A DNA stretch of 56,874 nt from assembly GCA_016177915.1 (NCBI GenBank), contig JACOUI010000377.1, positions 1 through 56,874 of the forward strand, written 5' to 3'. Positions 1 to 56,874 of this stretch are shown here, piece after piece (positions within the stretch are counted from its first letter, which is position 1; every line of letters starts with the position of its first letter). The notes under the pieces were generated by a model, which did no database searches, was not told where the DNA came from, and was given only the letters and a program-made list of their open reading frames with translations. This stretch comes from Planctomycetia bacterium. Lineage in GTDB: Bacteria > Planctomycetota > Planctomycetia > Pirellulales > S012-138. Made by a program: the position numbers and the translations under genes.

Positions 1-5
1 GCACC

Positions 6-152
6 GTAGGGTAGGCGGCCCGCCTGCCTTGCGAAGCGGAGCAAGCGCGGACGGTGCGTTCCCCGGCGGTGCCTGGGAACGAGCGCGAGGGAGAAGAACG
101 GCACACGGAGTGTGCCTGCTACGGGAAAGGCAGGCGGGCCGCCTGCCCTACG
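6..152. repeat. REP-like palindromes: GTAG-GGTAGGCGGCCCGCCTGCC (6-28), inverted GGCACACGGAGTGTGCC-TG-CTAC (100-122) and GGCAGGCGGGCCGCCTGCC-CTAC (129-151)
   Basis: Read directly. Each unit is a GTAG head plus a 7-9 bp stem hairpin. The outer two form an inverted doublet. Confidence 0.8.
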
Positions 153-332
153 AAAAGCGGCGCGCTTCTGTCCGTGCGCGAACAAGAAACCGCCGCCGCA
201 CGAAGGGCTGCAGGCCCCAATTTTGCGAAACCGCGGCCAATTCGGCACCCACCACGTTGGCACGCCGCTTGCAAGACGTTTCTGACCCGCAATCACGAAA
301 ACTGGTTGAGCGCCAACAAATCGGAACAGCGA

Positions 333-1352
333 ATGCCCCGCACGCAAACCTCCCGTCACGCCTTCACGCTCGTCGAACTGCTCGTCGTGATCGCCATCAT
401 CGGCATCCTGATCGCGCTCTTGTTGCCCGCGGTGCAGGCGGCGCGGGAATCGGCCCGCCGCATTTCCTGCCAGAACAACCTGCACCAGTTGGCGATCGCC
501 ATCCACAACTACGAATCGACCTACAGCGCGTTGCCGCCCGGCACGCTGGTGGACCTTTCCGCGTCGGCCACCGGAAACAACGGCGCCTGGGGCGTCCACG
601 GCCGCATCCTGCCGTTCCTGGAGCAAGGCGCCCTGTACGACAAGGTGGACTTGAACACGGCCTGGGACTTCCAGTTGGTCGTCGACAATTTGCGCGTACC
701 CGTCTACGCCTGCCCCAGCGACGAGAAGTACACCTGGACGCGCAACCCCGGGACCGGGAAGCCGCGGCTCTACGCCACGAACTACGGCTTCAATTACGGG
801 ACGTGGTTCGTCTTCGACCCGGCCACGGGCCGGGGCGGCGACGGACTGTTCTTTCCCAACAGCCAGGTGACGCTCGGCTCGGTGATCGACGGGACGAGCA
901 ACACGCTCTTGTCCGCGGAGGTCAAAGGATTTCAGGCCTACAACCGCAACGGCGGACCGCCCAGCACGGCCATTCCCAGCACCGCCGCGCAGGTCGCCGC
1001 CGCCGTGGCGACGGGAGCCGACTTCAAGGCCGACACGGGACACACCGAGTGGCCCGACGGCCGGGTGCACCACACCGGATTCACGGTCACGCTGCCGCCG
1101 GGCACCGTCGTGCCCTACATGAGGAGCGGCGTGACCTACGACGCCGACTACAATTCCTGGCAGGAGGGACGCAACGGCGGAACGGGCCGGCCGACCTACG
1201 CGGCGATCACCTCGCGCAGCTTCCACGCCGGCAACCTGGTCAACGTGGCCTTGCTCGACGGCTCCGCGCGGTCGATCCGCTCGTCGGTTTCTCTGGCCGC
1301 CTGGCGGGCGCTGGGCTCGCGCGCCCAGCGCGACGTGGCGGGGGAGTATTGA
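333..1352 (+). CDS. DUF1559-family protein with prepilin-type N-terminal cleavage/methylation segment
   Basis: In-frame ATG at 333 inside ORF 54..1352. N-terminus MPRTQTSRHAFTLVELLVVIAIIGILIALLLPAVQAARE is a pilin-like methylation motif plus hydrophobic helix. C-terminal FHAGNLVNVALLDGSARSI resembles the H-X9-DG tail of this family. The upstream part of the ORF is REP repeat sequence. Confidence 0.85.
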   Translation: MPRTQTSRHAFTLVELLVVIAIIGILIALLLPAVQAARESARRISCQNNLHQLAIAIHNYESTYSALPPGTLVDLSASATGNNGAWGVHGRILPFLEQGALYDKVDLNTAWDFQLVVDNLRVPVYACPSDEKYTWTRNPGTGKPRLYATNYGFNYGTWFVFDPATGRGGDGLFFPNSQVTLGSVIDGTSNTLLSAEVKGFQAYNRNGGPPSTAIPSTAAQVAAAVATGADFKADTGHTEWPDGRVHHTGFTVTLPPGTVVPYMRSGVTYDADYNSWQEGRNGGTGRPTYAAITSRSFHAGNLVNVALLDGSARSIRSSVSLAAWRALGSRAQRDVAGEY

Positions 1353-1425
1353 GCCGGCGAGCGCAACCGCGTGCGGCGCCAGCCAGCCTGGCAGCTTGAG
1401 CGGCGCCCCGTGCGATCCAGTTGCG

Positions 1426-1626
1426 CCCTCGCTAGCGCTTCGGGTTGGTGTGACGCCCTCGTTGGCGCTTCGGGTCAGTGTAGACCTCGCTGGCGGTGCG
1501 GGTTCGGTGGGTTTTCGGCCCGGCGACAGGGCGCGCGTTTCCGGCTAAACTGACGGCCTGCGCGGAGTTTCCCTCGCTGGCGCTGCGGGCTAGTGTATGC
1601 CCTCGCTGGCGCTGCGGGTTCGTAAA
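1426..1626 (+). repeat. 30-nt direct-repeat family (consensus about CCCTCGCTGGCGCTTCGGGTTAGTGTNN): 3 contiguous units, a 57-nt gap, then 2 units
   Basis: Units start at 1426, 1456, about 1485, 1571 and 1600. Lies between the DUF1559 gene and folC. Confidence 0.85.
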
Positions 1627-1662
1627 TGGCGGCCGCGCGGCGACGAGTCGTGGTGCCGGAAT

Positions 1663-3108
1663 ATGGCTCTTTCGCGCGACGCAGCGATCGAATTCCTGCA
1701 CGGCCGCATCAACTACGAACGCGATCCTGCGGTGCAGTACACGACGCAGGAATTCCGGCTGGCGCGGATGCGCGAGATTCTGGCCCGGCTGGGCGACCCC
1801 GGCGGAAAGCTGCCGGTCGTTCACGTGGCCGGCACCAAGGGGAAGGGATCGACCTCGGCGATGGTCGCCTCGATCCTGACGGCGGCGGGCCATCGCTCGG
1901 GCCTCTACGCCTCGCCGCACTTGCACGATCCGGAAGAGCGCGTGCAGGCGGACGGGCGGCCGGTTTCGGCGGCGGAGTTCGTGGATCTGGTGGAGGCGGT
2001 GCGGCCCGTGGCGGAGGAAATGGACGCGGAGGCGCGCGGCGAGCGGCCGCGGCGGAGCGCGGCCGGGACCGCGTGGGATTGGCTGCCGGGCGGGCCGACC
2101 TACTTCGAGCTGATGACGGCGATGGCGCTGGTCTGCTTCGAGCGGCGCGGGGTCGAAACGGCGGTGCTGGAAGTCGGGCTGGGGGGGCGGCTCGATTCGA
2201 CGAACGTCTGCCGGCCGGCCGTGTGCGCGATCGCGAGCATCAGCTTCGACCACACGCGGCAGCTTGGCGGCACGCTGGCCCAGATCGCCGGCGAAAAGGC
2301 GGGGATCGTCAAGCCCGGCGTGCCGGTGGTGTGCGGCGTGGTCAAGGACGAACCGCGGGCCGTCATCGCGGAGACCTGCCGGCGGCAGGGGGCGCCGCTG
2401 GTGCAGCTCGGAGTCGATTTTGACTTTGAGTATCAGCCGCCACACGAGCTGGGCCGCGGCGAGGGTCATGGGCGGATGACGTACCGCCGGCCGGCGAGCG
2501 GCGACGCATCGCCACGACTGGATCGCGGCCCGTTTGAGCTGGGCCTCTTGGGCCGTCACCAGGCGGCGAACGCGGCCGTGGCCATCGCCGTTTGCGAGGA
2601 GCTGCGCCGCCAGGGCTGGTCGATCCCGGAGGAGGCGATGCGCCGCGGGCTGGCGGACGTGCGCTTGCCGGCGCGGGTGGAAGTCGTGCGGCGGCGGCCG
2701 ACCGTGATCATCGACGCGGCCCACAACGTGGCCTCGGTCGAGGCGCTGGTGCGGACGCTGGACGAGAGTTTTTCTCCGTCGCGGCGCATCTTGGTCTTGG
2801 GGACGTCGCGCGACAAGGACGTTCTGGGCATGCTGCGCGTGCTCTTGCCGCATTTCCAGAAGGCAATCTTCACGCGCTACCTGTTGAACCCCCGGGGCGT
2901 GCCTGCGGAGGAGCTGGCCGAGGCGGCGCGGGGACATGCCACGCCGTTTGTCGTCTGCCCCGATCCGGCGGCGGCCTGGAATGAGGCGGCGAGCGACCTT
3001 GCACCCGACGATCTCGTGTGCGTGACGGGGTCGTTCTTCCTGGCCGGCGAGATGGAGAGGCAAGTGCAAAAGGCAACGTCGAGGGACACGGCATCTCAGC
3101 CCCGATGA
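1663..3108 (+). CDS. folC: Folylpolyglutamate synthase / dihydrofolate synthase
   Basis: ATG at 1663 within ORF 1597..3108 (481 aa). Mur-ligase motifs HVAGTKGKGST, LEVGLGGRLDSTNV and DAAHN. Confidence 0.9.
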   Translation: MALSRDAAIEFLHGRINYERDPAVQYTTQEFRLARMREILARLGDPGGKLPVVHVAGTKGKGSTSAMVASILTAAGHRSGLYASPHLHDPEERVQADGRPVSAAEFVDLVEAVRPVAEEMDAEARGERPRRSAAGTAWDWLPGGPTYFELMTAMALVCFERRGVETAVLEVGLGGRLDSTNVCRPAVCAIASISFDHTRQLGGTLAQIAGEKAGIVKPGVPVVCGVVKDEPRAVIAETCRRQGAPLVQLGVDFDFEYQPPHELGRGEGHGRMTYRRPASGDASPRLDRGPFELGLLGRHQAANAAVAIAVCEELRRQGWSIPEEAMRRGLADVRLPARVEVVRRRPTVIIDAAHNVASVEALVRTLDESFSPSRRILVLGTSRDKDVLGMLRVLLPHFQKAIFTRYLLNPRGVPAEELAEAARGHATPFVVCPDPAAAWNEAASDLAPDDLVCVTGSFFLAGEMERQVQKATSRDTASQPR

Positions 3109-3183
3109 GGATTGGCTGGCTCACGGTGCTTGCCGGACGAAGCGCGGGGGGTATCATGGCCGCTGGCGCCTTCCTTGCTTCCA

Positions 3184-3346
3184 ACACCAACCCGAAGCGC
3201 AAGCGAGGGAGTACCGCCGTCAACGCCGAGACGGAGAGGGCGCTTGGCCCTCGAACATCTCAGGGCGCGCGTGTCGGAACCCTCACTCGGTCTCTCTCTC
3301 GCTTGCGCTTCGGGTTAGTGTCCCTCGCTGGCGCATCGGGTTGGTG
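3184..3346. repeat. Same 30-nt family: one inverted unit (3184-3210) and two direct units (3296-3321, 3322-3346)
   Basis: ACACCAACCCGAAGCGCAAGCGAGGGA is the reverse complement of the unit. The direct units abut the fumC start. Confidence 0.85.
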
Positions 3347-3352
3347 AAACGC

Positions 3353-4843
3353 ATGGCACGGCGAACCAAGGCGCGATCGAAGGTTTCATCCGACGGGCGG
3401 CCCGCCCCAGCGCCGGCCGGCGAGTTTCGCATCGAGAAGGACTCGATGGGCGACGTCCGCGTGCCGGCCCGCGCCTATTACGGCGCTCAGACGCAGCGGG
3501 CCGTCGAGAACTTCCCCATCTCCGGCCGCACGCTGCCGGTGGGGCTCATTCGAGCGCTGGGCCTGGTGAAGTACGCCGCCGCCGTCGTCAACCGCGACCT
3601 GGGCAAGCTCGCAGCGACCGGAAAGAACAAGCTCGGCGCGGCGCAGGTGAAGGCCCTCCTCGCCGCCGCCCGCGAAGTCGCCGACGGCAAGTTCGACGAC
3701 CAGTTCCCCATCGACGTCTATCAGACCGGCTCGGGCACCTCGAGCAACATGAACGCCAACGAGGTGATCGCCAACCGGGCGATCGAGATCCTGGGCGGCG
3801 ACCGGTTCGCCAAGGAAAAGCCGGTGCACCCCAACGACCACGTGAACATGGGGCAGAGCACGAACGACATGTTCCCCACGGCGATCCACGTGGCCGTGGG
3901 CGTGGCCATCAAGGAGCGCCTGATCCCCGCGCTGAAGAGGCTGCACAAGTCGCTGGCGGAGAAGGCCAAGGCCTGGGACAAGATCATCAAGATCGGCCGC
4001 ACGCACCTGGCCGACGCCACGCCGCTGCGCCTCGGTCAGGAGATCGGCGGGCTGGCGCGCCAGATCGAGCTATCCGTCGAGCGGGCCGTGAAGGCGATTC
4101 ACGCCGTGCTCGAACTGCCCTGCGGCGGGACGGCCGTCGGCTCGGGCATTAACACCCACCCGAGCTTCGGCCGCCGCGTGGCCGAGGTGCTGGCCAAGGA
4201 GACGGGCGTCCCGCTGGTCGAGGCGGCCGACCATTTCGAGGCCAACGCCCAGCGCGACGGACTCGTCGAGTGCCACGGCCAATTGCGGGCGATCGCCGTC
4301 ACGCTCTTCAACGTGGCCAACAACATCCGCGTGCTCTCTTCCGGGCCGCGATGTGCGCTCTACGAAATCAAGCTCCCCGACCGGCAGCCGGGCAGCTCGA
4401 TCATGCCGGGCAAGGTCAACCCCGTGATGTGCGAGAGCCTGATGCAAGTCGGGGCGCGGGTGATGGGGAACGACCAGACGGTGGCGATCAGCGGGGCGGC
4501 CGGCGGGCAGTTCCAGCTCAACATCATGATGCCGGTCATGGCGCACGCGGCGCTGGAGAGCGTCGAGCTATTGGCCAGCGGGGCCGCGGCGTTCGTCGAT
4601 TTCTGCGTGGCGGAGATGGAGGCCAACCCGGAGGCCTGCGAGGCGTTCGTCGAAAAGAGCCTGTCGCTCGTGACCGCGCTCAATCCGCTGATCGGTTACG
4701 AAAAGGCCGCGGCGCTGGCCAAGGAGGCCTTCAAGACCGGCAAGACGATCCGGCAGCTCTGCGAAGAGCAGAGGCTGCTCGATTCGGAGACGCTGAAGAA
4801 GGCGCTCGATCCGTGGCGGATGACGGAGCCGGAGAAGGAGTAG
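3353..4843 (+). CDS. fumC: Class II fumarate hydratase
   Basis: Fumarate lyase signature GSSIMPGKVNP; N-terminal EKDSMGDVRVPARAYYGAQTQRA. ATG 3353 is preferred over TTG 3341 because 3322-3346 is still a repeat unit. Confidence 0.93.
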   Translation: MARRTKARSKVSSDGRPAPAPAGEFRIEKDSMGDVRVPARAYYGAQTQRAVENFPISGRTLPVGLIRALGLVKYAAAVVNRDLGKLAATGKNKLGAAQVKALLAAAREVADGKFDDQFPIDVYQTGSGTSSNMNANEVIANRAIEILGGDRFAKEKPVHPNDHVNMGQSTNDMFPTAIHVAVGVAIKERLIPALKRLHKSLAEKAKAWDKIIKIGRTHLADATPLRLGQEIGGLARQIELSVERAVKAIHAVLELPCGGTAVGSGINTHPSFGRRVAEVLAKETGVPLVEAADHFEANAQRDGLVECHGQLRAIAVTLFNVANNIRVLSSGPRCALYEIKLPDRQPGSSIMPGKVNPVMCESLMQVGARVMGNDQTVAISGAAGGQFQLNIMMPVMAHAALESVELLASGAAAFVDFCVAEMEANPEACEAFVEKSLSLVTALNPLIGYEKAAALAKEAFKTGKTIRQLCEEQRLLDSETLKKALDPWRMTEPEKE

Positions 4844-4878
4844 GGGATTTTGGATTTTGGATTGGGGATTTTGGATTG
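4844..4878 (+). repeat. Heptanucleotide tract (GGGGATT TTGGATT TTGGATT GGGGATT TTGGATT)
   Basis: Five 7-nt units immediately after the fumC stop (4841-4843) and 18 nt before the next ATG. Confidence 0.9.
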
Positions 4879-4895
4879 CCGAAGGCGAGGTGGCC

Positions 4896-5957
4896 ATGAG
4901 CAGGTTGTGTGCAACGGTCGTCGCCGTGGTTTCGCTTCTCGCTACGGGCAGCGCAGCCGGACAGGAGAAGACGGCGGCGGGGTTGTTTCGGCAGGCCTAT
5001 GACGCGTCGCAGAAGGCGACCACGATCGAGGATTGCGCGAATGTCGTGGCGCTCTGCGAAGCAGGCCTCAAGCTGCCGTCGTCGCCGGAGGTGACGGCCT
5101 ACGGCAAGCGCCTGGCCGCCTGGGGGCACAACAAGCGCGGCGAGCTGCTGCTCAAGGCAGAACAGCCCAAGGCCGAGGAGGCCCTGGCGGATTTTGAGGC
5201 GGCCGTTAAGTACGATGCCCAGAAACCCAAGTACCTGCACAACCGCGGCGTGAGTTACGGCGACGCCGGCGAGTTGGAAAAGGCCAAAAAAGATTTCGAC
5301 GCGGTCCTCGCGCTCGATCGAAACTTCACGAAGGCCTGGTTCAACCGGGGCGAGGTGCTGGCGGCCCTGGGCGATTACGCCGCGGCCGTCCGCGACTACG
5401 GCGAGGTCGTCCGCCGCGATGGCGGCGACTGGGCCGCCTACAACGCCCGCGGGTACGCGTACTACAAACAGAAGAACTACCAGGCGGCGATCTCCGATTA
5501 TGGCCGGGCCGTCGCCGTCAACCCGGAGTCCCACGAGGCGTACACGAACCGGGGCGACGCCTACGCCGACATCGCGGGCTTTTCGCAGGCGCAGCGCGAC
5601 TATCGCCGGGCGCTGCAGATCGCGCCGAAATCGGCCCGCGCACACCTGAGCGCCGCCTGGTTCTATGCCACGTGCTCGGCGGCGACCTATCGCGACGGCG
5701 CGGCGGCGCTGGAATCGGCGGCGAAGGCGGTCGAGCTTTCGGGCGAGACGTGGCGGTCGCTCGACATCCTGGCGGCGGCCCAGGCCCGCGGCGGAAAGTA
5801 CGAAGACGCGGCCGCGACGCAGAAGAAGGCGATCGCCAAGGCCGAGGAGGCCAAGGCGACGGAGAAGGAATTGGAGGCGCTGCGGTTCCGGCTGTCGCGC
5901 TACGAGTCGGACAAGGCCTACGTCGACGTGGCCCCGGGAACGGCGCAGCCGGAGTGA
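4896..5957 (+). CDS. Secreted TPR-repeat protein
   Basis: ATG 4896 gives signal-like MSRLCATVVAVVSLLATGSAAGQ. Repeated TPR-type A-x-x-D/Y-x-x-A-(L/I)-x-x-(D/N)P segments (NRGVSYGDAGELEKAKKDFDAVLALD, AWFNRGEVLAALGDYAAAVRDY, etc). Confidence 0.8.
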   Translation: MSRLCATVVAVVSLLATGSAAGQEKTAAGLFRQAYDASQKATTIEDCANVVALCEAGLKLPSSPEVTAYGKRLAAWGHNKRGELLLKAEQPKAEEALADFEAAVKYDAQKPKYLHNRGVSYGDAGELEKAKKDFDAVLALDRNFTKAWFNRGEVLAALGDYAAAVRDYGEVVRRDGGDWAAYNARGYAYYKQKNYQAAISDYGRAVAVNPESHEAYTNRGDAYADIAGFSQAQRDYRRALQIAPKSARAHLSAAWFYATCSAATYRDGAAALESAAKAVELSGETWRSLDILAAAQARGGKYEDAAATQKKAIAKAEEAKATEKELEALRFRLSRYESDKAYVDVAPGTAQPE

Positions 5958-6061
5958 TCGTTGGAGCACCGGCTTTGGCCGGGGGGCGATCAGCGGACGG
6001 AGATGGTGCCGCGGCCCGATTGCCGTCGCCGTCCGAGGCCCCAGGTACGGCCGCCTTTGCT

Positions 6062-6091
6062 TTGGCGGCGAGTGATTTGCTGCGGTATAAT
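6062..6091 (+). promoter_or_regulatory. Sigma-70-like promoter candidate for the ParE-type module (TTGGCG-18-TATAAT)
   Basis: Perfect TATAAT at 6086-6091, 57 nt upstream of ATG 6148. The -35 is weak. Confidence 0.35.
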
Positions 6092-6147
6092 CTCAACAGA
6101 CGACAACGGCGAGGGGCGAATGCCGATTGCGATCAGGGAGACGGGCC

Positions 6148-6366
6148 ATGCCGCACATTGTGGTGGACGACGAGCAAGCGAAAACCATTTCGGAATCGAC
6201 GGGGTACGTCGAGATTCGCGATCAACGCGGCCGGCGTCTGGGCTATGTGGCGCCTGGATTCACGGAGGATGAAATCGCGGAGGCGAAGCGACGGCTGGCG
6301 TCCGATGATCCCCGCTACACGACGCAGCAAGTGCTAACTCACTTGCGATCGTTGGAGCGGAGCTGA
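6148..6366 (+). CDS. Putative antitoxin partner of the ParE/RelE-like toxin (family not recognised)
   Basis: 72-aa ORF (MPHIVVDDEQAKTISE...) whose TGA overlaps the ATG of the next ORF (TGATG at 6364-6368). Small size and position are typical of type II antitoxins. Confidence 0.55.
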   Translation: MPHIVVDDEQAKTISESTGYVEIRDQRGRRLGYVAPGFTEDEIAEAKRRLASDDPRYTTQQVLTHLRSLERS

Positions 6367-6617
6367 TGCGATACACCGTCGTTTGGCTCAAGCGAGCACA
6401 AGACGAGTTGGCCGAGATCTGGATAAACGCGCGCCACCGGAACGCGATCGCGGCTGCCGCTTACGCCATTGACGTGCACCTGCAATCGGACGCCGCGACG
6501 AAGGGAGTTGAGGTAAGCGAAGGCCTCCGCCAACTATCCGCGCCGCCGCTTCGAATACTCTTCTCCGTCAGCGACGACGATCGCCTTGTCGAAGTCGCCG
6601 CCGTTCGAGAGGCCTGA
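6366..6617 (+). CDS. ParE/RelE-family type II toxin (short form)
   Basis: 83 aa. MRYTVVWLKRAQDELAEIW ... SEGLRQLSAPPLRILFSVSDDDRLVEVAAV matches the ParE/RelE pattern (A..eL..iw ... G.R.l...pl.i.y.v...d..v.v..v). Confidence 0.6.
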   Translation: MRYTVVWLKRAQDELAEIWINARHRNAIAAAAYAIDVHLQSDAATKGVEVSEGLRQLSAPPLRILFSVSDDDRLVEVAAVREA

Positions 6618-6713
6618 TCACTCCTCACCGGCCCAGCGTCCCGTCAGCGCCGCTGGTGCAGGAGTTGGGCCACGTCGCACGACCAGGCATTTCCCGTGTG
6701 CGCTTCGGGCATC

Positions 6714-6968
6714 TCATGCCCGCAGCGCCCGCGCCTTGGCGTCGATCTCGATCCGCTCGACTCGGCAACCGGCGGTCCTGACGCTTGTGATCGCGGCACG
6801 CAGCGCAGCTTCGAGCGAAGCCGCCCGGCGATGAAAATCGATGGTCACAACGCGATTGCACGAGCCGGGCGAGCCGTCGTCGCAGCCGGCCTCAAACAAA
6901 CGGTCTGCCAGCTCGTCGGTAAGCTCGGTGACGCCTGAAAGGACGAGCGTGAAGTCATAGGTCTTCAT
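6714..6968 (-). CDS. Hypothetical small protein (84 aa)
   Basis: ORF MKTYDFTLVLSGVTELTDELADRLFEAGCDDGSPG...; coding-like composition; sits 31 nt downstream of another small ORF on the same strand. Family not recognised. Confidence 0.45.
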   Translation of the reverse strand: MKTYDFTLVLSGVTELTDELADRLFEAGCDDGSPGSCNRVVTIDFHRRAASLEAALRAAITSVRTAGCRVERIEIDAKARALRA

Positions 6969-6999
6969 GGATCGTGTGCCGGAAGTCTGCGTCGCGTCG

Positions 7000-7248
7000 C
7001 TAATCGTCCGAATGCTGGGAATGCTCTGCGTGGGGGCAACTGTCTACCGCGCGCCGGATATCCTTTGCGTGCGCTTCGGGAACTCGCGGTGTGCAGTAGA
7101 CGGCGCGTCGGCAACCGTCGCGCTGGTGGCGGACACAATACAGCATACCCCAAATGTGCGCCCGCGGACCGGCCTTCCTCAGCCGCCAACCTCGCGCCAG
7201 CGCGTAATCGATGGCTTCACGTATGTGCTTGCTGGGATGGTCGTTCAT
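7000..7248 (-). CDS. Hypothetical small Cys/His-rich protein (82 aa from ATG 7248; GTG 7269 also possible)
   Basis: ORF 7000..7269. MNDHPSKHIREAIDYALARGWRLRKAGPRAHIWGMLYCVRHQRDGCRRAVYCTP...DSCPH. Family not recognised. Confidence 0.4.
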   Translation of the reverse strand: MNDHPSKHIREAIDYALARGWRLRKAGPRAHIWGMLYCVRHQRDGCRRAVYCTPRVPEAHAKDIRRAVDSCPHAEHSQHSDD

Positions 7249-7355
7249 TACGAGTATACCGTCGTCCACTGAATTGTATCAAAGGGACGTGGGCTCCGCA
7301 CTTGGCATTTTGTCCCAGGGATGAGAAGCCGGTTGCCTGCACGGCCGGACCCCGC

Positions 7356-8087
7356 TCAGCCGTCGAAGATGCCGGCGCCGAACTGGCCGCCGTTCTTGGC
7401 GCGGCTGGCGGGCTTGGACTCGCGGTTGGGCTTGTGAGGCCCGCGCGGCACGTGAGGCGGTTGCGCGCTGGGGGGCGGCGGCGGCGGTGCCGAGGGTGGC
7501 TGCACGATTGACGATGGTGTCGCCATCGGCGTGGGGGCCGGAGTGGTTGGCTGCGCCGCGACTGGCGCTGGCGCAGCGGCCGGCGATCCACCTGGCATCG
7601 GCGCCGGCGGCTGCGGCGCCGCCGGGTCCACGCGCCGCGACTGGCCCGCCGATTCCGCTTCCGCGTCCAGGTCCAAATCGTAGTCGTCGTAATGGGGCGC
7701 GTAGCCGGGCTGCTTGGCCCGCTCCATCTCCTGGCGGTAGGCCTCGATCACCCGCGACTGCACCAGCTCGCGGCAGGCGGAGTTGATGGGGTGGGCGATG
7801 TCGGCGTAGAGCTTGGCCCGGCCCTCGTCGTCGCGCGGGGCGCGTTCCTCCTTGAGCCGCAGGCCGCACTGGTTGCAAAAGCCGGCGCGCAGGTGGTTCT
7901 TCCCGCCGCAACGGGGGCAGTGCGACGTGAGCTTGCGGCTGGGCATGGCCACGAAGGGCCCGGCCGAGCCGTCGATGATCTTCAGGTCCCGGATGACGAA
8001 GGAGTTGTCGATGGTGATGCTGCAGAACGCCTTCAGCCGCTCGCTGGGGTCGTCCATGAGCTTGACGCGCACCTCGGTGATGTCCAT
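7356..8087 (-). CDS. spoVG: SpoVG-domain protein with inserted zinc ribbon and Pro-rich C-terminal tail
   Basis: ATG 8087 gives [50 protein letters not shown] ... [14 protein letters not shown] (SpoVG core). [19 protein letters not shown] is inserted in the core. About 130 aa of low-complexity P/A-rich tail follow. Confidence 0.85.
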
Positions 8088-8246
8088 GGCCGGCTCCGTG
8101 GATACTCCGTCAGTGAACCTGGCAGCCACGCGGCAGGTTGCGGCGTTCCCCCACCGCGCGATGCTCGGCATCGCGACGATGACGCGCGCCACCTGGCGAT
8201 CCAGTAGCGGCGAACCTCCCTCCGGCACGTTCGGCGCCGATTCGGG

Positions 8247-9161
8247 TCAGCACGCGCTGGAAACGACGAACGTCTTCCCCTGCACCCGCGAGCGAATCAA
8301 GGCGCCCAGCCGCCGCGCTTGCCTCGCGCTCTTGCAGACGCCGAAGTAGCTTGTCCCGCTGCCGCTCATCTGGTGGGCGGCGAAACCCAGTCCCTCGAAC
8401 CGGCGGCGCGCCTGCCCGATCCAGGTCGTCAGGCGCCCCGCGGCCTCCTCCAATCGGTTGTAAACGTTTCTCTTGACCTCCCGCAGGTCGCCGCGCCGCA
8501 GGGCCTCGACGAGCGGCCCAGCGGACCGCGGCGACGATGGCACGCGGCAATGTCGATACACATCCGCCGTTGCCAGCCCCTGCGGAGGCTTGACGACGAC
8601 GAAATGCCAACCTCCCAGGCCCGAAAGCGGCCGCACGCGCTCCCCTCGCCCCGTGCACAGGGCTGGCCGGCAAGTCAGGAAGAATGGCGCGTCGCTGCCG
8701 ATCTCGGCGGCGATCGGCGCGAGGACGCGCAGCGGGTAATTGAGGCCCCAGGCGACGTTGGCCGCCAGAAGCGCAGCCGCCGCGTCGCTGGAGCCGCCGC
8801 CCAGTCCGGCCGTCGTCGGGATGCGCTTCACGAGCCGCATGGCCGCGCCGCGCTTCACGCCCGCGCGCTCCCGCAAGAGCAGGACAGCGCGCAGGGCGGT
8901 GTTCGTGGCGTCGGTGGGCACGCGCTCGCCCGGCGATCTCGTTGGGCTGGGTTCTGCCCAGTCGCACGTCAGCGAGATATCTTCCTGACCGCTTGAGCCC
9001 TCCGTAGGACGAAAGAAGAGCGTGTCGTAGAGCGTCACCGGGCACATGAGCGTTTCGATCTCATGGAACCCGTCTTCCCTTGGGCCAAGAACCTCCAGAA
9101 AGAGGTTGAGTTTGGCGGGCGCCCAAACCTCCACCGCGTTTTTTGAGGCGCGGAACTGCAT
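8247..9161 (-). CDS. ispE: 4-diphosphocytidyl-2-C-methyl-D-erythritol kinase
   Basis: ATG 9161 (304 aa). APAKLNLFLEVLGPREDGFHEIETLM and GHMP-kinase motif IPTTAGLGGGSSDAAAALLAAN. Confidence 0.9.
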   Translation of the reverse strand: MQFRASKNAVEVWAPAKLNLFLEVLGPREDGFHEIETLMCPVTLYDTLFFRPTEGSSGQEDISLTCDWAEPSPTRSPGERVPTDATNTALRAVLLLRERAGVKRGAAMRLVKRIPTTAGLGGGSSDAAAALLAANVAWGLNYPLRVLAPIAAEIGSDAPFFLTCRPALCTGRGERVRPLSGLGGWHFVVVKPPQGLATADVYRHCRVPSSPRSAGPLVEALRRGDLREVKRNVYNRLEEAAGRLTTWIGQARRRFEGLGFAAHQMSGSGTSYFGVCKSARQARRLGALIRSRVQGKTFVVSSAC

Positions 9162-9549
9162 GCCGCTTGCGCGCTCCAGAGCGCCACCCGCACGAGCCGC
9201 GTTCCGCTGGGAAAGAAAGGAAACTTCGCATTGACGGGCCGCGGGCCGCTCCGCGGAACGCAGGCGGAAGGTCCGGACGGGGAGAATATAACGCGGGGCG
9301 ATACGGTCGTCAATCAATCGCAGCCGAAAGTTGTTGCGGGCCAATCATTTGTGCTTAGCGCGGCGCCGGCAGCCGCCGCGGAAGGGGCGTCGTGACCGCG
9401 CGTCGGCGGCTGAATTTGGCTGTCGCGGAAACTCGGGCGTGGACGATCGGTTGAATAGTGGGACGGCGCGGCCGCGGCAAACGTTGCCGCTTGCGCGGCC
9501 ATCGGGCAGCCTGGCCGGCCGTCGTCCGGGCGCGAGGCGGCGACGCGAC

Positions 9550-9579
9550 TTGTAACTTGCGCGCCGGGAAAGATAGAAT
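9550..9579 (+). promoter_or_regulatory. Sigma-70-like promoter candidate (TTGTAA-18-TAGAAT) upstream of the FHA gene
   Basis: Read directly. Sits in the 578-nt divergent spacer between ispE and the FHA gene. Confidence 0.25.
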
Positions 9580-9654
9580 TGGAAAGGAAGGCGGCCCGTT
9601 CAGCTTGCGCGGCGGTCGCCGAATCTATGCGGCACGAGTGGCCCGCCGCAGCGA

Positions 9655-9684
9655 GGGATTCGAACTGACGGGAATCGAACTGAC
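9655..9684 (+). repeat. 15-nt tandem duplication GGGATTCGAACTGAC / GGGAATCGAACTGAC
   Basis: Read directly. Lies in the leader of the FHA gene. Confidence 0.85.
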
Positions 9685-9739
9685 ACGTGGCGAACCGCAG
9701 GGGGGCTTGCGGCGCCCAAGGCATTTCGCCGGAAGGCGT

Positions 9740-10420
9740 ATGGCTGCGATCGTTTTGCAAGTCTTGGACGGCACCGACCGCGGGCGGGTGTTCGAGCATC
9801 CCGCCACGCCCATCACCATCGGCCGCGAGGAAGGCAACACCTTCCAGCTCAACGACGAGCGCGTGAGCCGGTACCATCTCAAGATCCAGGAGGACCACGA
9901 AAAGGTCATCCTCACCGACCTGGAGAGCACGAACGGGACGAAGGTGAACGGGGAGGACATCCAGGTCCGCATCCTGCGCTTTGGCGACTTGATCGCGCTG
10001 GGGCGGTCGGTGCTGTTGTTTGGGTCGAAGGAGCAGATCGCGGGGCGGCTGGCCGGCCTGCGAAGCCTGCGGAGCGGGGCGTCGCGGACGATGTCGCCGG
10101 AAGCGGGAACCGGCAACCCCCAGCCCCCGGCGCTGGACTTCGACGTCAGCGCCATGGACGCCGACGCGCGGGCCGTGCTCAATACGATGGAGCCGCCGGC
10201 GCTGCCGGAGCGGCTCAGCCCCGGCCAGGCCGCGCAGCTAGCAGAGATCTTTGAATACTTCCAGATCCAGGTGCGCCAATTGCTGGGCACGGTCCACGTG
10301 GACGAGAAGAGCGAGCGCGTGACGCTCGATTACCAGCGCTGGCAGGCGCTATTGGACATGCAGTTGCGGCTGGCGGGCTACCTCAAGCAGATCGCCGAGC
10401 CGAACTCGCACGTTACGTAG
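9740..10420 (+). CDS. FHA domain-containing protein
   Basis: ATG 9740. ITIGREEGNTFQLNDERVSRYHLKIQEDHEKVILTDLESTNGTKVNGEDI is a canonical FHA core. C-terminal half not recognised. Confidence 0.85.
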   Translation: MAAIVLQVLDGTDRGRVFEHPATPITIGREEGNTFQLNDERVSRYHLKIQEDHEKVILTDLESTNGTKVNGEDIQVRILRFGDLIALGRSVLLFGSKEQIAGRLAGLRSLRSGASRTMSPEAGTGNPQPPALDFDVSAMDADARAVLNTMEPPALPERLSPGQAAQLAEIFEYFQIQVRQLLGTVHVDEKSERVTLDYQRWQALLDMQLRLAGYLKQIAEPNSHVT

Positions 10421-10514
10421 CCCGTAGAAACGAGGTAGAATCGTTGGGATACCCTGCGCCGCGGCGACAAGCGGCCGTCGGCGGACACGAACCCCAGCGG
10501 AAAGGGAGTTTTTC

Positions 10515-10988
10515 ATGCGCAGGCTTTTTGTGTTCGCGGCGATGCTGGCCGTCGGACTTTGGTGCGGCGCGACGGCGGGCTGCAGCTCGGAAACGACGAC
10601 GACGACCAACACCACACCGCCGGATGTGCACGTCGACGAGCACGGGCCTCACGATGGGATGCTCGTGGATCTCGAGGACGGGTACCACGCCGAGCTCTGC
10701 CTGGACGACAAAACGGAGACCGTGACGGTCTACATCCTCGACAAAGACAAGAAGGAAACGCCCGTCGACGCCAAGGAGGTCGTGCTGGAATTCGTCGTCA
10801 ATGAGAAGCCCTACCCTTTCACGCTGCCGGCGGTGGGGGCGAGCGACGACGGGAAGGCCTCGAAGTTCGAGAAGTCGGACCAGGGGCTGGCCGGGTCGCT
10901 GGAGAGCAAGGACGACCTGAAGCCGAAGCTGAAGGTGACGATCGCCGGCGAGGATTCCAGCGTGTCGTTCAAGTTCCATCATCATTAG
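10515..10988 (+). CDS. Small secreted/lipoprotein-like protein with His-rich features
   Basis: Signal-like MRRLFVFAAMLAVGLWCGATAGCSSE; HVDEHGPHDG and C-terminal FKFHHH. Family not recognised. Confidence 0.65.
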   Translation: MRRLFVFAAMLAVGLWCGATAGCSSETTTTTNTTPPDVHVDEHGPHDGMLVDLEDGYHAELCLDDKTETVTVYILDKDKKETPVDAKEVVLEFVVNEKPYPFTLPAVGASDDGKASKFEKSDQGLAGSLESKDDLKPKLKVTIAGEDSSVSFKFHHH

Positions 10989-10994
10989 CCCAAG

Positions 10995-11016
10995 CCCGCC
11001 GGCTGCGTCCGGCGGG
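10995..11016 (+). terminator. Hairpin CCCGCCGG-CTGCGT-CCGGCGGG after the small secreted protein gene
   Basis: Perfect 8-bp GC stem 7 nt after stop 10988. No U tract. Confidence 0.3.
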
Positions 11017-11290
11017 ACAGGCGACTGGCTGCGGCTCAGAATGAGACGAGCCGATGGCTCCCGTTCGACCATGAATACGTCGAGCGACCCGCTACAGCGT
11101 TTTTGCGCTGGCTGCATTTTTCGCCTTGGAACGCAGCATCGTACGGATTTGGCCTGATCGAACTTATCCCTTTGCCGCACTTCCAATAGCGGCTGGCGCG
11201 AGGCCGACGAGTCTGCGCTTTTTGCGCACTCGGCGCGGCATGTGCTGCTGGGGCAGCCAGGGGGAGTGCCGGCCAAAAAGCAGTCGGAAG

Positions 11291-12928
11291 ATGCAGGACT
11301 CTCTGCTGGGTTCCTTCGCCCTCGAACAGTGCCTGGGGTCGGGCAGCACGGGGACAGTCTATAGCGCCACGCACGTGGAGGCGCGGAAGCTCGTCGCCGT
11401 CAAGATCCTGCGGCCGGACCTCGTCTCCCGGCTCGTGTCGAGCGAGATGGCGATGGCGGAATTCCTGGGGCACTTGAAGAACCTCCGCCTGCTCGCGCAC
11501 CCCGGCATCGCGCGCTATTACGGGGGCGGCCGGGCGGACCACGACGTGTACCTGGTCACGGAGCTGGTCCACGGCGAGCCATTGGCGGCAAGGCTCGCGC
11601 GCTGCGGCCGGCTGGAGTTGGACGTCGTGCTGCGCTATGCCGCGGCCATCTGCGACGCGCTGCAATCCGCGCAGACGCGCGGCTTCCTGCATCGCAACCT
11701 CTCAGCCGCGAACGTCCTCGTGACCGACGACGTGACCGACGAGGGACAAATCAAGCTCACGGACTTCGGCATCGCCGGCGTAACGTACGGCTATCGCGCG
11801 GAAGGAGCGCCGCGCGTGACGGGAAACCCCGCCTATCTGTCGCCGGAGCAATTGCGCGGGGAGCCGGGCACGGCGCGGTCGGACGTCTACGCGCTCGGCG
11901 TCCTGTTGTTTCAGATGCTCTCGGGGAAGTTGCCCAAGCACCCGGCGGACGGGCACGGGGAGCCGCCGCACATTTCGTCGCTGGTGATGGACTGCCCCGT
12001 GTGGCTCGATGCGCTCGTGACGCAGATGCTCCAGCGCGATCCGGACAAGCGGCCGCGGGACGCAGGCGCCGTGGCCGTGGCGCTCGAGGAAGTGCAGCAG
12101 AACATGGCGGCGGGCCTGGGAGTGACGGCGCACGCGGCGGCCGGACAGCTCAGCCTGCTCAAGGTGCCCCAGGAGCGGGCGGAGCAAAACCAGCTTTTGG
12201 GACGGAAGAGGCCGCGCAAAAAAGTGCCGCTCTATCGGCAGGCCTGGCTGCGGGCGGTGGGCCTTGCGGGGGGGATCGTGCTGATTGTCGGCGCGATCGT
12301 GTGGGGCGTGTGGCCGCCGGGCGAAGAGGAGCTGTTCGCCAAGGCGCAGGCCCTGATGGCCACGGGCGATGTGGACAAATGGCAGGAAGCGAAAGCGAAT
12401 TACCTGGGGCCGCTGCGCGAGCGATTTCCCGCGGGGAAGCACGCGGTCAAGGTGCAGGAGTACCTCGACCAGATCGAGATGGACGAGGCGGAGCGGCGGA
12501 TGAACGTCCATCTCCGCCTGCGCCGGCCGCCGAAGAGCGAAGGCGAACGGCTTTACATCGACGCCTTGGAATTCGAGCAGTTTGGAGACCGCAGGACGGC
12601 GCTGGAGAAGTACGACGGACTCGCGAGGCTCCTGGCCGGGCGCGACGACGCGCGCGGGTACGTCAACCTGGCGAAACGGCAGATGGGGCGATTCGCAAAG
12701 GAGGGCAAGCCGCCCGTCGAGCGGCCGCAATTCGTCGAGGCGAAGCTGGCCGAAGCGGACAAGCTCCTGGCCGAGGGGGACCGCCCGGCGGCGGCGAAGA
12801 TCTGGCAAAGCATCGTCGCCCTCTACGGCGGCTACCCGGAATTGCGTTCGCTGGTTGAGCGGGCACAGGAGCGCCTGGCGGCGGACGAGAAGGGGACGCG
12901 CGCTTTGCCGCCGGGGGCCGTGCCGTAG
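11291..12928 (+). CDS. Hanks-type Ser/Thr protein kinase-like protein (probable pseudokinase), one TM, C-terminal helical-repeat domain
   Basis: ATG 11291. LGSGSTGTVYSA (G-loop), LVAVKIL, DFG and SPE are present, but the catalytic loop reads HRNLSAAN (11690-11713) instead of HRDLKPxN. TM segment AWLRAVGLAGGIVLIVGAIVWGVW. Confidence 0.85.
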   Translation: MQDSLLGSFALEQCLGSGSTGTVYSATHVEARKLVAVKILRPDLVSRLVSSEMAMAEFLGHLKNLRLLAHPGIARYYGGGRADHDVYLVTELVHGEPLAARLARCGRLELDVVLRYAAAICDALQSAQTRGFLHRNLSAANVLVTDDVTDEGQIKLTDFGIAGVTYGYRAEGAPRVTGNPAYLSPEQLRGEPGTARSDVYALGVLLFQMLSGKLPKHPADGHGEPPHISSLVMDCPVWLDALVTQMLQRDPDKRPRDAGAVAVALEEVQQNMAAGLGVTAHAAAGQLSLLKVPQERAEQNQLLGRKRPRKKVPLYRQAWLRAVGLAGGIVLIVGAIVWGVWPPGEEELFAKAQALMATGDVDKWQEAKANYLGPLRERFPAGKHAVKVQEYLDQIEMDEAERRMNVHLRLRRPPKSEGERLYIDALEFEQFGDRRTALEKYDGLARLLAGRDDARGYVNLAKRQMGRFAKEGKPPVERPQFVEAKLAEADKLLAEGDRPAAAKIWQSIVALYGGYPELRSLVERAQERLAADEKGTRALPPGAVP

Positions 12929-13097
12929 GAAAGTAGGGTGCCGCTGCGCCGTCCCGAAAAGGCGCATTCCCCGAAGCGGTTACCTAGCGCAAGGCGCTCT
13001 TCTCGCCCCCGAAAATGCTCTTGGGGCGCCGCGCGACGTGAGTTACTCTCCGCGACGCAGTGTGCCGCATTGGTGCCAGCGTTGCCAGCGTCGCTTC

Positions 13098-13179
13098 GTA
13101 GCCATCAAGCCGCCGCGTAGTGCGGCCTCGTCTCGCGGAGCGAGACGGCTACTACCGCAGGCGGGCCGCCTGCCCTACG
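13098..13179. repeat. REP-like units: degenerate GTAGCCATCAAGCC..., CGTCTCGCGGAGCGAGACGG-CTAC (13129-13152), and GCAGGCGGGCCGCCTGCC-CTAC
   Basis: Two different palindrome families adjacent to each other, between the kinase-like gene and the methyltransferase. Confidence 0.8.
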
Positions 13180-13190
13180 GGAATCGCCCG

Positions 13191-13940
13191 ATGGTCCCCC
13201 TTTCCGACCAGCAGCTTGCCGACTTTCAAAAACTGCTCGACTGGAAAACCGGCATCCGGCTGCCCGACGGCCGCGTGCTGGGCGTGCCGCGCAAAGGGCG
13301 CTCGATTCTGGAGGGAATCGATCCCCGCGTCCGCTACGTCGCCGAGAAGCTAAAGCCCGCCGAGAAAACGCTGCTGGAGGTCGGCTGCCTGGAGGGGACG
13401 TTCACGGTGCAGCTTGCGAAGTTCTGCCGCAGCGTGACGGCCATTGACATCCGACCCAAAAACGTCCTTTGCACGCTAACGAACCTCTTCATCCACGACC
13501 TCCACAACGTGCAGGTGAAGCTGGCCGATGCGCGCGAGTTGACCACGAAGTTCGGCACGTTCGACGTCATCTTCCACCTGGGCGTGCTCTATCACCTGAT
13601 GGACCCCGTCGGGCACCTTTTCAAGCTGGCCGGCATGTGCCGCGAGCTGGTGCTGGACACGCACGTGTGCCTGGATGACACGCGGATGAAGCGGGCGGAC
13701 GTCGTGCATCGCGGCAAGACGTATCGCGCCCATCGCTACAAGGAACGCGGCTGGAAGGACGTGTTTTCCGGGGCCGATAACGAGTCGCGCTGGCTGCACT
13801 ACGACGCCTTGCGCGAGGCCCTTTCCGACGCGGGCTTTGCGTCGGCCGAGGTCGTGCAGGAGCGCAGCGAGCCGAACGGGCCGCGCGTGTGGCTGCTGGC
13901 CCGGCGGGCGGAAGCTAGCAGCGCCGTCCGGGCGGCGTGA
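13191..13940 (+). CDS. Class I SAM-dependent methyltransferase
   Basis: ATG 13191 (249 aa). LLEVGCLEGTFT (motif I-like) and FDVIFHLGVLYHLMDP. The upstream part of ORF 12582..13940 overlaps the kinase 3' end and REP repeats. Confidence 0.8.
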   Translation: MVPLSDQQLADFQKLLDWKTGIRLPDGRVLGVPRKGRSILEGIDPRVRYVAEKLKPAEKTLLEVGCLEGTFTVQLAKFCRSVTAIDIRPKNVLCTLTNLFIHDLHNVQVKLADARELTTKFGTFDVIFHLGVLYHLMDPVGHLFKLAGMCRELVLDTHVCLDDTRMKRADVVHRGKTYRAHRYKERGWKDVFSGADNESRWLHYDALREALSDAGFASAEVVQERSEPNGPRVWLLARRAEASSAVRAA

Positions 13941-13968
13941 TAGGAGCGCCTTTTTGTCGCCTGAGTTT

Positions 13969-14078
13969 GTAGTGCCCGATTTATCGGGTCCCAAAGGAGT
14001 TCGTAGTGACCCGATTCATCGGGTCCCGGCGGGCGTAACATGGTTGAGGACGAAGGACCGCATGAATGCGGTCACTAC
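13969..14078. repeat. REP-like units GTAG-TGCCCGATTTATCGGGTC, GTAG-TGACCCGATTCATCGGGTC, and inverted GACCGCATGAATGCGGTCA-CTAC
   Basis: Three units at 13969-13990, 14003-14025 and 14056-14078. The third has a different stem sequence with the same architecture. Confidence 0.8.
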
Positions 14079-14101
14079 GAACGCGGTACTCCAACGGATG
14101 C

Positions 14102-15280
14102 ATGGATGCCATGAACGCGATTCCCGATGTGCCAGTGCCCCTTTTCGACGTGCAGCGGCAGTACCGCCAGATTCGCTGGGACGTTTTGGCGGCGCTGGAG
14201 AGCGTGGCGGCGTCCGGAAGGTACATTCTGGGCCCGCCCTGCCAGCAGCTTGAAGCGGAGATCGCCGCCTACTGCGGGACGGCCCACGCCGTCGGCTGCG
14301 CCTCCGGCAGCGACGCGGTGCTGTTGGCGCTGCAAGCGCTGGGCATCGGACCGGGAGACGAGGTCATCGTCCCCAGCTACACCTTTTTTGCCACGGCCAG
14401 CGCCGTGACGCGCCTCGGCGCCCGGCCGGTGTTCGTGGACATCGAGCCAAAACACTTCAACATCGACCCGGCGGCGATCGAGGCGGCGATTACGCCCGCT
14501 ACGAAGGCGATCGTTCCGGTGCACCTGTTCGGCCAGTGCGCCGACATGGAGGCGATCGCCGCGCGGCACGGCATCCCAGTCATTGACGACGCCGCGCAGG
14601 CCATCGGCGCGCAACATCTTGGCCGCCGGGCCGGCTCGCTCGGCGTCGTCGGCTGCTTCAGCTTCTATCCCACCAAAAACCTCGGCGCCATGGGCGACGG
14701 CGGCATGCTGACGACCTCTGACGCCGCCCTGGCCGAGCGGCTGCGACTGCTGCGCACGCACGGCATGCAGCCGCGGTACCATCACAAGGTGGTGGGCATC
14801 AACAGCCGGCTCGATTCGATCCAGGCGGCCGTGCTGCTGGTGAAGATGAAGTACCTCGACGAGTGGACCGCCCGCCGCCGCGAAAACGCCGCCCGCTACG
14901 ACCAGCTTTTCGCCGCAGAGGGCCTCGTCGGCCGCGTCGCGTTGCCCAGCGAGTCGCCGGGCAACTTCCACATTTGGAACCAGTACGTGATTCGCGTGCC
15001 GGCCGAAAAGCGCGACAAGCTCCACGAGCACCTGGCCGCGCACAACGTGGGCACGGAAATCTACTACCCCGTGCCGCTGCACCACCAGCCGTGTTTCCGG
15101 GAGCTGGGCTACGGCGACGTTTCGCTGCCCGTGTCGGAGCAGGCGGCGCGGGAGACGATTGCGCTGCCGATCTTCCCGGAGCTGACGGCGGAGGAGCAAC
15201 AGGTCGTGGTGGGGAGGATCGGGCAGTTTTTCGCACAGCGGGCGACGGGGACGGCGCATTCACTCCCGCAGGCGGCGTAG
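14102..15280 (+). CDS. DegT/DnrJ/EryC1/StrS-family sugar aminotransferase
   Basis: In-frame ATGs at 14102 and 14111. LFDVQRQY, GCASGSDA, and FYPTKNLGAMGDGGMLTT (PLP lysine context). Confidence 0.9.
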   Translation: MDAMNAIPDVPVPLFDVQRQYRQIRWDVLAALESVAASGRYILGPPCQQLEAEIAAYCGTAHAVGCASGSDAVLLALQALGIGPGDEVIVPSYTFFATASAVTRLGARPVFVDIEPKHFNIDPAAIEAAITPATKAIVPVHLFGQCADMEAIAARHGIPVIDDAAQAIGAQHLGRRAGSLGVVGCFSFYPTKNLGAMGDGGMLTTSDAALAERLRLLRTHGMQPRYHHKVVGINSRLDSIQAAVLLVKMKYLDEWTARRRENAARYDQLFAAEGLVGRVALPSESPGNFHIWNQYVIRVPAEKRDKLHEHLAAHNVGTEIYYPVPLHHQPCFRELGYGDVSLPVSEQAARETIALPIFPELTAEEQQVVVGRIGQFFAQRATGTAHSLPQAA

Positions 15281-15281
15281 C

Positions 15282-15428
15282 ACACTAACCCGACGCGCCA
15301 GCGAGGGGAAGGGCGAGCGGGGCGCGCCGTGCCACGCGCCCGGCGCGCGGTCGATCTCGCCGACGGGGCGGATGATGTTCGCCAACGGGATCCGCCCACC
15401 TCTCTCGCTTGCGCTTCGGGTTAGTGTA
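15282..15428. repeat. 30-nt family: inverted unit (15282-15308) and direct unit (15401-15428)
   Basis: ACACTAACCCGACGCGCCAGCGAGGGG and CTCTCGCTTGCGCTTCGGGTTAGTGT. Lies between the convergent DegT and folK genes. Confidence 0.85.
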
Positions 15429-15436
15429 GCGCCCGT

Positions 15437-16450
15437 TCACGCCAGCGGCTGCATGGCCTCGATCGCGCCGACGATCTCGAACGCCGCGCGCGCGGCGAAG
15501 ACGCGCAAGGCGGGCGGCAATCCAGGGCGATAGCAAACACGCTCCAAAGCGTCCGTGTATTTCACCGGCGATTGGTCGAAGGCAGGGCCCAGCTTGCTGC
15601 GTGTCTCCAACCGTACGAAGAGCTTTGGGCGCACGATGTTCTTCCGGCAGTTCTCGCAGAGCGAATCGATCGTTTCGGCATGGATCGGCCATAAGAACGC
15701 CTCGGCCCAAGCCAGGAGTTCGTCCCACCAGAAGTCGGCCACCGTCCAACCCGCTGCCGGCCAGCGCGATGCGTCGAGCGATGCGGCCCAGGCGGCCAGC
15801 GTTTCTTTGGCGGACTCAAGCAGCCTGGCGCTCTCCCTTCTTACCGCTTGGGGAAGATCAACCGGAGCTTTGAGCAGCCGCGCCGGCAGCGCCCGCGAAG
15901 CCAAGGCATCGACCACCGAAGATGCGAGCCCGCGATTGAGGGCGCGGGACCTCAACGACGGGCTGGCGATGGCCACGAGGTTTGCCGACTGGTCCAAATG
16001 CGACAGCAACTCCGCAAGGGTCAACCCGCAGTTCGGATGCACCATTTCCGCTGCGATTTCGCAGGCCGGCTCAAGGACGAACCGCCGGAAGCTCATTCGC
16101 GGATGCGGAACGAGGAGATCCTCAGTGTCGATCACGGCGTCGTCGAACAGCAAAAGGTCCAGGTCGATCGTGCGCGCCGCCCAGCGGACGTGCCGCTGCC
16201 GGCCGAGTTGTTCTTCGATGCGGTGCAGCACCGCCGCCAACTCGTGCGGGCTCTTAGTCGTTTCAAGCAGCACAGCGCCGTTGAGAAACGGCGCCTGGCC
16301 TGCCGGGCCGCCGGCCGGGCGGGACTCGACAAGGCGGCTTCGCGCGCGAACCACGATGTTGGGTTCGCGCGCAAGGCGCTCGGTGGCGGCGGCGAGCGTG
16401 GCCGCGCGGTCGCCCAGGTTCGAGCCGAGGCTGACGAGCGCCAGGGACAT
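15437..16450 (-). CDS. folK: HPPK (2-amino-4-hydroxy-6-hydroxymethyldihydropteridine diphosphokinase) with about 170-aa C-terminal extension
   Basis: ATG 16450. LVSLGSNLGDR ... RWAARTIDLDLLLF ... LLVPHPRMSFRRFVLEP are HPPK motifs. The extra C-terminal domain resembles a deoxynucleoside-kinase fold without a P-loop. Confidence 0.85.
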   Translation of the reverse strand: MSLALVSLGSNLGDRAATLAAATERLAREPNIVVRARSRLVESRPAGGPAGQAPFLNGAVLLETTKSPHELAAVLHRIEEQLGRQRHVRWAARTIDLDLLLFDDAVIDTEDLLVPHPRMSFRRFVLEPACEIAAEMVHPNCGLTLAELLSHLDQSANLVAIASPSLRSRALNRGLASSVVDALASRALPARLLKAPVDLPQAVRRESARLLESAKETLAAWAASLDASRWPAAGWTVADFWWDELLAWAEAFLWPIHAETIDSLCENCRKNIVRPKLFVRLETRSKLGPAFDQSPVKYTDALERVCYRPGLPPALRVFAARAAFEIVGAIEAMQPLA

Positions 16451-16470
16451 ACTGGCAGCGTCGCCCCAGC

Positions 16471-16526
16471 GCAGCAAAAAGTCAATCGCGCAGCAAAAAG
16501 TCAATCGCTCGGCAAAAAGCAATCGC
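16471..16526. repeat. Perfect 19-nt tandem duplication GCAGCAAAAAGTCAATCGC x2 plus a degenerate third unit
   Basis: 16471-16489 and 16490-16508 are identical. 16511-16526 reads GGCAAAAAGCAATCGC. Lies 21 nt upstream of the folK ATG (minus strand), where each unit reads GCGATTGACTTTTTGCTGC. Confidence 0.9.
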
Positions 16527-16980
16527 GCAGAAAGCCGACGCCGCGACGGCAACGTCGCCCGACGCGCCCTTCAACTCAGAAAAGCAAACAGGGGGAGGGA
16601 CCTCCGAGTCGCAAGGGTGCCGATGGTCGATCCTTCAGTTACCGCCTCCCAAGACGACAATGGCGGCTTGCAACTTCGGAAATCGATCCCGGCGCACCGC
16701 ACGCGCTCGCGCTTTTTCTTTCAATCGTGTTGGTGTATTTGGATCGCGGAACGCCGCGGAAGGGGGTCGGCCCCAAAGTTGTGGCGTCATTTTGTGGCGG
16801 CGCGGAGAATTGTCAAGCAGCGTTTTGCCAACTTTTTTTTCTCGCCACGATTCCGTGCGCCGATCCGGCCCGCGATCGCGAGCGATGCACCTGCGGCGCG
16901 AGAAAAACGCGGGCGGCGCGCGGCTGCGGCCCGCCCCGCGGCCCCAAAACGGCGGGAAATCGCGCTGGGCGCATTCACCG

Positions 16981-18111
16981 TCAGGCTTCCGGCGACGGAT
17001 CGACCGAGGGCGGCGCGTTTTTCTGCGGCGTCGAGCTTTCCGCGGGCGGCAAAACCGGCTGGTCGGACGGCTCCGGCGACCTCGTCGCCTTCCAGCCGCT
17101 GAAAAACCCGCGCACCGTCGTCCACGACCGCACAAACAGGCGGCCCGTCAAGGCGTCCTCGGTCAGCGTGCCCCGCTGCGACGAGAAATTGTTCCACACC
17201 GCGTCGATGTAGGGCTCGCTGGTCTCGGCGACGGTCGCAAAGAGGCCCTTCTGCCGGATGTCGGACAGCGCATCGCGGTAATGGTCGACGACGTGGCGAT
17301 TGAAAAGGTTGCCGGCCACGCGCACGCCCGTCAGCGTCCCCTTCCCCACGTCGGTCATCTTTCGCAGGGCGTGCATGCTCATCGCCCCGGAGACGGTGAG
17401 CAGGCTCACGTCCTCGCGCGTCGCCGTTTCGCGCATCTCGCCCCACATCCGCTGCAGCTCGGCCTGCGGGAGGATGCTCCCAGGGTCGATGCTCATGACC
17501 GCGTCGCGCGTGTCCTGCACGGTCTTCTTGAGGCCATCGAGCGAAAGGGGCGGGGTGTCGAAGGCCGTGGCGGTCGTCTCCGAGGCCTTGGCCACGGCCG
17601 CCAGCAGGTCGTCCACGTGGTTGATCGTCGAGTGCTCGTCGATCAGGCCCTGCGATTTCAGCTCCGCCGCCAGCTCCTGCAAATACGCTCGCGAGCCGTA
17701 AGCCACGTCGCTCAGAATCGCCAGCACGGCCATCGGCGAGATGTGAAACACCAACAGACCGGCCGTGTCGACGAAGTTGCCCACGGCCTTGCGGGCCAGG
17801 AAGTTGTCTTGCTGGGCGGCGTCTGGCGGCTGGCCCTCCTTCGCCGCGACGCCGCCCACGTTCTCCACCAGGAAGTTCAGCGTCTGGCGGACCATCACGT
17901 GGTAGGTCTTGGAGTCCTGGAAGGCCTGCGGGATGAGGAGGGCCGTCGCCTCGCGGGCCACCCCGCCCACGACCCCCACGCCGCTCCGCACCACGCGCTC
18001 CGGCAGCGAGAGCGAGTACAGCAGGTAGCGCCGAATGGGGTCCATTCCCGGCTCGGGCACATCCTTCGCTGTCGGCTGCGGCGGGACGGCGGGTGTTTCG
18101 TCGGACGACAT
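16981..18111 (-). CDS. Hypothetical protein (376 aa)
   Basis: Long ORF with balanced, coding-like composition ([41 protein letters not shown]...). No motif recognised. Confidence 0.6.
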
Positions 18112-18308
18112 GCAGTCCTCACATGACCGGGAGCGTCAACCCCCCGGTGATGGTGGTGCTCGTGCGGACGAGAAACTCCGCGCTCAGTTTACCGTCCTGC
18201 CTGTCTGCCGACAGGCAGGCGTGCCGGCCGCGATCCCTCCGTCCACTGATTGCCGGCTTCGCCGCTCATCGCTACCATGCCGGAAGATCACATTCCTGGA
18301 GGCCGGCC

Positions 18309-19256
18309 GTGGCAGAACGGAATCCCCCCCAAAAGCTTGCGCTCAACGAAGTCCACCGGATCGATTGCGTCGAGGGGCTGAAGCAGATCACCCCCGGCTC
18401 GGTCCATTTGGCCTTTGCCGATCCGCCGTTCAACATCGGCTACGAGTACGACGTTTACAAGGACGAGCGGCCCAGCGAGGATTACCAGGCCTGGTGCCGG
18501 CAATGGATGCAGGGCGTTTTCGACGCCCTCAAGCCCGACGGCACGTTCTGGCTGGCGATCGGCGACGAGTACGCGGCGGAGCTGAAGCTTTTGGCCCAGG
18601 GCGTCGGTTTTCATTGTCGGAGCTGGGTGATCTGGTACTACACGTTTGGGGTGAATTGCACCCGCCGCTTCTCGCGGTCGCACACGCACCTTTTTTATTT
18701 CGTCAAACACCGGAAGAAATTCACGTTCAATCGGAACGACAAGGCGGTCCGGGTCCCTTCGGCCCGGCAGCTTGTCTATGGCGACGGCCGGGGCAACCCC
18801 GACGGCCGGCTTCCCGACAACACGTGGATCCTGCGGCCGCAGGACGTCCCGAACGGATTCGCCGACGACGACGACACGTGGTATTTCTCGCGCGTGGCGG
18901 GCACCTTCGGCGAGCGGCGCGGTTTTCACGGCTGCCAGATGCCCGAGCAGTTGCTGGGCCGCATCATCCGCTGCTGCTCCAAGCCGGAGGACGTGGTGCT
19001 CGATCCGTTCGGCGGGAGCGGGACGACGTTTGCAGTGGCCAAGAAGCTCGGCCGGCGCTGGATCGGCTTCGAACTGAGTGAGAAGTACGTCAAGAAGATC
19101 AACGAGCGCCTCGATTCCATCGCGGAGGGCGACCCGCTGGAGGGGCCGGACGATCCGTTGACCAGCGCGCCGCGGACCTCGGAAGGCCGGTGCCTCGTCA
19201 ACGGCGCCCCAAAACGGCAACGGCGGTCGTCAAAGAAGGAACGGCGACTGTTCTGA
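18309..19256 (+). CDS. Beta-class (N6A/N4C) site-specific DNA methyltransferase
   Basis: Motif [11 protein letters not shown] lies N-terminal and motif [28 protein letters not shown] lies C-terminal. Start proposed at in-frame GTG 18309, 6 nt after GGAGG (18298-18302). In-frame ATGs at 18093, 18123 and 18150 cannot be excluded. Confidence 0.85.
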
Positions 19257-19284
19257 CCCGAGTTCTCTTCTCTTTGAGTCGGGC

Positions 19285-20232
19285 ATGGCCGAGCCAGTCT
19301 GCGTCGTTTCGCTTGCTCCGGCCGGCGACCCGGAGGGCGTGGCGCTGCTGTTTTGCCACCTGCCGGCCGAGACGCGCGCTGCCGAGCGCGACCGGTTGCT
19401 CCGCGAAGGCGATCGGCATCGGCTCATTCTCGCTCGCCGCGGCCAGCGGCTCGTGGGAGCGTCGCTGGCAACACTTCTCCCCGGCCGGTACGGCGTCGTC
19501 GCCGCGCCGCAGCTCGTCGCCGGCGGACCGCTGGACACGGGCCGGCTGCTTGCTGAATCGGCCGCGGAGGACCTCGCGTCGCGCGGCGCGGCCGTCGCGC
19601 AAGGGTTGCTCGACATCGGCGCCGCAGACGACATCCGGCATTTCGCGGGCGCCGGCTATCAGCACCTCGCCAGCCTCGTTTATCTGGCCGATCGCGAAGG
19701 GCCGCTCGCCGACGAGCGAGCGCCGGCCGCCGCGGCCGCCGTGGGAGAACCACAGGTTGACTTCGTGCCGGTCGCTTTCGACGATCGCGGCTGGCGGCGG
19801 CTCATCGAAGTTGTCGACCGCACCTACGAAGGCACGCTCGACTGCCCTGGCCTCAACGGCGTCCGCAAGACCCGCGACGTCCTGGAAGGCTACCGCCACG
19901 GCGCCCAGTTCGTGCCCGAGGGCTGGCTGCTCGTCCGCGACGGTGTCCGCGACGCCGATCACGGGGCCGGCCGCGGCGACATCGGCTGCCTGATCCTTGC
20001 CCGGCACGAGGAGGGGCTTTTCGAGCTGGTCTACATGGGCCTGGTGCCGGAGGCGCGGGGCCGCGGCCTGGGCCTTTCGATCACGCGGCACGCGCAGCAG
20101 CTCGCGCGGCAACTTGGCGGCAAGCAGCTCATCCTGGCGGTGGACGCCAAAAACGCCCCGGCCCGCGCCTTGTACGCCCGCGCGGGCTTTTTGCCGATCG
20201 AGATCAAGGAGGCGTACTTCAAAGTCTTGTAG
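19285..20232 (+). CDS. GNAT-family N-acetyltransferase
   Basis: C-terminal LVYMGLVPEARGRGLGLSITRHAQQLARQLGGKQLILAVDAKNAPARALYARAGF (acetyl-CoA binding motif A). Confidence 0.8.
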   Translation: MAEPVCVVSLAPAGDPEGVALLFCHLPAETRAAERDRLLREGDRHRLILARRGQRLVGASLATLLPGRYGVVAAPQLVAGGPLDTGRLLAESAAEDLASRGAAVAQGLLDIGAADDIRHFAGAGYQHLASLVYLADREGPLADERAPAAAAAVGEPQVDFVPVAFDDRGWRRLIEVVDRTYEGTLDCPGLNGVRKTRDVLEGYRHGAQFVPEGWLLVRDGVRDADHGAGRGDIGCLILARHEEGLFELVYMGLVPEARGRGLGLSITRHAQQLARQLGGKQLILAVDAKNAPARALYARAGFLPIEIKEAYFKVL

Positions 20233-20367
20233 CCCTCACGCTCCTTCGTAGCCGTCACGCTCCGCGTGACGCAGCCCGAGGCGCAGTACGGCAAATTCGG
20301 CGAGCTCGCTCTTGTGCACTCGGCGCGCAGCGACGCGCGCTGCCTCACGCGGGAGCGTGAGGGCTAC
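20229..20367. repeat. REP-like units GTAG-CCCTCACGCTCC (truncated), GTAG-CCGTCACGCTCCGCGTGACG, and inverted CCTCACGCGGGAGCGTGAGGG-CTAC
   Basis: The first GTAG (20229-20232) contains the TAG stop of the GNAT gene. Confidence 0.8.
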
Positions 20368-20389
20368 GGGCTGCGGCGACGGCTTCGTT

Positions 20390-20938
20390 TCAGATTTTCG
20401 GAATCTCGCGGCGGATTTGCTCCAGCCGCTCGCGCGTGCCGTGGACGTCGCACCAGCGGTAGACGTAGTCCCAGTCGATCGCGTCGCCCTGGACGGCGAT
20501 GACGTCGCGCACGTCCTCCAAGTCCTTTTTCCGCGCCCAACGCAGCTTGGTGATGATCACGTCTTCGGGGGTCGGCAAGTAAACGTCTCGCCCCGCAACT
20601 TGAATGCGCCGGCGCCGGGCGAAGCGCTCTTGGTCGTGTGCGTCGCCGCCGAGTTTGAAGAGTTCAATCTTGAACGCAGTCTGGGCAACGCGAACGACTG
20701 CTCGCGTCGTGCCCGTGGCCGTCTCAAAGGTGAGCTGCGGGTCCAAGCGAAACTCAGGCCCGAGCCGCGCAACAAGCCACGACAGCGAACCTGATTCAAG
20801 GTCAATGAAGAAGTCGGCGTCCTCCGTCGCGCGGGGGATCCCGTAGTAATTGCTGGACAGAGAGCCGACGACGAGATAGGGCAGATTCTCGGCATTGAGC
20901 GCATCGACGACGGCCAGGGTGTACTCGTCCAGTTTCAA
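20390..20938 (-). CDS. Minimal nucleotidyltransferase-fold protein
   Basis: TTG start at 20938. VVGSLSSNYYGIPRATEDADFFI is a GS...DxD polymerase-beta-type NTase signature. 4-nt TTGA overlap with the upstream small ORF. Confidence 0.7.
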   Translation of the reverse strand: MKLDEYTLAVVDALNAENLPYLVVGSLSSNYYGIPRATEDADFFIDLESGSLSWLVARLGPEFRLDPQLTFETATGTTRAVVRVAQTAFKIELFKLGGDAHDQERFARRRRIQVAGRDVYLPTPEDVIITKLRWARKKDLEDVRDVIAVQGDAIDWDYVYRWCDVHGTRERLEQIRREIPKI

Positions 20939-21165
20939 TTCTGCGTCTCCATCCGCTCTCGGAGCGCAAGCCTCTCCGCCAGAATCCGACGCACGTCTTC
21001 TTCCGACGCACCGGGATTCTGGTTGCGAATTCCCTCAATCGTCATCCAACAGGCGAATTCGAAGAGCCGCGGACCGGCAAGAAATTTTTCCTCCGCAGGC
21101 GTGCTTCTGGCGCGCACGACCTTCTCGCGGTAAATGTCGTCCAGCAGCTCTTTCGTCGGCTCCAT
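20935..21165 (-). CDS. Small helical partner protein of the nucleotidyltransferase
   Basis: ATG 21165 (MEPTKELLDDIYREKVVRARSTPAEEKF...RILAERLALRERMETQN). Stop overlaps the NTase start. Confidence 0.55.
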   Translation of the reverse strand: MEPTKELLDDIYREKVVRARSTPAEEKFLAGPRLFEFACWMTIEGIRNQNPGASEEDVRRILAERLALRERMETQN

Positions 21166-21245
21166 CGCTAGCCCGTCCCGTGCATGTCCAGTGTCGTACG
21201 TCGGCCGCAACGAAAGCGTATTGTAACGCGTGCGATGCCGTCGCC

Positions 21246-22592
21246 CTAAGGTTTCCTCACCCGCGCCCCGTCCGTGAGCGAAGTCTCCGGCGCCAGGACG
21301 ACCTCGTCGCCCGCCTCGAGCCCCTTGGTGATCTCCACGCGCTCGTCGTTCATGAGTCCCACTTGCACCTTCTCCAGCTTCGCCCGGCCGCCGCGAACGG
21401 CGAACACCTGCCAGTCGTTGGCCGCCCCGCGAAAGAGCGCCCCGCGCGGAATGACCAGCGCCTTCTCTTTCTTCGCCGTAAAAATTTTGGCCCGCACGCG
21501 ATACCCCACGCCAATCTGCTGCTCATTCCGCAATCGCTCGATATCCTGGGCGTCGATTCCGATGATCACGCTCACCCGCTGCTGCTCCACGCCCAGCGAG
21601 CTGACCTTCGTGAACCCGGCGGGATAGATCTGCTTGACCGTTCCCGTGGCGCTCTGGGGCCCGATCGCCGGGCCATACAGCTCGACTTCGTTCCCCTCGC
21701 GGACGTTGACCACGTCCTGGCTCAGGATTTCCGCCTCGACCTCCAATTCCTCCAGCGCTCCGATCTCCAGGAGCACCGTCCCGGCCGACAGATACCGCTC
21801 GTCGCGCGCGTGCCGCTCCAGCACCACGCCGTCGACGGGGCTTCTCATCTCGCCGCGCTCAGCGTTGTTTTTGGCCTGCTCGAGCTGCGCCTCGGCCGCC
21901 GCCTTCTGCTGCCTGAGCACGGCTGTTTGCAGCGACTTTCGCGCGATGTACTGCCGCACCAGCGTGGGCAGGAGGTCCGTGGCCGTCTGGATCGACTTCA
22001 GCGCGCTATGGACCAGGTTGTCCTGCTGAAAATCGAACCCCCGCTCGATGTGCTGCAGCTTGGTATCGTCGTATTTCTCCTCGCTAATCAGCTCGTCTCG
22101 CCGGAGCTTCTCCGCCCGCGCCAGGCTGTACTCGGCAAAATCGAGCCGTTTTTTGCCGGCCTCGACGCGCGTGCTCGCGGCCTCGACCGTCTTGCCCATC
22201 GACTCGACGTAGCTCAGCGACTGCTCCAGCGACGTTTGCTCCAGGCTCAAGTCCAGGCTTTCCTCGATCGAGGCCTGCAGCTCATCGACCCGCGCCTGGG
22301 CGACCTTCAGATCCAAGTCGAGATCTTTCGGCACGATCTGCGCCACGACCGCGTCCTTCTCGACGCGCGACCCGACGTCAAGCGCGATCTCGGAGACGCG
22401 CCCGCTATAGGGCATCGTGACGAGGTGCGTCCGCGGCAGCCGCGTCTTGGCCTGCTCGTCGACGAACTCGCGAATCTCGCCCACCTCGGCGCGGTCCGAC
22501 TGCACGACAACTCCGTCCGTCAAAAACCAATACGCCCCCGCGACGGCGAGCAGCACGGCCAAGACAACGACAATCGTGAGGACGGTCTTCAT
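21246..22592 (-). CDS. HlyD-family membrane fusion / periplasmic adaptor protein
   Basis: N-terminal TM MKTVLTIVVVLAVLLAVAGAYWF, a long coiled-coil middle, and barrel-sandwich and beta-barrel-like ends (VTMPYSGRVSEI, MRSPVDGVVLER, KALVIPRGALF). Confidence 0.85.
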   Translation of the reverse strand: MKTVLTIVVVLAVLLAVAGAYWFLTDGVVVQSDRAEVGEIREFVDEQAKTRLPRTHLVTMPYSGRVSEIALDVGSRVEKDAVVAQIVPKDLDLDLKVAQARVDELQASIEESLDLSLEQTSLEQSLSYVESMGKTVEAASTRVEAGKKRLDFAEYSLARAEKLRRDELISEEKYDDTKLQHIERGFDFQQDNLVHSALKSIQTATDLLPTLVRQYIARKSLQTAVLRQQKAAAEAQLEQAKNNAERGEMRSPVDGVVLERHARDERYLSAGTVLLEIGALEELEVEAEILSQDVVNVREGNEVELYGPAIGPQSATGTVKQIYPAGFTKVSSLGVEQQRVSVIIGIDAQDIERLRNEQQIGVGYRVRAKIFTAKKEKALVIPRGALFRGAANDWQVFAVRGGRAKLEKVQVGLMNDERVEITKGLEAGDEVVLAPETSLTDGARVRKP

Positions 22593-22806
22593 CTATCGGC
22601 TCCACCATGTTGCCATCTTTGATACCCGCGCGCACTTGACCCTTCAACCAAACAATGGGGGTCGGCGAAGGGTTGCTCCCCTTTCACTCCAGTCTAGTCC
22701 AATCACCGCAGCGACCTAGGCCCGACGGGCGGGCACCCCAATGGCCCGCCGCTTGTTGTTCCGCCCCCGTGTTTTGATCTGCTGGAAAGAACTGTCGAGA
22801 ATCTTC

Positions 22807-22834
22807 TTGACCGCGTTCCGCGAATTGCTATACT
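22807..22834 (+). promoter_or_regulatory. Sigma-70-like promoter candidate (TTGACC-16-TATACT) for the 22.9-30.4 kb cluster
   Basis: 5/6 matches in both hexamers. 65 nt upstream of the first cluster gene. Confidence 0.4.
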
Positions 22835-22898
22835 CCGGTTCCCTTCACAAACCTGCAATGGGCGGTTTTCTTATCGATGAGATGAAGCATGGCTGCGG

Positions 22899-23771
22899 TT
22901 GCCGACAACCCGTCGGCCGTTGACACGGTTCCGGTTGTGTCACGAGAGCGCGCTTTGTGCTGCGCCGGCTTCGTTCCTTCCGCTGGCGGCCGCGACCACG
23001 AACTATCTGTGCGCGACGCCGATTTCGCTGGCGGTCTTTCGCCTTTGCGAGCTACGGCGGCTTTCCGATGTGGAGCTGCGCGCGCCGATCGTCGACCTGG
23101 GCTGTGGGGCGGGACAGTTCGTGCGGCTGGCGATGGCGGGACGGGTGGAGATCGGCGTTGACATTTCGCCGCGCCAAGCCGCCGGCGCGCGTCGTAGCGG
23201 GCGGTACGAGCGCGTGGTCGAGGCCGACGCGGCGGAGTTGCCGCTGGCCGATGAGTCTGTGGGCACGGTGCTGGCGGTCTCTTCGCTTGAGCACATGCGG
23301 AGGCCGGAGAAGGTGCTCGCCGAAGCGGGGCGCGTGCTTCAGCCGGGCGGAGTTTTCGCGGCCACGATCGTGCTGCCGGAACTGCGGTCGCATTTGTACT
23401 ATTCGGAGTTGACGCGGCGAATGGGGATCGCGCCATTGGGAAGGCTCTACTGCCGGCTGCACGATTGGGCGTTTGCACACCGGACGCTCCTTCCACAAGG
23501 GCGCTGGGAGCAGTTGGCGGAAGACGCTGGGCTGGAAATCGTGACGAGCCGGCGCTTCTTCTCGCCGGCGATCACGCGATCGTTCGACTTTTGGCTGCCG
23601 CCGGCGGTGCCGTACCGGCTGCTGGCCGCCGCCGGAATGCCGCTGGTCGTGCCGCTGCCGTGGCGGCGACGAATCGTGGAAGGGATGCTCGCGCGCGAAG
23701 AGCGATCGCGCGGAAACGTTGAGGACGGCACACTGTTGTTCCTCCTGGCACGGAAACGGGGGACGCCATGA
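22899..23771 (+). CDS. Class I SAM-dependent methyltransferase (first gene of the cluster)
   Basis: IVDLGCGAGQF (motif I), LPLADESVGTVLAVSSLEHM, LQPGGVFAATIV. TTG start at 22899 (start uncertain). Stop overlaps the next ATG (ATGA). Confidence 0.8.
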   Translation: MPTTRRPLTRFRLCHESALCAAPASFLPLAAATTNYLCATPISLAVFRLCELRRLSDVELRAPIVDLGCGAGQFVRLAMAGRVEIGVDISPRQAAGARRSGRYERVVEADAAELPLADESVGTVLAVSSLEHMRRPEKVLAEAGRVLQPGGVFAATIVLPELRSHLYYSELTRRMGIAPLGRLYCRLHDWAFAHRTLLPQGRWEQLAEDAGLEIVTSRRFFSPAITRSFDFWLPPAVPYRLLAAAGMPLVVPLPWRRRIVEGMLAREERSRGNVEDGTLLFLLARKRGTP

Positions 23772-24694
23772 ACCGCCGCGGCTTCACGCTGGTCGAGTTG
23801 CTGACGGTGCTCTCGATCATCGGGATGCTGCTGTCGCTGCTGATTCCGGCGGTGCAGGCTGCACGCGAGGCGGGGCGGCAGGTGGTGTGCAAGAACAACC
23901 TTCACCAATTGGCGCTGGCCTGCGACCTGCACCACACGACGCTTTCCGTCTATCCGCCCGGCCAGTTCACGGGCCCGAATGGCAAGGGCCCGTATGGCAA
24001 CGGGCCGAATTCGACGGCCTGGAGCTTCCTTGCGCGGGTGCTGCCGTACCTGGAGCGCAAGGACATTTACGAGCACGGCGACATTCCCAATAAGACGCTG
24101 CTGGAGAGCGGCGTGATGCACCTGACGCTTGGGGTGCTGCACTGCCCCAGCAATGGCCCGGCCGTGGCGCTGACCGATCGCGGGAACCTGATGACGTTCC
24201 CGGTCGGGCCGACGAACTACAAGGGCGTGAGCGGCTCAAACTGGGGCATGGACACGTCGTTTGGCGCCGTCCCGATCCCCATGAACACGCAGTGGCCTAA
24301 TACCGGGGCCAACGGCTCGCAGGACGGCCTGGACGACGGCGACGGCATGTTCTTCCGCAGCGACGAGCGGGTCCGGCGGACGGCGGCGCACGTGCGGGAC
24401 GGCCTGTCCAACACGTTCATGCTCGGCGAGGACCTGCCGGAAGAAAACGTGTACTGCTCGTGGCCCTATTCCAACAATGCCTACGGCACCTGCGCAATCC
24501 CGCCGAACTTTTCGAGCGCCGGCGGCCCGGGCGATTACCAGAACCGGTTTGGCTTCCGCAGCAACCACCCGCACGGGCTGCACTTTGCTTTTGCGGGCGG
24601 GGCGGTGCGGCAGGTGAAGGCGTCGATCGACTTGAAGTTGTACCGAAGTTTGGCGACGATTGCCGGAAAAGAGGGGTTGAGCTTGCCCGATTAG
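23768..24694 (+). CDS. DUF1559-family protein with prepilin-type N-terminal methylation segment
   Basis: MNRRGFTLVELLTVLSIIGMLLSLLIPAVQAAREAGR. The C-terminal HPHGLHFAFAGGAV is a variant of the H-X9-DG tail (DG replaced by GG). Confidence 0.9.
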   Translation: MNRRGFTLVELLTVLSIIGMLLSLLIPAVQAAREAGRQVVCKNNLHQLALACDLHHTTLSVYPPGQFTGPNGKGPYGNGPNSTAWSFLARVLPYLERKDIYEHGDIPNKTLLESGVMHLTLGVLHCPSNGPAVALTDRGNLMTFPVGPTNYKGVSGSNWGMDTSFGAVPIPMNTQWPNTGANGSQDGLDDGDGMFFRSDERVRRTAAHVRDGLSNTFMLGEDLPEENVYCSWPYSNNAYGTCAIPPNFSSAGGPGDYQNRFGFRSNHPHGLHFAFAGGAVRQVKASIDLKLYRSLATIAGKEGLSLPD

Positions 24695-24725
24695 AGTTCG
24701 CGCTTTTGGCGCCGGAGGCGCCGCA

Positions 24726-25661
24726 ATGAATTTCCGGGTTGTGCGAACAGTGCTGGGTCTCGTGCTGATCGCGGCGGCCGCCGCGAAGGGGCACGCTTTG
24801 GCCACCGACCCGGCTTGGGCGGACAGTCTGTCAAGCAATCCGTGGGTTGCACCGGGCGTCATTGAAGCGGAGTTTGCGTTCGGGGTCTGGCTGCTTTCGA
24901 ACCGCGCTCCGCGGATTACATGGTGCCTCATGGCGGCGTGTTTTCTAGTGCTCGCTGCTGTCGCCCTGACGGAGGCGACACGGGGGGCGGCGTCCTGCCG
25001 GTGCTTTGGCAAGGTAACGATTAGCCCGTGGTGGACGTTTGCGTTCGACGCGGCGGCGCTGGTTGCAATTGGGCTGTTTCGGCCGAGTCCCCCCGCGAGG
25101 GATGGCGAAACGAGCTGGTCGATGTCTCCACGGTTTGGCGGCGTGCTCTTTGGGGCGTGGCTCTTGGCCGCGGTGTCCGGCGGAACGGCGATTGCGGCGC
25201 TGCGCCCCGCGCCCGTGCCTGTCGAATCGGCCCGGGCTGACGACGCTCGAGCGGTGGTGCTGCGGCCCGAGCAGTGGATTGGAAAGCGGCTGCCTTTGCT
25301 GGCCCATGTTCCCAATGCCGCGGTGTTAGGGCGAGCCGACTGGGTGGTGGTGCTACACCGGCACGACTGTCCGCATTGTCAGGCACTGTCCGCACGGATT
25401 AGAGAAGTCGTTTCCGGCGACGCGCGCCGGGGATGCTTCCGTCGCGTGGCGCGGATCGAATTGCCGCCGCACCCGGCGCCCTCGGAGAGCGAGGAGCCAG
25501 GGCCGTGGCTTTCGGTGAGGCTGAGCGCGCGAAGGACGTGGCTAGGAACCACGCCCGCCATTCTGCTGATCCGCGACGCGGTGGTCCTGCGCGTCGTGGA
25601 CGACGTGCCGTCGATCGGCGACTTCGCACTGACTCCTCCTGCTGGGGAGGCGCTGCCATGA
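24726..25661 (+). CDS. MauE/DoxX-like membrane protein fused to a thioredoxin-fold domain (CPHC)
   Basis: 4-5 predicted TM helices with the MauE-type SCRCFG loop. The C-terminal domain has VVVLHRHDCPHCQAL, a thioredoxin CxxC that matches the DsbA-type CPHC. Confidence 0.75.
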   Translation: MNFRVVRTVLGLVLIAAAAAKGHALATDPAWADSLSSNPWVAPGVIEAEFAFGVWLLSNRAPRITWCLMAACFLVLAAVALTEATRGAASCRCFGKVTISPWWTFAFDAAALVAIGLFRPSPPARDGETSWSMSPRFGGVLFGAWLLAAVSGGTAIAALRPAPVPVESARADDARAVVLRPEQWIGKRLPLLAHVPNAAVLGRADWVVVLHRHDCPHCQALSARIREVVSGDARRGCFRRVARIELPPHPAPSESEEPGPWLSVRLSARRTWLGTTPAILLIRDAVVLRVVDDVPSIGDFALTPPAGEALP

Positions 25662-26224
25662 GTCGCCGTACTTCAGCCATCGGCGCCGGGTTGCTTCTTG
25701 TCGGCGTCGCGGCGTTTGACCTGATCTTCGTGTTCGCGTTTCCGGCGGCGCATCCATCCAAGGAGCGCGACGAGCCCCCGTCTGCACCGATCTCCGGCGG
25801 GAAGACGGTGCCCGGGCGGACGCAGGACTGCGGGGCGAAGAGCCTGTACGTCATTTGCAAGGCGCGCGGCGTGGCCACGTCGATGGAGGAGCTGCGGCGG
25901 TTGACGAGAACGACCGAAGAGGGGACGTCGATGCTCGACCTGAAGCACGCGGCGGGTGCGCTGGGCTTCACGGCCGAGCCCTATGAATTGTCGTTCGAGT
26001 CGCTGCGCCGGCACCTGGCGATCCCGGGCAACTACGCGATCCTGCACGCAAACACCAAGCACTTCTTTCCCGCCGTGGGGAGCAGCGGAAACAAGGTTCG
26101 CGTGTTGGATGCGGCGATTGGCATCGAGGAAGTGGATGAACGCATGTTGCGTTCTTCCCGGTATCGCTGGGAGGGCAAAGCGCTCCTCCTGACTCCGGTC
26201 GAAGAGCAAGCGTCCTCGCATTGA
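25658..26224 (+). CDS. Membrane-anchored stand-alone peptidase C39-like cysteine protease
   Basis: ATGA overlap with the previous gene. N-terminal MSRRTS plus TM AIGAGLLLVGVAAFDLIFVFAF. C39 motifs are QDCGAKSLYVICKARGV (Gln/Cys), AILHANTKHFFPAVG (His) and VRVLDAAIG (Asp). No ABC transporter domain. Confidence 0.75.
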   Translation: MSRRTSAIGAGLLLVGVAAFDLIFVFAFPAAHPSKERDEPPSAPISGGKTVPGRTQDCGAKSLYVICKARGVATSMEELRRLTRTTEEGTSMLDLKHAAGALGFTAEPYELSFESLRRHLAIPGNYAILHANTKHFFPAVGSSGNKVRVLDAAIGIEEVDERMLRSSRYRWEGKALLLTPVEEQASSH

Positions 26225-26234
26225 GGCGGCAGCC

Positions 26235-27278
26235 ATGATCAGTCGTTACAAATTAGCGGTCCTGACAACGTGTGTCGCGCTCTGCGGCTGCGCGGGCAGT
26301 GCCGACGTCGCGACGCAAGGCGGGCCGCGTAACGAAGCCCCGCCCGTCCAATTGGAATTCGAGCCGAAGACAATCGACCTAGGCGATTTGCCGATGGGCG
26401 CAGAGCGCGCGTTTAGCGCCAAGGTCGTCAATCGCACGGGCGCGACCGTGACGGTCCGCGACATGCTTCCGAATTGCCGATGCGCCAAAGTGGAACTGCC
26501 CGAGCGCGCTATCGCCCCCGGCCAAAGCGTTAGCCTGAAGGGGTCTTTTGTCGCGGGCGACGCGGCAGGCCTGGTACGTACGTACGTGGTCCTCGATGTG
26601 GAGGGAGGCCAGTACCCGCTGGAACTTCGCGCGAACGTCATCCGGCAGGTTTCGTGGTCGCCCGCAGTCGTCGTTCTGGCCCCGGACGTGGTAGCGGACG
26701 CGGCGGGCGAAGGCGCGTTTACGGTTACGAACGGGTCATCCGAGGCTGTATCGCTTTCTGAAGCGTCCAGCGAGCGCGTGGGCGCGTCACTCGTTTTGCC
26801 GCCCGATCCAATTGCGCCGGGTGCCTCCGCCCCGATCAGGGTTCGTTGCGGCCCCGGCGCCGTCCAGCCGCGCGATTTGACGGTCAGGGTACTCACGTCG
26901 CATCGCTTTGAGCAGAGATTGGACCTGCCCGTCCAGGTTCGCCCAAAGAGTACCGTCGAAGTGAAACCAGCCGCCATTCATTTCGGAGTCATCTCCAAAG
27001 ACGATCTGCTGAACCGTGAGCACATCGAGGTCGTCATGGACGGAGACGTGTTGGATTCGTACAAGTTTGAAGGCGTCGACACGCCACCCTACCTAAGGCT
27101 TAGCGGCTTTACGTCCATTGCCGCGCAAAGTCGGCGGATCGTCGACCTTGTCGTGCTCGACTCGTTTCGCGGCATCGACTTGGGGAGCACGCTCGCGTTC
27201 CGGTTCTCGCGGCGCGCGGGCGGGGCCGATTTGGTGGTCGAGCTTCCGATAAGCGGGTTCCTTGCCACATCCGAATAG
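26235..27278 (+). CDS. DUF1573 (Ig-like/ASH-type) domain protein, signal/lipoprotein-like N-terminus
   Basis: IDLGDLPMGAERAFSAKVVNRTGATVTVRDMLPNCRCAKVEL fits the DUF1573 pattern (G.v..g......f.v.N.G...l.i..v...C.C). N-terminal LAVLTTCVALCGCAGS. Confidence 0.75.
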   Translation: MISRYKLAVLTTCVALCGCAGSADVATQGGPRNEAPPVQLEFEPKTIDLGDLPMGAERAFSAKVVNRTGATVTVRDMLPNCRCAKVELPERAIAPGQSVSLKGSFVAGDAAGLVRTYVVLDVEGGQYPLELRANVIRQVSWSPAVVVLAPDVVADAAGEGAFTVTNGSSEAVSLSEASSERVGASLVLPPDPIAPGASAPIRVRCGPGAVQPRDLTVRVLTSHRFEQRLDLPVQVRPKSTVEVKPAAIHFGVISKDDLLNREHIEVVMDGDVLDSYKFEGVDTPPYLRLSGFTSIAAQSRRIVDLVVLDSFRGIDLGSTLAFRFSRRAGGADLVVELPISGFLATSE

Positions 27279-27325
27279 TCAGATTCGGCAACTTCAACTG
27301 ACTCGAACCTAGAGAGGAGCTTTCC

Positions 27326-27808
27326 ATGCGGCGCGTTACGATGCTCGTGTTGTTGATTCTCGTGGCTTGCGTCCTTAGCGCGTCCGCACCGTCTGCTCTC
27401 CGCGAGACTCCTGGCAGGCCCTTGGCCGCCGCGGAGGCCGCCGCGCTTCGCGGATCGCAGACTGGCGCCCACTGGTGCAATCAGTTCCCCGCCTGCGACT
27501 TTCCGCCTACCGGTTCGTGCCCTGGAGGCACAGTCCTCTGTGAGGGCAAGCAGCCCAATCAAAAGTGCGCTTCCCCGCTCGACCTCATCTATTGGGACCG
27601 TCCAGAGGAGTGCAATCCCGAGTCGGGACATCAGTATTGCTCAGTGTACCAATATAGGCAGGTGCTCTGTCGGACATTCATGGACTGTCTCTGCGACTAC
27701 GTCGACGAGGAGCTGACGTGCAGCAAGCAAGCCCCGGCCAACACTACCTGTAAGAACATCCTGCTCGACCCGTGTACGTGCTCCTTTACGCCGTGTCCAG
27801 GCAGTTGA
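27326..27808 (+). CDS. Cys-rich secreted/lipoprotein-like small protein (160 aa, 16 Cys)
   Basis: AGGAG lies 6 nt upstream of ATG 27326. N-terminal MRRVTMLVLLILVAC is a lipobox-like LVAC. It is followed by PLAAAEAAALRGS and a 116-aa region with 15 Cys. No homologue recognised. Confidence 0.65.
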   Translation: MRRVTMLVLLILVACVLSASAPSALRETPGRPLAAAEAAALRGSQTGAHWCNQFPACDFPPTGSCPGGTVLCEGKQPNQKCASPLDLIYWDRPEECNPESGHQYCSVYQYRQVLCRTFMDCLCDYVDEELTCSKQAPANTTCKNILLDPCTCSFTPCPGS

Positions 27809-27909
27809 TCGCGCGCTGACAGTCCGCCTTGCAATCACTCGGAGACATCTGCACGTCAGTCAGCAGGCAGGCACGCCCGTCACCGGAGCCACATTCTCAT
27901 CTCTTACTC

Positions 27910-29025
27910 ATGGAGCGGCGACAGTTCATTATGCGCAACAGAGTTCTTCTGGTCACTGCGTGCATGTTGTTGGCCATGACGAGCCGCATCGCCACTGGCG
28001 ACGACGGCTTGGCCATGGCGGTCGAAGCATGGAAGGCGTCTTCAACAGCCGTGACCTCCGGCGAGGGTACTGGGACGTTCCTGTACGAAAAGCGCAACAC
28101 GCCAACCGGACCGTGGAAAACCATCACCGACGCGCGCGTGTCTGTCTTCTTCGACAAGGAGAAATACCACATTCGGATGGAGTGCTCTAAGGAATGGCTT
28201 GGAGCCCGACGACGCATCATCATTCACGACGGATCTGCGATCTTCAGCAGCCGGTTCGTGACGGGAGCTCAACCCGTTGATGGCCAGGGTGAAGTGTTCC
28301 TCAACCGGAACGTCGGGGGAATGGTACGGCCCGAAGCCGCAGGCGTGCCGTGGGACGTGAGTAGACTTCCCTACAGTCTCGGCAATCTTCCCTTGATGGT
28401 GAAGAAGGTCGGCGCGGAGAACATCGCGGTGACGCGAACAGCGGAGGGCGACTACATTCTATCGCACGCGGTAGTCAATAGCCCCAACGTACGGGTGGAG
28501 CGCCACTGCCTGCGTCAGTACGGGTACAACATCGGTATCAAACGGTTACTAACCGTGGGGCAGGACACGCCGACTCAGGAGTTCAACGCCACATGGAAGA
28601 AAGCGGGGCACGTCTGGTACATTGCATCCATTGAAGAGAATTCGACCGTAAAAGACACCGAGTCTGAAACCGTCTACCACCGGTGGAAGTTGAGCTACGA
28701 CAACTTCACTCCCAACGCCGCGGTTCCCGCGAGCCGTTTCAGCTTCGCCGCGCTGGAGCTTCCCGGGGGAGCGCGCATCCTCGATCACAGGCCCGCGACG
28801 GCGGCACCCATTCGGTACGTTCCGGTGAAGGATGCGGAGATGGAAGCGAAAATGGACAGCCTGGTCGAGCAGCTCAACAGCCTGCCTTCCACGCGGCCCA
28901 AGCGCGGGGAGGTCGAAGGCGCCGAAGGCAGCATCCGCTGGTGGGTGTTCGGGGCGGTCAATGCTCTTGTCGCCATTACGGTCATCGTCTTGCTCGTGCG
29001 CATGCGCCGTCGCAAGACCGCCTGA
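27910..29025 (+). CDS. Secreted protein with C-terminal TM anchor and Arg-rich tail (hypothetical)
   Basis: ATG 27910 or 27931. Signal-like MRNRVLLVTACMLLAMTSRIATG. C-terminus WWVFGAVNALVAITVIVLLVRMRRRKTA. The middle may be a LolA-like beta fold (weak impression only). Confidence 0.65.
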   Translation: MERRQFIMRNRVLLVTACMLLAMTSRIATGDDGLAMAVEAWKASSTAVTSGEGTGTFLYEKRNTPTGPWKTITDARVSVFFDKEKYHIRMECSKEWLGARRRIIIHDGSAIFSSRFVTGAQPVDGQGEVFLNRNVGGMVRPEAAGVPWDVSRLPYSLGNLPLMVKKVGAENIAVTRTAEGDYILSHAVVNSPNVRVERHCLRQYGYNIGIKRLLTVGQDTPTQEFNATWKKAGHVWYIASIEENSTVKDTESETVYHRWKLSYDNFTPNAAVPASRFSFAALELPGGARILDHRPATAAPIRYVPVKDAEMEAKMDSLVEQLNSLPSTRPKRGEVEGAEGSIRWWVFGAVNALVAITVIVLLVRMRRRKTA

Positions 29026-29080
29026 AGCGGACCCGCGGAAGTCCTTGGGCGGCGATCGCGCCCGGAACCCCCCACCCCAA

Positions 29081-29104
29081 CCCTCCCCCACAAGGGGGGG
29101 AGGG
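29081..29104 (+). terminator. Hairpin CCCTCCCCC-ACAAGG-GGGGGAGGG after gene 27910..29025
   Basis: 9-bp stem 55 nt after the stop. No U tract. It lies inside the cluster, so it is possibly an attenuator or processing site rather than a full terminator. Confidence 0.3.
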
Positions 29105-29129
29105 GGCAAGAGGAGCGGAAGATCAGCCG

Positions 29130-30374
29130 ATGAACGGCCGCGCACGCTCTACTTGGCAGTGGGTTGTTTGGGCCGCCGGTCACTACCTGACAAGCTGCGT
29201 GGTCTTTGTCGCCGTCTGGATCGGAGTCTTCGTCGCTCCGTCAGTGCGCGCCCCGCGGAGCTACCTGGGCGGCTTTGTCCAGATCGACGGGATATCGCAC
29301 GAGGAACTCGTCACGCGCGGCTACGCCGACGCCCCGAGAACTGCGGCGCGCTTTCCCGCGTACATTGTGCTGTCTTGGGCCGTCGAGCGGCTCACCGGCG
29401 CGAGCGCGGCCCTGGCACTCGTCCTGACGGCGAACGCCTGCTTTTTGGCGGCGCTGATCGTGTTGGCCAAGTACCTTGCCGAGCGCCGGAGAGTTGAAGG
29501 CGGCGTCGCTGGGCCTCCGCAGCGCGTCGACCTGACGCTCTTGGCGCTGGGCCTGTGGCCATTCTCGCTCTTTTTTCGAATGGCCTACACCGAGTCGCTG
29601 TTCCTGCTCTGTGCGATCGTGTCGATGTACGCCATCGAGCGCCGCTGGCCCGCGTGGGCGATCGCGCTCGTCGTCGGCCTGACGACTGCCACTCGGCCCG
29701 TTGGCGTCGCTCTCGTCGCGGTGTTTGCGATGCACCTCTGGCAGGAATCCCGCCGTAATGCGCTGAGATCACCGGCCCGATCGTTGCGCTCTTTCGTCCC
29801 GCGCGCGGCGCTTTGGCTGCCGCTCTCCTGCTGGGGACTCATCGCCTACATGGCCTATCTGCACCTCCAGTTTGGCGACGCCTTCGCCTTCGCCCACGCC
29901 CAGGACATGTGGGTGCGCCGCGCCACTTACTGGCCCGAAAAAATCGTGCCGCTCGTGGCGCTGGAGCCGCTGTGGTCCCCGTACGTCCACGGCGCCACGA
30001 CCTATTGGCGCAGTTACGACTCGGGCAATAACCCACTCTTGAGCTTCGGCTTCGTGAACCCCATCGTCTTCGTTCTCACCGTGGCGGCGGTCGTGACGGG
30101 CGCGATCAAGAAGTGGCTGAACGGCCGCGAGCTTTTGCTGTGCGGTCTGCTCCTGGGCATCCCGTACGTGACGATGGCCTACGACAACATCATGCTGGGC
30201 CAAGCGCGCTTCGCGTCGGTGGTTTTTCCCGCGTACATCGTCCTGGGGCGCTTGCTTCGGCGCCTGCCACCGTGGGCGATCGCCGTCTTTTTCGTCCTCT
30301 GCGCCCTGCTCCTTGGCTTTTACTCCGCCCTGTTTGCCGGGGGGTACGGTCAGACGTGCAGGGTGCTTTACTGA
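29130..30374 (+). CDS. Polytopic membrane protein, GT-C / PIG-V-like mannosyltransferase family
   Basis: ATG 29130 within ORF 28683..30374. Many TM helices. FFRMAYTESLFLLCAIVSMY and the overall layout resemble PIG-V/GT-C glycosyltransferases. Confidence 0.65.
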   Translation: MNGRARSTWQWVVWAAGHYLTSCVVFVAVWIGVFVAPSVRAPRSYLGGFVQIDGISHEELVTRGYADAPRTAARFPAYIVLSWAVERLTGASAALALVLTANACFLAALIVLAKYLAERRRVEGGVAGPPQRVDLTLLALGLWPFSLFFRMAYTESLFLLCAIVSMYAIERRWPAWAIALVVGLTTATRPVGVALVAVFAMHLWQESRRNALRSPARSLRSFVPRAALWLPLSCWGLIAYMAYLHLQFGDAFAFAHAQDMWVRRATYWPEKIVPLVALEPLWSPYVHGATTYWRSYDSGNNPLLSFGFVNPIVFVLTVAAVVTGAIKKWLNGRELLLCGLLLGIPYVTMAYDNIMLGQARFASVVFPAYIVLGRLLRRLPPWAIAVFFVLCALLLGFYSALFAGGYGQTCRVLY

Positions 30375-30485
30375 CGGCGAACTGCGCTGCTGGCAGAATC
30401 TTGGCGGCAGCTATCAGACGCAATTGCAGTCGCAAGACAATCCGCTTCATAAGCTTGTGCTCGGCGGATCGACTCAGAATACCGA

Positions 30486-30513
30486 TTGACAACGGCCGAT
30501 GAATTGGTAGATT
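30486..30513 (+). promoter_or_regulatory. Sigma-70-like promoter candidate (TTGACA-16-TAGATT) upstream of the DUF1501 gene
   Basis: Perfect -35. About 100 nt before ATG 30617. Confidence 0.3.
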
Positions 30514-30616
30514 TAGGATTGCATCAACGTGCGCCGATCCGTTCGCAAGCGAGCGGTCGCACTGGCGACACGCCAGTGGCACGCGTGAGCTACGCACCAC
30601 GGACAAGGAACGAGCC

Positions 30617-31963
30617 ATGCTGTCCATCTACGGTCCGGCGACCCGCTACTGCGACGGCATCTCCCGCCGCAGCTTCCTGAAGATCGGCAGCTTCGTCATG
30701 GGCGGGATGGCCAGCCTCTCGCTGCCGCAGATTCTGCGGGCCGAGTCGGCCTCCGGCAGGCGCTCGTCGCACAAGGCGGTGATCAACATCTTCCTCGGTG
30801 GCGGCCCGCCGCACCAGGACCTGTGGGACATCAAGACCGAGGCCCCGGTCGAAATCCGCGGCGAGTTCCAGCCCATCGACACGAAAGTGCCCGGCATTCA
30901 AATTGGCGAGGTCTTCCCCAAGATCGCCGCCCTGGCCGACAAGGCCGTCTTTGTGCGCTCGGTCGTCGGCTGCCCAGACCGGCACGAGGCCTTCCACTGT
31001 TACACGGGCTGGACGCAGGAATCGCTGCGCTCGCTGGGCGGGCGGCCGAGCATCGGTGCGGCCCTCGCCAGGCTCAAGGGCCCCGTCGATCGCAGCGTGC
31101 CGCCGTTCGTCGGCTTGGCCGCGCGTACGCAGCACTCGCCCTGGTCCGATGCCGGCACCACCGGCTTTTTGGGCGCGGCCTACAGCCCCTTCAAGCCCGA
31201 GGGCGAAACGCGCAACGACCTCACGCTCAACGGGATCAGCGCCGACCGCCTGGGCGACCGGCAGGCCCTGCTCACCAGCCTGGACAACCTCAAGCGCGAG
31301 GCGGACAGTTCCGGCATGATCGACGGCATGGACGCCTTCACCCAGGCGGCCTTCGGCGTGCTCACGTCGAGCAAGCTCCTGGAGGCGATGGACCTCCGCA
31401 AGGAAGACCCGAAGGTCATCGATCGCTACGGCACGGGCAAGCCCTACAACTACCAGTTCGACGGCGCCCCGACCTGCAACGACCAGCTTCTGATGGCCCG
31501 GCGGCTGGTGGAGGCGGGCGTCCGCTGCGTGACGCTGACGTTCGGCCGCTGGGACAGCCACGGCGACAACTTCAAGCTCGTCCGCGACCACGGCGGCAAG
31601 CTCGACCAGTGCGTGAGCGCCCTGGTGCAGGACCTCGACGAGCGGGGCATGTTGCGCGACGTGACCGTGGCCGTGTGGGGCGAGTTCGGCCGCACGCCGC
31701 GCATCAACGGCGGCCGCGGCCGCGACCACTGGCCGCAGGTGAGCTGCGCGTTGCTCTTGGGCGGCGGGATGCGGACGGGCCAGGTGATCGGCTCGACGAA
31801 CCGCCTGGGCGAGCACGCGGACGACCGCCCGGTCCACTTCCAGGAGATCGTGAGCACGATCTACCACAACCTGGGGATCGACACGCAGCGGACGGCGATC
31901 GTGGACCCGACGGGCCGGCCGCAGTATCTGGTCGAGCGGCCGCCGATGCGGGAAGTGGTGTAA
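30617..31963 (+). CDS. DUF1501 domain protein (sulfatase-like fold, Tat-type signal)
   Basis: SRRSFLKIGSFVMGGMASL twin-arginine-like N-terminus; GRWDSHGDNF and GRDHWPQV motifs typical of DUF1501. Confidence 0.9.
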   Translation: MLSIYGPATRYCDGISRRSFLKIGSFVMGGMASLSLPQILRAESASGRRSSHKAVINIFLGGGPPHQDLWDIKTEAPVEIRGEFQPIDTKVPGIQIGEVFPKIAALADKAVFVRSVVGCPDRHEAFHCYTGWTQESLRSLGGRPSIGAALARLKGPVDRSVPPFVGLAARTQHSPWSDAGTTGFLGAAYSPFKPEGETRNDLTLNGISADRLGDRQALLTSLDNLKREADSSGMIDGMDAFTQAAFGVLTSSKLLEAMDLRKEDPKVIDRYGTGKPYNYQFDGAPTCNDQLLMARRLVEAGVRCVTLTFGRWDSHGDNFKLVRDHGGKLDQCVSALVQDLDERGMLRDVTVAVWGEFGRTPRINGGRGRDHWPQVSCALLLGGGMRTGQVIGSTNRLGEHADDRPVHFQEIVSTIYHNLGIDTQRTAIVDPTGRPQYLVERPPMREVV

Positions 31964-32016
31964 CGTAGGGCAAGCGGCCCGTCTGCGTTCGCGTAGTAGG
32001 CACACTCCGTTGTGGC
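31964..32016. repeat. Degenerate REP-like units CGTAGGGCAAGCGGCCCGTCTGC and CGTAGTAGGCACACTCCGTTGTGGC
   Basis: Starts immediately after the DUF1501 TAA stop. These are mutated copies of the two palindromes seen at 100-151. Confidence 0.65.
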
Positions 32017-32116
32017 GTAGTGCTCGTCGGCGCCTCGCCCGCCAAGGCCGTCGTCGTTTCTCCTCGCGGTCGCAAAGCCGCCGCACCTCCGCGCGCCCCG
32101 TCGGCCACGTTGGGCC

Positions 32117-32144
32117 TTGATGGTGTAAGCATATATGCTATCAT
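32117..32144 (+). promoter_or_regulatory. Promoter candidate (TTGATG-16-TATCAT) with embedded 12-bp palindrome AGCATATATGCT (32128-32139)
   Basis: An AT-rich perfect palindrome occupies the spacer, which is an operator-like layout. About 40 nt upstream of TTG 32183. Confidence 0.35.
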
Positions 32145-32182
32145 TCAATTGTGGATGCGATCGCGACCGACGAAGGTGAACC

Positions 32183-32503
32183 TTGAAGTTCACGACCTTG
32201 ATCCCGCTGACGCGCAACGACGGCTCGCGCGTGCGCCGCTCGGAATTGTCGGCGCTGGTCGAATCGCTGTGGCGGCCGTTTGGAGGCATGACCGAAGAGG
32301 GGCACGTGACCGGCCACTGGATCGCCCCGCCTGATGGTACGCATTTTCAGGATACGTGCCTGAAGGTGTCGATCGAAACCGACCGGGAACGCCTGCCAGA
32401 TGCGATCGCTGCCGTGAAGAGGATCGGCCGCGCGCTCGGTCAGCGGGCGATGTACTTCGAGGTCTCGGGCTACGACGGGGTTCAGTTCTTACGGATCGAG
32501 TAA
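32183..32503 (+). CDS. Hypothetical small protein (106 aa)
   Basis: TTG start preceded by AGGTGA. MKFTTLIPLTRNDGSRV...AMYFEVSGYDGVQFLRIE. Family not recognised. Confidence 0.5.
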   Translation: MKFTTLIPLTRNDGSRVRRSELSALVESLWRPFGGMTEEGHVTGHWIAPPDGTHFQDTCLKVSIETDRERLPDAIAAVKRIGRALGQRAMYFEVSGYDGVQFLRIE

Positions 32504-32549
32504 CCAAACAGCCACCGAATTGCGAGAGCTTTTTTCTGGGAGCGATGCC

Positions 32550-32981
32550 ATGCCGAAAATCGCCAAAAAGACGAGCACCAAGGGAGTCGAGTCCAAGGCC
32601 CGCGAGCTGCTGACCTTCGCGCGCAGCCGCGCGAAGGAAGCGCGCGACTGGATCGAGCTGCACAACGCTTTGTTCGGCATCGGCGGCAAGGCGACGGAGC
32701 TGTTTCCGACGGAAGCCGAGCGCACGGCATTTTCCCGAATGCCCGAGTGCAAACAGGTGCACGCCCTGATGGACACGCTTTCAGACCCGCCTGCCAAGGT
32801 CTTTGGGGACCTCCTGGCCACGGCGCACGGAGCGATCAGCATTCGTTTGCCGCGGTCGCTGCACGCGGCGCTTTTGGCGGAGGCGGAGGCGGAAGGCGTC
32901 AGCCTGAACCAGCTCTGCGTGTCGAAGCTTGCCGTGCAACTGCGGGCCTCCGTTCACGGACCCGCGACGCGTGCGGGGTAA
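32550..32981 (+). CDS. HicB-like / ribbon-helix-helix antitoxin-family protein
   Basis: C-terminal ISIRLPRSLHAALLAEAEAEGVSLNQLCVSKLA is the RHH tail typical of HicB-family antitoxins. The N-terminal half is not recognised. Confidence 0.55.
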   Translation: MPKIAKKTSTKGVESKARELLTFARSRAKEARDWIELHNALFGIGGKATELFPTEAERTAFSRMPECKQVHALMDTLSDPPAKVFGDLLATAHGAISIRLPRSLHAALLAEAEAEGVSLNQLCVSKLAVQLRASVHGPATRAG

Positions 32982-33000
32982 GCGAGTCGGATGTAGCATC

Positions 33001-33207
33001 ATGCAGTGGCAAAAGCTCCTCAAAGCGGCGCTCCTTTTGCCGGAGACCGAGCGGCTCATTCTGGCGACGCAATTGCTGGAGTCCATTCCTGCGGATGACG
33101 GGTGCTGGTCCGTCGAGGATCCCGGATTTCTCGAGGAGCTCGATCGGCGGTCGAGCGATGGCTCGACCGCGGTTCCGCTATCGGAGTTGTGGGACAACCG
33201 GCGCTGA
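33001..33207 (+). CDS. Putative addiction-module antitoxin component (Unstab_antitox-like)
   Basis: ATG 33001. MQWQKLLKAALLLPETERLILATQLLESI ... EELDRR matches the pattern of the putative addiction module component family. No toxin gene follows. Confidence 0.6.
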   Translation: MQWQKLLKAALLLPETERLILATQLLESIPADDGCWSVEDPGFLEELDRRSSDGSTAVPLSELWDNRR

Positions 33208-33228
33208 TTGAGGCACGGAATCCCGAAC

Positions 33229-33308
33229 GGCAGGCGGGACGCCTACCCCACGAACGGCAGGCGGGACGCCTACCCCACGAATGGCAGGCGGGCCGCCTAC
33301 CCTACGAC
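33229..33308 (+). repeat. Three tandem 26-27-nt REP-like units GGCAGGCGGGACGCCTACCCCACGAAC
   Basis: Units at 33229-33255, 33256-33282 and 33283-33308. About 100 nt upstream of the A2M start. Confidence 0.9.
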
Positions 33309-33405
33309 GCGGAACCTTTCTTCCTTAAGGTTCGTCCAATCGTTAAAGTGCCTGCGCCACGCCCGATCGGGGTCTTGCCCCATCCTCTCAACCCAGCGTA
33401 ACTCC

Positions 33406-36400
33406 ATGCTGCGCCAACGCTTCCTTTCCGTTGCACTCGTGCTCGTGATGGGCGGCCTTGTGCTCGCCGCCGCCGAAGAGGCACAAAGCCCCAGCCGCGA
33501 CAACGCCAAGAAACTCTTCGACCAGGGCAACTACAACGAGGCCTACAACGCCTACCGCAAGCTGGCCCTCGACAAGGACACGGATCCCAAGCAGGTCGGC
33601 CAGGACCTGCACATGGGCATCCAGAGCCTGCAAAACCTCGGCCGCGTCGATGAGAACGACGCCTTCCGCGAGGGCGTCATCGACGTTCACAAAACCAACT
33701 GGCGCCTGCTTCAGGCCGCCGCCCATTCCTACATTCAGGACCAGCACTTCGGGTTCATCATCGCCGGAAAATTCGAGCGCGGCCATCGCCGCGGGCAGGG
33801 GAAGTTCGTCAGCGCCATGCAGCGCGACCGCGTGCGGGCCTTGCAACTCATGCAACAAGCCTACGACCTGGCGCTAGCCGACAAGAACGCCTCGAAGGAA
33901 GAACAGGCCGCGGTGTGCTTCGATTTCGCCGACATGCTGCTCCGCGGCCGATACTACGAGGCCTGGCGCCTGCAGTATTTGACCGACCTGGCGACGCTGC
34001 CCGACTACGAAGAGACCTACGGCTACTGGTACGGCTGGGGCGGCGGCGGCAGCCAGGGCGCGCCGGTCGACGTCGAAGGCAACCCGATCTACCACAAGCT
34101 GCCCGAGAGCTATCAGAAGGCGGCGTCCGACGGCGAGCGCTGGCGGTCCCTGCTGGAGCAGACGGCGCAACTGCACGCCGCCCGGCGGAGCGAAGTCGAT
34201 TACCACTTCGCCAGCTTCCTGTGGCAGCAATTCGACGTGCACACCGCCGCCTACTACGGCCGCTTCTTTTCCGAGGACGACGGCGACACGGGCGGCGAGA
34301 ACAAGCCGCCCAAGGCCAGCGCCTTTTCCGTGCGCACGCTGACCGAGGACGAGACGATCGCGCGGCTGGCCACCGGCGTCAAGCGATTCAAGCTGCCCGA
34401 CGAATTCAACTTCATCAAGATCTACCGGGCCATCGCCGACCGCGGCAAAGGGCCCTTCGGCGGACAAGCGCTTGATCAGCTTGCGCAGATCTTCGAGAAC
34501 CGCGTGCAATACCCCAAGGCAGCCCAGCTTTGGCAGCGCGGCCTGAAGGAGTACGGCGACCAGAACCACCGGCAGGCGCGGATCGACCAGATCCTGAAGA
34601 ATTGGGGCCGCTTCGAGAACGCGCAGGTCCAGCCCGCCGGCCAGGGGGCGACCGTCGAGTTCCGCTACCGCAACGGCAAGAAGGTCTCCTTCGAGGCCCA
34701 TGCGATCAACGTCACGAAGCTGCTGGCCGACGTGAAGGCCTATCTCAAGAGCAGCCCGCCGCAGCTCGACTGGCAGAAGATGGACATCAGCAACGTCGGC
34801 TACCGTCTGGTGCAGCAGGACCAGGCGGCCTACATCGGCGAGAAGGTGGCCTCGTGGGACCTGGAGCTCAAGCCGCGCGCGGAGCACCTCGACCGCCGCG
34901 TCACCGTCACGACGCCCCTGCAAAAGGCCGGCGTCTATCTGCTCACGGCCCGCATGGAAGGCGGCCACGTGAGCCGCATCATCATGTGGCTGGACGACAC
35001 GGCCCTCGTCAAGAAGGCCCTGCACGGCAAGTCGTACTACTTTATCGCTGACTCGATCACGGGCCAGCCCATCGAAAAGGCCAACGTCGAGTATTTCGGC
35101 TGGAAGCAGGTTCCGATCGATCAGAAACGCAACCAGTGGCGGATCACCACGGCGAACTTCGCCGAGTACAGCGACAAGGACGGGCAGGTGATCCTTGGGC
35201 CCGAACGCCTGCCGCAAGACCACCAATGGATGATCGTCGCCCGCACCGCCTCCGGCCGGCTGGCCTACCTCGGCTTCACCGGCGCCTGGTACGGCCAGTA
35301 CTACGACTACGAGTACAACCAGACAAAGGTGTTTGTGATGACCGATCGGCCGGTTTACCGGCCCGAACAGGCCGCCAAGTTCAAATACTGGGTCCGCCAC
35401 GCCAAGTACGACCAGGCCGACACGTCGTCGTTCGCCAAGCAGCAGTTCCGCGTGCAGATCAACGACCCGATGGGCGAAAAGGTCCACGAGGAGACCGCCA
35501 CGGCCGACGAATACGGCGGCATCGCCGGCGAGATCAAGCTGGCCAAGGGCTGCAAGCTCGGCGTCTACAGCGTGCAGGTCTTCCAGGGCCAGAACGGCCT
35601 GGGCGGCGGCTCGTTCCGCGTCGAGGAATACAAAAAGCCCGAGTTCGAGGTGACCATCGAGGCCCCCAAGGAGCCGGTGATGCTCGGCGAAAAGATCGCC
35701 GCCGAGATCAAGTCGAAGTACTACTTCGGCGCGCCCGTCACCAAGGCCAAGGTCAAGTACAAGGTCCTCCGCAGCTCTCACAGCCAGCACTGGTTCCCCA
35801 TCGCCCGCTGGGATTGGTTCTATGGCCGCGGCTACTGGTGGTACGCCTACGACTACGTCTGGTATCCCGGCTGGAAGGAATGGGGCTGCTTCCGCCCGAT
35901 CTGGTGGTGGTGGGGGCACGCCGAGCCTCAGCCCGAGGTCGTCATGGAGTCCGAGGTGCCCGTCGGCGCCGACGGCATCGTGAAGGTCGAGATCGACACC
36001 GCGCTAGCCAAGGAACTGCACGGCGACACCGACCACTCCTATTCCATCACGGCGGAAGTGGTCGATGAATCGCGCCGCACGATCGTCGGTCAGGGCGAAG
36101 TCCTCGTCGCCCGGCATCCCTTCAAGGTCTTCGCCTGGGTCGATCGCGGGCATTACCGCGTGGGCGACACGGTGACGGCCAGCTTCGACGCCCACACGCT
36201 GGACAACAAGCCGGTCCAGGGCAAAGGCGAGCTGAAGCTCCTTTCGATCACGTACAACGAAAAGGGCGTGCCGCAGGAAAAGGAAGTCCAGAATTGGAAG
36301 CTCGACACCGACGCGCAAGGGCACGCGCAGCAGCAGATCAAGGCCTCGGAGGCGGGGCAGTATCGCCTCTCCTACAAGCTTACTGACGCCAAGAACCACA

Positions 36401-39400
36401 CTATCGAAGGCGGCTACATCTTCGTCGTCATCGGCCAGGGCTTCGACGGCAGCGAATTCCGCTTCGCCGACATCGAGCTGATTACGGACAAGCGCGAGTA
36501 CGCACCGGGCGAGAAAGTGAAGCTGATGGTCAACACGAACCGCGCCGGGGCGGCCGTCGTGCTGTTCGTCCGGCCGGCCAACGGCATCTATCTGCCGCCG
36601 AAGGTCCTGCGCTTGAAGGGCAAGAGCGCCGTCGAGGAAATCGAAGTCGCCACCAAGGACATGCCCAACTTCTTCGTCGAAGCGTTCACGATCCACGGCG
36701 GAAAGCTCCACAACGAAATGCGCGAGGTGATCGTCCCGCCGGAAAAGCGCGTCATCGACGTGGCCGTGACGCCCTCGCAAACAGAATATCTCCCCGGCGC
36801 GCCGGCCAAGGTGCAGATCAAGCTCACCGGCGCCGACGGCAAGCCCTTCGAAGGCTCGACGGTCGTCTCCGTCTACGACAAGAGCGTCGAGTACATCTCC
36901 GGCGGCACCAATGTGCCCGAAATCCGCGAGTTCTTCTGGAAGTGGCGCCGCACCCATTACCCCCAGCGCGAGTGCAGCCTCGACCGCTGGTTCTACAACC
37001 TCTTAAAGAGCGGCGAGATCGGCATGAGCGACCTGGGCGTCTTCGGCGGCCAGGTGGCCGAGGAGCTGGAAAAGAGCTTCGAGGGCGCCGACAAGCCCGG
37101 CCAGCAGGCGGCCAGCGCCGCCCCTGGCGGACCCGCCGGCGGCTATGCCAAGCGCGGCCAGGGCCGTTCGAATCTGCGCCAGGCCAACGGCCTAGCCAAC
37201 CGGAAGGAATCCAAAGACGAAGGCGGACCCGCAGCGCCTCCCCCGCCCCCGGCCGGCCAGGTCCAGCCCGCCGTCCGAAAATCGTTCGCCGACACGGCCT
37301 TCTGGGCCGCGTCTGTCACCACCGACAAGAACGGCATGGCGGAAGTCGCCCTCACCATGCCCGAGAACCTCACCGGCTGGAAAGTCAAATGCTGGGCCAT
37401 GGGGCACGGCACGAAAGTCGGCCAGGGCGAGGCCGAGGTCGTCACGCGCAAGAACATCATCGTCCGCCTGCAGGCCCCGCGGTTCTTCGTCGAGAAGGAC
37501 GAGGTCGTGCTGTCGGCCAACGTCCACAACTATCTCAAGACCGACAAGAAGACCGACGTCGTCCTGGAACTCGAAGGCAGCACGCTGGCGCCGATGGGCG
37601 ATCTGGCGGCGAACGTCAACATCCCTGCCGGCAGCGAGCTGCGCGTCGATTGGCGCGTGAAGGTGACGAAGGAGGGCGAGGCGCTCGTGCGGATGAAGGC
37701 GCTCACGGACGAAGAATCCGACGCCATGGAGATGAAATTCCCGGTGTTCGTCCACGGCATGCTCAAGACCGAGTCGTTCTCGGGCGTCATCCGGCCCGAT
37801 AAGGAGCTGGCCAGCGTCGCCTTCACGGTCCCCTCGGAGCGCCGCATCAACCAGACGCGGCTCGAGGTCCGCTACTCGCCGACCCTGGCCGGCGCGATGG
37901 TCGATGCCCTGCCCTACATGGTCGAGTATCCCTACGGCTGCACCGAGCAGACGCTGAACCGCTTCCTGCCCACCGTCGTCACCCATAACGTCCTCAAGCG
38001 GATGAACCTGGACCTCAAGGCGATCCAGGAGAAGCGCACGAACCTCAACGCCCAGGAAATCGGCGACGACAAGGAGCGGGCCAAAGCTTGGAAGCGCTTC
38101 GACCGCAATCCGGTGTTCGACGCCGACGAGGTCCTGCGGATGGTCAAGGAAGGCGTCGACGCCCTGACCAGCATGCAGTGCTCCGACGGCGGCTGGGGCT
38201 GGTTCTCCGGCTGGGGCGAGCACTCCTGGCCCCACACCACGGCGATCGTCGTTCATGGCCTGCAAATCGCCAAGGCCAACGACGTGGCCCTCGTCCCCGG
38301 CACCTTGGAAAACGGCGTCGAGTGGCTGAAGCGCTACCAGGCCCAGGAGCTGGTCAAGATCAAGAACGCGCCCACGATGACGCAGCCCTGGAAGCCCAAT
38401 GCCGACAGCCTCGACGCGCTCGTTTACATGGTCCTGGTCGACGCCGGCCACAACGACGCCGAAATGATGGAGTTCCTCTATCGCGACCGCACGAAGATCT
38501 CCGTTTACGCCAAGGCGATGTTCGGCCTGGCGCTGCACAACGTCGACCAGATCGAAAAGCGCGACATGATCCTCCGCAACATCGAGCAGTACCTCGTGCA
38601 GGACGACGAGAACCAGACGGCCTTCCTGCGCCTGCCGCCCGGCAGCTTCTGGTGGTACTGGTTCGACGACGAGATCGAGTCGAACGCGTATTACCTCAAG
38701 CTGCTCACCAAGGTGAACCCCAAGGACGAGCGCTGCTCGCGGCTGGTGAAATACCTGCTCAACAACCGCAAGCACGCCACGTACTGGAACAGCACGCGCG
38801 ACACGTCGCTCTGCATCGAGGCCTTCGCCGAGTACATCCAGGCCAGCGGCGAAGACAAGCCCGACATGACCGTGCAGATCGTCCTGGACGGCAAGCCGCT
38901 CAAGGAGGTGAAGATCACGCCGCAGGACCTGTTCACGTTCGACAACAAGTTCGTCCTCGAGGGCGACGCGGTCGAATCGGGTCCCCACAAGCTGGAGGTC
39001 AAGCGCACCGGCAAGGGACCCGTGTACTTCAACGCCTACCTCACGAATTTCACGCTCGAGGACTTTATCACCAAGGCCGGCCTGGAGGTGCGGGTCAACC
39101 GCAAGTACTACAAGCTGACGCGCGTCGACAAGACCGAGAAGGTCGCCGGCTCGCGCGGGCAGGCGCTCGACCAGAAGGTCGAGAAGTACGAGCGGAGCGA
39201 GATCTCGAACCTGGGCACGCTCAAGTCGGGCGACCTGGTCCAGATCGAGCTGGAGATCGACAGCAAGAACGACTACGAGTACCTGATCTTCGAGGACATG
39301 AAGGGGGCCGGGTTCGAACCGGTCGACGTCCGCAGCGGCTACACGGGCAACGAAATGGGGGCCTACGTCGAGTTCCGCGACGAAAAGGTCTCGTTCTTCG

Positions 39401-39555
39401 TCCGCGCCCTGGCCCGCGGCAAGAGCAGCGTGAGCTACCGCGTGCGGGCGGAGATCCCCGGCCGCTTCAGCGCGCTGCCGACGCGGGCTTATGCGATGTA
39501 CGCGCCGGAATTGAAGGGGAATTCCGACGAGATCAAGGTGCGGATCGAGGATTAG
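33406..39555 (+). CDS. Alpha-2-macroglobulin family protein with thioester (2049 aa)
   Basis: ATG 33406 gives signal-like MLRQRFLSVALVLVMGGLVLAAAEEAQS. Multiple MG-type beta-sandwich repeats. Thioester motif YPYGCTEQT (CTEQ at 37939-37950). The C-terminal receptor-binding-like end is FRVRAEIPGRFSALPTRAYAMYAPE. Confidence 0.9.
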   Translation: MLRQRFLSVALVLVMGGLVLAAAEEAQSPSRDNAKKLFDQGNYNEAYNAYRKLALDKDTDPKQVGQDLHMGIQSLQNLGRVDENDAFREGVIDVHKTNWRLLQAAAHSYIQDQHFGFIIAGKFERGHRRGQGKFVSAMQRDRVRALQLMQQAYDLALADKNASKEEQAAVCFDFADMLLRGRYYEAWRLQYLTDLATLPDYEETYGYWYGWGGGGSQGAPVDVEGNPIYHKLPESYQKAASDGERWRSLLEQTAQLHAARRSEVDYHFASFLWQQFDVHTAAYYGRFFSEDDGDTGGENKPPKASAFSVRTLTEDETIARLATGVKRFKLPDEFNFIKIYRAIADRGKGPFGGQALDQLAQIFENRVQYPKAAQLWQRGLKEYGDQNHRQARIDQILKNWGRFENAQVQPAGQGATVEFRYRNGKKVSFEAHAINVTKLLADVKAYLKSSPPQLDWQKMDISNVGYRLVQQDQAAYIGEKVASWDLELKPRAEHLDRRVTVTTPLQKAGVYLLTARMEGGHVSRIIMWLDDTALVKKALHGKSYYFIADSITGQPIEKANVEYFGWKQVPIDQKRNQWRITTANFAEYSDKDGQVILGPERLPQDHQWMIVARTASGRLAYLGFTGAWYGQYYDYEYNQTKVFVMTDRPVYRPEQAAKFKYWVRHAKYDQADTSSFAKQQFRVQINDPMGEKVHEETATADEYGGIAGEIKLAKGCKLGVYSVQVFQGQNGLGGGSFRVEEYKKPEFEVTIEAPKEPVMLGEKIAAEIKSKYYFGAPVTKAKVKYKVLRSSHSQHWFPIARWDWFYGRGYWWYAYDYVWYPGWKEWGCFRPIWWWWGHAEPQPEVVMESEVPVGADGIVKVEIDTALAKELHGDTDHSYSITAEVVDESRRTIVGQGEVLVARHPFKVFAWVDRGHYRVGDTVTASFDAHTLDNKPVQGKGELKLLSITYNEKGVPQEKEVQNWKLDTDAQGHAQQQIKASEAGQYRLSYKLTDAKNHTIEGGYIFVVIGQGFDGSEFRFADIELITDKREYAPGEKVKLMVNTNRAGAAVVLFVRPANGIYLPPKVLRLKGKSAVEEIEVATKDMPNFFVEAFTIHGGKLHNEMREVIVPPEKRVIDVAVTPSQTEYLPGAPAKVQIKLTGADGKPFEGSTVVSVYDKSVEYISGGTNVPEIREFFWKWRRTHYPQRECSLDRWFYNLLKSGEIGMSDLGVFGGQVAEELEKSFEGADKPGQQAASAAPGGPAGGYAKRGQGRSNLRQANGLANRKESKDEGGPAAPPPPPAGQVQPAVRKSFADTAFWAASVTTDKNGMAEVALTMPENLTGWKVKCWAMGHGTKVGQGEAEVVTRKNIIVRLQAPRFFVEKDEVVLSANVHNYLKTDKKTDVVLELEGSTLAPMGDLAANVNIPAGSELRVDWRVKVTKEGEALVRMKALTDEESDAMEMKFPVFVHGMLKTESFSGVIRPDKELASVAFTVPSERRINQTRLEVRYSPTLAGAMVDALPYMVEYPYGCTEQTLNRFLPTVVTHNVLKRMNLDLKAIQEKRTNLNAQEIGDDKERAKAWKRFDRNPVFDADEVLRMVKEGVDALTSMQCSDGGWGWFSGWGEHSWPHTTAIVVHGLQIAKANDVALVPGTLENGVEWLKRYQAQELVKIKNAPTMTQPWKPNADSLDALVYMVLVDAGHNDAEMMEFLYRDRTKISVYAKAMFGLALHNVDQIEKRDMILRNIEQYLVQDDENQTAFLRLPPGSFWWYWFDDEIESNAYYLKLLTKVNPKDERCSRLVKYLLNNRKHATYWNSTRDTSLCIEAFAEYIQASGEDKPDMTVQIVLDGKPLKEVKITPQDLFTFDNKFVLEGDAVESGPHKLEVKRTGKGPVYFNAYLTNFTLEDFITKAGLEVRVNRKYYKLTRVDKTEKVAGSRGQALDQKVEKYERSEISNLGTLKSGDLVQIELEIDSKNDYEYLIFEDMKGAGFEPVDVRSGYTGNEMGAYVEFRDEKVSFFVRALARGKSSVSYRVRAEIPGRFSALPTRAYAMYAPELKGNSDEIKVRIED

Positions 39556-39563
39556 CCTCGGCC

Positions 39564-39609
39564 GGAGCGAATCCGCTCCACCGACCCCGCGTCGACGCGG
39601 GGTCGGTGG
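39564..39609 (+). terminator. Two abutting hairpins after the A2M gene: GGAGCG-AATC-CGCTCC and the 32-nt perfect palindrome CCACCGACCCCGCG-TCGA-CGCGGGGTCGGTGG
   Basis: Starts 9 nt after stop 39555. The stem is 14 bp. No U tract, so an intrinsic-terminator call is tentative. Confidence 0.45.
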
Positions 39610-39940
39610 GGCGGGGAGGGGATTGTGAGTTGGTGCTACTGGCTCGGCCAGTGCGTTCGGCCGCCGCGCGTTGACCCGCGATCGTCGGCGGGCGGTCCCC
39701 AGGGGGGTTGGGCGTTCCTAGCCGCAAATCATCCCTCCACCGGCGCAAGGCCGGTGGGGCGAGGTCGATTCACGGAAAGCAGCGCGTTGCCCAAGGGCAT
39801 CATGGCCATCGAACAACCTGTTGCGAAACCACGACGCTCGCCCGCCGCCAGATCGCACGACGTTCATTGCAACTCTTGCAGAGACGAGACCTTGCGCTCA
39901 CGAAGGCCCTGGATCCCGCAATGCCGGCATTGCGAGTGCG

Positions 39941-41671
39941 ATGGCAACTGGCCACGCATCGCCCCCGCCCCCGCCCCCGCACCCAGGCACCCGGAGAGCC
40001 CTCGTGAGCCGCGCCCCCAAGAAGCGCAACGGCCATCCGCCCGCGCCCTCCCTGCGCAAGCCGTCCCCGCGAGTCGAGCGAATCGAGGCCGATATCGCCC
40101 GCGACCCGCTGGAAGCCCGCGAGCCGCCGGAAGCCCGCGAGCCGGCCGACCGCGACGCGCCGCTGGCCGAGGAGGACGACCTCTACCAGAGCGACACGGA
40201 GCTGGAAGAAGTCGCCGACGAGCACGGCGACGAGGAGCTCGAAGCGGCCCTGGAAGGCCAGGTCATCGACGACCCCATCCGCGTCTACCTGATGCAGATG
40301 GGCGAGATCCCCCTTTTGACGCGCGAACAAGAGCTCACCGCCGCCCGCGACATCGAACGCACGCGCACGCGGTTCCGCAACGGGCTGTTGACCAGCGAGC
40401 TGGTTCTGCGCAGCGCCGTGGCCATGCTGCAAAAGGTCTTCCGCGGCCAGCTCCGGCTCGACCGGACGGTCGAGGTGTCCGTGACCGACGCGGCCGAGAA
40501 AAAACTGATTATGGCCGTGCTGCCGGCCAACCTGCGAACGCTCGAGGGCATCCTGACCCGCAACGTCCGCGACGTGCGGATCGCGTTGCACAAGCGCCGT
40601 CCGATGGGGCAGCGGCGGGAGGCCTGGCGTCGGCTGGCGACGCGGCGGCGGCGGGCCGTGCGGCTGGTCGAGGAGCTGGGCCTGCGGACGCAGCGGCTGC
40701 TGCCGCTCTTGGACCAGTTGACGAACATCAGCCGGCGGATGGACGACTTGCAGCAGCAGATGCGCGAGCTGGCTGGCGAGCCGCCGCGCACGGCCGAGGA
40801 GCGGCGCGTGACCCTTCGCCGCGAGCTTTGCCGCTGGATGCGGATGGTCATGGAAAGCCCCGCCACGCTCCGCAAACGCGTCAAGCGCGTGCAGCGTTGG
40901 CGCCGCCACTACGACGCCGCCAAGCGCGTCCTCTCCGCCGGAAACCTCCGCCTCGTCGTCTCCATCGCCAAGCGCTATCGCAACCGCGGCCTGAGCTTTT
41001 TGGACCTGATCCAGGAAGGGAACACGGGCCTGATGCGGGCCGTCGACAAGTTCGAGCACGCCCGCGGCTTCAAGTTCTCCACCTACGCCACGTGGTGGAT
41101 TCGGCAGGCGATCACGCGGGCCATCGCCGACCAGAGCCGCACGATCCGCCTGCCCGTCCACATGATCGAAACAATGAGCAAGGTCCGCAACGTCAGCCGG
41201 AGCCTGCTGCAGAAGCTCGGCCGCGAGCCGACGCTGGAGGAGATGGCGCGGGCGGCGGGCCTTTCGGTCGACGACGCCCGCTGCGTGCTCAAGCTCACGC
41301 GGCAGCCCCTGTCGCTGGACCAGCCGGTGGGCGACGCCGACGACAACTACTTCGGCGAGTTCGTGGAGGAACAGCGCGAGGACGATCCGCTGGCCGACAT
41401 GAACAAGAGCGCCCTCAAGGACCGCATCGAGCAGGCCCTGGAGTCGCTCAACTACCGCGAACGCGAAATCCTCCGCATGCGGTTCGGCCTGACGGACGGC
41501 TATCCCTACACGCTGGAGGAAGTCGGGCAGATCTTCTCCGTGACGCGGGAGCGCGTGCGGCAGATCGAGGCCAAGGCCGTCCGCAAGCTCCAGCACCCCG
41601 TCCGGGCCGAGCAGCTCAGCGGGTTTATCGACCAGATTCCAAGCCCGATCCAGCCGGACGCGGCCCAGTAG
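39941..41671 (+). CDS. rpoD: RNA polymerase primary-type sigma-70 factor
   Basis: [21 protein letters not shown] (region 1.2), [61 protein letters not shown] (region 2), [28 protein letters not shown] (region 4.2). Start at ATG 39941 or upstream ATG 39821 is uncertain. Confidence 0.88.
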
Positions 41672-41929
41672 CGCTGCGGCAACTCTGCAGCTCCGCGACA
41701 AGTCCGCGGACCCAAGCCGTCAAACCCGACGCGCGCCGGCACGCTTTGCGCCACGCTCAGACTTTTCCCGACTGGAGTGACCGGGCGAGCGCGCCCTTGT
41801 CCTTCTCGTCCCGACGCGAGCGACACTTGCAATCCAGCGCTGTCGCTGGCCACAATGAGAATCTGAGGACCGTGGCTGCTGATGCGGCAGGGTTGTCGCG
41901 GGCGCGCTGGCGAGCGCCGGGAGCAAGGC

Positions 41930-43081
41930 ATGAAACGGCTGACGGAGTTATGGGCCGCGCTGAAACGCGTCTTGGGACGTGAAGACGGCGGCGAGCGCCG
42001 CTCGAGCTGGGTCACCCGACAGGGCCTGGTGCGCGTGCCGGTCCGGAAGCAGCCGTCCGACCGTCAGGTCCCACCGCAGCGGCACGCATCGTCGGCCTGG
42101 CTGATCGCGCTATTGCTGGCAAGCCTGGCCATCGGCCCCGCCGCTTACGCCGAGGAAAGCGCCGCTCCCACGACGGCCCTTCCCGCCGCCCTCACGAAGC
42201 GCGTCCCGGAAAACCTGGACGACCTGCGGCAAATCGAAAAGCACGTCGAGGGCCTGTCAGACAAGCTCATTGGGTACACCGTCCACGTCTCGATCGGTAG
42301 CGCCCAGGGCAGCGGCGTCCTCATCGGCAACGAAGGCTACGTCCTCACCGCCGGACACGTCTCCGGCCGGCCCGGCCGGAACGTTTCGATCACTTTTCAC
42401 GACGGCCGCCGCGTGCAGGGAATCACCATGGGCCGCAACCAGAGCATCGACAGCGGCCTGATCAAGATCACCGACGAGGTCACCGACGGCGGCGAGTGGC
42501 AAGGCGCTGAAATGGGCGCCTCCGACACGGTCCATCGCGGCGACTGGTGCCTGTGCCTGGGACATCCCGGCGGATACCAGAAAGACCGGCCCCCCGTCCT
42601 CCGCCTGGGCCGCGTCCTGCGCGCCGATGAAACCGTCATCCGCACCGACTGCCCGCTCGTGGGCGGCGACTCCGGCGGTCCGCTGTTCGACATGAACGGC
42701 AAGGTGATCGGCATCCACAGCCGCATCGCCGCCCCGACCACGGCCAACTTTCACGTGCCCATCGTCACCTACAGCCAGACCTGGGACCGCCTAGTCGCCA
42801 ACGAGGAGTGGAGCGACACGCCCAGCGGGCCGGTCATCGGCATTCGCGGCCAGGACGACGAAAAAGGCTGCCTCGTCACCGAGGCCTTTCCGGACAAGCC
42901 CGCCGCCGCCGCCGGCCTGAAAATGGGCGACATCATCACGCACTTCGACGGCCAGGAGATCAGCAGCCTGGCCGGGCTGATCCTGCAAATGAGCAAACAC
43001 AAGGTGGGGGAGGAGATCGAGATCGAATACCTGCGTGGGGAGGAGACGAAGACCGTCAAACTCGTCCTGGCCAGCCGGTAA
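41930..43081 (+). CDS. HtrA/DegP-like trypsin-fold serine protease with PDZ domain
   Basis: Intact triad contexts are YVLTAGHV (His), SIDSGLIKI (Asp) and GGDSGGPLFD (Ser). PDZ-like GLKMGDIITHFDGQEISS. Confidence 0.85.
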   Translation: MKRLTELWAALKRVLGREDGGERRSSWVTRQGLVRVPVRKQPSDRQVPPQRHASSAWLIALLLASLAIGPAAYAEESAAPTTALPAALTKRVPENLDDLRQIEKHVEGLSDKLIGYTVHVSIGSAQGSGVLIGNEGYVLTAGHVSGRPGRNVSITFHDGRRVQGITMGRNQSIDSGLIKITDEVTDGGEWQGAEMGASDTVHRGDWCLCLGHPGGYQKDRPPVLRLGRVLRADETVIRTDCPLVGGDSGGPLFDMNGKVIGIHSRIAAPTTANFHVPIVTYSQTWDRLVANEEWSDTPSGPVIGIRGQDDEKGCLVTEAFPDKPAAAAGLKMGDIITHFDGQEISSLAGLILQMSKHKVGEEIEIEYLRGEETKTVKLVLASR

Positions 43082-43160
43082 GCGCCACGGACAACTTGCA
43101 AGAGAGGCAAACACCACAACGTTTACGAACGCGGCCGACAACTTTGAGCGTGCCCCACCC

Positions 43161-44201
43161 ATGATGTCGCTTCGTTTCAGTCGCCTGCCGTCGATCCTGA
43201 CATTCGCCGCGCTGTGCCTGTGCGGCGCGGAGCATTCCTTTGCGCAGAGGCGGGACCCGGTCCGCGATCAGCCGGCGGTGCGCGCCGCGTTTCGTGAGTC
43301 CGTCGTCAGCGTGCGCAAGGCCGTTGCGCGAATCGACTGCCAGGAGCGCGAGGTGGCGCTGGGCGCGGTCGTGGGACCGGACGGCTGGATCGTCACGAAA
43401 GCCAGCGAGCTTGTTGGCCCGGCCACCTGCCGCATCGGCGACAAGACCTATTCCGCCAAGCTCGCCGGCGTCCACGAAGAGTTCGATCTGGCCCTGCTCA
43501 AGATCGACGCCAAGGACCTTGCGGTCATCGAGTGGGCCAAAGACCACGTCTATCGGCCGGGGCAATGGGTCGTGACGGCCGGGCTGGGCGACGAGCCGGT
43601 GGCCGTCGGCGTCGTCAGCGTGGCGCCCCGCGCCATCCCGCCCTCGAGCATGCTGGGCGTGAGCCTGGCCGACGCCGAAGACGGCCCGCAAATCATGCAG
43701 ATCGTGCCCGACAGCGGCGCCGAAAAGGCCGGCCTGCAAGTCAGCGACATTATCACGCACGCCGACGGCCAGCGGACCGCCAGCCGCCAGGAGCTGATCA
43801 GCCACGTCCGCAAGCTGAACGTCGGCAAGACCGTGAAGCTCAAGGTCAAGCGGGGCGACAAGGAGCTGGAGATCACGGCCACTTTAGGGAAGGGCGAGGT
43901 CCATTTTCAGGACCGCCTGGGCGGCGGCTTGTCGGAACGCGCGGCCGGCTTCCCGCTGGCCCTACAGCACGACACGCTCCTGCGCCCCCGGCAGTGTGGC
44001 GGGCCGCTCGTGGACCTCGACGGCCACGTGGTGGGCATCAACATCGCCCGCGCCGGCCGCGTCAATTCCTACGCCATTCCGGCTAAGAGCGTGCAGGAGC
44101 TGCTGCCGGACCTGATGGCCGGGAAATTCGCCCCGCCGCCCTCGGCGACGACGGACGTGAAGAAGGAAGGCGAAAAGACGCCGGAGAAGACCGGCGGGTA
44201 G
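43161..44201 (+). CDS. HtrA-like trypsin-fold/PDZ protein with degenerate catalytic triad
   Basis: Signal-like MMSLRFSRLPSILTFAALCLCGAEHSFAQ. His position reads IVTKASEL (Ser codon 43404-43406). Ser position reads RQCGGPL (Cys codon 43995-43997). PDZ-like GLQVSDIITHADGQRTAS. Confidence 0.8.
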   Translation: MMSLRFSRLPSILTFAALCLCGAEHSFAQRRDPVRDQPAVRAAFRESVVSVRKAVARIDCQEREVALGAVVGPDGWIVTKASELVGPATCRIGDKTYSAKLAGVHEEFDLALLKIDAKDLAVIEWAKDHVYRPGQWVVTAGLGDEPVAVGVVSVAPRAIPPSSMLGVSLADAEDGPQIMQIVPDSGAEKAGLQVSDIITHADGQRTASRQELISHVRKLNVGKTVKLKVKRGDKELEITATLGKGEVHFQDRLGGGLSERAAGFPLALQHDTLLRPRQCGGPLVDLDGHVVGINIARAGRVNSYAIPAKSVQELLPDLMAGKFAPPPSATTDVKKEGEKTPEKTGG

Positions 44202-44207
44202 GGCGAA

Positions 44208-44344
44208 GTAGGACGGCCTTTCCAGGCCGTCAATCCGCGACGGCCCAGAAGGGCCGTCCGACAGGATCTTTCGGACTCAGAAGGGCTACGCCGACGGCCC
44301 AGAAGGGCCGTCCTACCAGACTTAGGAGCTACGCCGACGGCCGG
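44208..44344. repeat. REP-like units GTAG-GACGGCCTTTCCAGGCCGTC, two inverted CGACGGCCCAGAAGGGCCGTC(C)-xxAC units, and a fragment
   Basis: 44208-44231, 44239-44263 and 44292-44316, with a partial unit at 44329-44344. Directly after the HtrA-like stop. Confidence 0.8.
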
Positions 44345-44553
44345 CGCAGATGCTGGTAGGCGAGGATCACTTCGTAGAGGTCCGACGAGATCGCGATCTC
44401 GTCGTCCGCAAAGTCCGAAAGCCACGTCCGACGGCTGGCGTAGGCGTCGGCCAGCATCGGCAGCACGTCCGCGAGCGAAACCGTGACCGTGTTGGCCGCG
44501 GGTTTGGCGGCCTGTTCGGGACCGTGGTACACGCGGAGGCGGTGGGCGGCCAT
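44329..44553 (-). CDS. Hypothetical small protein (74 aa)
   Basis: ATG 44553. MAAHRLRVYHGPEQ...SSDLYEVILAYQHLRRPSA. The 3' end runs into a REP fragment. Weak support. Confidence 0.35.
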   Translation of the reverse strand: MAAHRLRVYHGPEQAAKPAANTVTVSLADVLPMLADAYASRRTWLSDFADDEIAISSDLYEVILAYQHLRRPSA

Positions 44554-44727
44554 GTCGTCCTCGCTCGAAATGGGCTGCGGCGGGTTTGCTATGCTGGGGC
44601 TTGCTATCGTGCATTCCCCGGCCGCCCCTTTTATCGGCACGACCGGCCCTGACGGTTTGACGTTTGTTTGCGGGAAGCGCGAAGTTTCCGCGTGCCAGCG
44701 GCGGCGCGATAGCACCGAGCGTGACGA

Positions 44728-46017
44728 TTACGTCGACCGCTCGACGTACCCCTTTTCCGTTTTCTCGGCGATTAGCTTGTCGGCGTGCTTCCGGGCGGCG
44801 GCTTCGTCCGTGAAATTCTTGGTCTGCGTCTGGCCGTCGGTGCCGATGCGGCCGAAGCGGACGGTCACGTCGCCGCCCTCGACGGCGATCTCCCAGAACC
44901 TCGACGACTTGCCTTCGACGAACTCGAAACGGCGCGGCATGGCGGTGGCTCCTTGGACTTGAGGTTTCGTGGCCGGCGGCGAGGCGGCCTTGGGTGCGCT
45001 TGGCGGCGGCGCTTGCGCGCGCACGCGCACGAACGACGGAAACCGCGGCACACCCCGGTCCGAGAGCTCCTGGTAGCGAAAGGTGACGATGCTCCCCACC
45101 GTCGGCGGGTTTTCGCGCTCGGCGTCCGAAAGGCCCGTGCCGATCGAGAAGGCCGTCCCGTCGGGCAATTCCACGGCCAGCGCGCCCAGGCGGCCCTTGT
45201 GCCTGCCGGCGCCGGGCAAGTGCTCGACGACTTTCGCCTCCGCGTCGTGAAAGGTCTTGACCTTAAGGAGCGTCGACGACCGGCCCGCCTCGTACCGCGA
45301 GCCGGGCTGGCGGAGCATCAGCCCTTCGCCGCCGATGGCCGTCACGCGGGCCAGCTCTTCGCGCAGGTGGTCCAGGTTTTGGCAAAGCTGGTGGTCGTGC
45401 AGCTCTGCAAACGCCGGCCGCTTCGATGTCAGGCATTCGCGCAGCTCGGCCAGGCGCTCCTCGAAGGGGGCCGCGACCTTGGGCATGTCAAACACCCGGT
45501 AGCGGATTTCCCGCCAGTGGTCGCTCTTGTCCTGCCGGCGGACGATGCTTACCGTCCGCTGAAACGCCTTGCGGTCGAGCCACAGTTCGCCGTCGAGCGG
45601 GACCGCCGGCAGCCCGGCCGTGAACCACTGCGGGGCCAGAAACTCGTTTCCCAGGCGGCTCTGGAATTGCCGGCCGTCCCAGAACGCGCGGACGCCGTCG
45701 AGCTTTTCGGACATCCACCAGCCGGCCAGGTCGAGGTCGTTTTCCCAGGTCTGGGCGAGCAACAGGCCTGGCGCCGCGGCGCCAGTTTCCGCGGCCGCCT
45801 TGGCCTTTTCCGGCAGGTCCGTGCCAATGCGTTGTTTCTCGGCCGCTTCGCCGCGGAGGGCGCGGAGGTGCTTGCAGGTCCGCTTTTCGATGGCGACGGA
45901 CTGGTTGCGCCAGGCGGGGCAGGTACACGAATAGACGCCGCCGACGTTTTTCAAAACGTAGGGCAGGCGGGCGGAGCCTTGCACCTCGATCGACTGGCCG
46001 TCCTCAAGATCGGGCAT
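44728..46017 (-). CDS. ATP-dependent DNA ligase (minimal LigE-like core) with N-terminal SWIM zinc finger and C-terminal WGR domain
   Basis: ATG 46017. SWIM is CTCPAWRNQSVAIEKRTCKH. Ligase motifs are SEKLDGVRA (KxDG), LDGELW, YRVFD, EGLMLR and LLKVK. WGR is RRFEFVEGKSSRFWEIAVEGGDVTVRFGRIGTDGQTQTKNF. Confidence 0.85.
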   Translation of the reverse strand: MPDLEDGQSIEVQGSARLPYVLKNVGGVYSCTCPAWRNQSVAIEKRTCKHLRALRGEAAEKQRIGTDLPEKAKAAAETGAAAPGLLLAQTWENDLDLAGWWMSEKLDGVRAFWDGRQFQSRLGNEFLAPQWFTAGLPAVPLDGELWLDRKAFQRTVSIVRRQDKSDHWREIRYRVFDMPKVAAPFEERLAELRECLTSKRPAFAELHDHQLCQNLDHLREELARVTAIGGEGLMLRQPGSRYEAGRSSTLLKVKTFHDAEAKVVEHLPGAGRHKGRLGALAVELPDGTAFSIGTGLSDAERENPPTVGSIVTFRYQELSDRGVPRFPSFVRVRAQAPPPSAPKAASPPATKPQVQGATAMPRRFEFVEGKSSRFWEIAVEGGDVTVRFGRIGTDGQTQTKNFTDEAAARKHADKLIAEKTEKGYVERST

Positions 46018-46193
46018 GGGTGGCCTCGCTGGGCGTTTCGCGAAATGGTTTTCACCAACATGATACCGCCGGGAAACGGAGAGGCGGAGACTCTGGCACA
46101 TTGCAGGCCAATTCGCATTTGATAAGTTGGTTTCGCAGCGCTTCTGCGCGGACATCCTCGACGACCGACAGGCGATGTGCTGGAGATCCGTCA

Positions 46194-47066
46194 ATGGCTC
46201 TATCGTACGTGAAACATGAACCAATCTCACTCCGAAACCATCCGGACTTCTCGGAAGCCTGGCTGCAAAAACTGATCGTCAACGACACGACGATGCTTGG
46301 CCTTGGCGATCTCGAAGTGATCTCACGAGAGCACGTTCAGTTCGGCGGTGGACGCCTCGACCTCCTGTTGGCCGATCCGGAAAACGGCATCCGTTACGAA
46401 GTCGAATTGATGCTTGGGCCGACAGATCCCAGTCACATCATCCGCACGATTGAATACTGGGACATCGAACGTCGGCGGTACCCCGCCTACGATCATATTG
46501 CGGTCCTCGTGGCCGAGGCGGTCACGTCGCGATTCCTCAACGTGCTGAGCCTGATGTCAGGCAGCATCCCGCTGATTGCCATTCAGCTAAATGCGATGAA
46601 GTTCGGCGAGCAGATCATGCTCGACTTCGTTAAGGTGCTGGATCAACGACAGCTCCGCGAAGACGATACGGTCGAGGCCGGCAGCGAAGATGTGGACCGC
46701 GCGACCTGGGACGAACGCGTCGGAACGTCGAACATGCAAGTATGCGATCGCCTTCTGTCGATTGCGAACGAGGTCGCGCATCCGAAGTTGGAACTCAAAT
46801 ACAAGAAACGCCGCATCGGCCTATCCGTTCCCGGTCAGTTCTTCAACTCAATTGCGATTATGCCGAAGAAGAGCTTCGTTGCTGTCCGGATTCCTGTCTC
46901 GGACGCTGACGCATGGACAAAGCGACTCACGGATGGCGGTCTCGACGCCGCGCTATGGCACGGGGACCGCGTCCAGATGCGCATTTCAAGCAAGGAATTG
47001 ACGGATAACGAGACGCTACTGCGGCCGCTTATCCACCAGGCAGTGAAAGAGCATGAAGTCCAGTAA
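46194..47066 (+). CDS. PD-(D/E)xK nuclease-like protein with DUF4268/DUF5655-like C-terminal region
   Basis: ATG 46194. GGGRLDLLLADPENGIRYEVELMLGPTDPSHIIRTIEYWD resembles NucS/RecB-like nuclease cores. Locally lower GC. Confidence 0.6.
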   Translation: MALSYVKHEPISLRNHPDFSEAWLQKLIVNDTTMLGLGDLEVISREHVQFGGGRLDLLLADPENGIRYEVELMLGPTDPSHIIRTIEYWDIERRRYPAYDHIAVLVAEAVTSRFLNVLSLMSGSIPLIAIQLNAMKFGEQIMLDFVKVLDQRQLREDDTVEAGSEDVDRATWDERVGTSNMQVCDRLLSIANEVAHPKLELKYKKRRIGLSVPGQFFNSIAIMPKKSFVAVRIPVSDADAWTKRLTDGGLDAALWHGDRVQMRISSKELTDNETLLRPLIHQAVKEHEVQ

Positions 47067-47069
47067 TGC

Positions 47070-48935
47070 TCACTCCCTGCTGTGCAGCACCACCGACCCG
47101 TCCCAGTTCGCCGGGGGCTGGCGGCGGTTCTCGATGATGAAGTTGATCAAAAAGTCCTTCACCTCGTCGTTCGGCGACACCTGCTGCAACAGCGCATACG
47201 CCTCCTTCCATTGCTGGTTCACAAAGTGCGCCAGCGCCGTCTCGTAGTTCTTGACGTCCGCGTCCGATAGCTCCGAGCCTTCGCCCGCCGGCGGCAGCAG
47301 CTCCGTCACCAGCACGGGGTTGGCCATCCCGTAGGGGCAGACCTTGGCCACGTCGCGAAAGCGGGCCAGCTTGGCGGGCAGGATGCCGCGGACGGCTTCG
47401 GACGTGGGCTGATCGACGAGGATCGGCGCGTGCAAGAGCTTCGTCATGCCCTCCAGGCGCGAGGCCGTGTTCACCACGTGCCCAAACACCGTGAACTTCA
47501 CCTGGTCGCTGGTGCCGATGCCGCCGGCGACGGCCGGCCCGGTGGCCACGCCGATGCCCGCGCGGAAGCCCGCCAGCGGATGGCCCGGAAGCCGCGAAGC
47601 CGCCTCGAATTCCTGGCGGATGGCCAGGGCCGCCAGGCAGGCGGGCCTGGCGGTGGCGGCGGCGATCCGATCGGGCGCGAGGGACGATGCCGTGGCGGCG
47701 TCGTCCTCCTGGGGCGGGGGCCAGCCCCAAAAGCCCATGGCCGCGTCGCCGTGGAAATCGCCCACCACGCCGCCGTGATCGAGGATCGCGCGGGTCATGA
47801 CGCCGAGGGCCTTGCTGACGCGTTGCAACAGGCCCATCAGGTCGCCGGCGTCGGACTCGACCTTGCGCGAGAAGCCGCGGAGGTCGCAAAACAGCACCGA
47901 GACGTGCGTCTGGCAGGGCGCGAGCACTTGCTCGGCGGGTCGGTTTTGCAGCGCGCGGAGAACCGCGGGCGGAAAGAACTGGGCCATCGTCGCCTGCTGC
48001 CGCTGAAGCTGCGAGAGCTGCCGCAGCGAAGCCAGCGTGCTGGCCACGATCTCCGCAAACTTCGGGTCCTCGCGCAAATCGGCCGAGCCGGGCCGCCCCT
48101 GTTCCGAGGGAAACCGCCCGGCCACGTAAATCCCCCAGCCGCGGCAGGCCGTGCCGGGGACGGGCGTGCAAAAGGCCCAATCGAGGTTTTCCGCGACGGT
48201 GAATTGCGCGCCGCGGGGGTCGTGGCCGGCGCGCCACACGTGCAGCACGCTTTGTCTGGTGCGGATCGCCTGCACGATCAACCGGCGGCTGGGCTGAAAT
48301 TCGCTCGTGGTCACGAAGCGCTGGTCCCAGTGCAGCACGCGAACGGGGCACTCGGCGTCGGAGCGCGGCGTGGCCTGGAGCGGCGGCGCCGGTTCGTCCG
48401 TGGCCGCCCCTTCCGCCACGACGAGCGCCACCGCGCTGGCCGAGGGAATTCCCACCAGCACCATGTTCACGAGGCGCACGAAGAGCTCGTGGTCGCTGGC
48501 GGCGCCGGAGATCACCTCGGGCAGCCGGCTCAGGACCTCCAGCCGCTGCGCCGCGTCGCGGAAGCGCACGTCCTTAAGGGCCTGCGAACTGTACGACTGC
48601 TCTTCCAGCGGCCGCGGCACGTCCACAATCGCCCGCGATTGATCGACCGACAGCGTGAACCGCGTGCCGCCGATGACGAAGTGCTCGCCCGGCCGCACGC
48701 TGAAGCGGTCGGTCTCCTGGCCGTGAAAAAAGACCGGGTTCCGTCCGCTGGGCAGGCGCACGACCACCAGCTCGAGGCCTTCCCACGAGACCTGCGCGTG
48801 CTCGCCGGAAATCTGCTGGTCCCAGGGGATCGACCACGGACCGGCCGTGCGCCCCAAAGCGAACGTCTCGCCCGCGTGCAGCGGGCGCCGCCAGCGCTGA
48901 TGGGGGAGGAGTCCTTCGGCGATCAGGTCGGGCAC
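47070..48935 (-). CDS. FHA domain - sensor (GAF-like) - class III adenylate/guanylate cyclase
   Basis: GTG start at 48935. The FHA-like N-terminus is GRTAGPWSIPWDQQISGEHAQVSW...NPVFFHG. Cyclase motifs are VSVLFCDLRGFS, GDFHGDAAMGFWG and FTVFGHVVNTASRLEG. Confidence 0.9.
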   Translation of the reverse strand: MPDLIAEGLLPHQRWRRPLHAGETFALGRTAGPWSIPWDQQISGEHAQVSWEGLELVVVRLPSGRNPVFFHGQETDRFSVRPGEHFVIGGTRFTLSVDQSRAIVDVPRPLEEQSYSSQALKDVRFRDAAQRLEVLSRLPEVISGAASDHELFVRLVNMVLVGIPSASAVALVVAEGAATDEPAPPLQATPRSDAECPVRVLHWDQRFVTTSEFQPSRRLIVQAIRTRQSVLHVWRAGHDPRGAQFTVAENLDWAFCTPVPGTACRGWGIYVAGRFPSEQGRPGSADLREDPKFAEIVASTLASLRQLSQLQRQQATMAQFFPPAVLRALQNRPAEQVLAPCQTHVSVLFCDLRGFSRKVESDAGDLMGLLQRVSKALGVMTRAILDHGGVVGDFHGDAAMGFWGWPPPQEDDAATASSLAPDRIAAATARPACLAALAIRQEFEAASRLPGHPLAGFRAGIGVATGPAVAGGIGTSDQVKFTVFGHVVNTASRLEGMTKLLHAPILVDQPTSEAVRGILPAKLARFRDVAKVCPYGMANPVLVTELLPPAGEGSELSDADVKNYETALAHFVNQQWKEAYALLQQVSPNDEVKDFLINFIIENRRQPPANWDGSVVLHSRE

Positions 48936-48945
48936 GGCAAGGCCC

Positions 48946-51465
48946 TCACGGCGAACCGTCGGCGCGCGTGACGTCGACGGAATTGCGCGACGTCAGCGGC
49001 GTACGGCCCAGTCGCGCGGAGGCGGACGTCGCGGAGGGGGTCGTCAGGCCCAGGCCGCGGCGCAGGGTGCGCAGGAAGCGGGATCGCGGCGTGCCCTTGA
49101 GCAGCACCGCGACGAACCCCCACAGCACGAGCACCGTCAACACCAACAGCACCACGCCGATGATCGCCTGCTGCAGCAACTGACCGCTCAGATTCTGGAC
49201 GGGCTTGACGGCCTGCGATTCCTGCTCCTGCACAATCACGGCCCAGCCGGTCGGGTACGACTGCCCGGTGTGGACGGCGCGGACGGGGACCATCGCGGCC
49301 AGCCAATTGCCGCTAAAGGTGACGTTGCCCGCCGCGCCCACGGGGTCGGCGTATACTGGGATCTTGAGCGGCTCGGCGGCCGCGTTCTGCGGGTCGCAGG
49401 CCGATTCCAGGAGCGGCAGCGTCTGGTCGTTGACGTAGAACAAGCTCGCCGGAGCGCCGTTTTTCTGCTGCGATTGCTGCTGTTCCGGCAGGCCGGGATG
49501 TTCCAGAACGGCCCCGCGCCGGCCGGTCATCGTCGGTTTCTCGGCCTGGGCGGGGAGCTTTCCGGCCAGCGAATCCAGGCGCGTTTGCACTTCCTTCCAC
49601 GTGCCGCCGCGGGCCGCGATTTCCGGAGCGACGTCGACGGTCACCACCGACCGGCCGGCCGTCGACTGCCCGCGCACCTGCGCCCCGCCGAGGTCCTTGA
49701 GTGCGGTCTCGATGACGGACGTCAGATCGCGATTTACGTCCTCGTGCGAAGCGCCAGGCCAAGGCGTCGTGATCGTGCAGGTGTTGACCTTCGTGTCGGG
49801 CTTGCTGTCGACCAGGGACACAAGCTGGTTCTGCTGCCACTGGATTTCGGTGAACCGCCCCAGCTCGACGGTCATCGCCAGCACTCCGATCGGGTCATCC
49901 TGCGTGCGGTCGGCGCCCTCGGCGAAGATCGGCACGGAAAACCCGACGATCGGCTTGCCGGTCGAGGTGCTGACAAACGCGATCGACAGGTGCGGGCCGC
50001 GAATCGGCTTCAGGCCGGGCGTGCCGGGTAGATGGTCCACGCCCTGGCCGTGAAAGTAATCGCGGTGCGAGTAGTTTTTGTCGCGGGCGCTGCCGGTGGG
50101 GTGCCGGCCAAGCTGCGTGCCGTCGACTTCGTTGACGAACCAGCTCGCGGATTTGCCGATGCCCTCCTTGGCCTTGGCTTCGTCGGGCGAGCCGCGGCGG
50201 GCGTTTTCGTAGCGGAGGCGCGCCCGCTCCAGCCAGGCCTCGATCTGGTCCTGGACCTTGGCCGTCTCGGCGTGATTGCCGGCGGTTTGTGCCTTGTAAT
50301 AGTCCGCCATCATTTTGAGCAGTTCGGGATCGGCGGCCTCCTGCTCAAGGGCCTCCCAGCGGCGGGTGATCTCCGCGCCGACGGCCTGGCCCACGAAGCG
50401 GGCGGCAAAGACGTTGCCCGCCATCGATTTTTCGCGGAGAGTCGCTTTTTGCTGATCGATCGCGGTCAGAAACCCCCTCGTCATCACGAAGGCCGTGACG
50501 ACGAGGAACAGAATCGGCCCGAGCGTCGCCAGCACCAACAGCGGCCGCCGGGCGCGCTGCCGAGCGCGAGCGTCCAGGGCCGTGAGCACGGCCTGCACGT
50601 TTGGGAAGCGCCGCGAAGGCTCGACTTCCAGGCAGCGGTCGACGACGTCCGCCAAGCGCTTGTCCATGCCGGGCGCGCGGCGATGCTCCGTCGGCCGGGG
50701 CGCCTCCCGAATGATCCGCTGGTAGGTCGTCAGGCGATCGTCGAGCGTCGGGGCTCCTTCGAGCCGCTTCACCGCCTCGTCCGTGCGGTACGGCGCCTGG
50801 CCCGTGAGCATGCAGTACAACAGCGCCCCCAAAGCGTACACGTCCCAGCGGACGTCCGGCGCCGCGTTGGTCTCGGCCTGTTCCGGGGCCATGTAAAAGA
50901 GCGTGCCCAGCGCGTGCGTCAGCTCGTTCGTCAACCGCGACTGGCCGAAGTCGCACAGCCGGGGGCGATTGTCCTGGTCGACGAGCACGTTGCCCGGTTT
51001 GAGATCGCAGTGCAGGATGCCCTTGCCGTGGGCGTGCGCCAGGCCGACGGCCACTTCGCGGAACAGCTCGACGGCGGTCTCGACGTCCAGCGGCCCGTCG
51101 CGGAGCCGGTCCTCCAGCGAGCCTTCCTCGACGTACTCCATCACGTAGAAGGGCGGCTCCGAATCCCATCCCACTTGCCGAAGCTGCACGACGTGCCGGT
51201 CGTTGGCCAGCACGGCCAGCTTCTCCACCTCGCGCGGCAGGAGCGACCAGTCGTGGCCCCCGCGGCGGGTGTAGAACTTGACGGCGACTTTGACGCCGGT
51301 GTTCACCTCGGTGGCCAGCCACACCTCGCCGAACGCGCCCTCGCCCAGGCACTTGTGCATTTCCAGGCCGGCGACGTGCGTGGGCGGCTTTTCCTTGTCG
51401 CCCGCCAGGCTGAGCTGCTGGGCGCGCTTTTGATCGTCGACGTTCTGGAGAATCGTGTGGTCCAT
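48946..51465 (-). CDS. Hanks-type Ser/Thr protein kinase with extracytoplasmic Cache-like sensor between two TM helices
   Basis: LGEGAFGEVWLA, VAVKFY, HCDLKPGNVLV, DFG and APE contexts are intact. TM1 is LLVLATLGPILFLVVTAFVMT and TM2 is IIGVVLLVLTVLVLWGFVAVLL. The Cache-like region contains HRDYFHG and SIAFVSTSTGKPIVGFSVPIF. Confidence 0.9.
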   Translation of the reverse strand: MDHTILQNVDDQKRAQQLSLAGDKEKPPTHVAGLEMHKCLGEGAFGEVWLATEVNTGVKVAVKFYTRRGGHDWSLLPREVEKLAVLANDRHVVQLRQVGWDSEPPFYVMEYVEEGSLEDRLRDGPLDVETAVELFREVAVGLAHAHGKGILHCDLKPGNVLVDQDNRPRLCDFGQSRLTNELTHALGTLFYMAPEQAETNAAPDVRWDVYALGALLYCMLTGQAPYRTDEAVKRLEGAPTLDDRLTTYQRIIREAPRPTEHRRAPGMDKRLADVVDRCLEVEPSRRFPNVQAVLTALDARARQRARRPLLVLATLGPILFLVVTAFVMTRGFLTAIDQQKATLREKSMAGNVFAARFVGQAVGAEITRRWEALEQEAADPELLKMMADYYKAQTAGNHAETAKVQDQIEAWLERARLRYENARRGSPDEAKAKEGIGKSASWFVNEVDGTQLGRHPTGSARDKNYSHRDYFHGQGVDHLPGTPGLKPIRGPHLSIAFVSTSTGKPIVGFSVPIFAEGADRTQDDPIGVLAMTVELGRFTEIQWQQNQLVSLVDSKPDTKVNTCTITTPWPGASHEDVNRDLTSVIETALKDLGGAQVRGQSTAGRSVVTVDVAPEIAARGGTWKEVQTRLDSLAGKLPAQAEKPTMTGRRGAVLEHPGLPEQQQSQQKNGAPASLFYVNDQTLPLLESACDPQNAAAEPLKIPVYADPVGAAGNVTFSGNWLAAMVPVRAVHTGQSYPTGWAVIVQEQESQAVKPVQNLSGQLLQQAIIGVVLLVLTVLVLWGFVAVLLKGTPRSRFLRTLRRGLGLTTPSATSASARLGRTPLTSRNSVDVTRADGSP

Positions 51466-51623
51466 GCACGACCTTCAAAAACCCGGCCGTGGGTCGATTT
51501 TCGCGGTCCGGTGGGAGCGCCGTGCGGCAAGACGGCGCGCGATTTCGGTCCGTCGGGGGAGCAAGGGAAGGAATGCCTGCGCAAGTATACCAACGGAAAG
51601 CAGGGGAAGGCTATGACCCGCCT

Positions 51624-51746
51624 CGTAGGGTAGGCGGCCCGCCTGCCGTTCTTCTTTTGCTGTGGTGTGGCTGCGTGCTATCACGGCAAAGGCAGGCGGG
51701 ACGCCTACCCCACGAGAAACGGCAGGCGGGCCGCCTAACCCTACGA
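51624..51746. repeat. REP-like doublet/triplet of the GGCAGGCGG/CCGCCTGCC family
   Basis: CGTAGGGTAGGCGGCCCGCCTGCC (51624-51647), then inverted units at 51691-51715 and 51721-51746. Confidence 0.85.
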
Positions 51747-51763
51747 CGGAAGCGCAGAAGCGC

Positions 51764-52621
51764 TCATTCCGCTACCACCGGATTCCGCAGCACGCCGAGA
51801 TTCTCGATCTCCACTTCGCAGACGTCGCCGCCCTTCAAAAAGACCGGCGGCTTGCGGGCTGCGCCGACGCCCGGCGGAGTGCCCGTGAAAAGCACGTCGC
51901 CCGGCTCGAGCGTGAATACGCCGGAGACGTAGGCGATCAGCTCCGCCACGGGAAAAATGAGCTGGCTCGTGCGCGAGTCCTGCATGGTCTGGCCGTTGAG
52001 GCGCAGGCGGATGGCCAGGCTGCCCACGTCGCCGGCTTCGTCCGGCGTCACCAGGTACGGCCCGAACGGGGCGAAGGTGTCGAACGTCTTCCCCAACAGC
52101 CACTGCTTGCCGGGCTTGTGGAGCTGCCAGTCGCGGGCGGAGACGTCGTTGCCGGGGCAATAGCCGGCGACGTGCGACAGGGCCGCCTCGCGCGGGATGT
52201 GCCGCCCGCCGCGGCCAATGACAACGACCAGCTCCGCTTCGTAGTCGACCGACGTGCTGTTGCGCGGCACGACGATCGGCCGGCCGTGGGCCGAGACGGC
52301 GGTCGGGAACTTGCAGAAGATGACCGGCTCGGGCGGAGGCTCCTGGCCGCTCTCCTGGGCGTGGTCGGCGTAGTTGAGTCCCACGCAGATTACCTTGCGC
52401 GGGTCGGGGACGGGCGCCAGAAGCTCGACCGAGCCGGCGGCGACCGTTTGTCCGGCCGCGATGGCCTGGGCGACGCGCGGCCAGATCTCCGGTCCCTGCG
52501 CGAGCAGCTCTTTCATCGAGGCCGGGATGGCCGGGTCGGTGCGGTTGAGATCGACGAGCGCGCCATCGCGCAGGCCGGCCGCGCGGGGACCGAAGCTGGA
52601 TTGGTAGGAGGCGAGTTTCAT
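51764..52621 (-). CDS. Fumarylacetoacetate hydrolase (FAH) family protein
   Basis: ATG 52621 (285 aa). KVICVGLNYADHA, DYEAELVVVIG and GDVLFTGTPPGVG. The rest of the 750-aa ORF 51764..54016 is antisense artefact. Confidence 0.9.
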   Translation of the reverse strand: MKLASYQSSFGPRAAGLRDGALVDLNRTDPAIPASMKELLAQGPEIWPRVAQAIAAGQTVAAGSVELLAPVPDPRKVICVGLNYADHAQESGQEPPPEPVIFCKFPTAVSAHGRPIVVPRNSTSVDYEAELVVVIGRGGRHIPREAALSHVAGYCPGNDVSARDWQLHKPGKQWLLGKTFDTFAPFGPYLVTPDEAGDVGSLAIRLRLNGQTMQDSRTSQLIFPVAELIAYVSGVFTLEPGDVLFTGTPPGVGAARKPPVFLKGGDVCEVEIENLGVLRNPVVAE

Positions 52622-52646
52622 CGTTGTGATTTCGAGAGGCGTTCTT

Positions 52647-52764
52647 GTAGCCATCACGCTCCGCGTGATGCGGCGCGTTGGCGATCGCCGCCGGGATTCG
52701 CCGCGGGCGCGCATGGCCAGCGGCATTGCCATTCGGGCTTCGTCTCGCGGAGCGAGACGGCTAC
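52647..52764. repeat. REP-like inverted pair GTAG-CCATCACGCTCCGCGTGATG and CGTCTCGCGGAGCGAGACGG-CTAC
   Basis: 52647-52670 and 52741-52764. Lies between the divergent FAH and redoxin-like genes. Confidence 0.8.
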
Positions 52765-52981
52765 CTACGATGGTCGCATTGTGGGCGTGCAGCGATGGCG
52801 CGTCCAGGGCCGGCACGGCTAAAGCCCAATCGAAGCCGGCTGAAGCCGGCAGAAATCGATGCACTCGCCGCGACGAAAGACGCGAATTACAATGGCCCTG
52901 CGTTGTAACGTAAGTCCCACCGGACGCAGCCGGTGGGCTTTGGGATATGTCGCCCCTGCCCCCTGTTCCGCCGAGGACCGC

Positions 52982-54352
52982 ATGCTCACCGCGCTCTATC
53001 CGCTCGCGCTCCTGCCCGCGGTCCTTGCAACGGCCGCCGACGAATCGGCGCTTCCGGCCGGGACGCAGCTTACGTTCCAAGGCGCCGTCGCCGAAATGCA
53101 CGACGACCGCACGCCCGGCGAAGCGCAGAAGGTGTTTGACCTCACGCTCGTCGTCGCCGCAACGAGCGACTCCGGCGCCAAACTCTTCTGGCACGTCGAG
53201 GAAAACGGCCGCGGGCGCTGGCAATGGCCGGAGCGGTTTGGAACGTGGTCGGCCGACGCGAAGTGGAAACCAAGCGGCACCGGGCCATCGCTCCTCTATG
53301 ACTACGACGGCGGCGACGGGACGGTGATCCCGCTGTTGATGCCTCTCATCTCGCCGGAGAAGCCGCTGGCCGCGGGGCTGACCTGGACCGAAGGCAAAAT
53401 GAGCTTCGAAGTGACCAAGGCCGCAAAGTTCGAGGACCGCGACGCCTGGGAAGTCCGCGCGGCGAACAATTACGGCCCGCAGTACACGGCCCTCGTGGAT
53501 AAGCAAAGCCCCCTCGTGCTCAGCCTCAAACAGCGCGTGTTCATGGGCATGGGCCGCGAGCACCAGCTTGAGATGCGGCTCGTGGGGCAATCGAAGCTCG
53601 ATGGAGAGCAGCTTGCGGCGGTCGTCAAGGGATTTGAGACCATGCTCGAACTGCGCGCGAAGCTCGGGCGACAGGATCGCAGCGAAGTGTCCGAGTTCAG
53701 CGGCAAGCAGCTTGCCGTGCTGGCCGAGGGCCTGCCGCGGGCGCAAGAGGCTGTGACGACCGGCTCGCTGCAAAAGGTGGTGACGGCCGCGCGGCGCGAG
53801 CTCTCGGCCCAGAGCACGCAGGCCGAGTCGGTCGAAAAGCTTTCCAAAGAGTTCATTGGCCGCAAGATCGAGGAGTTCGCCCTGGACGGAATCGGCGGCG
53901 CGAAGCTCTCGTCGAAGGAACTCTCCGGCAACGTGACCGTGCTGCACTTCTGGGACTACCGCGATTCGCCGCTCAAGGTGCCCTACGGCCAGACGGGCTA
54001 CCTCGACTTCCTGCACCAGCAGCGGCAGAAATCGGGTGTGAAGGTGTTTGGCGTGGCGGTCGATACGCGGCTAGCGGACGAGGCCGAGCGGCCCGCCGCG
54101 CTGCGCAGCATCCGCAAGTTCCGGATGTTCATGAACCTGGGCTACGGGGTGCTGCTCGATGAGGGGAAGCTGATCAAGCAGCTTGGCGACCCGCGACAGC
54201 TTGGGGCGGAGCTGCCGCTGTTCGTGGTCGTGGGCGCGGACGGCAAGATCGCGCACTACCACGTGGGCAACTACGAAGTGGACGCCACGCTGGGCCTCAA
54301 GGAGCTGGACGCGGCCGTGGGGGAGGCGCTGGCGAAGAAAGAGCAGAAGTAG
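52982..54352 (+). CDS. Secreted protein with C-terminal thioredoxin/redoxin-like fold lacking CxxC
   Basis: ATG 52982 gives signal-like MLTALYPLALLPAVLATAADE. The C-terminal VTVLHFWDYRDSPLKVPYGQ...VKVFGVAVD...LPLFVVVGADGKIAHYHVG resembles TlpA/redoxin layout but has no cysteines at the active-site position. Confidence 0.7.
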   Translation: MLTALYPLALLPAVLATAADESALPAGTQLTFQGAVAEMHDDRTPGEAQKVFDLTLVVAATSDSGAKLFWHVEENGRGRWQWPERFGTWSADAKWKPSGTGPSLLYDYDGGDGTVIPLLMPLISPEKPLAAGLTWTEGKMSFEVTKAAKFEDRDAWEVRAANNYGPQYTALVDKQSPLVLSLKQRVFMGMGREHQLEMRLVGQSKLDGEQLAAVVKGFETMLELRAKLGRQDRSEVSEFSGKQLAVLAEGLPRAQEAVTTGSLQKVVTAARRELSAQSTQAESVEKLSKEFIGRKIEEFALDGIGGAKLSSKELSGNVTVLHFWDYRDSPLKVPYGQTGYLDFLHQQRQKSGVKVFGVAVDTRLADEAERPAALRSIRKFRMFMNLGYGVLLDEGKLIKQLGDPRQLGAELPLFVVVGADGKIAHYHVGNYEVDATLGLKELDAAVGEALAKKEQK

Positions 54353-54398
54353 CCGTCGTCACCACGCGGCTCGCCCGCGCGGGAGATTGCGCGTCGTC

Positions 54399-54896
54399 TC
54401 ACGCCGGCCGGTCCGGCTCGTCCCAAAACACGCGCATCACCGAGTCGGCCACGCAGACGGGCTTTTCCTGGCCCGCTACCTCGAAGTTCTGCCGCAGCGT
54501 AAGCTGCACGCCGCCGGGAATGTCCTCCATCTCCAACAGGCGCAGCTTGAGCCGCAGCCGCGAGCCGGAGCGCACCGCGTTGGGGAACCGCACCCGGTTC
54601 AGACCGTAGTTGAGCACCATCCGCGCGCCGGGAAAGAGGATGATCTGGTCGTTGAGCGCCGGGCCGAGCGACAGCGTCAGGTAGCCGTGGGCGATCGTCG
54701 TCTTGTAGGGCGACTCGCGGGCGGCGCGCTCGACCTCGCAGTGGATCCACTGGCGGTCGAGCGTGGACTCGGCGAACTCGTCGATCCGCGCCTGGTCGAT
54801 CGTGATCCACTGGCTCGCGCCAAGCTCGTGGCCGACGAGCGGCGCCAGGTCGGCCGGGCCGTGGATTTGCAGCGGGAGGGCGGCGGAGGGGGACAT
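54399..54896 (-). CDS. MaoC-family (R)-specific enoyl-CoA hydratase/dehydratase
   Basis: FAESTLDRQWIHCEVERAARESPYKTTIAHGYLTLSL hot-dog fold motif. 165 aa. Confidence 0.85.
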   Translation of the reverse strand: MSPSAALPLQIHGPADLAPLVGHELGASQWITIDQARIDEFAESTLDRQWIHCEVERAARESPYKTTIAHGYLTLSLGPALNDQIILFPGARMVLNYGLNRVRFPNAVRSGSRLRLKLRLLEMEDIPGGVQLTLRQNFEVAGQEKPVCVADSVMRVFWDEPDRPA

Positions 54897-54951
54897 GGGA
54901 GGAAGCAGGAGTCAGGAGACAGGAAACAGGAGTCAGGGAACAGGGGTCAGG
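54897..54951 (+). repeat. Heptanucleotide tract, about 8 units of NNCAGGA (GGGAGGA AGCAGGA GTCAGGA GACAGGA AACAGGA GTCAGGG AACAGGG GTCAGG)
   Basis: Fills the whole spacer between the GNAT stop (54933-54935) and the MaoC start (54894-54896), and covers the last codons of the GNAT gene. Confidence 0.9.
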
Positions 54952-55490
54952 TCGAGCGACATGATTTTGCGCGGCGCGTCGTCGCGGAGGGTGCGGAAGC
55001 CCAGTGAGCGGAAAAGCGATTCCGGCCCGTTCCAGAGGTCGCCGTCGTCGCGCGCGGCGGGCTTGGGATAGGCCTCGACGCGCTGGACGCCCCGGCGGCG
55101 CAGGTCGGTTAAAACCTCGCTGAGCAGGAATCGCGCCAGGCCCTGGCGGCGAAACGCGGGCAAGATCAGAAAGCAAGTGACGGCCCAGGCGCTCTCGTCC
55201 GGCTCGAGGCGAAGCTGCGCCGTCAACTTTGTGAAACGGTCGCGCGGCCCGACCTGGCACCAGCCGACGGGCCGGCCGTCGACGTAGAGCAGGTAGCCGT
55301 CGAATTGGTTGCGATCGAAAAGCTCTTCGCGGAGGGCGCGGTTTTCGTCGGCCGTGCGGTCGGTCCAGCCGTCCCAGGTCGCAGTCCACCAGGCGGCACA
55401 GCAGCACCAGCCTTCGCCGCACTCGGTCGAGTGCAGGCGGAAGAAATCGCCCCGAAGGGCGGCGTCGAGCGGCAGGACCTGCTTTTCCAT
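54933..55490 (-). CDS. GNAT-family N-acetyltransferase
   Basis: FLILPAFRRQGLARFLLSEVLTDLRRRGVQRVEAYP (motif A). Confidence 0.8.
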   Translation of the reverse strand: MEKQVLPLDAALRGDFFRLHSTECGEGWCCCAAWWTATWDGWTDRTADENRALREELFDRNQFDGYLLYVDGRPVGWCQVGPRDRFTKLTAQLRLEPDESAWAVTCFLILPAFRRQGLARFLLSEVLTDLRRRGVQRVEAYPKPAARDDGDLWNGPESLFRSLGFRTLRDDAPRKIMSLDLTPVP

Positions 55491-55569
55491 GACGGGACCA
55501 TACGCGAGAATGGGGAGCGGTCGCTGGCCATTTTACCGCCCGGGCAATCGCCGGGCCACGAAATGAATT

Positions 55570-55626
55570 GTAGGACGGCCCTTCCGGGCCGTCACAAAAA
55601 GACGGCCTGGAAAGGCCGCCCTACGG
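55570..55626. repeat. REP-like inverted pair GTAG-GACGGCCCTTCCGGGCCGTC and GACGGCCTGGAAAGGCCGCC-CTAC
   Basis: Same family as 44208-44344. Lies between the divergent GNAT and DinB genes. Confidence 0.8.
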
Positions 55627-55636
55627 AGGACAAGCG

Positions 55637-56155
55637 ATGTCAACGACAGCAGAGCAAGTGACGGCGGCCGTTTCGGCGGCGGCCTGCGGGGAGCTCGACG
55701 AGGCCCTCACCAAAATCAAGCACTGCCTCGCCCAACTGGCCGACGACCAGCTCTGGCGCCGCCCGCGACCGGAGATGAACAGCATCGGCAACCTGATGCT
55801 GCACCTGGCCGGAAACCTGCGGCAGTGGATCGTGTCGGGCATCGGCGGGGCGAAGGACGCGCGCAACCGCCCGGCGGAGTTCGCCGAGCAAGGCCCGCTG
55901 CCGCGTGCGGAGCTGCTGGCGCGCCTCGAATCAACCGTGCGGGAGTCCCAGGCGGCGCTGCGCAAGCTGACGCCCGACGAATTGCTCCGGCGGCGGACCA
56001 TTCAGTCGTTCGACGTCAGCGGGGCCGAGGCGATCTTCAACTCGCTGCCGCACTTCCGCGGCCACACGCAGGAGATCATCCACATGACGCGCAGCCAGCT
56101 TGGGCCGGCCTACAAGGTGTCATGGGCGCCCCAGACGAAGGAGCATGGAGCGTAG
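55637..56155 (+). CDS. DinB/DUF1572-family four-helix-bundle protein
   Basis: NSIGNLMLHLAGNLRQWI and PHFRGHTQEIIHMTR, the His-containing DinB-type motifs. Confidence 0.8.
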   Translation: MSTTAEQVTAAVSAAACGELDEALTKIKHCLAQLADDQLWRRPRPEMNSIGNLMLHLAGNLRQWIVSGIGGAKDARNRPAEFAEQGPLPRAELLARLESTVRESQAALRKLTPDELLRRRTIQSFDVSGAEAIFNSLPHFRGHTQEIIHMTRSQLGPAYKVSWAPQTKEHGA

Positions 56156-56232
56156 GAGCGGGGGACGGGGAACAGGAGGCAGGAATCAGGGGGCAGGGGC
56201 AGAGGAGTTTGGAGTGTGGAGTTGGGAACGGG
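56156..56232 (+). repeat. GG-phased heptanucleotide tract, about 11 units (GGAGCGG GGGACGG GGAACAG GAGGCAG GAATCAG GGGGCAG ... GGAGTGT GGAGTTG GGAACGG)
   Basis: Starts right after the DinB-family TAG stop (56153-56155). Confidence 0.85.
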
Positions 56233-56389
56233 CGGCGTTGCGTAACCAAAACTGGTGAAGCGTCAGGAAGTTCAGGACGACGCGAATCCGCGCGGTCGTG
56301 GACGCATCAAGCGTCGTTGATTTTTCGGCGGACGCCGCGTAAAGTCGTAACGCGAACAGACAAGAGCTTCATCCGCAACGGGAGCCACT

Positions 56390-56874
56390 ATGAAACGCTC
56401 GATCTCCCTTTGGACCGTCGCCGCGCTCGCCACCTTGGCGGCGGGCATCGACCGCTCGCGGGGCGAAGACTGGCCCCAATGGCGCGGGCCGAACCGCGAC
56501 GGCATCTGCACCGAGAAGGGCCTCGTCGCGTCGTGGAACGAGAACAACCCTCCGCCGGTGGTCTTCGAGGCCAAGGGCCTCGGCTCCGGCTATTCGAGCG
56601 TGACGGTCTCCAAGGGGCGCGTCTACACGATGGGCGGCAAGGGCGGCCGGGCCAACGTCGTCTGCCTCGATGAAAAGACCGGCGAGATCGTCTGGTCCAC
56701 GCCCATCGGCGGCGGCGGCGAAACCAACTGCACGCCCACCGTCGACGGCGACCTCGTCTACGGGCTCTCCACCCAGGGCGACCTGGCCTGCCTCAAGACC
56801 GACGACGGCAGCATCGTCTGGACCAAGAACTTCAAAAGCGACTTCGGCGGCAGCATGATGTCGGGCTGGGGCTA
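56390..56874 (+). CDS. PQQ-like beta-propeller repeat protein (BamB-like), 5' partial at window end
   Basis: My own translation from ATG 56390: MKRSISLWTVAALATLAAGIDRSRGEDWPQWRGPNRDGICTEKGL...VYTMGGKGGRANVVCLDEKTGEIVWST. The DWPQWRGPNRDG motif is typical. The frame stays open to the window end and is not in the ORF track. Confidence 0.8.
   Translation, partial: MKRSISLWTVAALATLAAGIDRSRGEDWPQWRGPNRDGICTEKGLVASWNENNPPPVVFEAKGLGSGYSSVTVSKGRVYTMGGKGGRANVVCLDEKTGEIVWSTPIGGGGETNCTPTVDGDLVYGLSTQGDLACLKTDDGSIVWTKNFKSDFGGSMMSGWG

Follow-up and report, generated by a model that had tools for sequence, protein, structure and literature searches.

The eight-gene cluster at 22899–30374 of the window, the 56,874-nt stretch of DNA analyzed here, probably belongs to a modular type of cassette, spread across Planctomycetota, that matures a fast-evolving, disulfide-rich secreted protein of approximately 115 aa, g6, in the periplasm. 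This recurring cassette does not seem to have been described so far, and it hints at what several functionally unassigned protein families may do. The features of the cluster were as follows:

22807–22834, + strand: sigma-70-like promoter match TTGACC-16-TATACT, TG-extended (TG upstream), ahead of the cluster; 10/12 matches
22899–30374, + strand: eight ORFs in one direction, all verified in the sequence
22899–23771, + strand: g1, class I SAM methyltransferase (Methyltransf_11, 3e-20); TTG is the first possible start and the start codon is uncertain
23768–24694, + strand: g2, DUF1559 pseudopilin-like protein with a prepilin N-methylation signal (PF07596, 6.7e-34; N_methyl, 1.8e-6)
24726–25661, + strand: g3, MauE-type membrane disulfide oxidase, fifth TM helix and predicted thioredoxin-fold domain (PF07291, 2.9e-9)
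24996–25010, + strand: CXC-FG motif of g3, C91-R-C93-F-G, predicted MauE active site (by alignment; motif defined in bioRxiv 10.64898/2026.03.05.709764)
25368–25379, + strand: thioredoxin-type CPHC of g3, C215–C218 (C-P-x-C invariant in six homologues)
25658–26224, + strand: g4, stand-alone C39 cysteine peptidase with an N-terminal signal-anchor (PF03412, Peptidase_C39, 1.9e-17)
25829–25831, 26060–26062 and 26108–26110, + strand: catalytic residues C58, H135 and D151 of g4 (aligned to PCAT1 and ComA)
26235–27278, + strand: g5, DUF1573 Ig-like periplasmic protein (PF07610, 2.6e-13)
26475–26483, + strand: conserved CXC of g5, C81-R-C83 (homologue alignment)
27326–27457, + strand: g6 pre-pro region, a hydrophobic signal segment and a double-glycine-type propeptide ending L-A-A-A-E-A-A-A-L-R-G-S
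27458–27808 (stop codon included), + strand: predicted mature domain of g6, 116 aa, 15 Cys, fast-evolving
27910–29025, + strand: g7, secreted beta-rich domain of ~330 aa, C-terminal TM helix and RRRK tail (family alignment A5)
29130–30374, + strand: g8, polytopic PIG-V-like GT-C glycosyltransferase (by transitive homology)

The co-directional layout described in the sequence-only reading was confirmed: all eight ORFs lie on the + strand, with ATGA overlaps at 23768 (g1/g2) and 25658 (g3/g4). The intergenic gaps are 31, 10, 47, 101, and 104 nt, assuming that g7 starts at ATG 27910 and g8 at ATG 29130. A divergent HlyD-family gene lies immediately upstream of the cluster. The promoter claimed in that reading is present as a motif and is putative, as it is a consensus match only, with 3 such matches observed in 9 kb versus 0.8 expected. 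Pfam matches agree with the earlier family calls for g1, g2, the MauE part of g3, g4, and g5; the probable redox role of DUF1573 and the recurrence of methyltransferase and GT-C genes had not been recognized. The genes scanned within roughly 10 kb of the cluster include no ABC transporter, in agreement with the earlier remark that an ABC exporter is missing. The GC3 of the cassette is lower than that of the flanking genes, which suggests an accessory, mobile element.

The Cys-rich protein, g6, is preceded by the Shine-Dalgarno sequence AGAGGAG, comprises 160 aa, and was assigned to no family in domain searches. It contains 16 Cys, such that the 15 previously claimed for the secreted protein applies to the part after the predicted cleavage site and not to the total; the mature domain thus has an odd number. 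Leader positions L-12, E-8, L-4, and G-2 match the double-glycine consensus and position -1 is S; in the g6 family, the motif is G-S in the window and G-R in locus L073, not G-G. Homologues of g6 were found only in loci L001 and L073, both of which keep the Cys pattern and the leader, and positional analogues occur in >20 loci. Pairwise identity to the L001 protein is 46% (42% in the homologue table): 61% in the leader and 40% in the mature part, versus 66–67% for g5 and g7 and 84–87% for g3, g4, and g8. Between most loci, the mature Cys-rich regions are unalignable.

The GG-type leader proposed for g6 was borne out by its association with C39 genes. Specifically, the motif occurs in 10/11 Cys-rich ORFs from C39 loci versus 1/12 from loci without C39 (Fisher p = 1e-4, post hoc, the leader regex having been composed after the sequences had been inspected). 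The median distance from the signal segment to the first Cys is 23 aa in the presence of C39 versus about 8.5 aa in its absence; in the latter loci, the ORFs pass directly from the signal peptide into the Cys-rich domain. Seven further GG/GA leaders turned up after this initial comparison.

The candidate protease, g4, is a 188-aa protein lacking an ABC domain that aligned by phmmer to PCAT1 (4ry2) and the ComA peptidase domain (1e-7). The alignment to these proteins confirmed that the catalytic residues are retained, and C58, G59, and H135 are invariant in the C39 alignment (A3). At six residues upstream of the catalytic Cys, g4 lacks the canonical oxyanion Gln. PCAT- and ComA-type C39 domains (PDB 4ry2, 3k8u) share with g4 the fold family and the Cys/His/Asp triad, and their substrates likewise have a G-G/A/S site, hydrophobic residues at -4 and -12, and an acidic residue at -8. 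In contrast to these domains, g4 has no ABC transporter, is short and signal-anchored, and is predicted to lie on the opposite side of the membrane, while its candidate substrates bear a Sec-type hydrophobic segment ahead of the leader. A periplasmic orientation is predicted from the charge bias (positive-inside rule) and from C39-TM-TM-DUF1573 fusions in loci L010 (twice) and L058.

There is a precedent for such an enzyme: FapD of the Pseudomonas Fap amyloid system is an active, periplasmic, stand-alone C39 and the only periplasmic C39 studied, from a class that its authors called uncharacterised (PMC5557850). The NCBIfam FapD model matched g4 with E = 0.033, far below the model cutoff. Unlike the FapD system, the window cluster contains no Fap amyloid genes or FapF barrel; further, FapD substrates lack the canonical GG leader of the cassette Cys-rich ORFs. 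That the substrate of FapD is still unclear (PMC5557850), together with the missing oxyanion Gln, gives some weight to the idea that g4 cleaves something other than g6 (candidates being g7, DUF1573, a pseudopilin, and the GT-C), or acts as a chaperone without proteolysis, as do the C39-like domains of certain type 1 secretion ABC transporters, the GG-like motif of g6 being incidental. We consider this very improbable: the triad is conserved, GG, GA or GS propeptides occur in essentially all Cys-rich ORFs adjoining C39 and almost nowhere else, and conservation of g6 is higher in its leader than in its mature part.

MauE is a DsbB-like disulfide-forming protein whose CXC-FG motif was defined experimentally, and MauE-thioredoxin fusions make up 8.2% of InterPro MauE entries (bioRxiv 10.64898/2026.03.05.709764). 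The MauE match covers residues 5–117 of g3 at 37.8 bits, versus a cutoff of 27. Residues K21 and E49, and the motifs C91-x-C93-F-G, PWWTF, and C215-P-x-C218, are invariant in the g3 alignment (A2); the MauE domain thereby retains the features published for a DsbB-like oxidase (CXC-FG, Lys, and Glu). The fusion claimed earlier holds for MauE and for the CPHC at 215–218. The thioredoxin domain had no Pfam match; a thioredoxin fold is suggested by a moderate AF2 model of five helices and an alpha/beta domain, whose top Foldseek matches were all TlpA/ResA/thioredoxin folds (E 5e-3, probability 1.0). The system had also been called a candidate undescribed one. This seems to stand for the cassette, but not for MauE as a DsbB-like oxidase, often thioredoxin-fused, which has been published since March 2026 (bioRxiv 10.64898/2026.03.05.709764). 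The preprint mentions neither Planctomycetota, C39, DUF1573 nor dedicated Cys-rich substrates.

DUF1573 is probably a second redox partner, based on its conserved CXC and on its presence in place of thioredoxin in some MauE fusions. The CXC is kept in 39/47 plus 10/10 homologues, and a selenoprotein U-G-C form is listed in reviews (PMC9312934, PMC13188914). Fusions include MauE-Trx-DUF1573 (L012, L016) and MauE-DUF1573 without Trx (L057, L061).

The product of g7, described earlier as a secreted protein with a C-terminal TM and Arg tail, does have the TM helix and RRRK tail (C-terminus: ...VIVLLVRMRRRKTA). It had no Pfam or PDB match, and its C-terminus weakly resembles sorting-signal models. 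The gene always comes after the Cys-rich ORF, with homologues downstream of that ORF in L001, L073, L074, L076–L079, L024, L044, L084, and L086; L087 also has one, the Cys-rich ORF not being recovered there.

The families of the cluster were found together in relatives. In C39-anchored contexts with enough flank, the core of DUF1573, C39, Cys-rich ORF, and g7-like gene is constant, and MauE-Trx, GT-C, GT2, and methyltransferase genes are frequent yet optional additions. Locus L001 keeps the order DUF1559-MauE-C39-DUF1573-Cys-g7-g8. Locus L073 keeps C39-DUF1573-g6 homologue-g7 homologue, with a methyltransferase further downstream and a PMT_2 GT-C and GT2 but no g8 homologue. The quartet also occurs in L074 (Blastopirellula marina), L077, L078, L079, L084, and L086, and three of its four members in L076, L083, L089, and L091, which are contig-truncated or rearranged. 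Thus, of the unit proposed in the sequence-only reading, DUF1573, C39, and the Cys-rich ORF stood, joined by the g7-like gene, but MauE-Trx proved variable: about 4/11 C39-anchored cassettes having upstream sequence contain it, most C39 cassettes (L073, L074, L077–L079) lack it, and of about 70 MauE-Trx loci only 7 have C39.

Based on this distribution, the oxidase may be shared or general. The functional unit could then be DUF1573, C39, the Cys-rich ORF, and g7 only, with MauE-Trx a general periplasmic oxidase located here by chance and serving many substrates, including Cys-containing DUF1559 pseudopilins. Consistent with this, at least 5 C39 cassettes lack MauE-Trx, MauE has been argued to be a generalist oxidase (bioRxiv 10.64898/2026.03.05.709764), g2 contains 5 Cys, and DUF1559 genes lie near 17 MauE-Trx loci. 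We nevertheless judge it unlikely. Single MAGs contain several copies of MauE-Trx (five each in Bythopirellula JTS-AC311 and bin Y23_14dBSd3.bin.101), which would not be expected of one housekeeping oxidase; in addition, copies lie 4–165 nt from Cys-rich ORFs (L005, L010, L042, L057, L058), and g3 and g4 share the ATGA overlap. Small Cys-rich ORFs within 6 kb of MauE-Trx homologues were on the same strand in 18 cases and the opposite strand in 2; beyond 6 kb, none was on the same strand.

In the maturation pathway that we favor, g6 is synthesized, judging by its sequence, as a pre-pro-protein with a hydrophobic Sec signal or anchor, a double-glycine-type propeptide of ~20 aa and the 116-aa domain. 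Once Sec has exported g6, the MauE domain (CXC-FG) of g3, which is linked to quinone, would re-oxidize the fused thioredoxin CPHC and probably the CXC of g5 too; the thioredoxin domain and g5 would form or rearrange roughly seven disulfides in g6. Membrane-tethered g4 would cleave g6 after G-S; this cut would remove the propeptide and, should the signal still be attached, free the domain from the membrane. Speculatively, g7, a type-I anchored periplasmic protein evolving in step with g6, could be its cognate partner: an immunity factor, receptor or escort. Comparative genomics supports and sharpens the proposed periplasmic processing and disulfide pathway. The 'export' label needs qualifying: dedicated export is not encoded, Sec is presumed, and no outer-membrane step is evident in the cassette. 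Rather than serving a housekeeping function, the g6 product most likely acts as a bacteriocin-like, antagonistic factor or in recognition.

The g8 and g1 genes may contribute a sugar branch. Although g8 itself had no Pfam match, its earlier assignment as GT-C/PIG-V-like was supported through its homologues, 2769 at E<=1e-3, of which 24/61 aligned (34–54% identity) matched PF04188 (PIG-V, Mannosyl_trans2; best 3e-12); a PMT_2 GT-C replaces the g8 type in other cassettes. Conceivably, g8 mannosylates a periplasmic target from a polyprenyl-phosphate sugar, and g1 might act in the same branch; methyltransferases recur in related cassettes (L073, L077, L025, L028, L040). DUF1559 genes occupy the position of g2 in L001, L073, and L077, and the link of g2 to the cassette is weak because this family is very abundant in planctomycetes.

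Planctomycete envelopes are described in the older literature as protein-rich and cystine-rich. The Cys-rich protein could accordingly be a structural envelope or surface component instead of a toxin or signal, the cassette an envelope-protein glycosylation and cross-linking locus, and g7 a membrane anchor or assembly platform. The recurrence of GT-C, GT2, LPG_synthase_TM flippase-like, and methyltransferase genes in cassette loci would fit, as would the sorting-signal likeness of g7. This is nonetheless quite doubtful, given the highly variable mature region (40% identity versus 85% for the enzymes), the several differing cassettes per genome, the low GC3, and the defence genes adjoining the cassette in B. 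marina.

The closest candidate analogue of the cassette is the glycocin cluster. [quoted passage not shown] However, the glycocin C39 lies in the cytoplasm as the N-domain of an ABC exporter, whereas that of the cassette is stand-alone and apparently periplasmic; the precursor lacks a Sec signal, whereas that of the cassette begins with a hydrophobic signal; sugar transfer relies on a cytoplasmic GT2 S-/O-glycosyltransferase rather than a predicted periplasm-acting GT-C; and the oxidase is a DsbB homologue rather than MauE-Trx. The glycocin product has about 40 aa and 2 disulfides versus about 115 aa and 10–15 Cys, and the cassette adds DUF1573 and g7-like proteins. With MauE/MauD of the methylamine dehydrogenase cluster, g3 shares the CXC-FG loop and the conserved Lys and Glu, but the window cluster lacks MauA, MauB, and MauG, and the oxidase here is multi-copy and set inside a cassette. 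Finally, VKOR-thioredoxin and DsbB/DsbA also pair a quinone-linked four-helix membrane oxidase with a CXXC thioredoxin-fold partner that it re-oxidizes, sometimes as one fusion with an extra TM helix. In contrast, the membrane family here is MauE, with CXC rather than CXXC, and the candidate second partner has another fold (DUF1573, Ig-like, CXC).

The eight co-directional ORFs described in the sequence-only reading are present on the + strand between 22899 and 30374 in the ORF list, and the sequence confirms overlapping start and stop codons (ATGA) at 23768 and 25658. The gaps are indeed short: with g7 beginning at ATG 27910 and g8 at ATG 29130, the intergenic distances are 31, 10, 47, 101, and 104 nt. 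ORFs were taken stop-to-stop and supplemented with HMMs; GC3-based gene calling misplaced g4 and g7 because the cassette genes are low in GC3. A strong Shine-Dalgarno sequence, AGAGGAG, lies 5′ of g6. The sigma-70-like promoter proposed upstream of the cluster, TTGACC-16-TATACT at 22807-22834, is a consensus match, one of three in 9 kb versus 0.8 expected, and is suggestive only. Profile searches identified g1 as a methyltransferase (Methyltransf_11) and g2 as a pilin-like DUF1559 protein, the latter also carrying a prepilin N-methylation signal, in agreement with the original calls. The same searches yielded no Pfam match for g6, the 160-residue Cys-rich protein; g7, a predicted secreted protein with a C-terminal TM helix; or g8, a putative GT-C glycosyltransferase.

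The flanking genes, scanned to roughly 10 kb per side, are unrelated to the cluster. They encode DUF1501, HPPK, DNA methylase, RpoD, and HtrA-like proteases as well as the following features:

20390-21210, − strand: toxin-antitoxin-type genes, by appearance
21246-22592, − strand: HlyD-family membrane-fusion protein, divergent from the cluster, with a 300-nt promoter region common to both
32183-33207, + strand: toxin-antitoxin-type genes, by appearance
33208-39555, + strand: bacterial alpha-2-macroglobulin of 2115 aa with MG2, A2M, TED, and MG10 domains

The HlyD-family gene was rejected as a member of the system, as it is absent from every related cassette and neither an ABC nor an outer-membrane partner lies close to it. 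The toxin-antitoxin-like pairs comprise a DUF2204 nucleotidyltransferase and an Rv0078B-like antitoxin on one side of the cluster and a HicB-like protein with small ORFs on the other. An odd repeated NGRRDAYPT peptide occurs at the annotated start of the alpha-2-macroglobulin ORF, and the true start is therefore probably further downstream. Between g7 and g8, a C-tract/G-tract inverted repeat at 29069-29106 lies just 5′ of the g8 ribosome-binding site; it was discarded as a hairpin because shuffled sequence folds just as well (z = −0.42).

The MauE-like assignment of g3 was borne out by PF07291, which matched residues 5-117 (37.8 bits; cutoff 27). In E. coli, MauE proteins can take the place of DsbB; their active site is a CXC on the periplasmic side, in the TM3-TM4 loop, with F-G after it, a Lys in TM1 and a Glu in TM2 are conserved near the predicted quinone site, and a thioredoxin-superfamily domain is fused to 8.2% of MauE entries (March 2026 preprint, bioRxiv 10.64898/2026.03.05.709764). 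The active-site motif of g3 is C91-R-C93-F94-G95. In an alignment of g3 with five homologs of 28-84% identity (A2), K21, E49, C91-x-C93-F94-G95, PWWTF, and C215-P-x-C218 are invariant. Matched at the level of the published description, the predicted g3 protein has each of these MauE features. In its AF2 model (mean pLDDT 63), an alpha/beta domain comes after five helices; block means in this C-terminal domain are about 44-86, mostly 65-86. CPHC is at residues 215-218, and helix H216-231 follows strand 205-211. The domain had no Pfam thioredoxin match; its top Foldseek matches were all thioredoxin/TlpA/ResA/CcmG folds, with a probability of ~1.0 and an E-value of only 5e-3. By analogy with VKOR-thioredoxin fusions, the fifth helix would bring the chain back to the periplasm.

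The product of g5 is a DUF1573 protein, as had been proposed (PF07610, 50.2 bits versus a cutoff of 26.1), with a CXC motif at C81-R-C83 in the context N-C-R-C. The signature (S/T)-C-x-C occurs in 39 of 47 MauE-linked and 10 of 10 C39-linked DUF1573 proteins (49/57 overall). In a DUF1573 selenoprotein listed by two reviews of prokaryotic selenoproteomes (PMC9312934, PMC13188914), the CXC motif reads U-G-C, a replacement typically seen at catalytic redox cysteines. Single-ORF fusions were also found, namely MauE-Trx-DUF1573 (loci L012 and L016), where Trx denotes the putative thioredoxin-fold domain, and C39-TM-TM-DUF1573 (L010 and L058). Two further MauE-DUF1573 fusions, L057 395-2503 and L061 2855-3898, lack the Trx domain and carry DUF1573 in the place of the thioredoxin partner. 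Based on the CXC, its U-G-C form, and these fusions, we propose that DUF1573, which is probably redox-active, is a second partner for MauE with a disulfide-transfer or isomerase-like role.

The g4 protein, of 188 aa, consists of a C39 domain only (Peptidase_C39, PF03412, 63.8 bits versus a cutoff of 22). It aligns at 1e-7 with the PCAT1 (4ry2) and ComA (3k8u) peptidase domains. The catalytic residues are retained, C58, H135, and D151 falling on the DCG, HF, and DP motifs of PCAT1, and C58, G59, and H135 are invariant across nine cassette C39 proteins (alignment A3). The protein begins with MSRR and a stretch of 20 hydrophobic residues, which resembles a signal anchor in N-in orientation. Sister C39 proteins start with what appears to be a cleavable signal and end in a TM helix and a basic tail. 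The two TM helices of three C39-TM-TM-DUF1573 fusions are joined by a basic loop, so that C39 and DUF1573 would both lie on the periplasmic side. The g4 peptidase apparently faces the periplasm. FapD provides a precedent for a periplasmic C39 protease (PMC5557850). Neither profile nor operon context makes g4 a FapD equivalog: model NF058616 scored only 13.4 bits, its cutoff being 330, and no Fap genes are present.

The candidate substrates of these peptidases are small Cys-rich ORFs. The g6 protein opens with a hydrophobic signal-like segment. Its conservation was seen in two loci: a search of 5.8 billion proteins returned a single homolog (42% identity), located in L001, the closest relative of the window, and a third family member (E 2.7e-18) was found in MAG GCA_019347905.1 (L073). 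A double-glycine leader was defined by G at −2, G/A/S at −1, hydrophobic residues at −4, −7, and −12, and an acidic residue at −8. The GG-type leader claimed for g6 is recognizable in LAAAEAAALRGS (L-12, E-8, L-4, G-2, S-1), with a predicted cleavage site. Fourteen other C39-linked precursors have GG or GA at this site, and that of L073 has G-R. The g6 protein of the window has LVAC, which fits a lipobox, but neither L001 nor L073 conserves it, and a lipoprotein assignment was therefore rejected.

Small Cys-rich ORFs recur near MauE-Trx homologs. A screen for ORFs with 8 or more Cys and an N-terminus resembling a signal identified 18 on the same strand and two on the opposite strand within 6 kb of a MauE-Trx gene, and none on the same strand beyond 6 kb. 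They are mostly unalignable to one another. In C39 loci, the hydrophobic segment is followed by a 13-28-aa spacer ending in h-x-G-[G/A/S/R] with an acidic residue upstream, such as LSDKEQGEVWGG, SRESAELIGG, LLDLRGG, and LMLIRGA, whereas in loci without C39 the signal runs straight into the Cys-rich domain (AFA|Q, AWA|Q, TYA|D). The median spacer is 23 aa in the former and about 8.5 aa in the latter. The leader motif was found in 10 of 11 precursors from C39 loci versus 1 of 12 from loci without C39 (Fisher p = 1e-4), using a regular expression made after inspecting the sequences. Seven C39-linked precursors found later all have GG or GA. Of all the evidence, this leader correlation argues most strongly for processing of the small Cys-rich proteins by the C39 enzymes, and for processing after Sec export; the small ORFs are probable C39 substrates.

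The gene order of L001, DUF1559-MauE-C39-DUF1573-Cys-g7-g8, is the same as that of the window. The genes of GCA_019347905.1 run DUF1559-PMT_2-x-C39-DUF1573-Cys-g7-GT2-methyltransferase, and MauE is absent from the surrounding 10 kb. Using MauE-Trx as the anchor yielded 70 loci, nearly all in Planctomycetota MAGs and often several per genome; iterated HMM searches of these loci placed DUF1573 in 39 (usually directly adjacent), C39 in 7, and DUF1559 in 17. Recurrent neighbors were PMT_2 GT-C, GT2, LPG_synthase_TM protein, and methyltransferases. Using C39 as the anchor, six look-ups and twelve metagenome loci, the latter from a scan with the C39 subfamily alignment, showed DUF1573, C39 (often with a 4-nt overlap), a small ORF, and a g7-like gene wherever the flanks permitted, including in an assembly labeled Blastopirellula marina. 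MauE is directly upstream only in the window, L001, L086, and L089. The expected co-occurrence of the families therefore held for DUF1573, C39, the small ORF, and the g7-like gene, which are the constant core, and not for MauE-Trx, which is an optional module together with GT-C, GT2, and methyltransferase. The window carries most of these modules.

Comparison of the window with L001 revealed graded divergence: identity is 84-87% for g3, g4, and g8, 66-67% for g5 and g7, and 46% overall for g6 (leader, 61%; mature domain, 40%). Thus, the product g6 evolves fastest and the non-enzymatic partners g5 and g7 are intermediate, as expected if both contact the variable domain. Third-position GC is 0.72-0.75 in g3-g8 (24726-30374) versus 0.82-0.95 in flanking genes, and regional GC falls to 0.62-0.64 at 26-30 kb. 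The low GC3 suggests horizontal acquisition or different expression; together with the several different cassettes in some genomes (L005, L007, L010), it fits an accessory, exchangeable element.

Two loci have mobile elements close by. In L079, an IS3-type element (11304-12482; HTH_Tnp_1, HTH_21, rve) lies between the Cys-rich gene and the g7-like gene, with a second copy a few kb downstream. In L074 (B. marina PUIA01000057, 16695-20648), the cassette adjoins a transposase, HamA and a helicase (Hachiman-like), and a NERD protein, which suggests a variable genomic island.

The assignment of g8 as GT-C/PIG-V holds by transitive homology only: g8 has 2769 homologs at E ≤ 1e-3, and 24 of 61 aligned homologs (34-54% identity) match the PIG-V mannosyltransferase family PF04188 (best 3e-12), whereas g8 itself has no match to PF04188 at E ≤ 1. 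Sequence searches of the PDB returned no match for g8 or the g7 profile. Comparisons using hhalign, of g8 with PMT_2 clusters and of g7 with other anchored proteins, were uninformative: the alignments were shallow, and two PMT_2 clusters also went unmatched. An AF2 model of g7 from the single sequence had a pLDDT of only 40. The g7 family (27910-29025 in the window; alignment A5) has a conserved (R/S)-x-W before the C-terminal TM helix and a basic tail after it; the C-terminus gave weak sorting-signal matches, all below cutoff (GG_III-CTERM, 0.0016; Heimdall-CTERM; Loki-CTERM).

Among known systems, a mau cluster was rejected, as no match to mauA, mauB, or mauG was found in the eight genes or the scanned flanks; the reported lack of ABC transporter, radical-SAM, and lanthionine enzymes likewise held among genes scanned to ~10 kb on either side. 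In PCAT, SunT, and ComA, C39 is fused to ABC domains and the leader has no Sec signal, whereas g4 is C39 only and g6 has a signal-like segment. The nearest functional analog is the glycocin cluster (PMC6405829), which combines a GG-leader precursor, C39, a DsbB-like oxidase, a thioredoxin-like protein, and a glycosyltransferase. However, glycocin processing is cytoplasmic and coupled to ABC export, and the cassette differs in topology, enzyme families, and product size. The glycocin glycosyltransferase is a SunS-type GT2 that modifies the precursor in the cytoplasm (S- or O-linked), whereas the window cluster has no GT2 and g8 is GT-C-like. The GT2 enzymes found in some related cassettes are polyprenyl-phosphate-sugar synthases by type.

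The export and oxidative-maturation system proposed in the sequence-only reading is supported in silico, with corrections. What we observed in domain identities, active-site residues, synteny, and motif correlation is compatible with a pathway whose biochemical steps, topology, and biological role we infer as follows. The pre-pro-protein g6 would be exported by Sec and folded oxidatively by MauE-Trx, with or without DUF1573. The membrane-tethered periplasmic C39 would then remove the double-glycine-type propeptide, glycosylation by the GT-C might follow, and g7 would be a cognate partner. A broader reading, which we offer tentatively and regard as rather doubtful, is that these are Planctomycetota-wide, horizontally shuffled cassettes, each encoding a hypervariable, disulfide-knotted, possibly mannosylated secreted protein and a membrane-anchored g7-like cognate. 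They would represent a new Sec-dependent, periplasmically matured class of antagonism/immunity or self-recognition system, in which DUF1573 is a hitherto unrecognized Ig-fold CXC thiol-disulfide oxidoreductase partnering MauE and the stand-alone C39 proteins are periplasmic double-glycine peptidases, the first for which substrates can be identified. In kind, the cassette amounts to leader-peptide processing with dedicated oxidative folding, which is already known in outline. No description of it was found in the searchable literature: queries combining MauE, C39, and DUF1573 returned only noise, and DUF1573 with Planctomycetes returned nothing.

The interest lies in function hypotheses for large DUF families. 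Three little-understood families would acquire testable functions: DUF1573 as a candidate MauE redox partner; stand-alone periplasmic C39 peptidases, for which candidate substrates and sites of cleavage can be named; and g7-like anchored proteins as cognate partners of the product. The newly recognized MauE disulfide pathway would gain a dedicated substrate, as well as a context in which it is multi-copy and embedded in cassettes. Planctomycetota hold a pool of diverse disulfide-rich proteins of ~115 aa that could be new antimicrobials or stable scaffolds. Tests in a cultured organism may be possible, as one cassette is in an assembly labeled Blastopirellula marina (GCA_002967715.1, C5Y96_19030).

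Two further arrangements were observed. The ORF at L007 6526-7668 encodes C39, TM helices, and a C-terminal domain that is rhodanese-like by eye (YCQSAGC); if rhodanese, it would be a further fusion of C39 to a redox/sulfur domain. In L026, L027, L031, L033, L039, and L040, a DUF1573-MauE-Trx pair lies beside type II secretion/type IV pilus genes. In this clade, several of whose loci are from Sedimentisphaerales or Pirellulales MAGs, these genes are, by eye, those of a GspD-like secretin and a GspE-like ATPase, and a conserved 317-aa protein is also encoded.

Follow-up and report, generated by a model that had tools for sequence, protein, structure and literature searches.

In VKOR-thioredoxin fusions, a single chain comprises a quinone-reducing core of four helices, one further transmembrane helix and a thioredoxin-like domain in the periplasm. 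Beside DsbB and VKOR, MauE was proposed and tested only in 2026 as a third bacterial disulfide-generating enzyme (bioRxiv 10.64898/2026.03.05.709764). In that preprint of March 2026, MauE replaces DsbB in E. coli using a CXC site: two MauE proteins rescued the motility and PhoA activity of a dsbB knockout, and CXC mutants failed to do so (bioRxiv 10.64898/2026.03.05.709764). The same work argues that MauE is a generalist, proposes a Lys on TM1 and a Glu on TM2 as ligands of the quinone head group, predicts with TOPCONS that the CXC motif is periplasmic, counts 8.2% of InterPro MauE entries as thioredoxin fusions, and cites an earlier report of a possible reductase role; Planctomycetes go unmentioned in it (bioRxiv 10.64898/2026.03.05.709764). 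The client of the mau cluster itself is the small subunit of MADH, which has six disulfides (bioRxiv 10.64898/2026.03.05.709764). Candidate RiPP (ribosomal peptide) clusters containing mauE genes have also been reported (PMC7794033), and the operons of sublancin and other glycocins carry dedicated DsbB-like and thioredoxin-like genes beside a leader-peptidase transporter (PMC6405829). With MauE oxidases, MauE-thioredoxin fusions, mauE-containing RiPP clusters and glycocin operons all on record, the statement in the initial annotation that a dedicated copy beside a cysteine-rich candidate substrate is not a described system was too strong.

We describe here a 311-residue MauE-thioredoxin fusion (MauE-Trx) encoded in a 56,874-nucleotide stretch of planctomycete DNA, referred to below as the window. 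We propose that it is a single-chain, quinone-linked, MauE-type disulfide-generating enzyme that most likely serves as the dedicated oxidative-folding module of its operon, and we put the probability of this reading at roughly 0.7. The gene (24726-25661, on the + strand, as are all genes and protein features given below unless stated otherwise) is defined by its open reading frame, a Shine-Dalgarno sequence (GGAGG at 24714-24718, with a spacer of 7 nt to the ATG), the Pfam MauE match, full-length homologues and an AlphaFold2 (AF2) model.

The fusion is genuine and conserved, since its relatives carry a one-chain fusion and not two genes, the check that the initial annotation had set. The database survey that it had also suggested recovered the full-length architecture from 70 genome loci and over 1,300 protein clusters, nearly all from Planctomycetota; 1,361 representative clusters at 50% identity match at E<=1e-30, and the best 150 of these are nearly all full length. 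It would still be conceivable that a mauE-like and a mauD-like gene had been joined by a frameshift or misassembly, or that an opposite-strand ORF at 24236-25315 (359 aa) is the true gene: the window is high in GC, long spurious ORFs are common there, and the antisense ORF likewise clusters across 40 loci. We regard this as so improbable as to be negligible. Over 1,300 independent clusters and the 70 loci show the architecture in a single frame, a charged loop and a hydrophobic fifth helix join the two domains throughout the family, and the Pfam match and the invariant motifs sit in the + frame. The antisense ORF is kept only as a shadow of the conserved + strand gene. The single frame kept across the family rules out both the artefact and the antisense gene.

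The membrane part of the protein clearly belongs to MauE. Residues 5-117 match PF07291 at E 2.9e-9 (37.8 bits, gathering score 27), covering profile positions 7-124 of 128, and we delimit the four-helix core at residues 5-118 (24738-25079). Its Lys21 on TM1 and Glu49 on TM2 are invariant among MauE-Trx relatives. The active-site motif Cys91-Arg-Cys93 (24996-25004), identified by sequence and alignment, lies in the TM3-TM4 loop and has Phe-Gly directly after it; C91, C93, F94 and G95 are invariant in a 45-sequence alignment, where the motif reads CGCFG in 43/45 relatives and CRCFG in 2/45. The likeness to the MauE proteins of the preprint extends across the Pfam family, the four-helix core, CXC-F-G in a TM3-TM4 loop predicted to be periplasmic, the Lys on TM1 and the Glu on TM2, and fusions to the thioredoxin superfamily are known in both (bioRxiv 10.64898/2026.03.05.709764). 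The two proteins tested there, from C. abyssi and D. aliphaticivorans, are stand-alone four-helix proteins of other phyla, whereas the window protein is fused; a fifth helix and a thioredoxin-like domain of divergent sequence are additional features of its clade, and the middle residue of its own CXC motif is Arg instead of the usual Gly. Two other family assignments do not fit: the protein scored 23.1 bits against the BT_3928 family (NF045576, cut-off 250), with the MauE-like region alone matching, and it has no Pfam VKOR match, its membrane core bearing the CXC motif and no CXXC quinone-site motif.

The AF2 model (mean pLDDT 82.5) contains long helices at residues 3-27, 41-58, 62-85, 101-117 and 135-159, corresponding to the four MauE helices and a fifth. 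The SCRCFG loop falls between helices 62-85 and 101-117, so the four hydrophobic helices and the MauE-typical loop that had been read from the sequence agree with both the Pfam match and the model. The fifth helix, likewise noted earlier, spans residues 135-159 (25128-25202; AF2 and a hydropathy peak) and would bring the C-terminal domain to the periplasmic face of the membrane again. The loop before it (RPSPPARDGE...) had been described as positively charged, and it contains 3 K/R and 2 D/E in the window protein; across 45 members of the family this TM4-TM5 loop averages 4.1 K+R, compared with about 0.7 in each of the presumed periplasmic loops (1 and 3). Both cysteine pairs are thus predicted to be periplasmic, as the initial annotation had proposed, and a cytoplasmic placement is not predicted. 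C91, C93, C215 and C218 are the only invariant cysteines in the 45-sequence alignment, and from the alignment this retention of four is far above chance expectation.

The C-terminal part of the protein, approximately residues 174-294 (25245-25607), is a predicted periplasmic thioredoxin-fold domain of the TlpA/ResA-like type, as supported by AF2 (pLDDT about 90), Foldseek and a domain profile. In segment WVVVLHRHDCPHCQAL, which carries the CPHC motif, a strand leads into the beginning of a helix, the arrangement of a thioredoxin active site. In the model, strand 205-212 precedes Cys215-Pro-His-Cys218 (25368-25379; sequence, alignment), a CxxC active site that opens helix 216-235, and strands 240-246, 271-274, 278-283 and 286-291 follow. 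T276-P277, directly before strand 278-283, occupies the cis-Pro position, and P277 is nearly invariant as x-T-P-V/A. All of the best 50 Foldseek PDB matches of the domain are thioredoxin-superfamily folds; the nearest are membrane-anchored oxidoreductases of the TlpA/ResA/CcmG/FetE/SdbA type, together with PilB-N and Mtb DsbE. A clade profile also matches PDI a-domains and the thioredoxin domains of APS reductases at E 6e-5 to 1e-3, with 6e-5 reached for the PDI a-domains. The confident model and the Foldseek matches bear out the thioredoxin-like assignment made earlier, and they do so for a domain that standard models overlook: searches against Pfam and NCBIfam gave no thioredoxin-like family match at E<=0.1, and the Pfam Redoxin, AhpC-TSA and Thioredoxin models miss it because the sequence similarity is too low.

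The link to DsbA that the initial annotation drew from the CPHC tetrapeptide does not hold. C215 and C218 are invariant and P216 is present in 38/45 relatives, but the His is variable: the family motif around the second cysteine pair is HRHDCPxC, with A, V, K, D, E or H at x; CPAC, CPVC, CPKC and CPDC dominate, and just 2/45 relatives have CPHC. The domain is compact, at about 120-130 residues, the AF2 model is without the helical insertion of DsbA, and DsbA structures are absent among the best 50 Foldseek matches. We therefore reject a DsbA-like reading of the motif; as modelled, the domain is a thioredoxin fold that is TlpA/ResA-like rather than DsbA-like. It shares with TlpA, ResA, CcmG, SdbA and FetE a compact fold, a short N-terminal beta element before it and a membrane tether. 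The active site of ResA and TlpA is C-x-P-C. The window protein has CPxC in its place, and its anchor is a whole MauE enzyme.

These fold relationships bear on the direction in which the enzyme works. Several of the nearest folds (ResA, CcmG, TlpA-like, PilB-N) are reductases, a many-cysteine client requires isomerization besides oxidation, and a reductase role for MauE has been suggested before (cited in bioRxiv 10.64898/2026.03.05.709764). MauE-Trx might thus keep periplasmic cysteines reduced or reshuffle wrong disulfides, as in the pathways from CcdA/DsbD to TlpA/ResA/CcmG. We judge this quite unlikely. MauE is without a cytoplasm-facing cysteine pair that could draw on cytoplasmic thioredoxin, all four invariant cysteines being predicted to be periplasmic; SdbA, FetE and Mtb DsbE, which are among the top fold matches, are described as oxidases; and CPxC has Pro at the first variable position, like DsbA. 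Moreover, the enzyme that two MauE proteins functionally replaced, DsbB, is an oxidase (bioRxiv 10.64898/2026.03.05.709764). We favor the quinone-linked oxidase reading because the MauE features of the window protein match those of the preprint and because of this replacement of DsbB. In a reductive pathway the candidate clients would be the CxC of the DUF1573 neighbor or the many-cysteine protein, both described below.

The parallels drawn in the initial annotation to VKOR-thioredoxin fusions and to the MauE/MauD pair are apt. Like the former, MauE-Trx would place DsbB/DsbA logic in a single chain, a likeness of architecture and not of homology: the MauE core is unrelated in sequence and has a CXC motif instead of a CXXC plus a loop cysteine pair. 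With MauE/MauD, which mature one multi-disulfide client, it shares a membrane MauE and a periplasmic CxxC thioredoxin-like partner, the differences being that both functions reside here in one chain and that the client would be an unrelated cysteine-rich protein. A Pfam scan of eight operon proteins found no mauA, mauB or other mau genes.

MauE-Trx lies in a cassette of genes that is conserved in relatives. The probable first gene of the operon encodes a SAM-dependent methyltransferase (22899-23771; Pfam Methyltransf_11), is preceded by a promoter-like site at 22807-22834, and overlaps by 4 bp a gene for a DUF1559/prepilin-type N-terminal-methylation protein (23768-24694; Pfam SBP_bac_10, N_methyl). 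The latter is immediately upstream of MauE-Trx and probably in the same operon; locus L071 has a gene in the matching position. On the downstream side, the MauE-Trx stop codon overlaps the start codon of the next gene (ATGA), and the two genes are, from this junction, evidently translationally coupled. The product of that gene (25658-26224), 188 aa long, is a C39 (double-glycine) peptidase domain that stands alone and has a membrane anchor at its N-terminus; it matches PF03412 Peptidase_C39 at E 4.6e-17. Its Cys58 (QDCGAKSL) aligns at the catalytic position with the PCAT1 and ComA peptidase domains, and His135 and Asp151 are, by motif inspection, the putative remainder of the catalytic triad. 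L071 has a C39 orthologue of equal length.

After C39 come a DUF1573 protein and a cysteine-rich protein, followed by two conserved genes whose start codons are uncertain, both defined as ORFs and both without a Pfam match: one for a cassette protein of about 360-398 aa with a signal peptide and a C-terminal membrane anchor (27829-29025), its syntenic position kept in L071-L074, and one for a polytopic membrane protein of about 414 aa (29130-30374), with orthologues in L071 and L073. We considered whether the polytopic protein is a PMT_2/GT-C glycosyltransferase, which would make the cassette glycocin-like, and rejected this (no Pfam match, hhalign probability 0.2%). The order of the six genes from MauE-Trx through C39, DUF1573 and the cysteine-rich protein to these two recurs in L071 and L073. 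MauE-Trx of L071 is 83% identical to that of the window and C39 of L073 is 51% identical to its counterpart, so the cassette, by these comparisons, is kept across about 50% sequence divergence. L072 and L074 have the C39/DUF1573/cysteine-rich cassette without a recognizable adjacent MauE-Trx. The cassettes of L072-L074 were found through exact-protein look-ups; metagenome contigs searched with the C39 protein or its alignment gave no matches.

The secreted cysteine-rich protein (27326-27808, 160 aa; ORF, orthologues) is our candidate substrate, and its ORF is the only one of its kind in the window by the criteria used. The initial annotation had proposed a 15-Cys neighbor as substrate. That idea gains comparative support and stays a proposal, while the count needs amending: the protein has 16 cysteines in total, of which 15 follow the signal-peptide region, within about 115 residues. 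Thirteen cysteines are invariant across five orthologues despite identities of just 32-45%. The same five orthologues define a double-glycine-type leader motif, R31..L33..E37..L41-R-G43-S44 (27416-27457), in which R31, L33, L41 and G43 are invariant. The pattern is L(-12), E(-8), L/A(-7), L(-4) and G(-2), the Gly being invariant, with a true GG in L073; position -1 is S, S, G, R and R in the five proteins and so is not a strict GG/GA/GS. We infer that the leader is cleaved after Ser44. The motif comes after a Sec-like hydrophobic segment, a position atypical for double-glycine leaders.

The remaining member of the cassette is a 347-aa Ig-like DUF1573 protein (26235-27278; Pfam DUF1573, E 2.6e-13) whose N-terminus resembles that of a lipoprotein and which contains the motif CRC (PNCRCAKV). 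DUF1573 is the commonest neighbor of this MauE clade and is in some cases fused to the MauE protein, and in some relatives the CxC is replaced by Sec-Gly-Cys (UxC). The repeated linkage and fusion of MauE with this widespread CxC/UxC family offers a concrete hypothesis for DUF1573 function. In L071, Arg replaces the first Cys of the CxC, suggesting that redox activity of DUF1573 is not essential in this lineage.

It is also necessary to ask whether MauE-Trx is simply the general planctomycete equivalent of DsbA plus DsbB, with the cysteine-rich neighbor incidental. The protein is very widespread in Planctomycetota, MauE has been argued to be a generalist (bioRxiv 10.64898/2026.03.05.709764), and our census of the 70 loci, in which the pooled neighbors were analyzed with HMMs and against Pfam and which thereby went beyond a BLAST-level search, found heterogeneous neighborhoods of DUF1573, PMT_2 glycosyltransferases, secretins and DUF1559. 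All-versus-all clustering of these neighbors recovered mainly glycosyltransferases, secretins and shadow ORFs, and tblastn of the window's own neighbors against the 70 loci recovered only DUF1559 and DUF1573, plus C39 once. C39 lies near MauE-Trx only in the window lineage and in L005 (1/70 loci) and is thereby ruled out as a general partner of the enzyme. Most of the 70 loci have no cysteine-rich ORF within reach, as a housekeeping role would predict. In 9-11 other loci, cysteine-rich ORFs with a signal peptide, unrelated to that of the window, do lie on the same strand as MauE. No similarity is detectable between the cysteine-rich ORFs of different loci outside the window's own lineage, and we rejected shared ancestry across loci on this ground.

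Several observations nevertheless make a housekeeping role unlikely. MauE-Trx is frequently present in more than one copy per genome, and the paralogues within a genome each occupy a different operon: the MAG Bythopirellula JTS-AC311 carries it at L017 (two copies), L019, L020 and L030, and the MAG Planctomycetota Y23 at L002, L003 (three copies) and L042. Cysteine-rich secreted ORFs are enriched on the strand of MauE (10 on the same strand and 1 on the opposite strand in the other loci), and both the translational coupling to C39 and the persistence of the cassette across its sequence divergence speak against an incidental association. We prefer a dedicated role for the window's enzyme because of the multiple copies per MAG, the start/stop overlap, the kept gene order, and the kept cysteines and leader.

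For this dedicated oxidative-folding module, the direction of electron flow, the identity of the client and the cleavage site would be as follows. The co-transcribed cysteine-rich protein, with its 13 invariant cysteines, would be exported via its N-terminal hydrophobic signal. The tethered thioredoxin domain would accept electrons from thiols of exported client proteins at its CPHC disulfide and hand them to the CXC disulfide (Cys91, Cys93) in the MauE core. From there they would reach the membrane quinone and the respiratory chain, and one polypeptide would follow the logic of DsbA and DsbB, as VKOR-thioredoxin fusions do. MauE-Trx would in this way oxidize the cysteine-rich protein, with the DUF1573 lipoprotein and its CxC possibly acting as a helper or co-substrate, and the membrane-anchored, periplasm-facing C39 peptidase may then cut off the double-glycine-type leader.

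Such a module would be analogous to BdbA/BdbB plus SunT of the sublancin operons. The sublancin operon (sunA-sunT-bdbA-sunS-bdbB) likewise combines a DsbB-like oxidase and a thioredoxin-like protein with a C39 double-glycine leader peptidase and a disulfide-containing secreted precursor (PMC6405829). In the window, however, a MauE core replaces the DsbB homologue and is fused to its thioredoxin partner, and the C39 peptidase is stand-alone, membrane-anchored and predicted to face the periplasm, whereas in the sublancin operon it forms the cytoplasmic part of an ABC exporter. In the window's precursor, the leader is preceded by a hydrophobic N-terminus of the Sec type, and about 115 residues contain 15 Cys; the window also has a DUF1573 protein and no glycosyltransferase.

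It is tempting to extend these observations to the phylum. Planctomycetota may possess a modular periplasmic MauE thiol-redox system in which a cryptic thioredoxin domain, an Ig-like DUF1573 domain with a redox-active CxC, or both are attached to the membrane enzyme, and in which dedicated copies mature hypervariable many-cysteine secreted proteins whose leaders are removed in the periplasm by stand-alone C39 peptidases. We offer this broader scheme as a speculative possibility about which we are doubtful. If true, DUF1573 would gain its first function, that of a novel type of disulfide carrier or isomerase, and leader processing of the bacteriocin type would have a periplasmic counterpart that depends on Sec.

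The replacement of DsbB by MauE and the existence of MauE-thioredoxin fusions were already known (bioRxiv 10.64898/2026.03.05.709764). New here are the Pfam-invisible thioredoxin domain of this clade, DUF1573 as its most frequent neighbor, the conserved cassette, and the 13 invariant cysteines and the leader of the cysteine-rich protein. As Pfam misses the thioredoxin-like domain, the clade may be absent from the fusions counted in the preprint, and database surveys relying on standard domain models probably undercount MauE-thioredoxin fusions in general.

In summary, the locus extends a newly recognized pathway without overturning current understanding of it. In a very large clade of Planctomycetota, with over 1,300 clusters at 50% identity, MauE serves as a single-chain enzyme. 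The cassette described here offers a compact system in which to study the oxidative folding of particular clients and the processing of leaders beyond the cytoplasm, and it could serve as a tool in the production of disulfide-rich proteins.

MauE-Trx, the 311-aa MauE–thioredoxin fusion protein, is encoded by an open reading frame at 24726-25661 on the forward strand, with a good ribosome binding site (GGAGG at 24714-24718, the ATG lying 7 nt further on). The MauE family (PF07291) matches residues 5-117 (E 2.9e-9; 37.8 bits, above the gathering score of 27); beyond MauE, no Pfam or NCBIfam family scores above its cut-off, and the C-terminal half matches none of their thioredoxin-like models. 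The motifs quoted in the initial annotation are all found in the forward-strand sequence: SCRCFG with Cys91 and Cys93 (nt 24996-25004), the RPSPPARDGE loop, the fifth hydrophobic segment, and WVVVLHRHDCPHCQAL, containing CPHC (Cys215-Cys218; nt 25368-25379). An E. coli dsbB knockout regains motility and PhoA activity when given the MauE protein of Caldithrix abyssi or that of Desulfatibacillum aliphaticivorans; function needs each CXC cysteine, Phe-Gly typically follows the CXC, and a highly conserved Lys (TM1) and Glu (TM2) lie near the docked quinone (bioRxiv 10.64898/2026.03.05.709764). The published features (Lys, Glu, C-x-C-F-G) are all present in the window protein and its clade, throughout which K21, E49 and C-x-C-F-G are unchanged in our alignment, and only four cysteines (C91, C93, C215 and C218) are invariant across the family. 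On all the sequence criteria tested, the protein belongs to the MauE family, and the invariant K21, E49 and C-x-C-F-G support well the initial proposal of a DsbB/DsbA-like or MauE/MauD-like single chain.

An AlphaFold2 model resting on a 45-sequence alignment (mean pLDDT 82.5) contains five long helices (3-27, 41-58, 62-85, 101-117 and 135-159), followed by a beta-alpha-beta...beta-beta domain (pLDDT ~90) with CPHC at the opening of helix 216-235. The top 50 Foldseek matches in the PDB are exclusively thioredoxin-superfamily folds, led by TlpA/ResA/CcmG-like proteins, C. jejuni FetE, S. gordonii SdbA and M. tuberculosis DsbE (modest E-values of 1e-3 to 3e-2, probabilities ~1.0, target TM-scores ~0.5). 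The sequence profile of the C-terminal domain alone matches PDI a-domains and an APS-reductase thioredoxin domain (E 6e-5 to 1e-3). These matches mark the modelled domain as a divergent member of the thioredoxin superfamily; the initial annotation had already described it as thioredoxin-like. Its proposed link to DsbA through CPHC fails: the family carries H-R-H-D-C-P-x-C, where x is mostly A, V, K or D, CPHC is confined in the family alignment to the window protein and its closest relative, and the model shows no DsbA-type helical insertion. MauE-Trx is a thioredoxin-superfamily fusion, neither DsbA nor VKOR.

Lysine plus arginine counts per loop average 4.1 across the family between TM4 and TM5, and ~0.7 each in the CXC-bearing loop and the first loop. 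Together with the five helices, these counts predict that the CXC loop and the C-terminal domain share the periplasmic side, the topology originally proposed, in agreement with the published MauE prediction (bioRxiv 10.64898/2026.03.05.709764). We disfavour a reductive or isomerase role, which has the ResA/CcmG-like fold as the sole point in its favour, since the predicted topology leaves MauE-Trx without any cytoplasm-facing cysteines. The best-supported reading is that MauE-Trx acts as a self-contained oxidase, in which electrons would pass from client thiols to the CPHC of the tethered thioredoxin domain, and from there to the CXC of the MauE core and on to quinone. What is established here is the identity of the domains, the conserved residues and the gene order; the direction of flow is borrowed from the preprint's complementation with other MauE proteins.

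The fusion is neither a sequencing nor an assembly artefact, a concern raised at the outset, because it recurs widely in a single frame. A word-indexed search recovered five further full-length homologues, each with both halves and with S-C-x-C-F-G, PWWTF, H-D-C-P-x-C, E-x-P-P and the equivalent of P277 unchanged; profile search raised the tally to 54 proteins. When 1.84 billion cluster representatives were searched exhaustively with a profile, 5,413 reached E<=1e-3 and 1,361 of these E<=1e-30, nearly all of the best 150 spanning the profile end to end. Scanning one genome per species yielded 70 loci, mostly with both domains and almost all in Planctomycetota MAGs (Pirellulales, Planctomycetia, Phycisphaerae, Sedimentisphaerales, Tepidisphaeraceae), several of which carry more than one copy. 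Across loci, the long antisense ORF (24236-25315) forms clusters only as a shadow of the conserved forward-strand gene. One homologue, P0045 (475 aa), joins MauE and the cryptic thioredoxin-like domain to a second, canonical TlpA/Redoxin-type domain at 343-462, and thus has two tandem periplasmic thiol-redox domains. A dedicated copy beside a 15-Cys substrate candidate was initially said not to be a described system; MauE as a DsbB substitute and thioredoxin-superfamily fusions, 8.2% of InterPro MauE entries, are already reported in a March 2026 preprint, where Planctomycetes go unmentioned (bioRxiv 10.64898/2026.03.05.709764). The window's clade may be missing from that count because Pfam is blind to its thioredoxin domain.

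MauE-Trx lies in a closely packed, forward-strand run of genes, probably an operon, downstream of a promoter-like site (22807-22834); terminator-like sites are no more frequent than in shuffled sequence. A methyltransferase gene (22899-23771) overlaps by 4 bp that of a DUF1559 pilin-like protein (23768-24694). The cassette proper comprises MauE-Trx, a C39 peptidase (25658-26224) whose start overlaps the MauE-Trx gene at an ATGA, a DUF1573 protein (26235-27278), a Cys-rich protein (27326-27808), and two proteins without family assignment: one of ~398 aa with a signal peptide and C-terminal anchor (27829-29025) and a 414-aa polytopic membrane protein (29130-30374). Translational coupling at the ATGA, along with the multiple copies in several genomes, argues against a housekeeping role for MauE-Trx, which we disfavour. 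The C39 protein carries its double-glycine peptidase domain as a stand-alone unit, which aligns to those of PCAT1 and ComA, with Cys58 at the catalytic position. Its N-terminal Arg-Arg and hydrophobic anchor, by the positive-inside rule, predict a periplasm-facing peptidase. Two small overlapping ORFs on the opposite strand (20390-20938 and 20935-21210; 182 and 91 aa) lie shortly before the operon and have the look of a two-gene module, possibly toxin-antitoxin-like.

By HMM, an Ig-like DUF1573 domain, usually with C-x-C, lies no further than 4 kb from the MauE gene in 30 of the 70 loci; in 22 loci the distance is at most 500 bp or the domain shares the MauE polypeptide (loci with nearby DUF1573: L001, L002, L010, L014, L018, L022-L032, L037, L038, L055, L059, L065, L070; linked proteins: P0040, P0053, P0054). 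In a Pfam scan it was also the commonest domain (18 ORFs) among the 224 ORFs forming the two nearest neighbours per side, followed by PMT_2 glycosyltransferases, secretin and DUF1559. DUF1573 with C-x-C is the most frequent MauE(-Trx) neighbour in Planctomycetota and is sometimes fused, as MauE-[Trx]-DUF1573 (P0040, L010, L055) or MauE-DUF1573 (P0053, L059) in Pfam. Two reviews list a DUF1573 selenoprotein in which the motif reads U-G-C (PMC9312934, PMC13188914), which suggests that the CxC is redox-active. In the cassette relative L071 (L071:1918-2967) the first CxC cysteine is Arg (PNRRCAKV for PNCRCAKV), so the CxC is dispensable, not obligatory, in the window's lineage.

Other neighbours vary. 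In 9-11 further loci the MauE strand carries signal-peptide ORFs with 10-24 cysteines (10 same strand versus 1 opposite; Fisher p=0.03 against small ORFs), which share no similarity between loci. Elsewhere among the 70 loci, C39 occurs only in L005, which additionally has a Cys-rich ORF bearing I-x-x-I-K-G-G. MauE-Trx genes repeatedly adjoin large PMT_2/GT-C-type glycosyltransferases, often accompanied by a GT2 enzyme (L003, L006, L007, L016, L020, L023-L026, L031, L035, L042, L048, L069, L072; gene tables P0003, P0004, P0005), a hint that periplasmic glycosylation may be linked with disulfide formation; the window's 414-aa membrane protein is not PMT_2-like. A Sedimentisphaerales/Pirellulales subgroup (L023-L025, L029, L031, L037, L038) has a conserved order in which DUF1573 and MauE-Trx are followed by a low-complexity protein of ~320 aa and a GspD-like secretin of 1,100 aa, suggesting an association with type II/pilus-like secretion machinery.

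Cassette gene order and near-equal lengths are kept in two relatives, L071 and L073 (in the latter, MauE-Trx 311 aa, C39 183 and 51% identical, DUF1573 347, then 164, 362 and 407 aa). Two more, L072 and L074, retain C39, DUF1573, a ~160-aa protein and a ~370-aa protein, with no recognisable MauE-Trx adjoining. Both proteins without family are kept in L071 and L073, and the ~398-aa one also in L072 and L074. The five Cys-rich orthologues (window 27326-27808, L071:3014-3493, L073:2663-3157, L072:8779-9276, L074:4239-4703) conserve 13 cysteines despite 32-45% identity. Directly after the N-terminal hydrophobic segment they share a short motif, R-x-L-x-D-A-E-L-A-A-L-R-G-x (window 27416-27457), with L(-12), E(-8), L(-7), L(-4) and an invariant G(-2), spacing that we take to be of the double-glycine type cleaved by C39 peptidases. 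At position -1 the five have S, S, G, R and R; in two orthologues the residue is atypical, and it is unusual for such a leader to follow a Sec-like signal. Compared with L071, the window's proteins fall in identity from 87% (C39) and ~83-84% (MauE-Trx) to 66% (DUF1573) and 46% (Cys-rich protein), a pattern suggesting a fast-evolving client with constrained cysteines; operon conservation points to the Cys-rich protein as the probable client.

Functionally the cassette comes closest to sublancin/glycocin operons, in which SunT, an exporter containing a C39 domain, and a precursor with disulfide bonds stand beside BdbB (DsbB-like) and BdbA (Trx-like) (PMC6405829); it also resembles mauE-containing RiPP candidates in Streptomyces (PMC7794033). 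Unlike these, the cassette has the MauE core and its partner in one fused chain, a predicted periplasmic C39 that stands alone, a precursor with both signal sequence and leader, and DUF1573. The Cys-rich protein, with its Sec-like N-terminus and leader, is co-conserved with this membrane-anchored peptidase, and a periplasmic site for leader processing would be unusual.

What the first reader, a model, noticed from the sequence alone, without database searches (positions are those of the whole stretch)
27326..27808. Cys-rich ORF combines a lipobox/Sec-type N-terminus with an internal double-glycine-type leader signature (L-12, E-8, L-4, G-2, S-1)
**N-terminus.** The translation begins MRRVTMLVLLILVAC. 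LVAC fits the lipobox pattern [LVI][ASTVI][GAS]C.

**Leader-like segment.** It is followed by P-L-A-A-A-E-A-A-A-L-R-G-S (27422-27457 encode L33-S44). Counting back from S44 gives L at -12, E at -8, L at -4, G at -2 and S at -1. These are the conserved positions of the double-glycine leader consensus recognised by C39 peptidases, with GS as a known variant of GG.

**Mature region.** The remaining 116 aa (Q45-S160) contain 15 Cys in a pattern I do not recognise (HWC..PAC..GSCPGGTVLC..QKC..EEC..QYC..VLC..DCLC..LTC..TTC..DPCTC..TPC).

**Why it is unusual.** A GG-type leader placed after an export or lipid-anchor signal, rather than at the extreme N-terminus of a cytoplasmic precursor, is unusual. 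It suggests cleavage by the periplasm-facing C39 encoded two genes upstream, which would release a disulfide-knotted domain.
Basis: partly seen in the sequence, partly recalled or inferred. Interest (0 to 1): 0.78.

Follow-up and report, generated by a model that had tools for sequence, protein, structure and literature searches.

The report
Exported cysteine-rich protein with internal double-glycine leader
A small planctomycete gene cassette appears to export a cysteine-rich protein through the general secretion route and then cut it free outside the cytoplasm at a bacteriocin-type "double-glycine" site, which would give periplasmic C39 proteases their first clearly recognisable substrate.

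Summary
The ORF (27326-27808, +, 160 aa) is a real gene. About 19 homologues of 154-191 aa are found, mostly in metagenomes and one in a Planctomycetota MAG.

All full-length members share the same layout:
- a positively charged N-terminus and a 17-22-residue hydrophobic segment;
- a short variable linker;
- a sharply conserved 12-residue block, L-[STA]-[DE]-x-[ED]-[LA]-x-x-L-R-G-[GS];
- a core of about 115 aa with 12 invariant or nearly invariant cysteines.

A profile of that block, searched against all PDB sequences, returns CtA as its three best hits (E=0.0023). CtA is the double-glycine leader substrate of PCAT1.

In every contig long enough, the gene lies in the same cassette: a 185-aa C39 peptidase with one N-terminal transmembrane helix and no ABC transporter, then a DUF1573 lipoprotein with a CxC motif, then the Cys-rich gene, then a membrane-anchored protein of about 365 aa. 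A MauE protein with a CPHC motif often lies upstream.

The lipobox is not conserved. The core has no detectable fold relative. Between two otherwise ~85%-identical loci it is replaced by a 39%-identical allele.

Best reading: Sec export, dedicated disulfide formation, then periplasmic C39 cleavage after G43-S44. Cleavage and function are inferred, not shown.

The parts
22807..22834 (+). Sigma-70-like promoter candidate ahead of the operon
   Evidence: Consensus scan, 10 of 12 matches with an extended TG. A pattern match only.
22899..23771 (+). Class I SAM methyltransferase, first gene of the co-directional run; its start codon is uncertain
   Evidence: Pfam Methyltransf_11, E=3e-20. Its stop overlaps the start of the next gene (23768). 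A methyltransferase also lies in the L003 cassette.
23768..24694 (+). DUF1559 protein with a prepilin-type N-methylation signal (type II secretion pseudopilin-like)
   Evidence: Pfam SBP_bac_10 (DUF1559) E=6.7e-34 and N_methyl E=1.8e-6. Also found upstream in L001 and L003.
24726..25661 (+). MauE-domain membrane protein with a C-terminal CPHC (thioredoxin-like) domain; candidate disulfide-forming module
   Evidence: Pfam MauE E=2.9e-9. SC[RH]CFGK, DCP[HR]C and TPA are invariant at 37% identity. Only weak thioredoxin-fold hints in the PDB. Present in the window, L001 and L004.
25658..26224 (+). Stand-alone C39 cysteine peptidase (188 aa) with one N-terminal TM helix; start overlaps the MauE stop (ATGA)
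   Evidence: Pfam Peptidase_C39 E=4.6e-17. Aligns to the PCAT1 and ComA peptidase domains, with Cys (QDCG), His (KHFF) and Asp (VLDA) conserved. TM at residues 12-28 with 2 K/R before it.
26235..27278 (+). DUF1573 lipoprotein (Ig-like domains) with a CxC motif (NCRC)
   Evidence: Pfam DUF1573 E=2.6e-13. A lipobox-like xxGC and P-x-C-G-C are conserved in 8 of 9 cassette homologues. Selenoprotein DUF1573 forms carry UGC (PMC9312934).
27312..27319 (+). Shine-Dalgarno-like GAGAGGAG, 6 nt before the ATG
   Evidence: Read from the sequence. Purine-rich tracts precede the same start in the homologous loci.
27326..27808 (+). Cys-rich precursor gene (160 aa)
   Evidence: ORF. 19 homologues. AlphaFold2 mean pLDDT 88.4.
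27326..27400 (+). Export segment, residues 1-25: MRR n-region plus a 22-residue uncharged stretch. Either a Sec signal peptide or a signal anchor.
   Evidence: Present in all 17 full-length members of alignment A2 and in L012. Predicted helix 2-19. Kyte-Doolittle 2.71.
27422..27457 (+). Double-glycine-type leader block L33-S44 (LAAAEAAALRGS); predicted cleavage between 27457 and 27458
   Evidence: Family logo. The profile hits the CtA leader in the PDB, E=0.0023. Predicted helix 35-43.
27458..27805 (+). Predicted mature domain Q45-S160: 15 Cys, beta-rich, hypervariable between loci
   Evidence: 10 invariant and 2 nearly invariant Cys. pLDDT above 90. No Foldseek match. Nucleotide identity trough of 47-49% against L001.
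27931..29025 (+). Protein of about 365 aa with an N-terminal signal and a C-terminal TM helix plus RRRK tail; always follows the Cys-rich gene. Start uncertain (27910, 27931 or later).
   Evidence: Synteny. Alignment A4. TM segments. No Pfam family. AlphaFold2 model poor, pLDDT 49.6.
29130..30374 (+). Polytopic membrane protein (414 aa) of unknown family, in the position held by a PMT_2 glycosyltransferase in L012
   Evidence: About 8 hydrophobic segments. 85% identical in L001 and 40% in L004. No Pfam, NCBIfam or PDB hit.

Best explanation
The ORF encodes the precursor of a secreted, disulfide-rich protein that is matured by a dedicated envelope cassette.

Step 1 (inferred from sequence). The basic, hydrophobic N-terminus takes the precursor through Sec. 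It leaves it either anchored in the inner membrane or, after signal peptidase I, as a periplasmic pro-protein.

Step 2 (inferred from gene content). The 14-16 cysteines of the core are oxidised by the cassette's own redox proteins: the MauE membrane protein with its periplasmic CPHC domain, and the CxC-bearing DUF1573 lipoprotein.

Step 3 (inferred from motif, synteny and topology). The membrane-tethered, periplasm-facing C39 peptidase recognises the helical L-S-D-x-E-L-x-x-L-R-G-G/S element. It cuts after G43-S44 and releases a 116-aa domain that begins at Q45.

In short, this is the double-glycine leader/C39 logic of bacteriocin export, moved from the cytoplasmic face of an ABC transporter to the periplasm and coupled to Sec instead.

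The released protein is probably a strain-variable extracellular or envelope effector. Its core is swapped as an allele between otherwise near-identical loci, and the adjacent parts of the DUF1573 and 365-aa proteins diverge with it. This suggests those two proteins bind the core, for example as chaperone and as immunity protein or receptor. The activity of the protein is unknown.
For: Leader:
- 19 of 19 homologues have L at -12 and G at -2. S/T/A is at -11 in 16, D/E at -10 in 17, E/D at -8 in 13, L/A at -7 in 19, L at -4 in 13, and G/S at -1 in 15.
- The 28-position family profile searched against 177,635 PDB sequences gives CtA, the PCAT1 GG-leader substrate, as hits 1-3 (E=0.0023, 0.033 and 0.044).
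- AlphaFold2 places a helix on residues 35-43.

Export segment:
- It is present in every full-length member.
- The L-12 codon is CTN in 9 of 11 loci, and SD-like tracts precede the upstream ATG, so the hydrophobic part is translated.

Peptidase:
- C39 domain with Cys/His/Asp aligned to PCAT1.
- About 185 aa, one N-terminal TM helix, K/R on the N side, and no ABC domain in any of 15 relatives.

Synteny:
- The order C39, DUF1573, Cys-rich gene, ~365-aa protein is seen wherever the contig is long enough (window, L001, L003, L004, L009, L010, L012). Shorter contigs (the JGI 3300056388 contig, L007, L011) show the adjacent part of the same order.
- Each cassette has exactly one leader-bearing ORF.

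Redox module:
- MauE CxC plus DCPxC motifs are invariant.
- The DUF1573 CGC motif is conserved and corresponds to UGC in selenoprotein forms.

Precedent:
- FapD is an active periplasmic C39 peptidase (PMC5557850).

Allelic core:
- Against L001 the flanks are about 85% identical at nucleotide level, and the core is 47-49%.
- Core amino-acid identity is 39%, the same as to the distant loci.
- dS is 2.17 (near saturation) in the core and about 0.5 in the flanking genes.
Against: - No experiment: cleavage, topology and disulfides are all inferred.
- No SignalP or TM-topology predictor was available. Topology rests on hydropathy and the positive-inside rule.
- NCBIfam GG-leader models did not score the family, apart from one member at E=0.073 against TIGR04149.
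- The canonical Gln six residues before the catalytic Cys does not align. Q is at -2, and some relatives lack it.
- Position -1 is R, T or N in 4 of 19 members, which is unusual for C39 sites.
- The thioredoxin fold of the CPHC domain has only weak support (E of 0.12 or worse).
- MauE is absent from L003, and in L012 the upstream region carries an insertion sequence.
- The sample is small and nearly all metagenomic.
Confidence: 0.6

Rival explanations
1. This is an ordinary Sec pre-protein whose conserved helix is a structural or chaperone-binding pro-segment. It stays on the mature protein or is removed by another protease. The neighbouring C39 acts on a different substrate, such as the pseudopilin, the DUF1573 protein or the 365-aa protein.
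For: The substrate of FapD, the only characterised periplasmic C39, is still unknown, and Fap proteins lack canonical C39 sites. Residues at -1 are not always G, S or A. NCBIfam leader models do not score the family.
Against: The block matches all seven canonical leader positions, and its best PDB matches are a bona fide C39 substrate. A leader HMM finds no other candidate in the window or in any cassette; the next best window hit has E=0.12 and lies on the wrong strand of another gene. C39 and the Cys-rich gene co-occur in every informative contig.
Confidence: 0.2
2. This is a lipoprotein: signal peptidase II cuts before C15 (lipobox LVAC) and the protein stays lipid-anchored.
For: LVAC fits [LVI][ASTVI][GAS]C.
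Against: The Cys is not a conserved column. L001, the closest homologue, has VLVC, with V at -1. Most members have no Cys there or no lipobox context. The uncharged stretch continues 10 residues past C15. By contrast, the DUF1573 proteins of the same cassette do have a conserved xxGC lipobox.
Confidence: 0.05
3. This is a classical cytoplasmic double-glycine precursor, translated from an internal start near L33 (TTG) and exported by an ABC transporter elsewhere. The HlyD-type adaptor gene at 21246-22592 would be part of that exporter.
For: L33 is a TTG codon in the window and in L001. A membrane-fusion protein gene lies 5 kb upstream on the other strand.
Against: L-12 is CTN in 9 of 11 loci, and most have no start codon between the hydrophobic segment and the leader. 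SD-like tracts precede the upstream ATG. The hydrophobic segment is conserved as protein. No ABC transporter or HlyD gene is syntenic in L003, L004, L009, L010 or L012. The C39 is not fused to a transporter. Fourteen to sixteen cysteines argue for folding outside the cytoplasm.
Confidence: 0.03
4. The processing is as in the best explanation, and the product is specifically a polymorphic bacteriocin-like toxin. The co-diverging, membrane-anchored 365-aa periplasmic protein would be its immunity protein. Release across the outer membrane would use a type II secretion-like route, hinted at by the DUF1559 pseudopilin gene.
For: There is allelic replacement of the core, with saturated dS, inside conserved flanks. 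The neighbouring DUF1573 C-terminal part (59-73% nucleotide identity) and the centre of the 365-aa protein (63-68%) diverge in parallel. The leader and C39 logic is that of bacteriocins. Glycocin clusters likewise combine a GG leader, disulfide enzymes and a glycosyltransferase (PMC12457901, listed; cluster content from general knowledge).
Against: There is no similarity to any toxin or immunity family. The fold has no match. At 365 aa the partner is large for an immunity protein. The same pattern would arise for an adhesin with its receptor, or for a phage-exposed surface protein.
Confidence: 0.25

Closest known systems
Double-glycine leader peptides processed by PCAT/AMS transporters (PCAT1-CtA, ComA-ComC, LagD, colicin V CvaB)
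   Same: The leader consensus is the same at positions -12, -11, -8, -7, -4, -2 and -1. The leader is predicted to be helical. The partner is a C39 peptidase whose best PDB relative is the PCAT1 peptidase domain. The family leader profile hits CtA.
   Different: The leader sits behind a Sec-type hydrophobic segment, not at the N-terminus of a cytoplasmic peptide. The peptidase is a 185-aa membrane-tethered protein with no ABC transporter. The cargo is a 116-aa protein with about 7 disulfides rather than a short peptide.
FapD, the periplasmic C39 peptidase of the Pseudomonas functional amyloid (Fap) system (PMC5557850)
   Same: A stand-alone C39 exported through Sec and active in the periplasm, encoded in an operon with its presumed Sec-exported substrates.
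   Different: FapD's substrate and recognition site are unknown, and Fap proteins lack canonical leader sequences. Here the candidate substrate carries a canonical leader. The remaining cassette genes (MauE, DUF1573, 365-aa protein) are unrelated to Fap.
Glycocin and sublancin-type clusters (GG-leader precursor, thiol-disulfide oxidoreductases, glycosyltransferase, C39-ABC exporter)
   Same: They combine a GG leader, dedicated disulfide enzymes, a C39 peptidase and, in some related loci, glycosyltransferase genes (PMT_2 and GT2 in L003 and L012).
   Different: Glycocins are about 40-aa peptides modified in the cytoplasm and exported by SunT-type ABC transporters. Here every component is predicted to act in the envelope. 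No glycosylation is shown. The comparison rests on general knowledge plus PMC12457901, listed.
MauE/MauD accessory proteins of methylamine dehydrogenase
   Same: A MauE membrane protein is paired with a CxxC thioredoxin-like module next to a small periplasmic protein that needs many disulfides. The MauA light subunit has six (established knowledge).
   Different: Here the two modules are fused. The client is unrelated to MauA. No mau genes are present.

Membership tests
Double-glycine (GG) leader peptides | Consensus L(-12) S(-11) x x E(-8) L(-7) x x I/L/V(-4) x G(-2) G/A/S(-1) | tested here: met
   Family logo from 19 sequences. The profile's top three PDB hits are the CtA leader, E=0.0023. 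In the window sequence itself, L, E, L, G and S are present and -7 is A.
Double-glycine (GG) leader peptides | The leader is the extreme N-terminus of a cytoplasmic precursor with no Sec signal | tested here: not met
   A basic N-terminus plus a 17-22-residue uncharged segment precedes the leader in all 17 full-length members of alignment A2 and in L012. An internal start is excluded in most loci.
Double-glycine (GG) leader peptides | Removed by a C39 peptidase domain during export by the cognate ABC transporter | tested here: not met
   A C39 gene is always adjacent but is never fused to, or next to, an ABC transporter. Cleavage itself is not testable with these tools.
Double-glycine (GG) leader peptides | Recognised by curated leader models (for example TIGR01847 or TIGR04149) | tested here: inconclusive
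   One of 18 members hits TIGR04149 at E=0.073 and none reaches a cut-off. HMMER filters lose such short motifs.
Peptidase C39 (PF03412), for the neighbouring gene 25658-26224 | Domain match above the gathering score, with catalytic Cys, His and Asp | tested here: met
   62.5 bits against a cut-off of 22. The Cys of QDCG, His of KHFF and Asp of VLDA align to PCAT1 and are invariant in 4 cassette homologues.
Peptidase C39 (PF03412), for the neighbouring gene 25658-26224 | Oxyanion-hole Gln about 6 residues before the catalytic Cys | tested here: inconclusive
   The alignments start just before the Cys. Q is at -2 (GRTQDCG), and relatives have N, A or E there.
Bacterial lipoproteins (signal peptidase II substrates) | Conserved lipobox [LVI][ASTVI][GAS]C at the end of the signal peptide | tested here: not met
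   It matches in the window only by pattern. It is not conserved in the family alignment, and L001 has VLVC.
Periplasmic stand-alone C39 peptidases (FapD type) | C39 domain carried to the periplasm by an N-terminal signal or anchor | tested here: inconclusive
   One N-terminal hydrophobic helix with K/R on the N side, in the window protein and in all relatives whose sequences were read. No topology predictor or experiment was available.

The most novel reading that the evidence does not exclude
This would be a previously undescribed Sec-dependent maturation pathway. A canonical double-glycine leader, placed behind a signal peptide or anchor, is cut in the periplasm by a membrane-tethered C39 peptidase after dedicated oxidative folding by a MauE-CPHC protein and a DUF1573 CxC lipoprotein. 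The product is a protein of a new fold with about 7 disulfides, whose core is exchanged as alleles between strains. That would make it the first defined substrate class for periplasmic C39 peptidases, and possibly a new polymorphic effector system with a partner protein in Planctomycetota.
Probability: 0.5. Interest if true: 0.78.

Novelty: new variant of a known kind. Interest (0 to 1): 0.68.

Why it matters
Double-glycine leaders and C39 peptidases are textbook parts of ABC-transporter-coupled, cytoplasmic-face processing.

A periplasmic C39 (FapD) is known, but its substrate is not. This cassette offers a clean, testable pair: a canonical leader on a Sec-exported protein beside a membrane-tethered C39.

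If confirmed, it would:
- show that the leader/C39 recognition module has been re-used outside the cytoplasm;
- give a handle on the specificity of periplasmic C39 enzymes;
- assign a role to two poorly understood families (DUF1573 with its CxC/UGC motif, and MauE-CxxC fusions) as client-specific disulfide machinery;
- add a new disulfide-rich fold;
- identify a hypervariable locus in Planctomycetota, a phylum where secreted effectors are almost unstudied.

Tried and rejected
- Pfam and NCBIfam on the ORF gave no family.
- NCBIfam at E up to 10 on all 18 members gave only one weak TIGR04149 hit.
- Foldseek of the confident AlphaFold2 model against the PDB and BFVD gave nothing better than E=1.2.
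- P0012, a 1255-aa hit with nine matched stretches, is a repetitive fungal CBM1 protein and a spurious summed match.
- The search for related loci with the family alignment failed because no stretch was conserved enough.
- The genome-contig scan with the C39 alignment returned only the MAG already found.
- The metagenome-contig scan returned nothing.
- The AlphaFold2 model of the 365-aa protein was too poor to search (pLDDT 49.6). A LolA-like reading rests on one weak Pfam hit (E=0.042) and was dropped.
- The 414-aa membrane protein shows no detectable similarity to the PMT_2 protein that holds its position in L012, and has no PDB, Pfam or NCBIfam hit.
- No terminator or stable hairpin follows the Cys-rich gene.
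- Literature searches for C39 with DUF1573 or MauE, for DUF1573 with Planctomycetes, and for FilB found no description of this cassette.
- In-situ positive selection on the core was considered and rejected in favour of allele replacement. dN/dS is about 0.3, and dS is 2.17 (near saturation) in the core against about 0.5 in the flanking genes.
Full report
**1. The observation**

The ORF at 27326-27808 (+) is as described.
- It starts at an ATG six bases after GAGAGGAG.
- It encodes 160 aa, beginning MRRVTMLVLLILVAC.
- LAAAEAAALRGS occupies residues 33-44 (27422-27457).
- There are 15 Cys in Q45-S160.

The pattern L-x3-E-x3-[LIVM]-x-G-[GSA] occurs three times in the six-frame translation of the window, against a mean of 1.05 in codon shuffles. 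The case therefore rests on comparison with relatives.

**2. A small, coherent family**

A word-indexed search found one relative, P0002 (42% identity). An exhaustive HMMER scan of 1.84 billion cluster representatives found 19 hits.
- Seventeen are proteins of 154-191 aa with the same layout as the query.
- One is a truncated fragment of a family member.
- One is a spurious repetitive fungal protein.

Two further members were read from loci: L011 (partial) and L012 (an uncalled ORF).

The alignment shows ten invariant and two nearly invariant cysteines, and 14 or 16 Cys in most mature regions. The window protein has 15; C150 is an extra one.

**3. The leader is real**

Each of the 17 full-length members of that alignment, and L012, has four parts in order:
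- a basic N-terminus;
- an uncharged stretch of 17-22 residues;
- a variable linker of about 6-20 residues;
- a sharply bounded conserved block.

Over 19 sequences the block reads as follows:

| Position | Residues | Count of 19 |
|---|---|---|
| -12 | L | 19 |
| -11 | S/T/A | 16 |
| -10 | D/E | 17 |
| -8 | E/D | 13 |
| -7 | L/A | 19 (L in 11) |
| -4 | L | 13 |
| -3 | R | 11 |
| -2 | G | 19 |
| -1 | G, S | 10, 5 |
| +1 | Q | 9 |

Information content falls below 1.5 bits immediately upstream of -12.

These are the positions of the classical double-glycine leader, LSxxELxxIxGG (established knowledge; the Dirix et al. 2004 screen for such leaders is reference 32 of PMC5557850, seen).

As an unbiased test, I searched a 28-position profile of this block against all 177,635 distinct PDB sequences. 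The three best hits are all CtA, the leader-bearing substrate of the PCAT1 transporter. GRELTDEELMEMTGGST aligned to the family consensus, with E=0.0023, 0.033 and 0.044.

AlphaFold2 predicts a short helix on residues 35-43, as expected of such leaders.

Curated NCBIfam leader models did not score the family, apart from one member at E=0.073 for TIGR04149. I treat that as inconclusive for so short a motif.

**4. The N-terminus is translated, and it is not a lipobox**

- In 9 of 11 loci the L-12 codon is CTN.
- Most loci have no start codon between the hydrophobic stretch and the leader.
- Purine-rich SD-like tracts precede the upstream ATG.

An internal start that would give a classical cytoplasmic precursor is therefore excluded.

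The LVAC lipobox is not conserved. L001, the closest homologue, has VLVC, and most members have no Cys in that context. By contrast, the DUF1573 proteins of the same cassettes do carry a conserved xxGC lipobox.

Many members have small residues after the hydrophobic stretch, so a signal peptidase I cut is possible. I could not run a signal-peptide predictor. Two options stay open: a pre-pro-protein, or a signal anchor released by the C39.

**5. The cassette**

The genes from 22899 to 30374 all lie on the + strand. Two junctions overlap by ATGA (23768 and 25658).

| Coordinates | Product | Evidence |
|---|---|---|
| 22899-23771 | SAM methyltransferase | |
| 23768-24694 | DUF1559 pseudopilin-like protein | |
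| 24726-25661 | MauE-domain membrane protein with C-terminal CPHC motif | |
| 25658-26224 | 188-aa C39 peptidase | |
| 26235-27278 | DUF1573 lipoprotein | |
| 27326-27808 | Cys-rich precursor | |
| 27931-29025 | ~365-aa protein with signal peptide and C-terminal TM plus RRRK | |
| 29130-30374 | 414-aa polytopic membrane protein | |

The order C39, DUF1573, Cys-rich gene, ~365-aa protein recurs in every contig long enough to show it: L001, L003 (a Planctomycetota MAG, GCA_019347905.1), L004, L009, L010 and L012. Shorter contigs show the adjacent part of the same order:
- a JGI contig (C39, DUF1573, Cys-rich gene);
- L007 (DUF1573, Cys-rich gene, next gene);
- L011 (C39, DUF1573 and the start of the Cys-rich gene).

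In L012 both the C39 gene and the Cys-rich gene had been missed by the gene caller.

HMMs of the family and of the leader find exactly one member per cassette and nothing else in the window.

MauE is present in the window, L001 and L004. L003 and L012 carry PMT_2-type glycosyltransferases instead of, or beside, the 414-aa protein.

**6. The peptidase**

Its best solved relatives are the peptidase domains of PCAT1 and ComA. The catalytic Cys (QDCG), His (KHFF) and Asp (VLDA) align, and they are invariant among cassette homologues.

All 15 relatives found are short proteins of 103-279 aa, most of them 181-204 aa. The four aligned and the eight further sequences read each have one N-terminal hydrophobic helix, and K/R residues lie on its N side in most of them. 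None of the 15 has an ABC domain.

By the positive-inside rule the C39 domain faces the periplasm. That is where the leader of a Sec-exported substrate would be.

FapD of the Pseudomonas amyloid system is an experimentally active periplasmic C39. Its substrate is unknown, and its authors noted that this class "have yet to be characterised" (PMC5557850).

The canonical Gln six residues before the Cys could not be aligned. This is a caveat for activity.

**7. The redox module**

- The MauE protein keeps SC[RH]CFGK, DCP[HR]C and a TPA (cis-Pro-like) motif invariant at 37% identity.
- The only PDB hints for its C-terminal domain are weak thioredoxin-fold hits (E=0.12-0.9).
- My manual hydropathy reading (five hydrophobic segments, N-terminus inside) would put the CPHC domain in the periplasm. 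The automatic scan picks out only four segments before that domain, so this topology is uncertain and needs a reporter-fusion test.
- The DUF1573 proteins keep P-x-C-G-C in 8 of 9 cases.
- DUF1573 selenoproteins carry UGC at this motif (PMC9312934), which marks it as redox-active.

A protein with about seven disulfides, encoded beside two putative thiol-disulfide proteins, is the logic of MauE/MauD with the methylamine dehydrogenase light subunit (established knowledge).

**8. The product**

The AlphaFold2 model built on 18 sequences is confident: mean pLDDT 88.4, and above 90 through the core. It is beta-rich with two long hairpins. Foldseek finds nothing in the PDB or BFVD (best E=1.9 and 1.2).

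Comparison of the window with L001 is informative.

| Region | Identity to L001 | dS |
|---|---|---|
| MauE, C39, 414-aa protein | 84-87% (aa) | about 0.5 |
| Flanking DNA | about 85% (nt) | |
| C-terminal two-thirds of DUF1573 | 59-73% (nt) | |
| Cys-rich core | 47-49% (nt), 39% (aa) | 2.17 (near saturation) |
| Centre of the 365-aa protein | 63-68% (nt) | |

- Nucleotide identity recovers to over 80% beyond the centre of the 365-aa gene.
- The core's 39% amino-acid identity is the same as to the distant L003 and L004.
- The signal and leader segments stay alignable.

This is allele replacement of the core, with partial co-divergence of the two flanking proteins. It is not in-situ positive selection, since dN/dS is about 0.3.

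It suggests that the DUF1573 and 365-aa proteins contact the variable core. It also suggests that the product is a strain-variable effector, such as a bacteriocin-like toxin with an immunity protein, or a ligand, adhesin or exposed antigen. None of these could be distinguished.

**9. Mechanism and confidence**

Best explanation (0.6): Sec export, then oxidative folding by the cassette's MauE-CPHC and DUF1573 proteins, then cleavage after G43-S44 by the periplasm-facing C39, releasing Q45-S160.

Shown:
- gene reality;
- family-wide leader conservation;
- resemblance to a proven C39 substrate;
- strict synteny;
- an intact catalytic triad;
- absence of an ABC partner.

Inferred:
- topology;
- cleavage;
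- disulfide formation;
- function of the product.

Rivals:
- a non-cleaved pro-segment, with the C39 acting elsewhere (0.2);
- a lipoprotein (0.05);
- an internal start with ABC export (0.03).

The toxin/immunity reading (0.25) is a refinement of the main model, not an alternative to it.

**10. Novelty**

I found no description of this cassette in the searchable literature. No curated family covers the precursor.

It is not a member of the classical GG-leader/PCAT system, because two defining features fail: N-terminal placement and an ABC-fused peptidase. It works like that system, transposed to the periplasm. I therefore rate it a new variant of a known kind, with a new fold as cargo.

Noticed in passing
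window 29130-30374 (+); L012 11094-12521; L003 5366-7462 and 11789-12901: The last cassette gene in the window encodes a 414-aa polytopic membrane protein with no Pfam, NCBIfam or PDB match. In related cassettes the neighbouring position holds PMT_2 (GT-C type) and GT2 glycosyltransferases. This hints that the Cys-rich protein might be glycosylated in the envelope.
   Followed up: partly
L012 7842-8387 and 9455-9976: In a 2.2-Mb assembled contig (ERZ25039550), both the C39 gene and the Cys-rich precursor gene were left uncalled by the gene finder. An IS (DDE_Tnp_1) lies just upstream, where MauE would be expected. The family is therefore probably under-counted in protein databases.
   Followed up: partly
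window 33224-33307: A 27-bp tandem repeat (3.1 copies, 94% matches) lies just upstream of the likely start of a bacterial alpha-2-macroglobulin gene of about 2050 aa (to 39555; MG2, A2M, bait region, TED and MG10 domains).
   Followed up: partly
window 20390-21210 (-): A candidate toxin-antitoxin pair: a DUF2204/DUF6036 nucleotidyltransferase (182 aa) preceded by a small Rv0078B-related antitoxin-like protein (91 aa). The latter scores 24.0 bits, below the Pfam cut-off of 27.1.
   Followed up: no
window 32520-32981 (+): A 153-aa ORF with a HicB-family antitoxin domain. Small overlapping ORFs on either side (32183-32503 and 32929-33207) have no family match.
   Followed up: no
window 27931-29025 (+), C-terminus: The 365-aa protein ends in LPST, about 20 residues, a TM helix and RRRK. 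It gives a sub-threshold hit to the NCBIfam GG_III-CTERM transmembrane model (E=0.0016). An LP[ST] motif before the helix recurs in all homologues, so a C-terminal sorting signal is conceivable.
   Followed up: partly
L010 3182-4216: The DUF1573 gene of this Logan contig loses alignment to its homologues in the middle and near the end. It looks like a frameshift or an assembly error.
   Followed up: no
window 21246-22592 (-): An RND/ABC-type membrane-fusion (HlyD family) protein gene lies divergently upstream of the cassette. It is not syntenic with the cassette in the other loci.
   Followed up: partly
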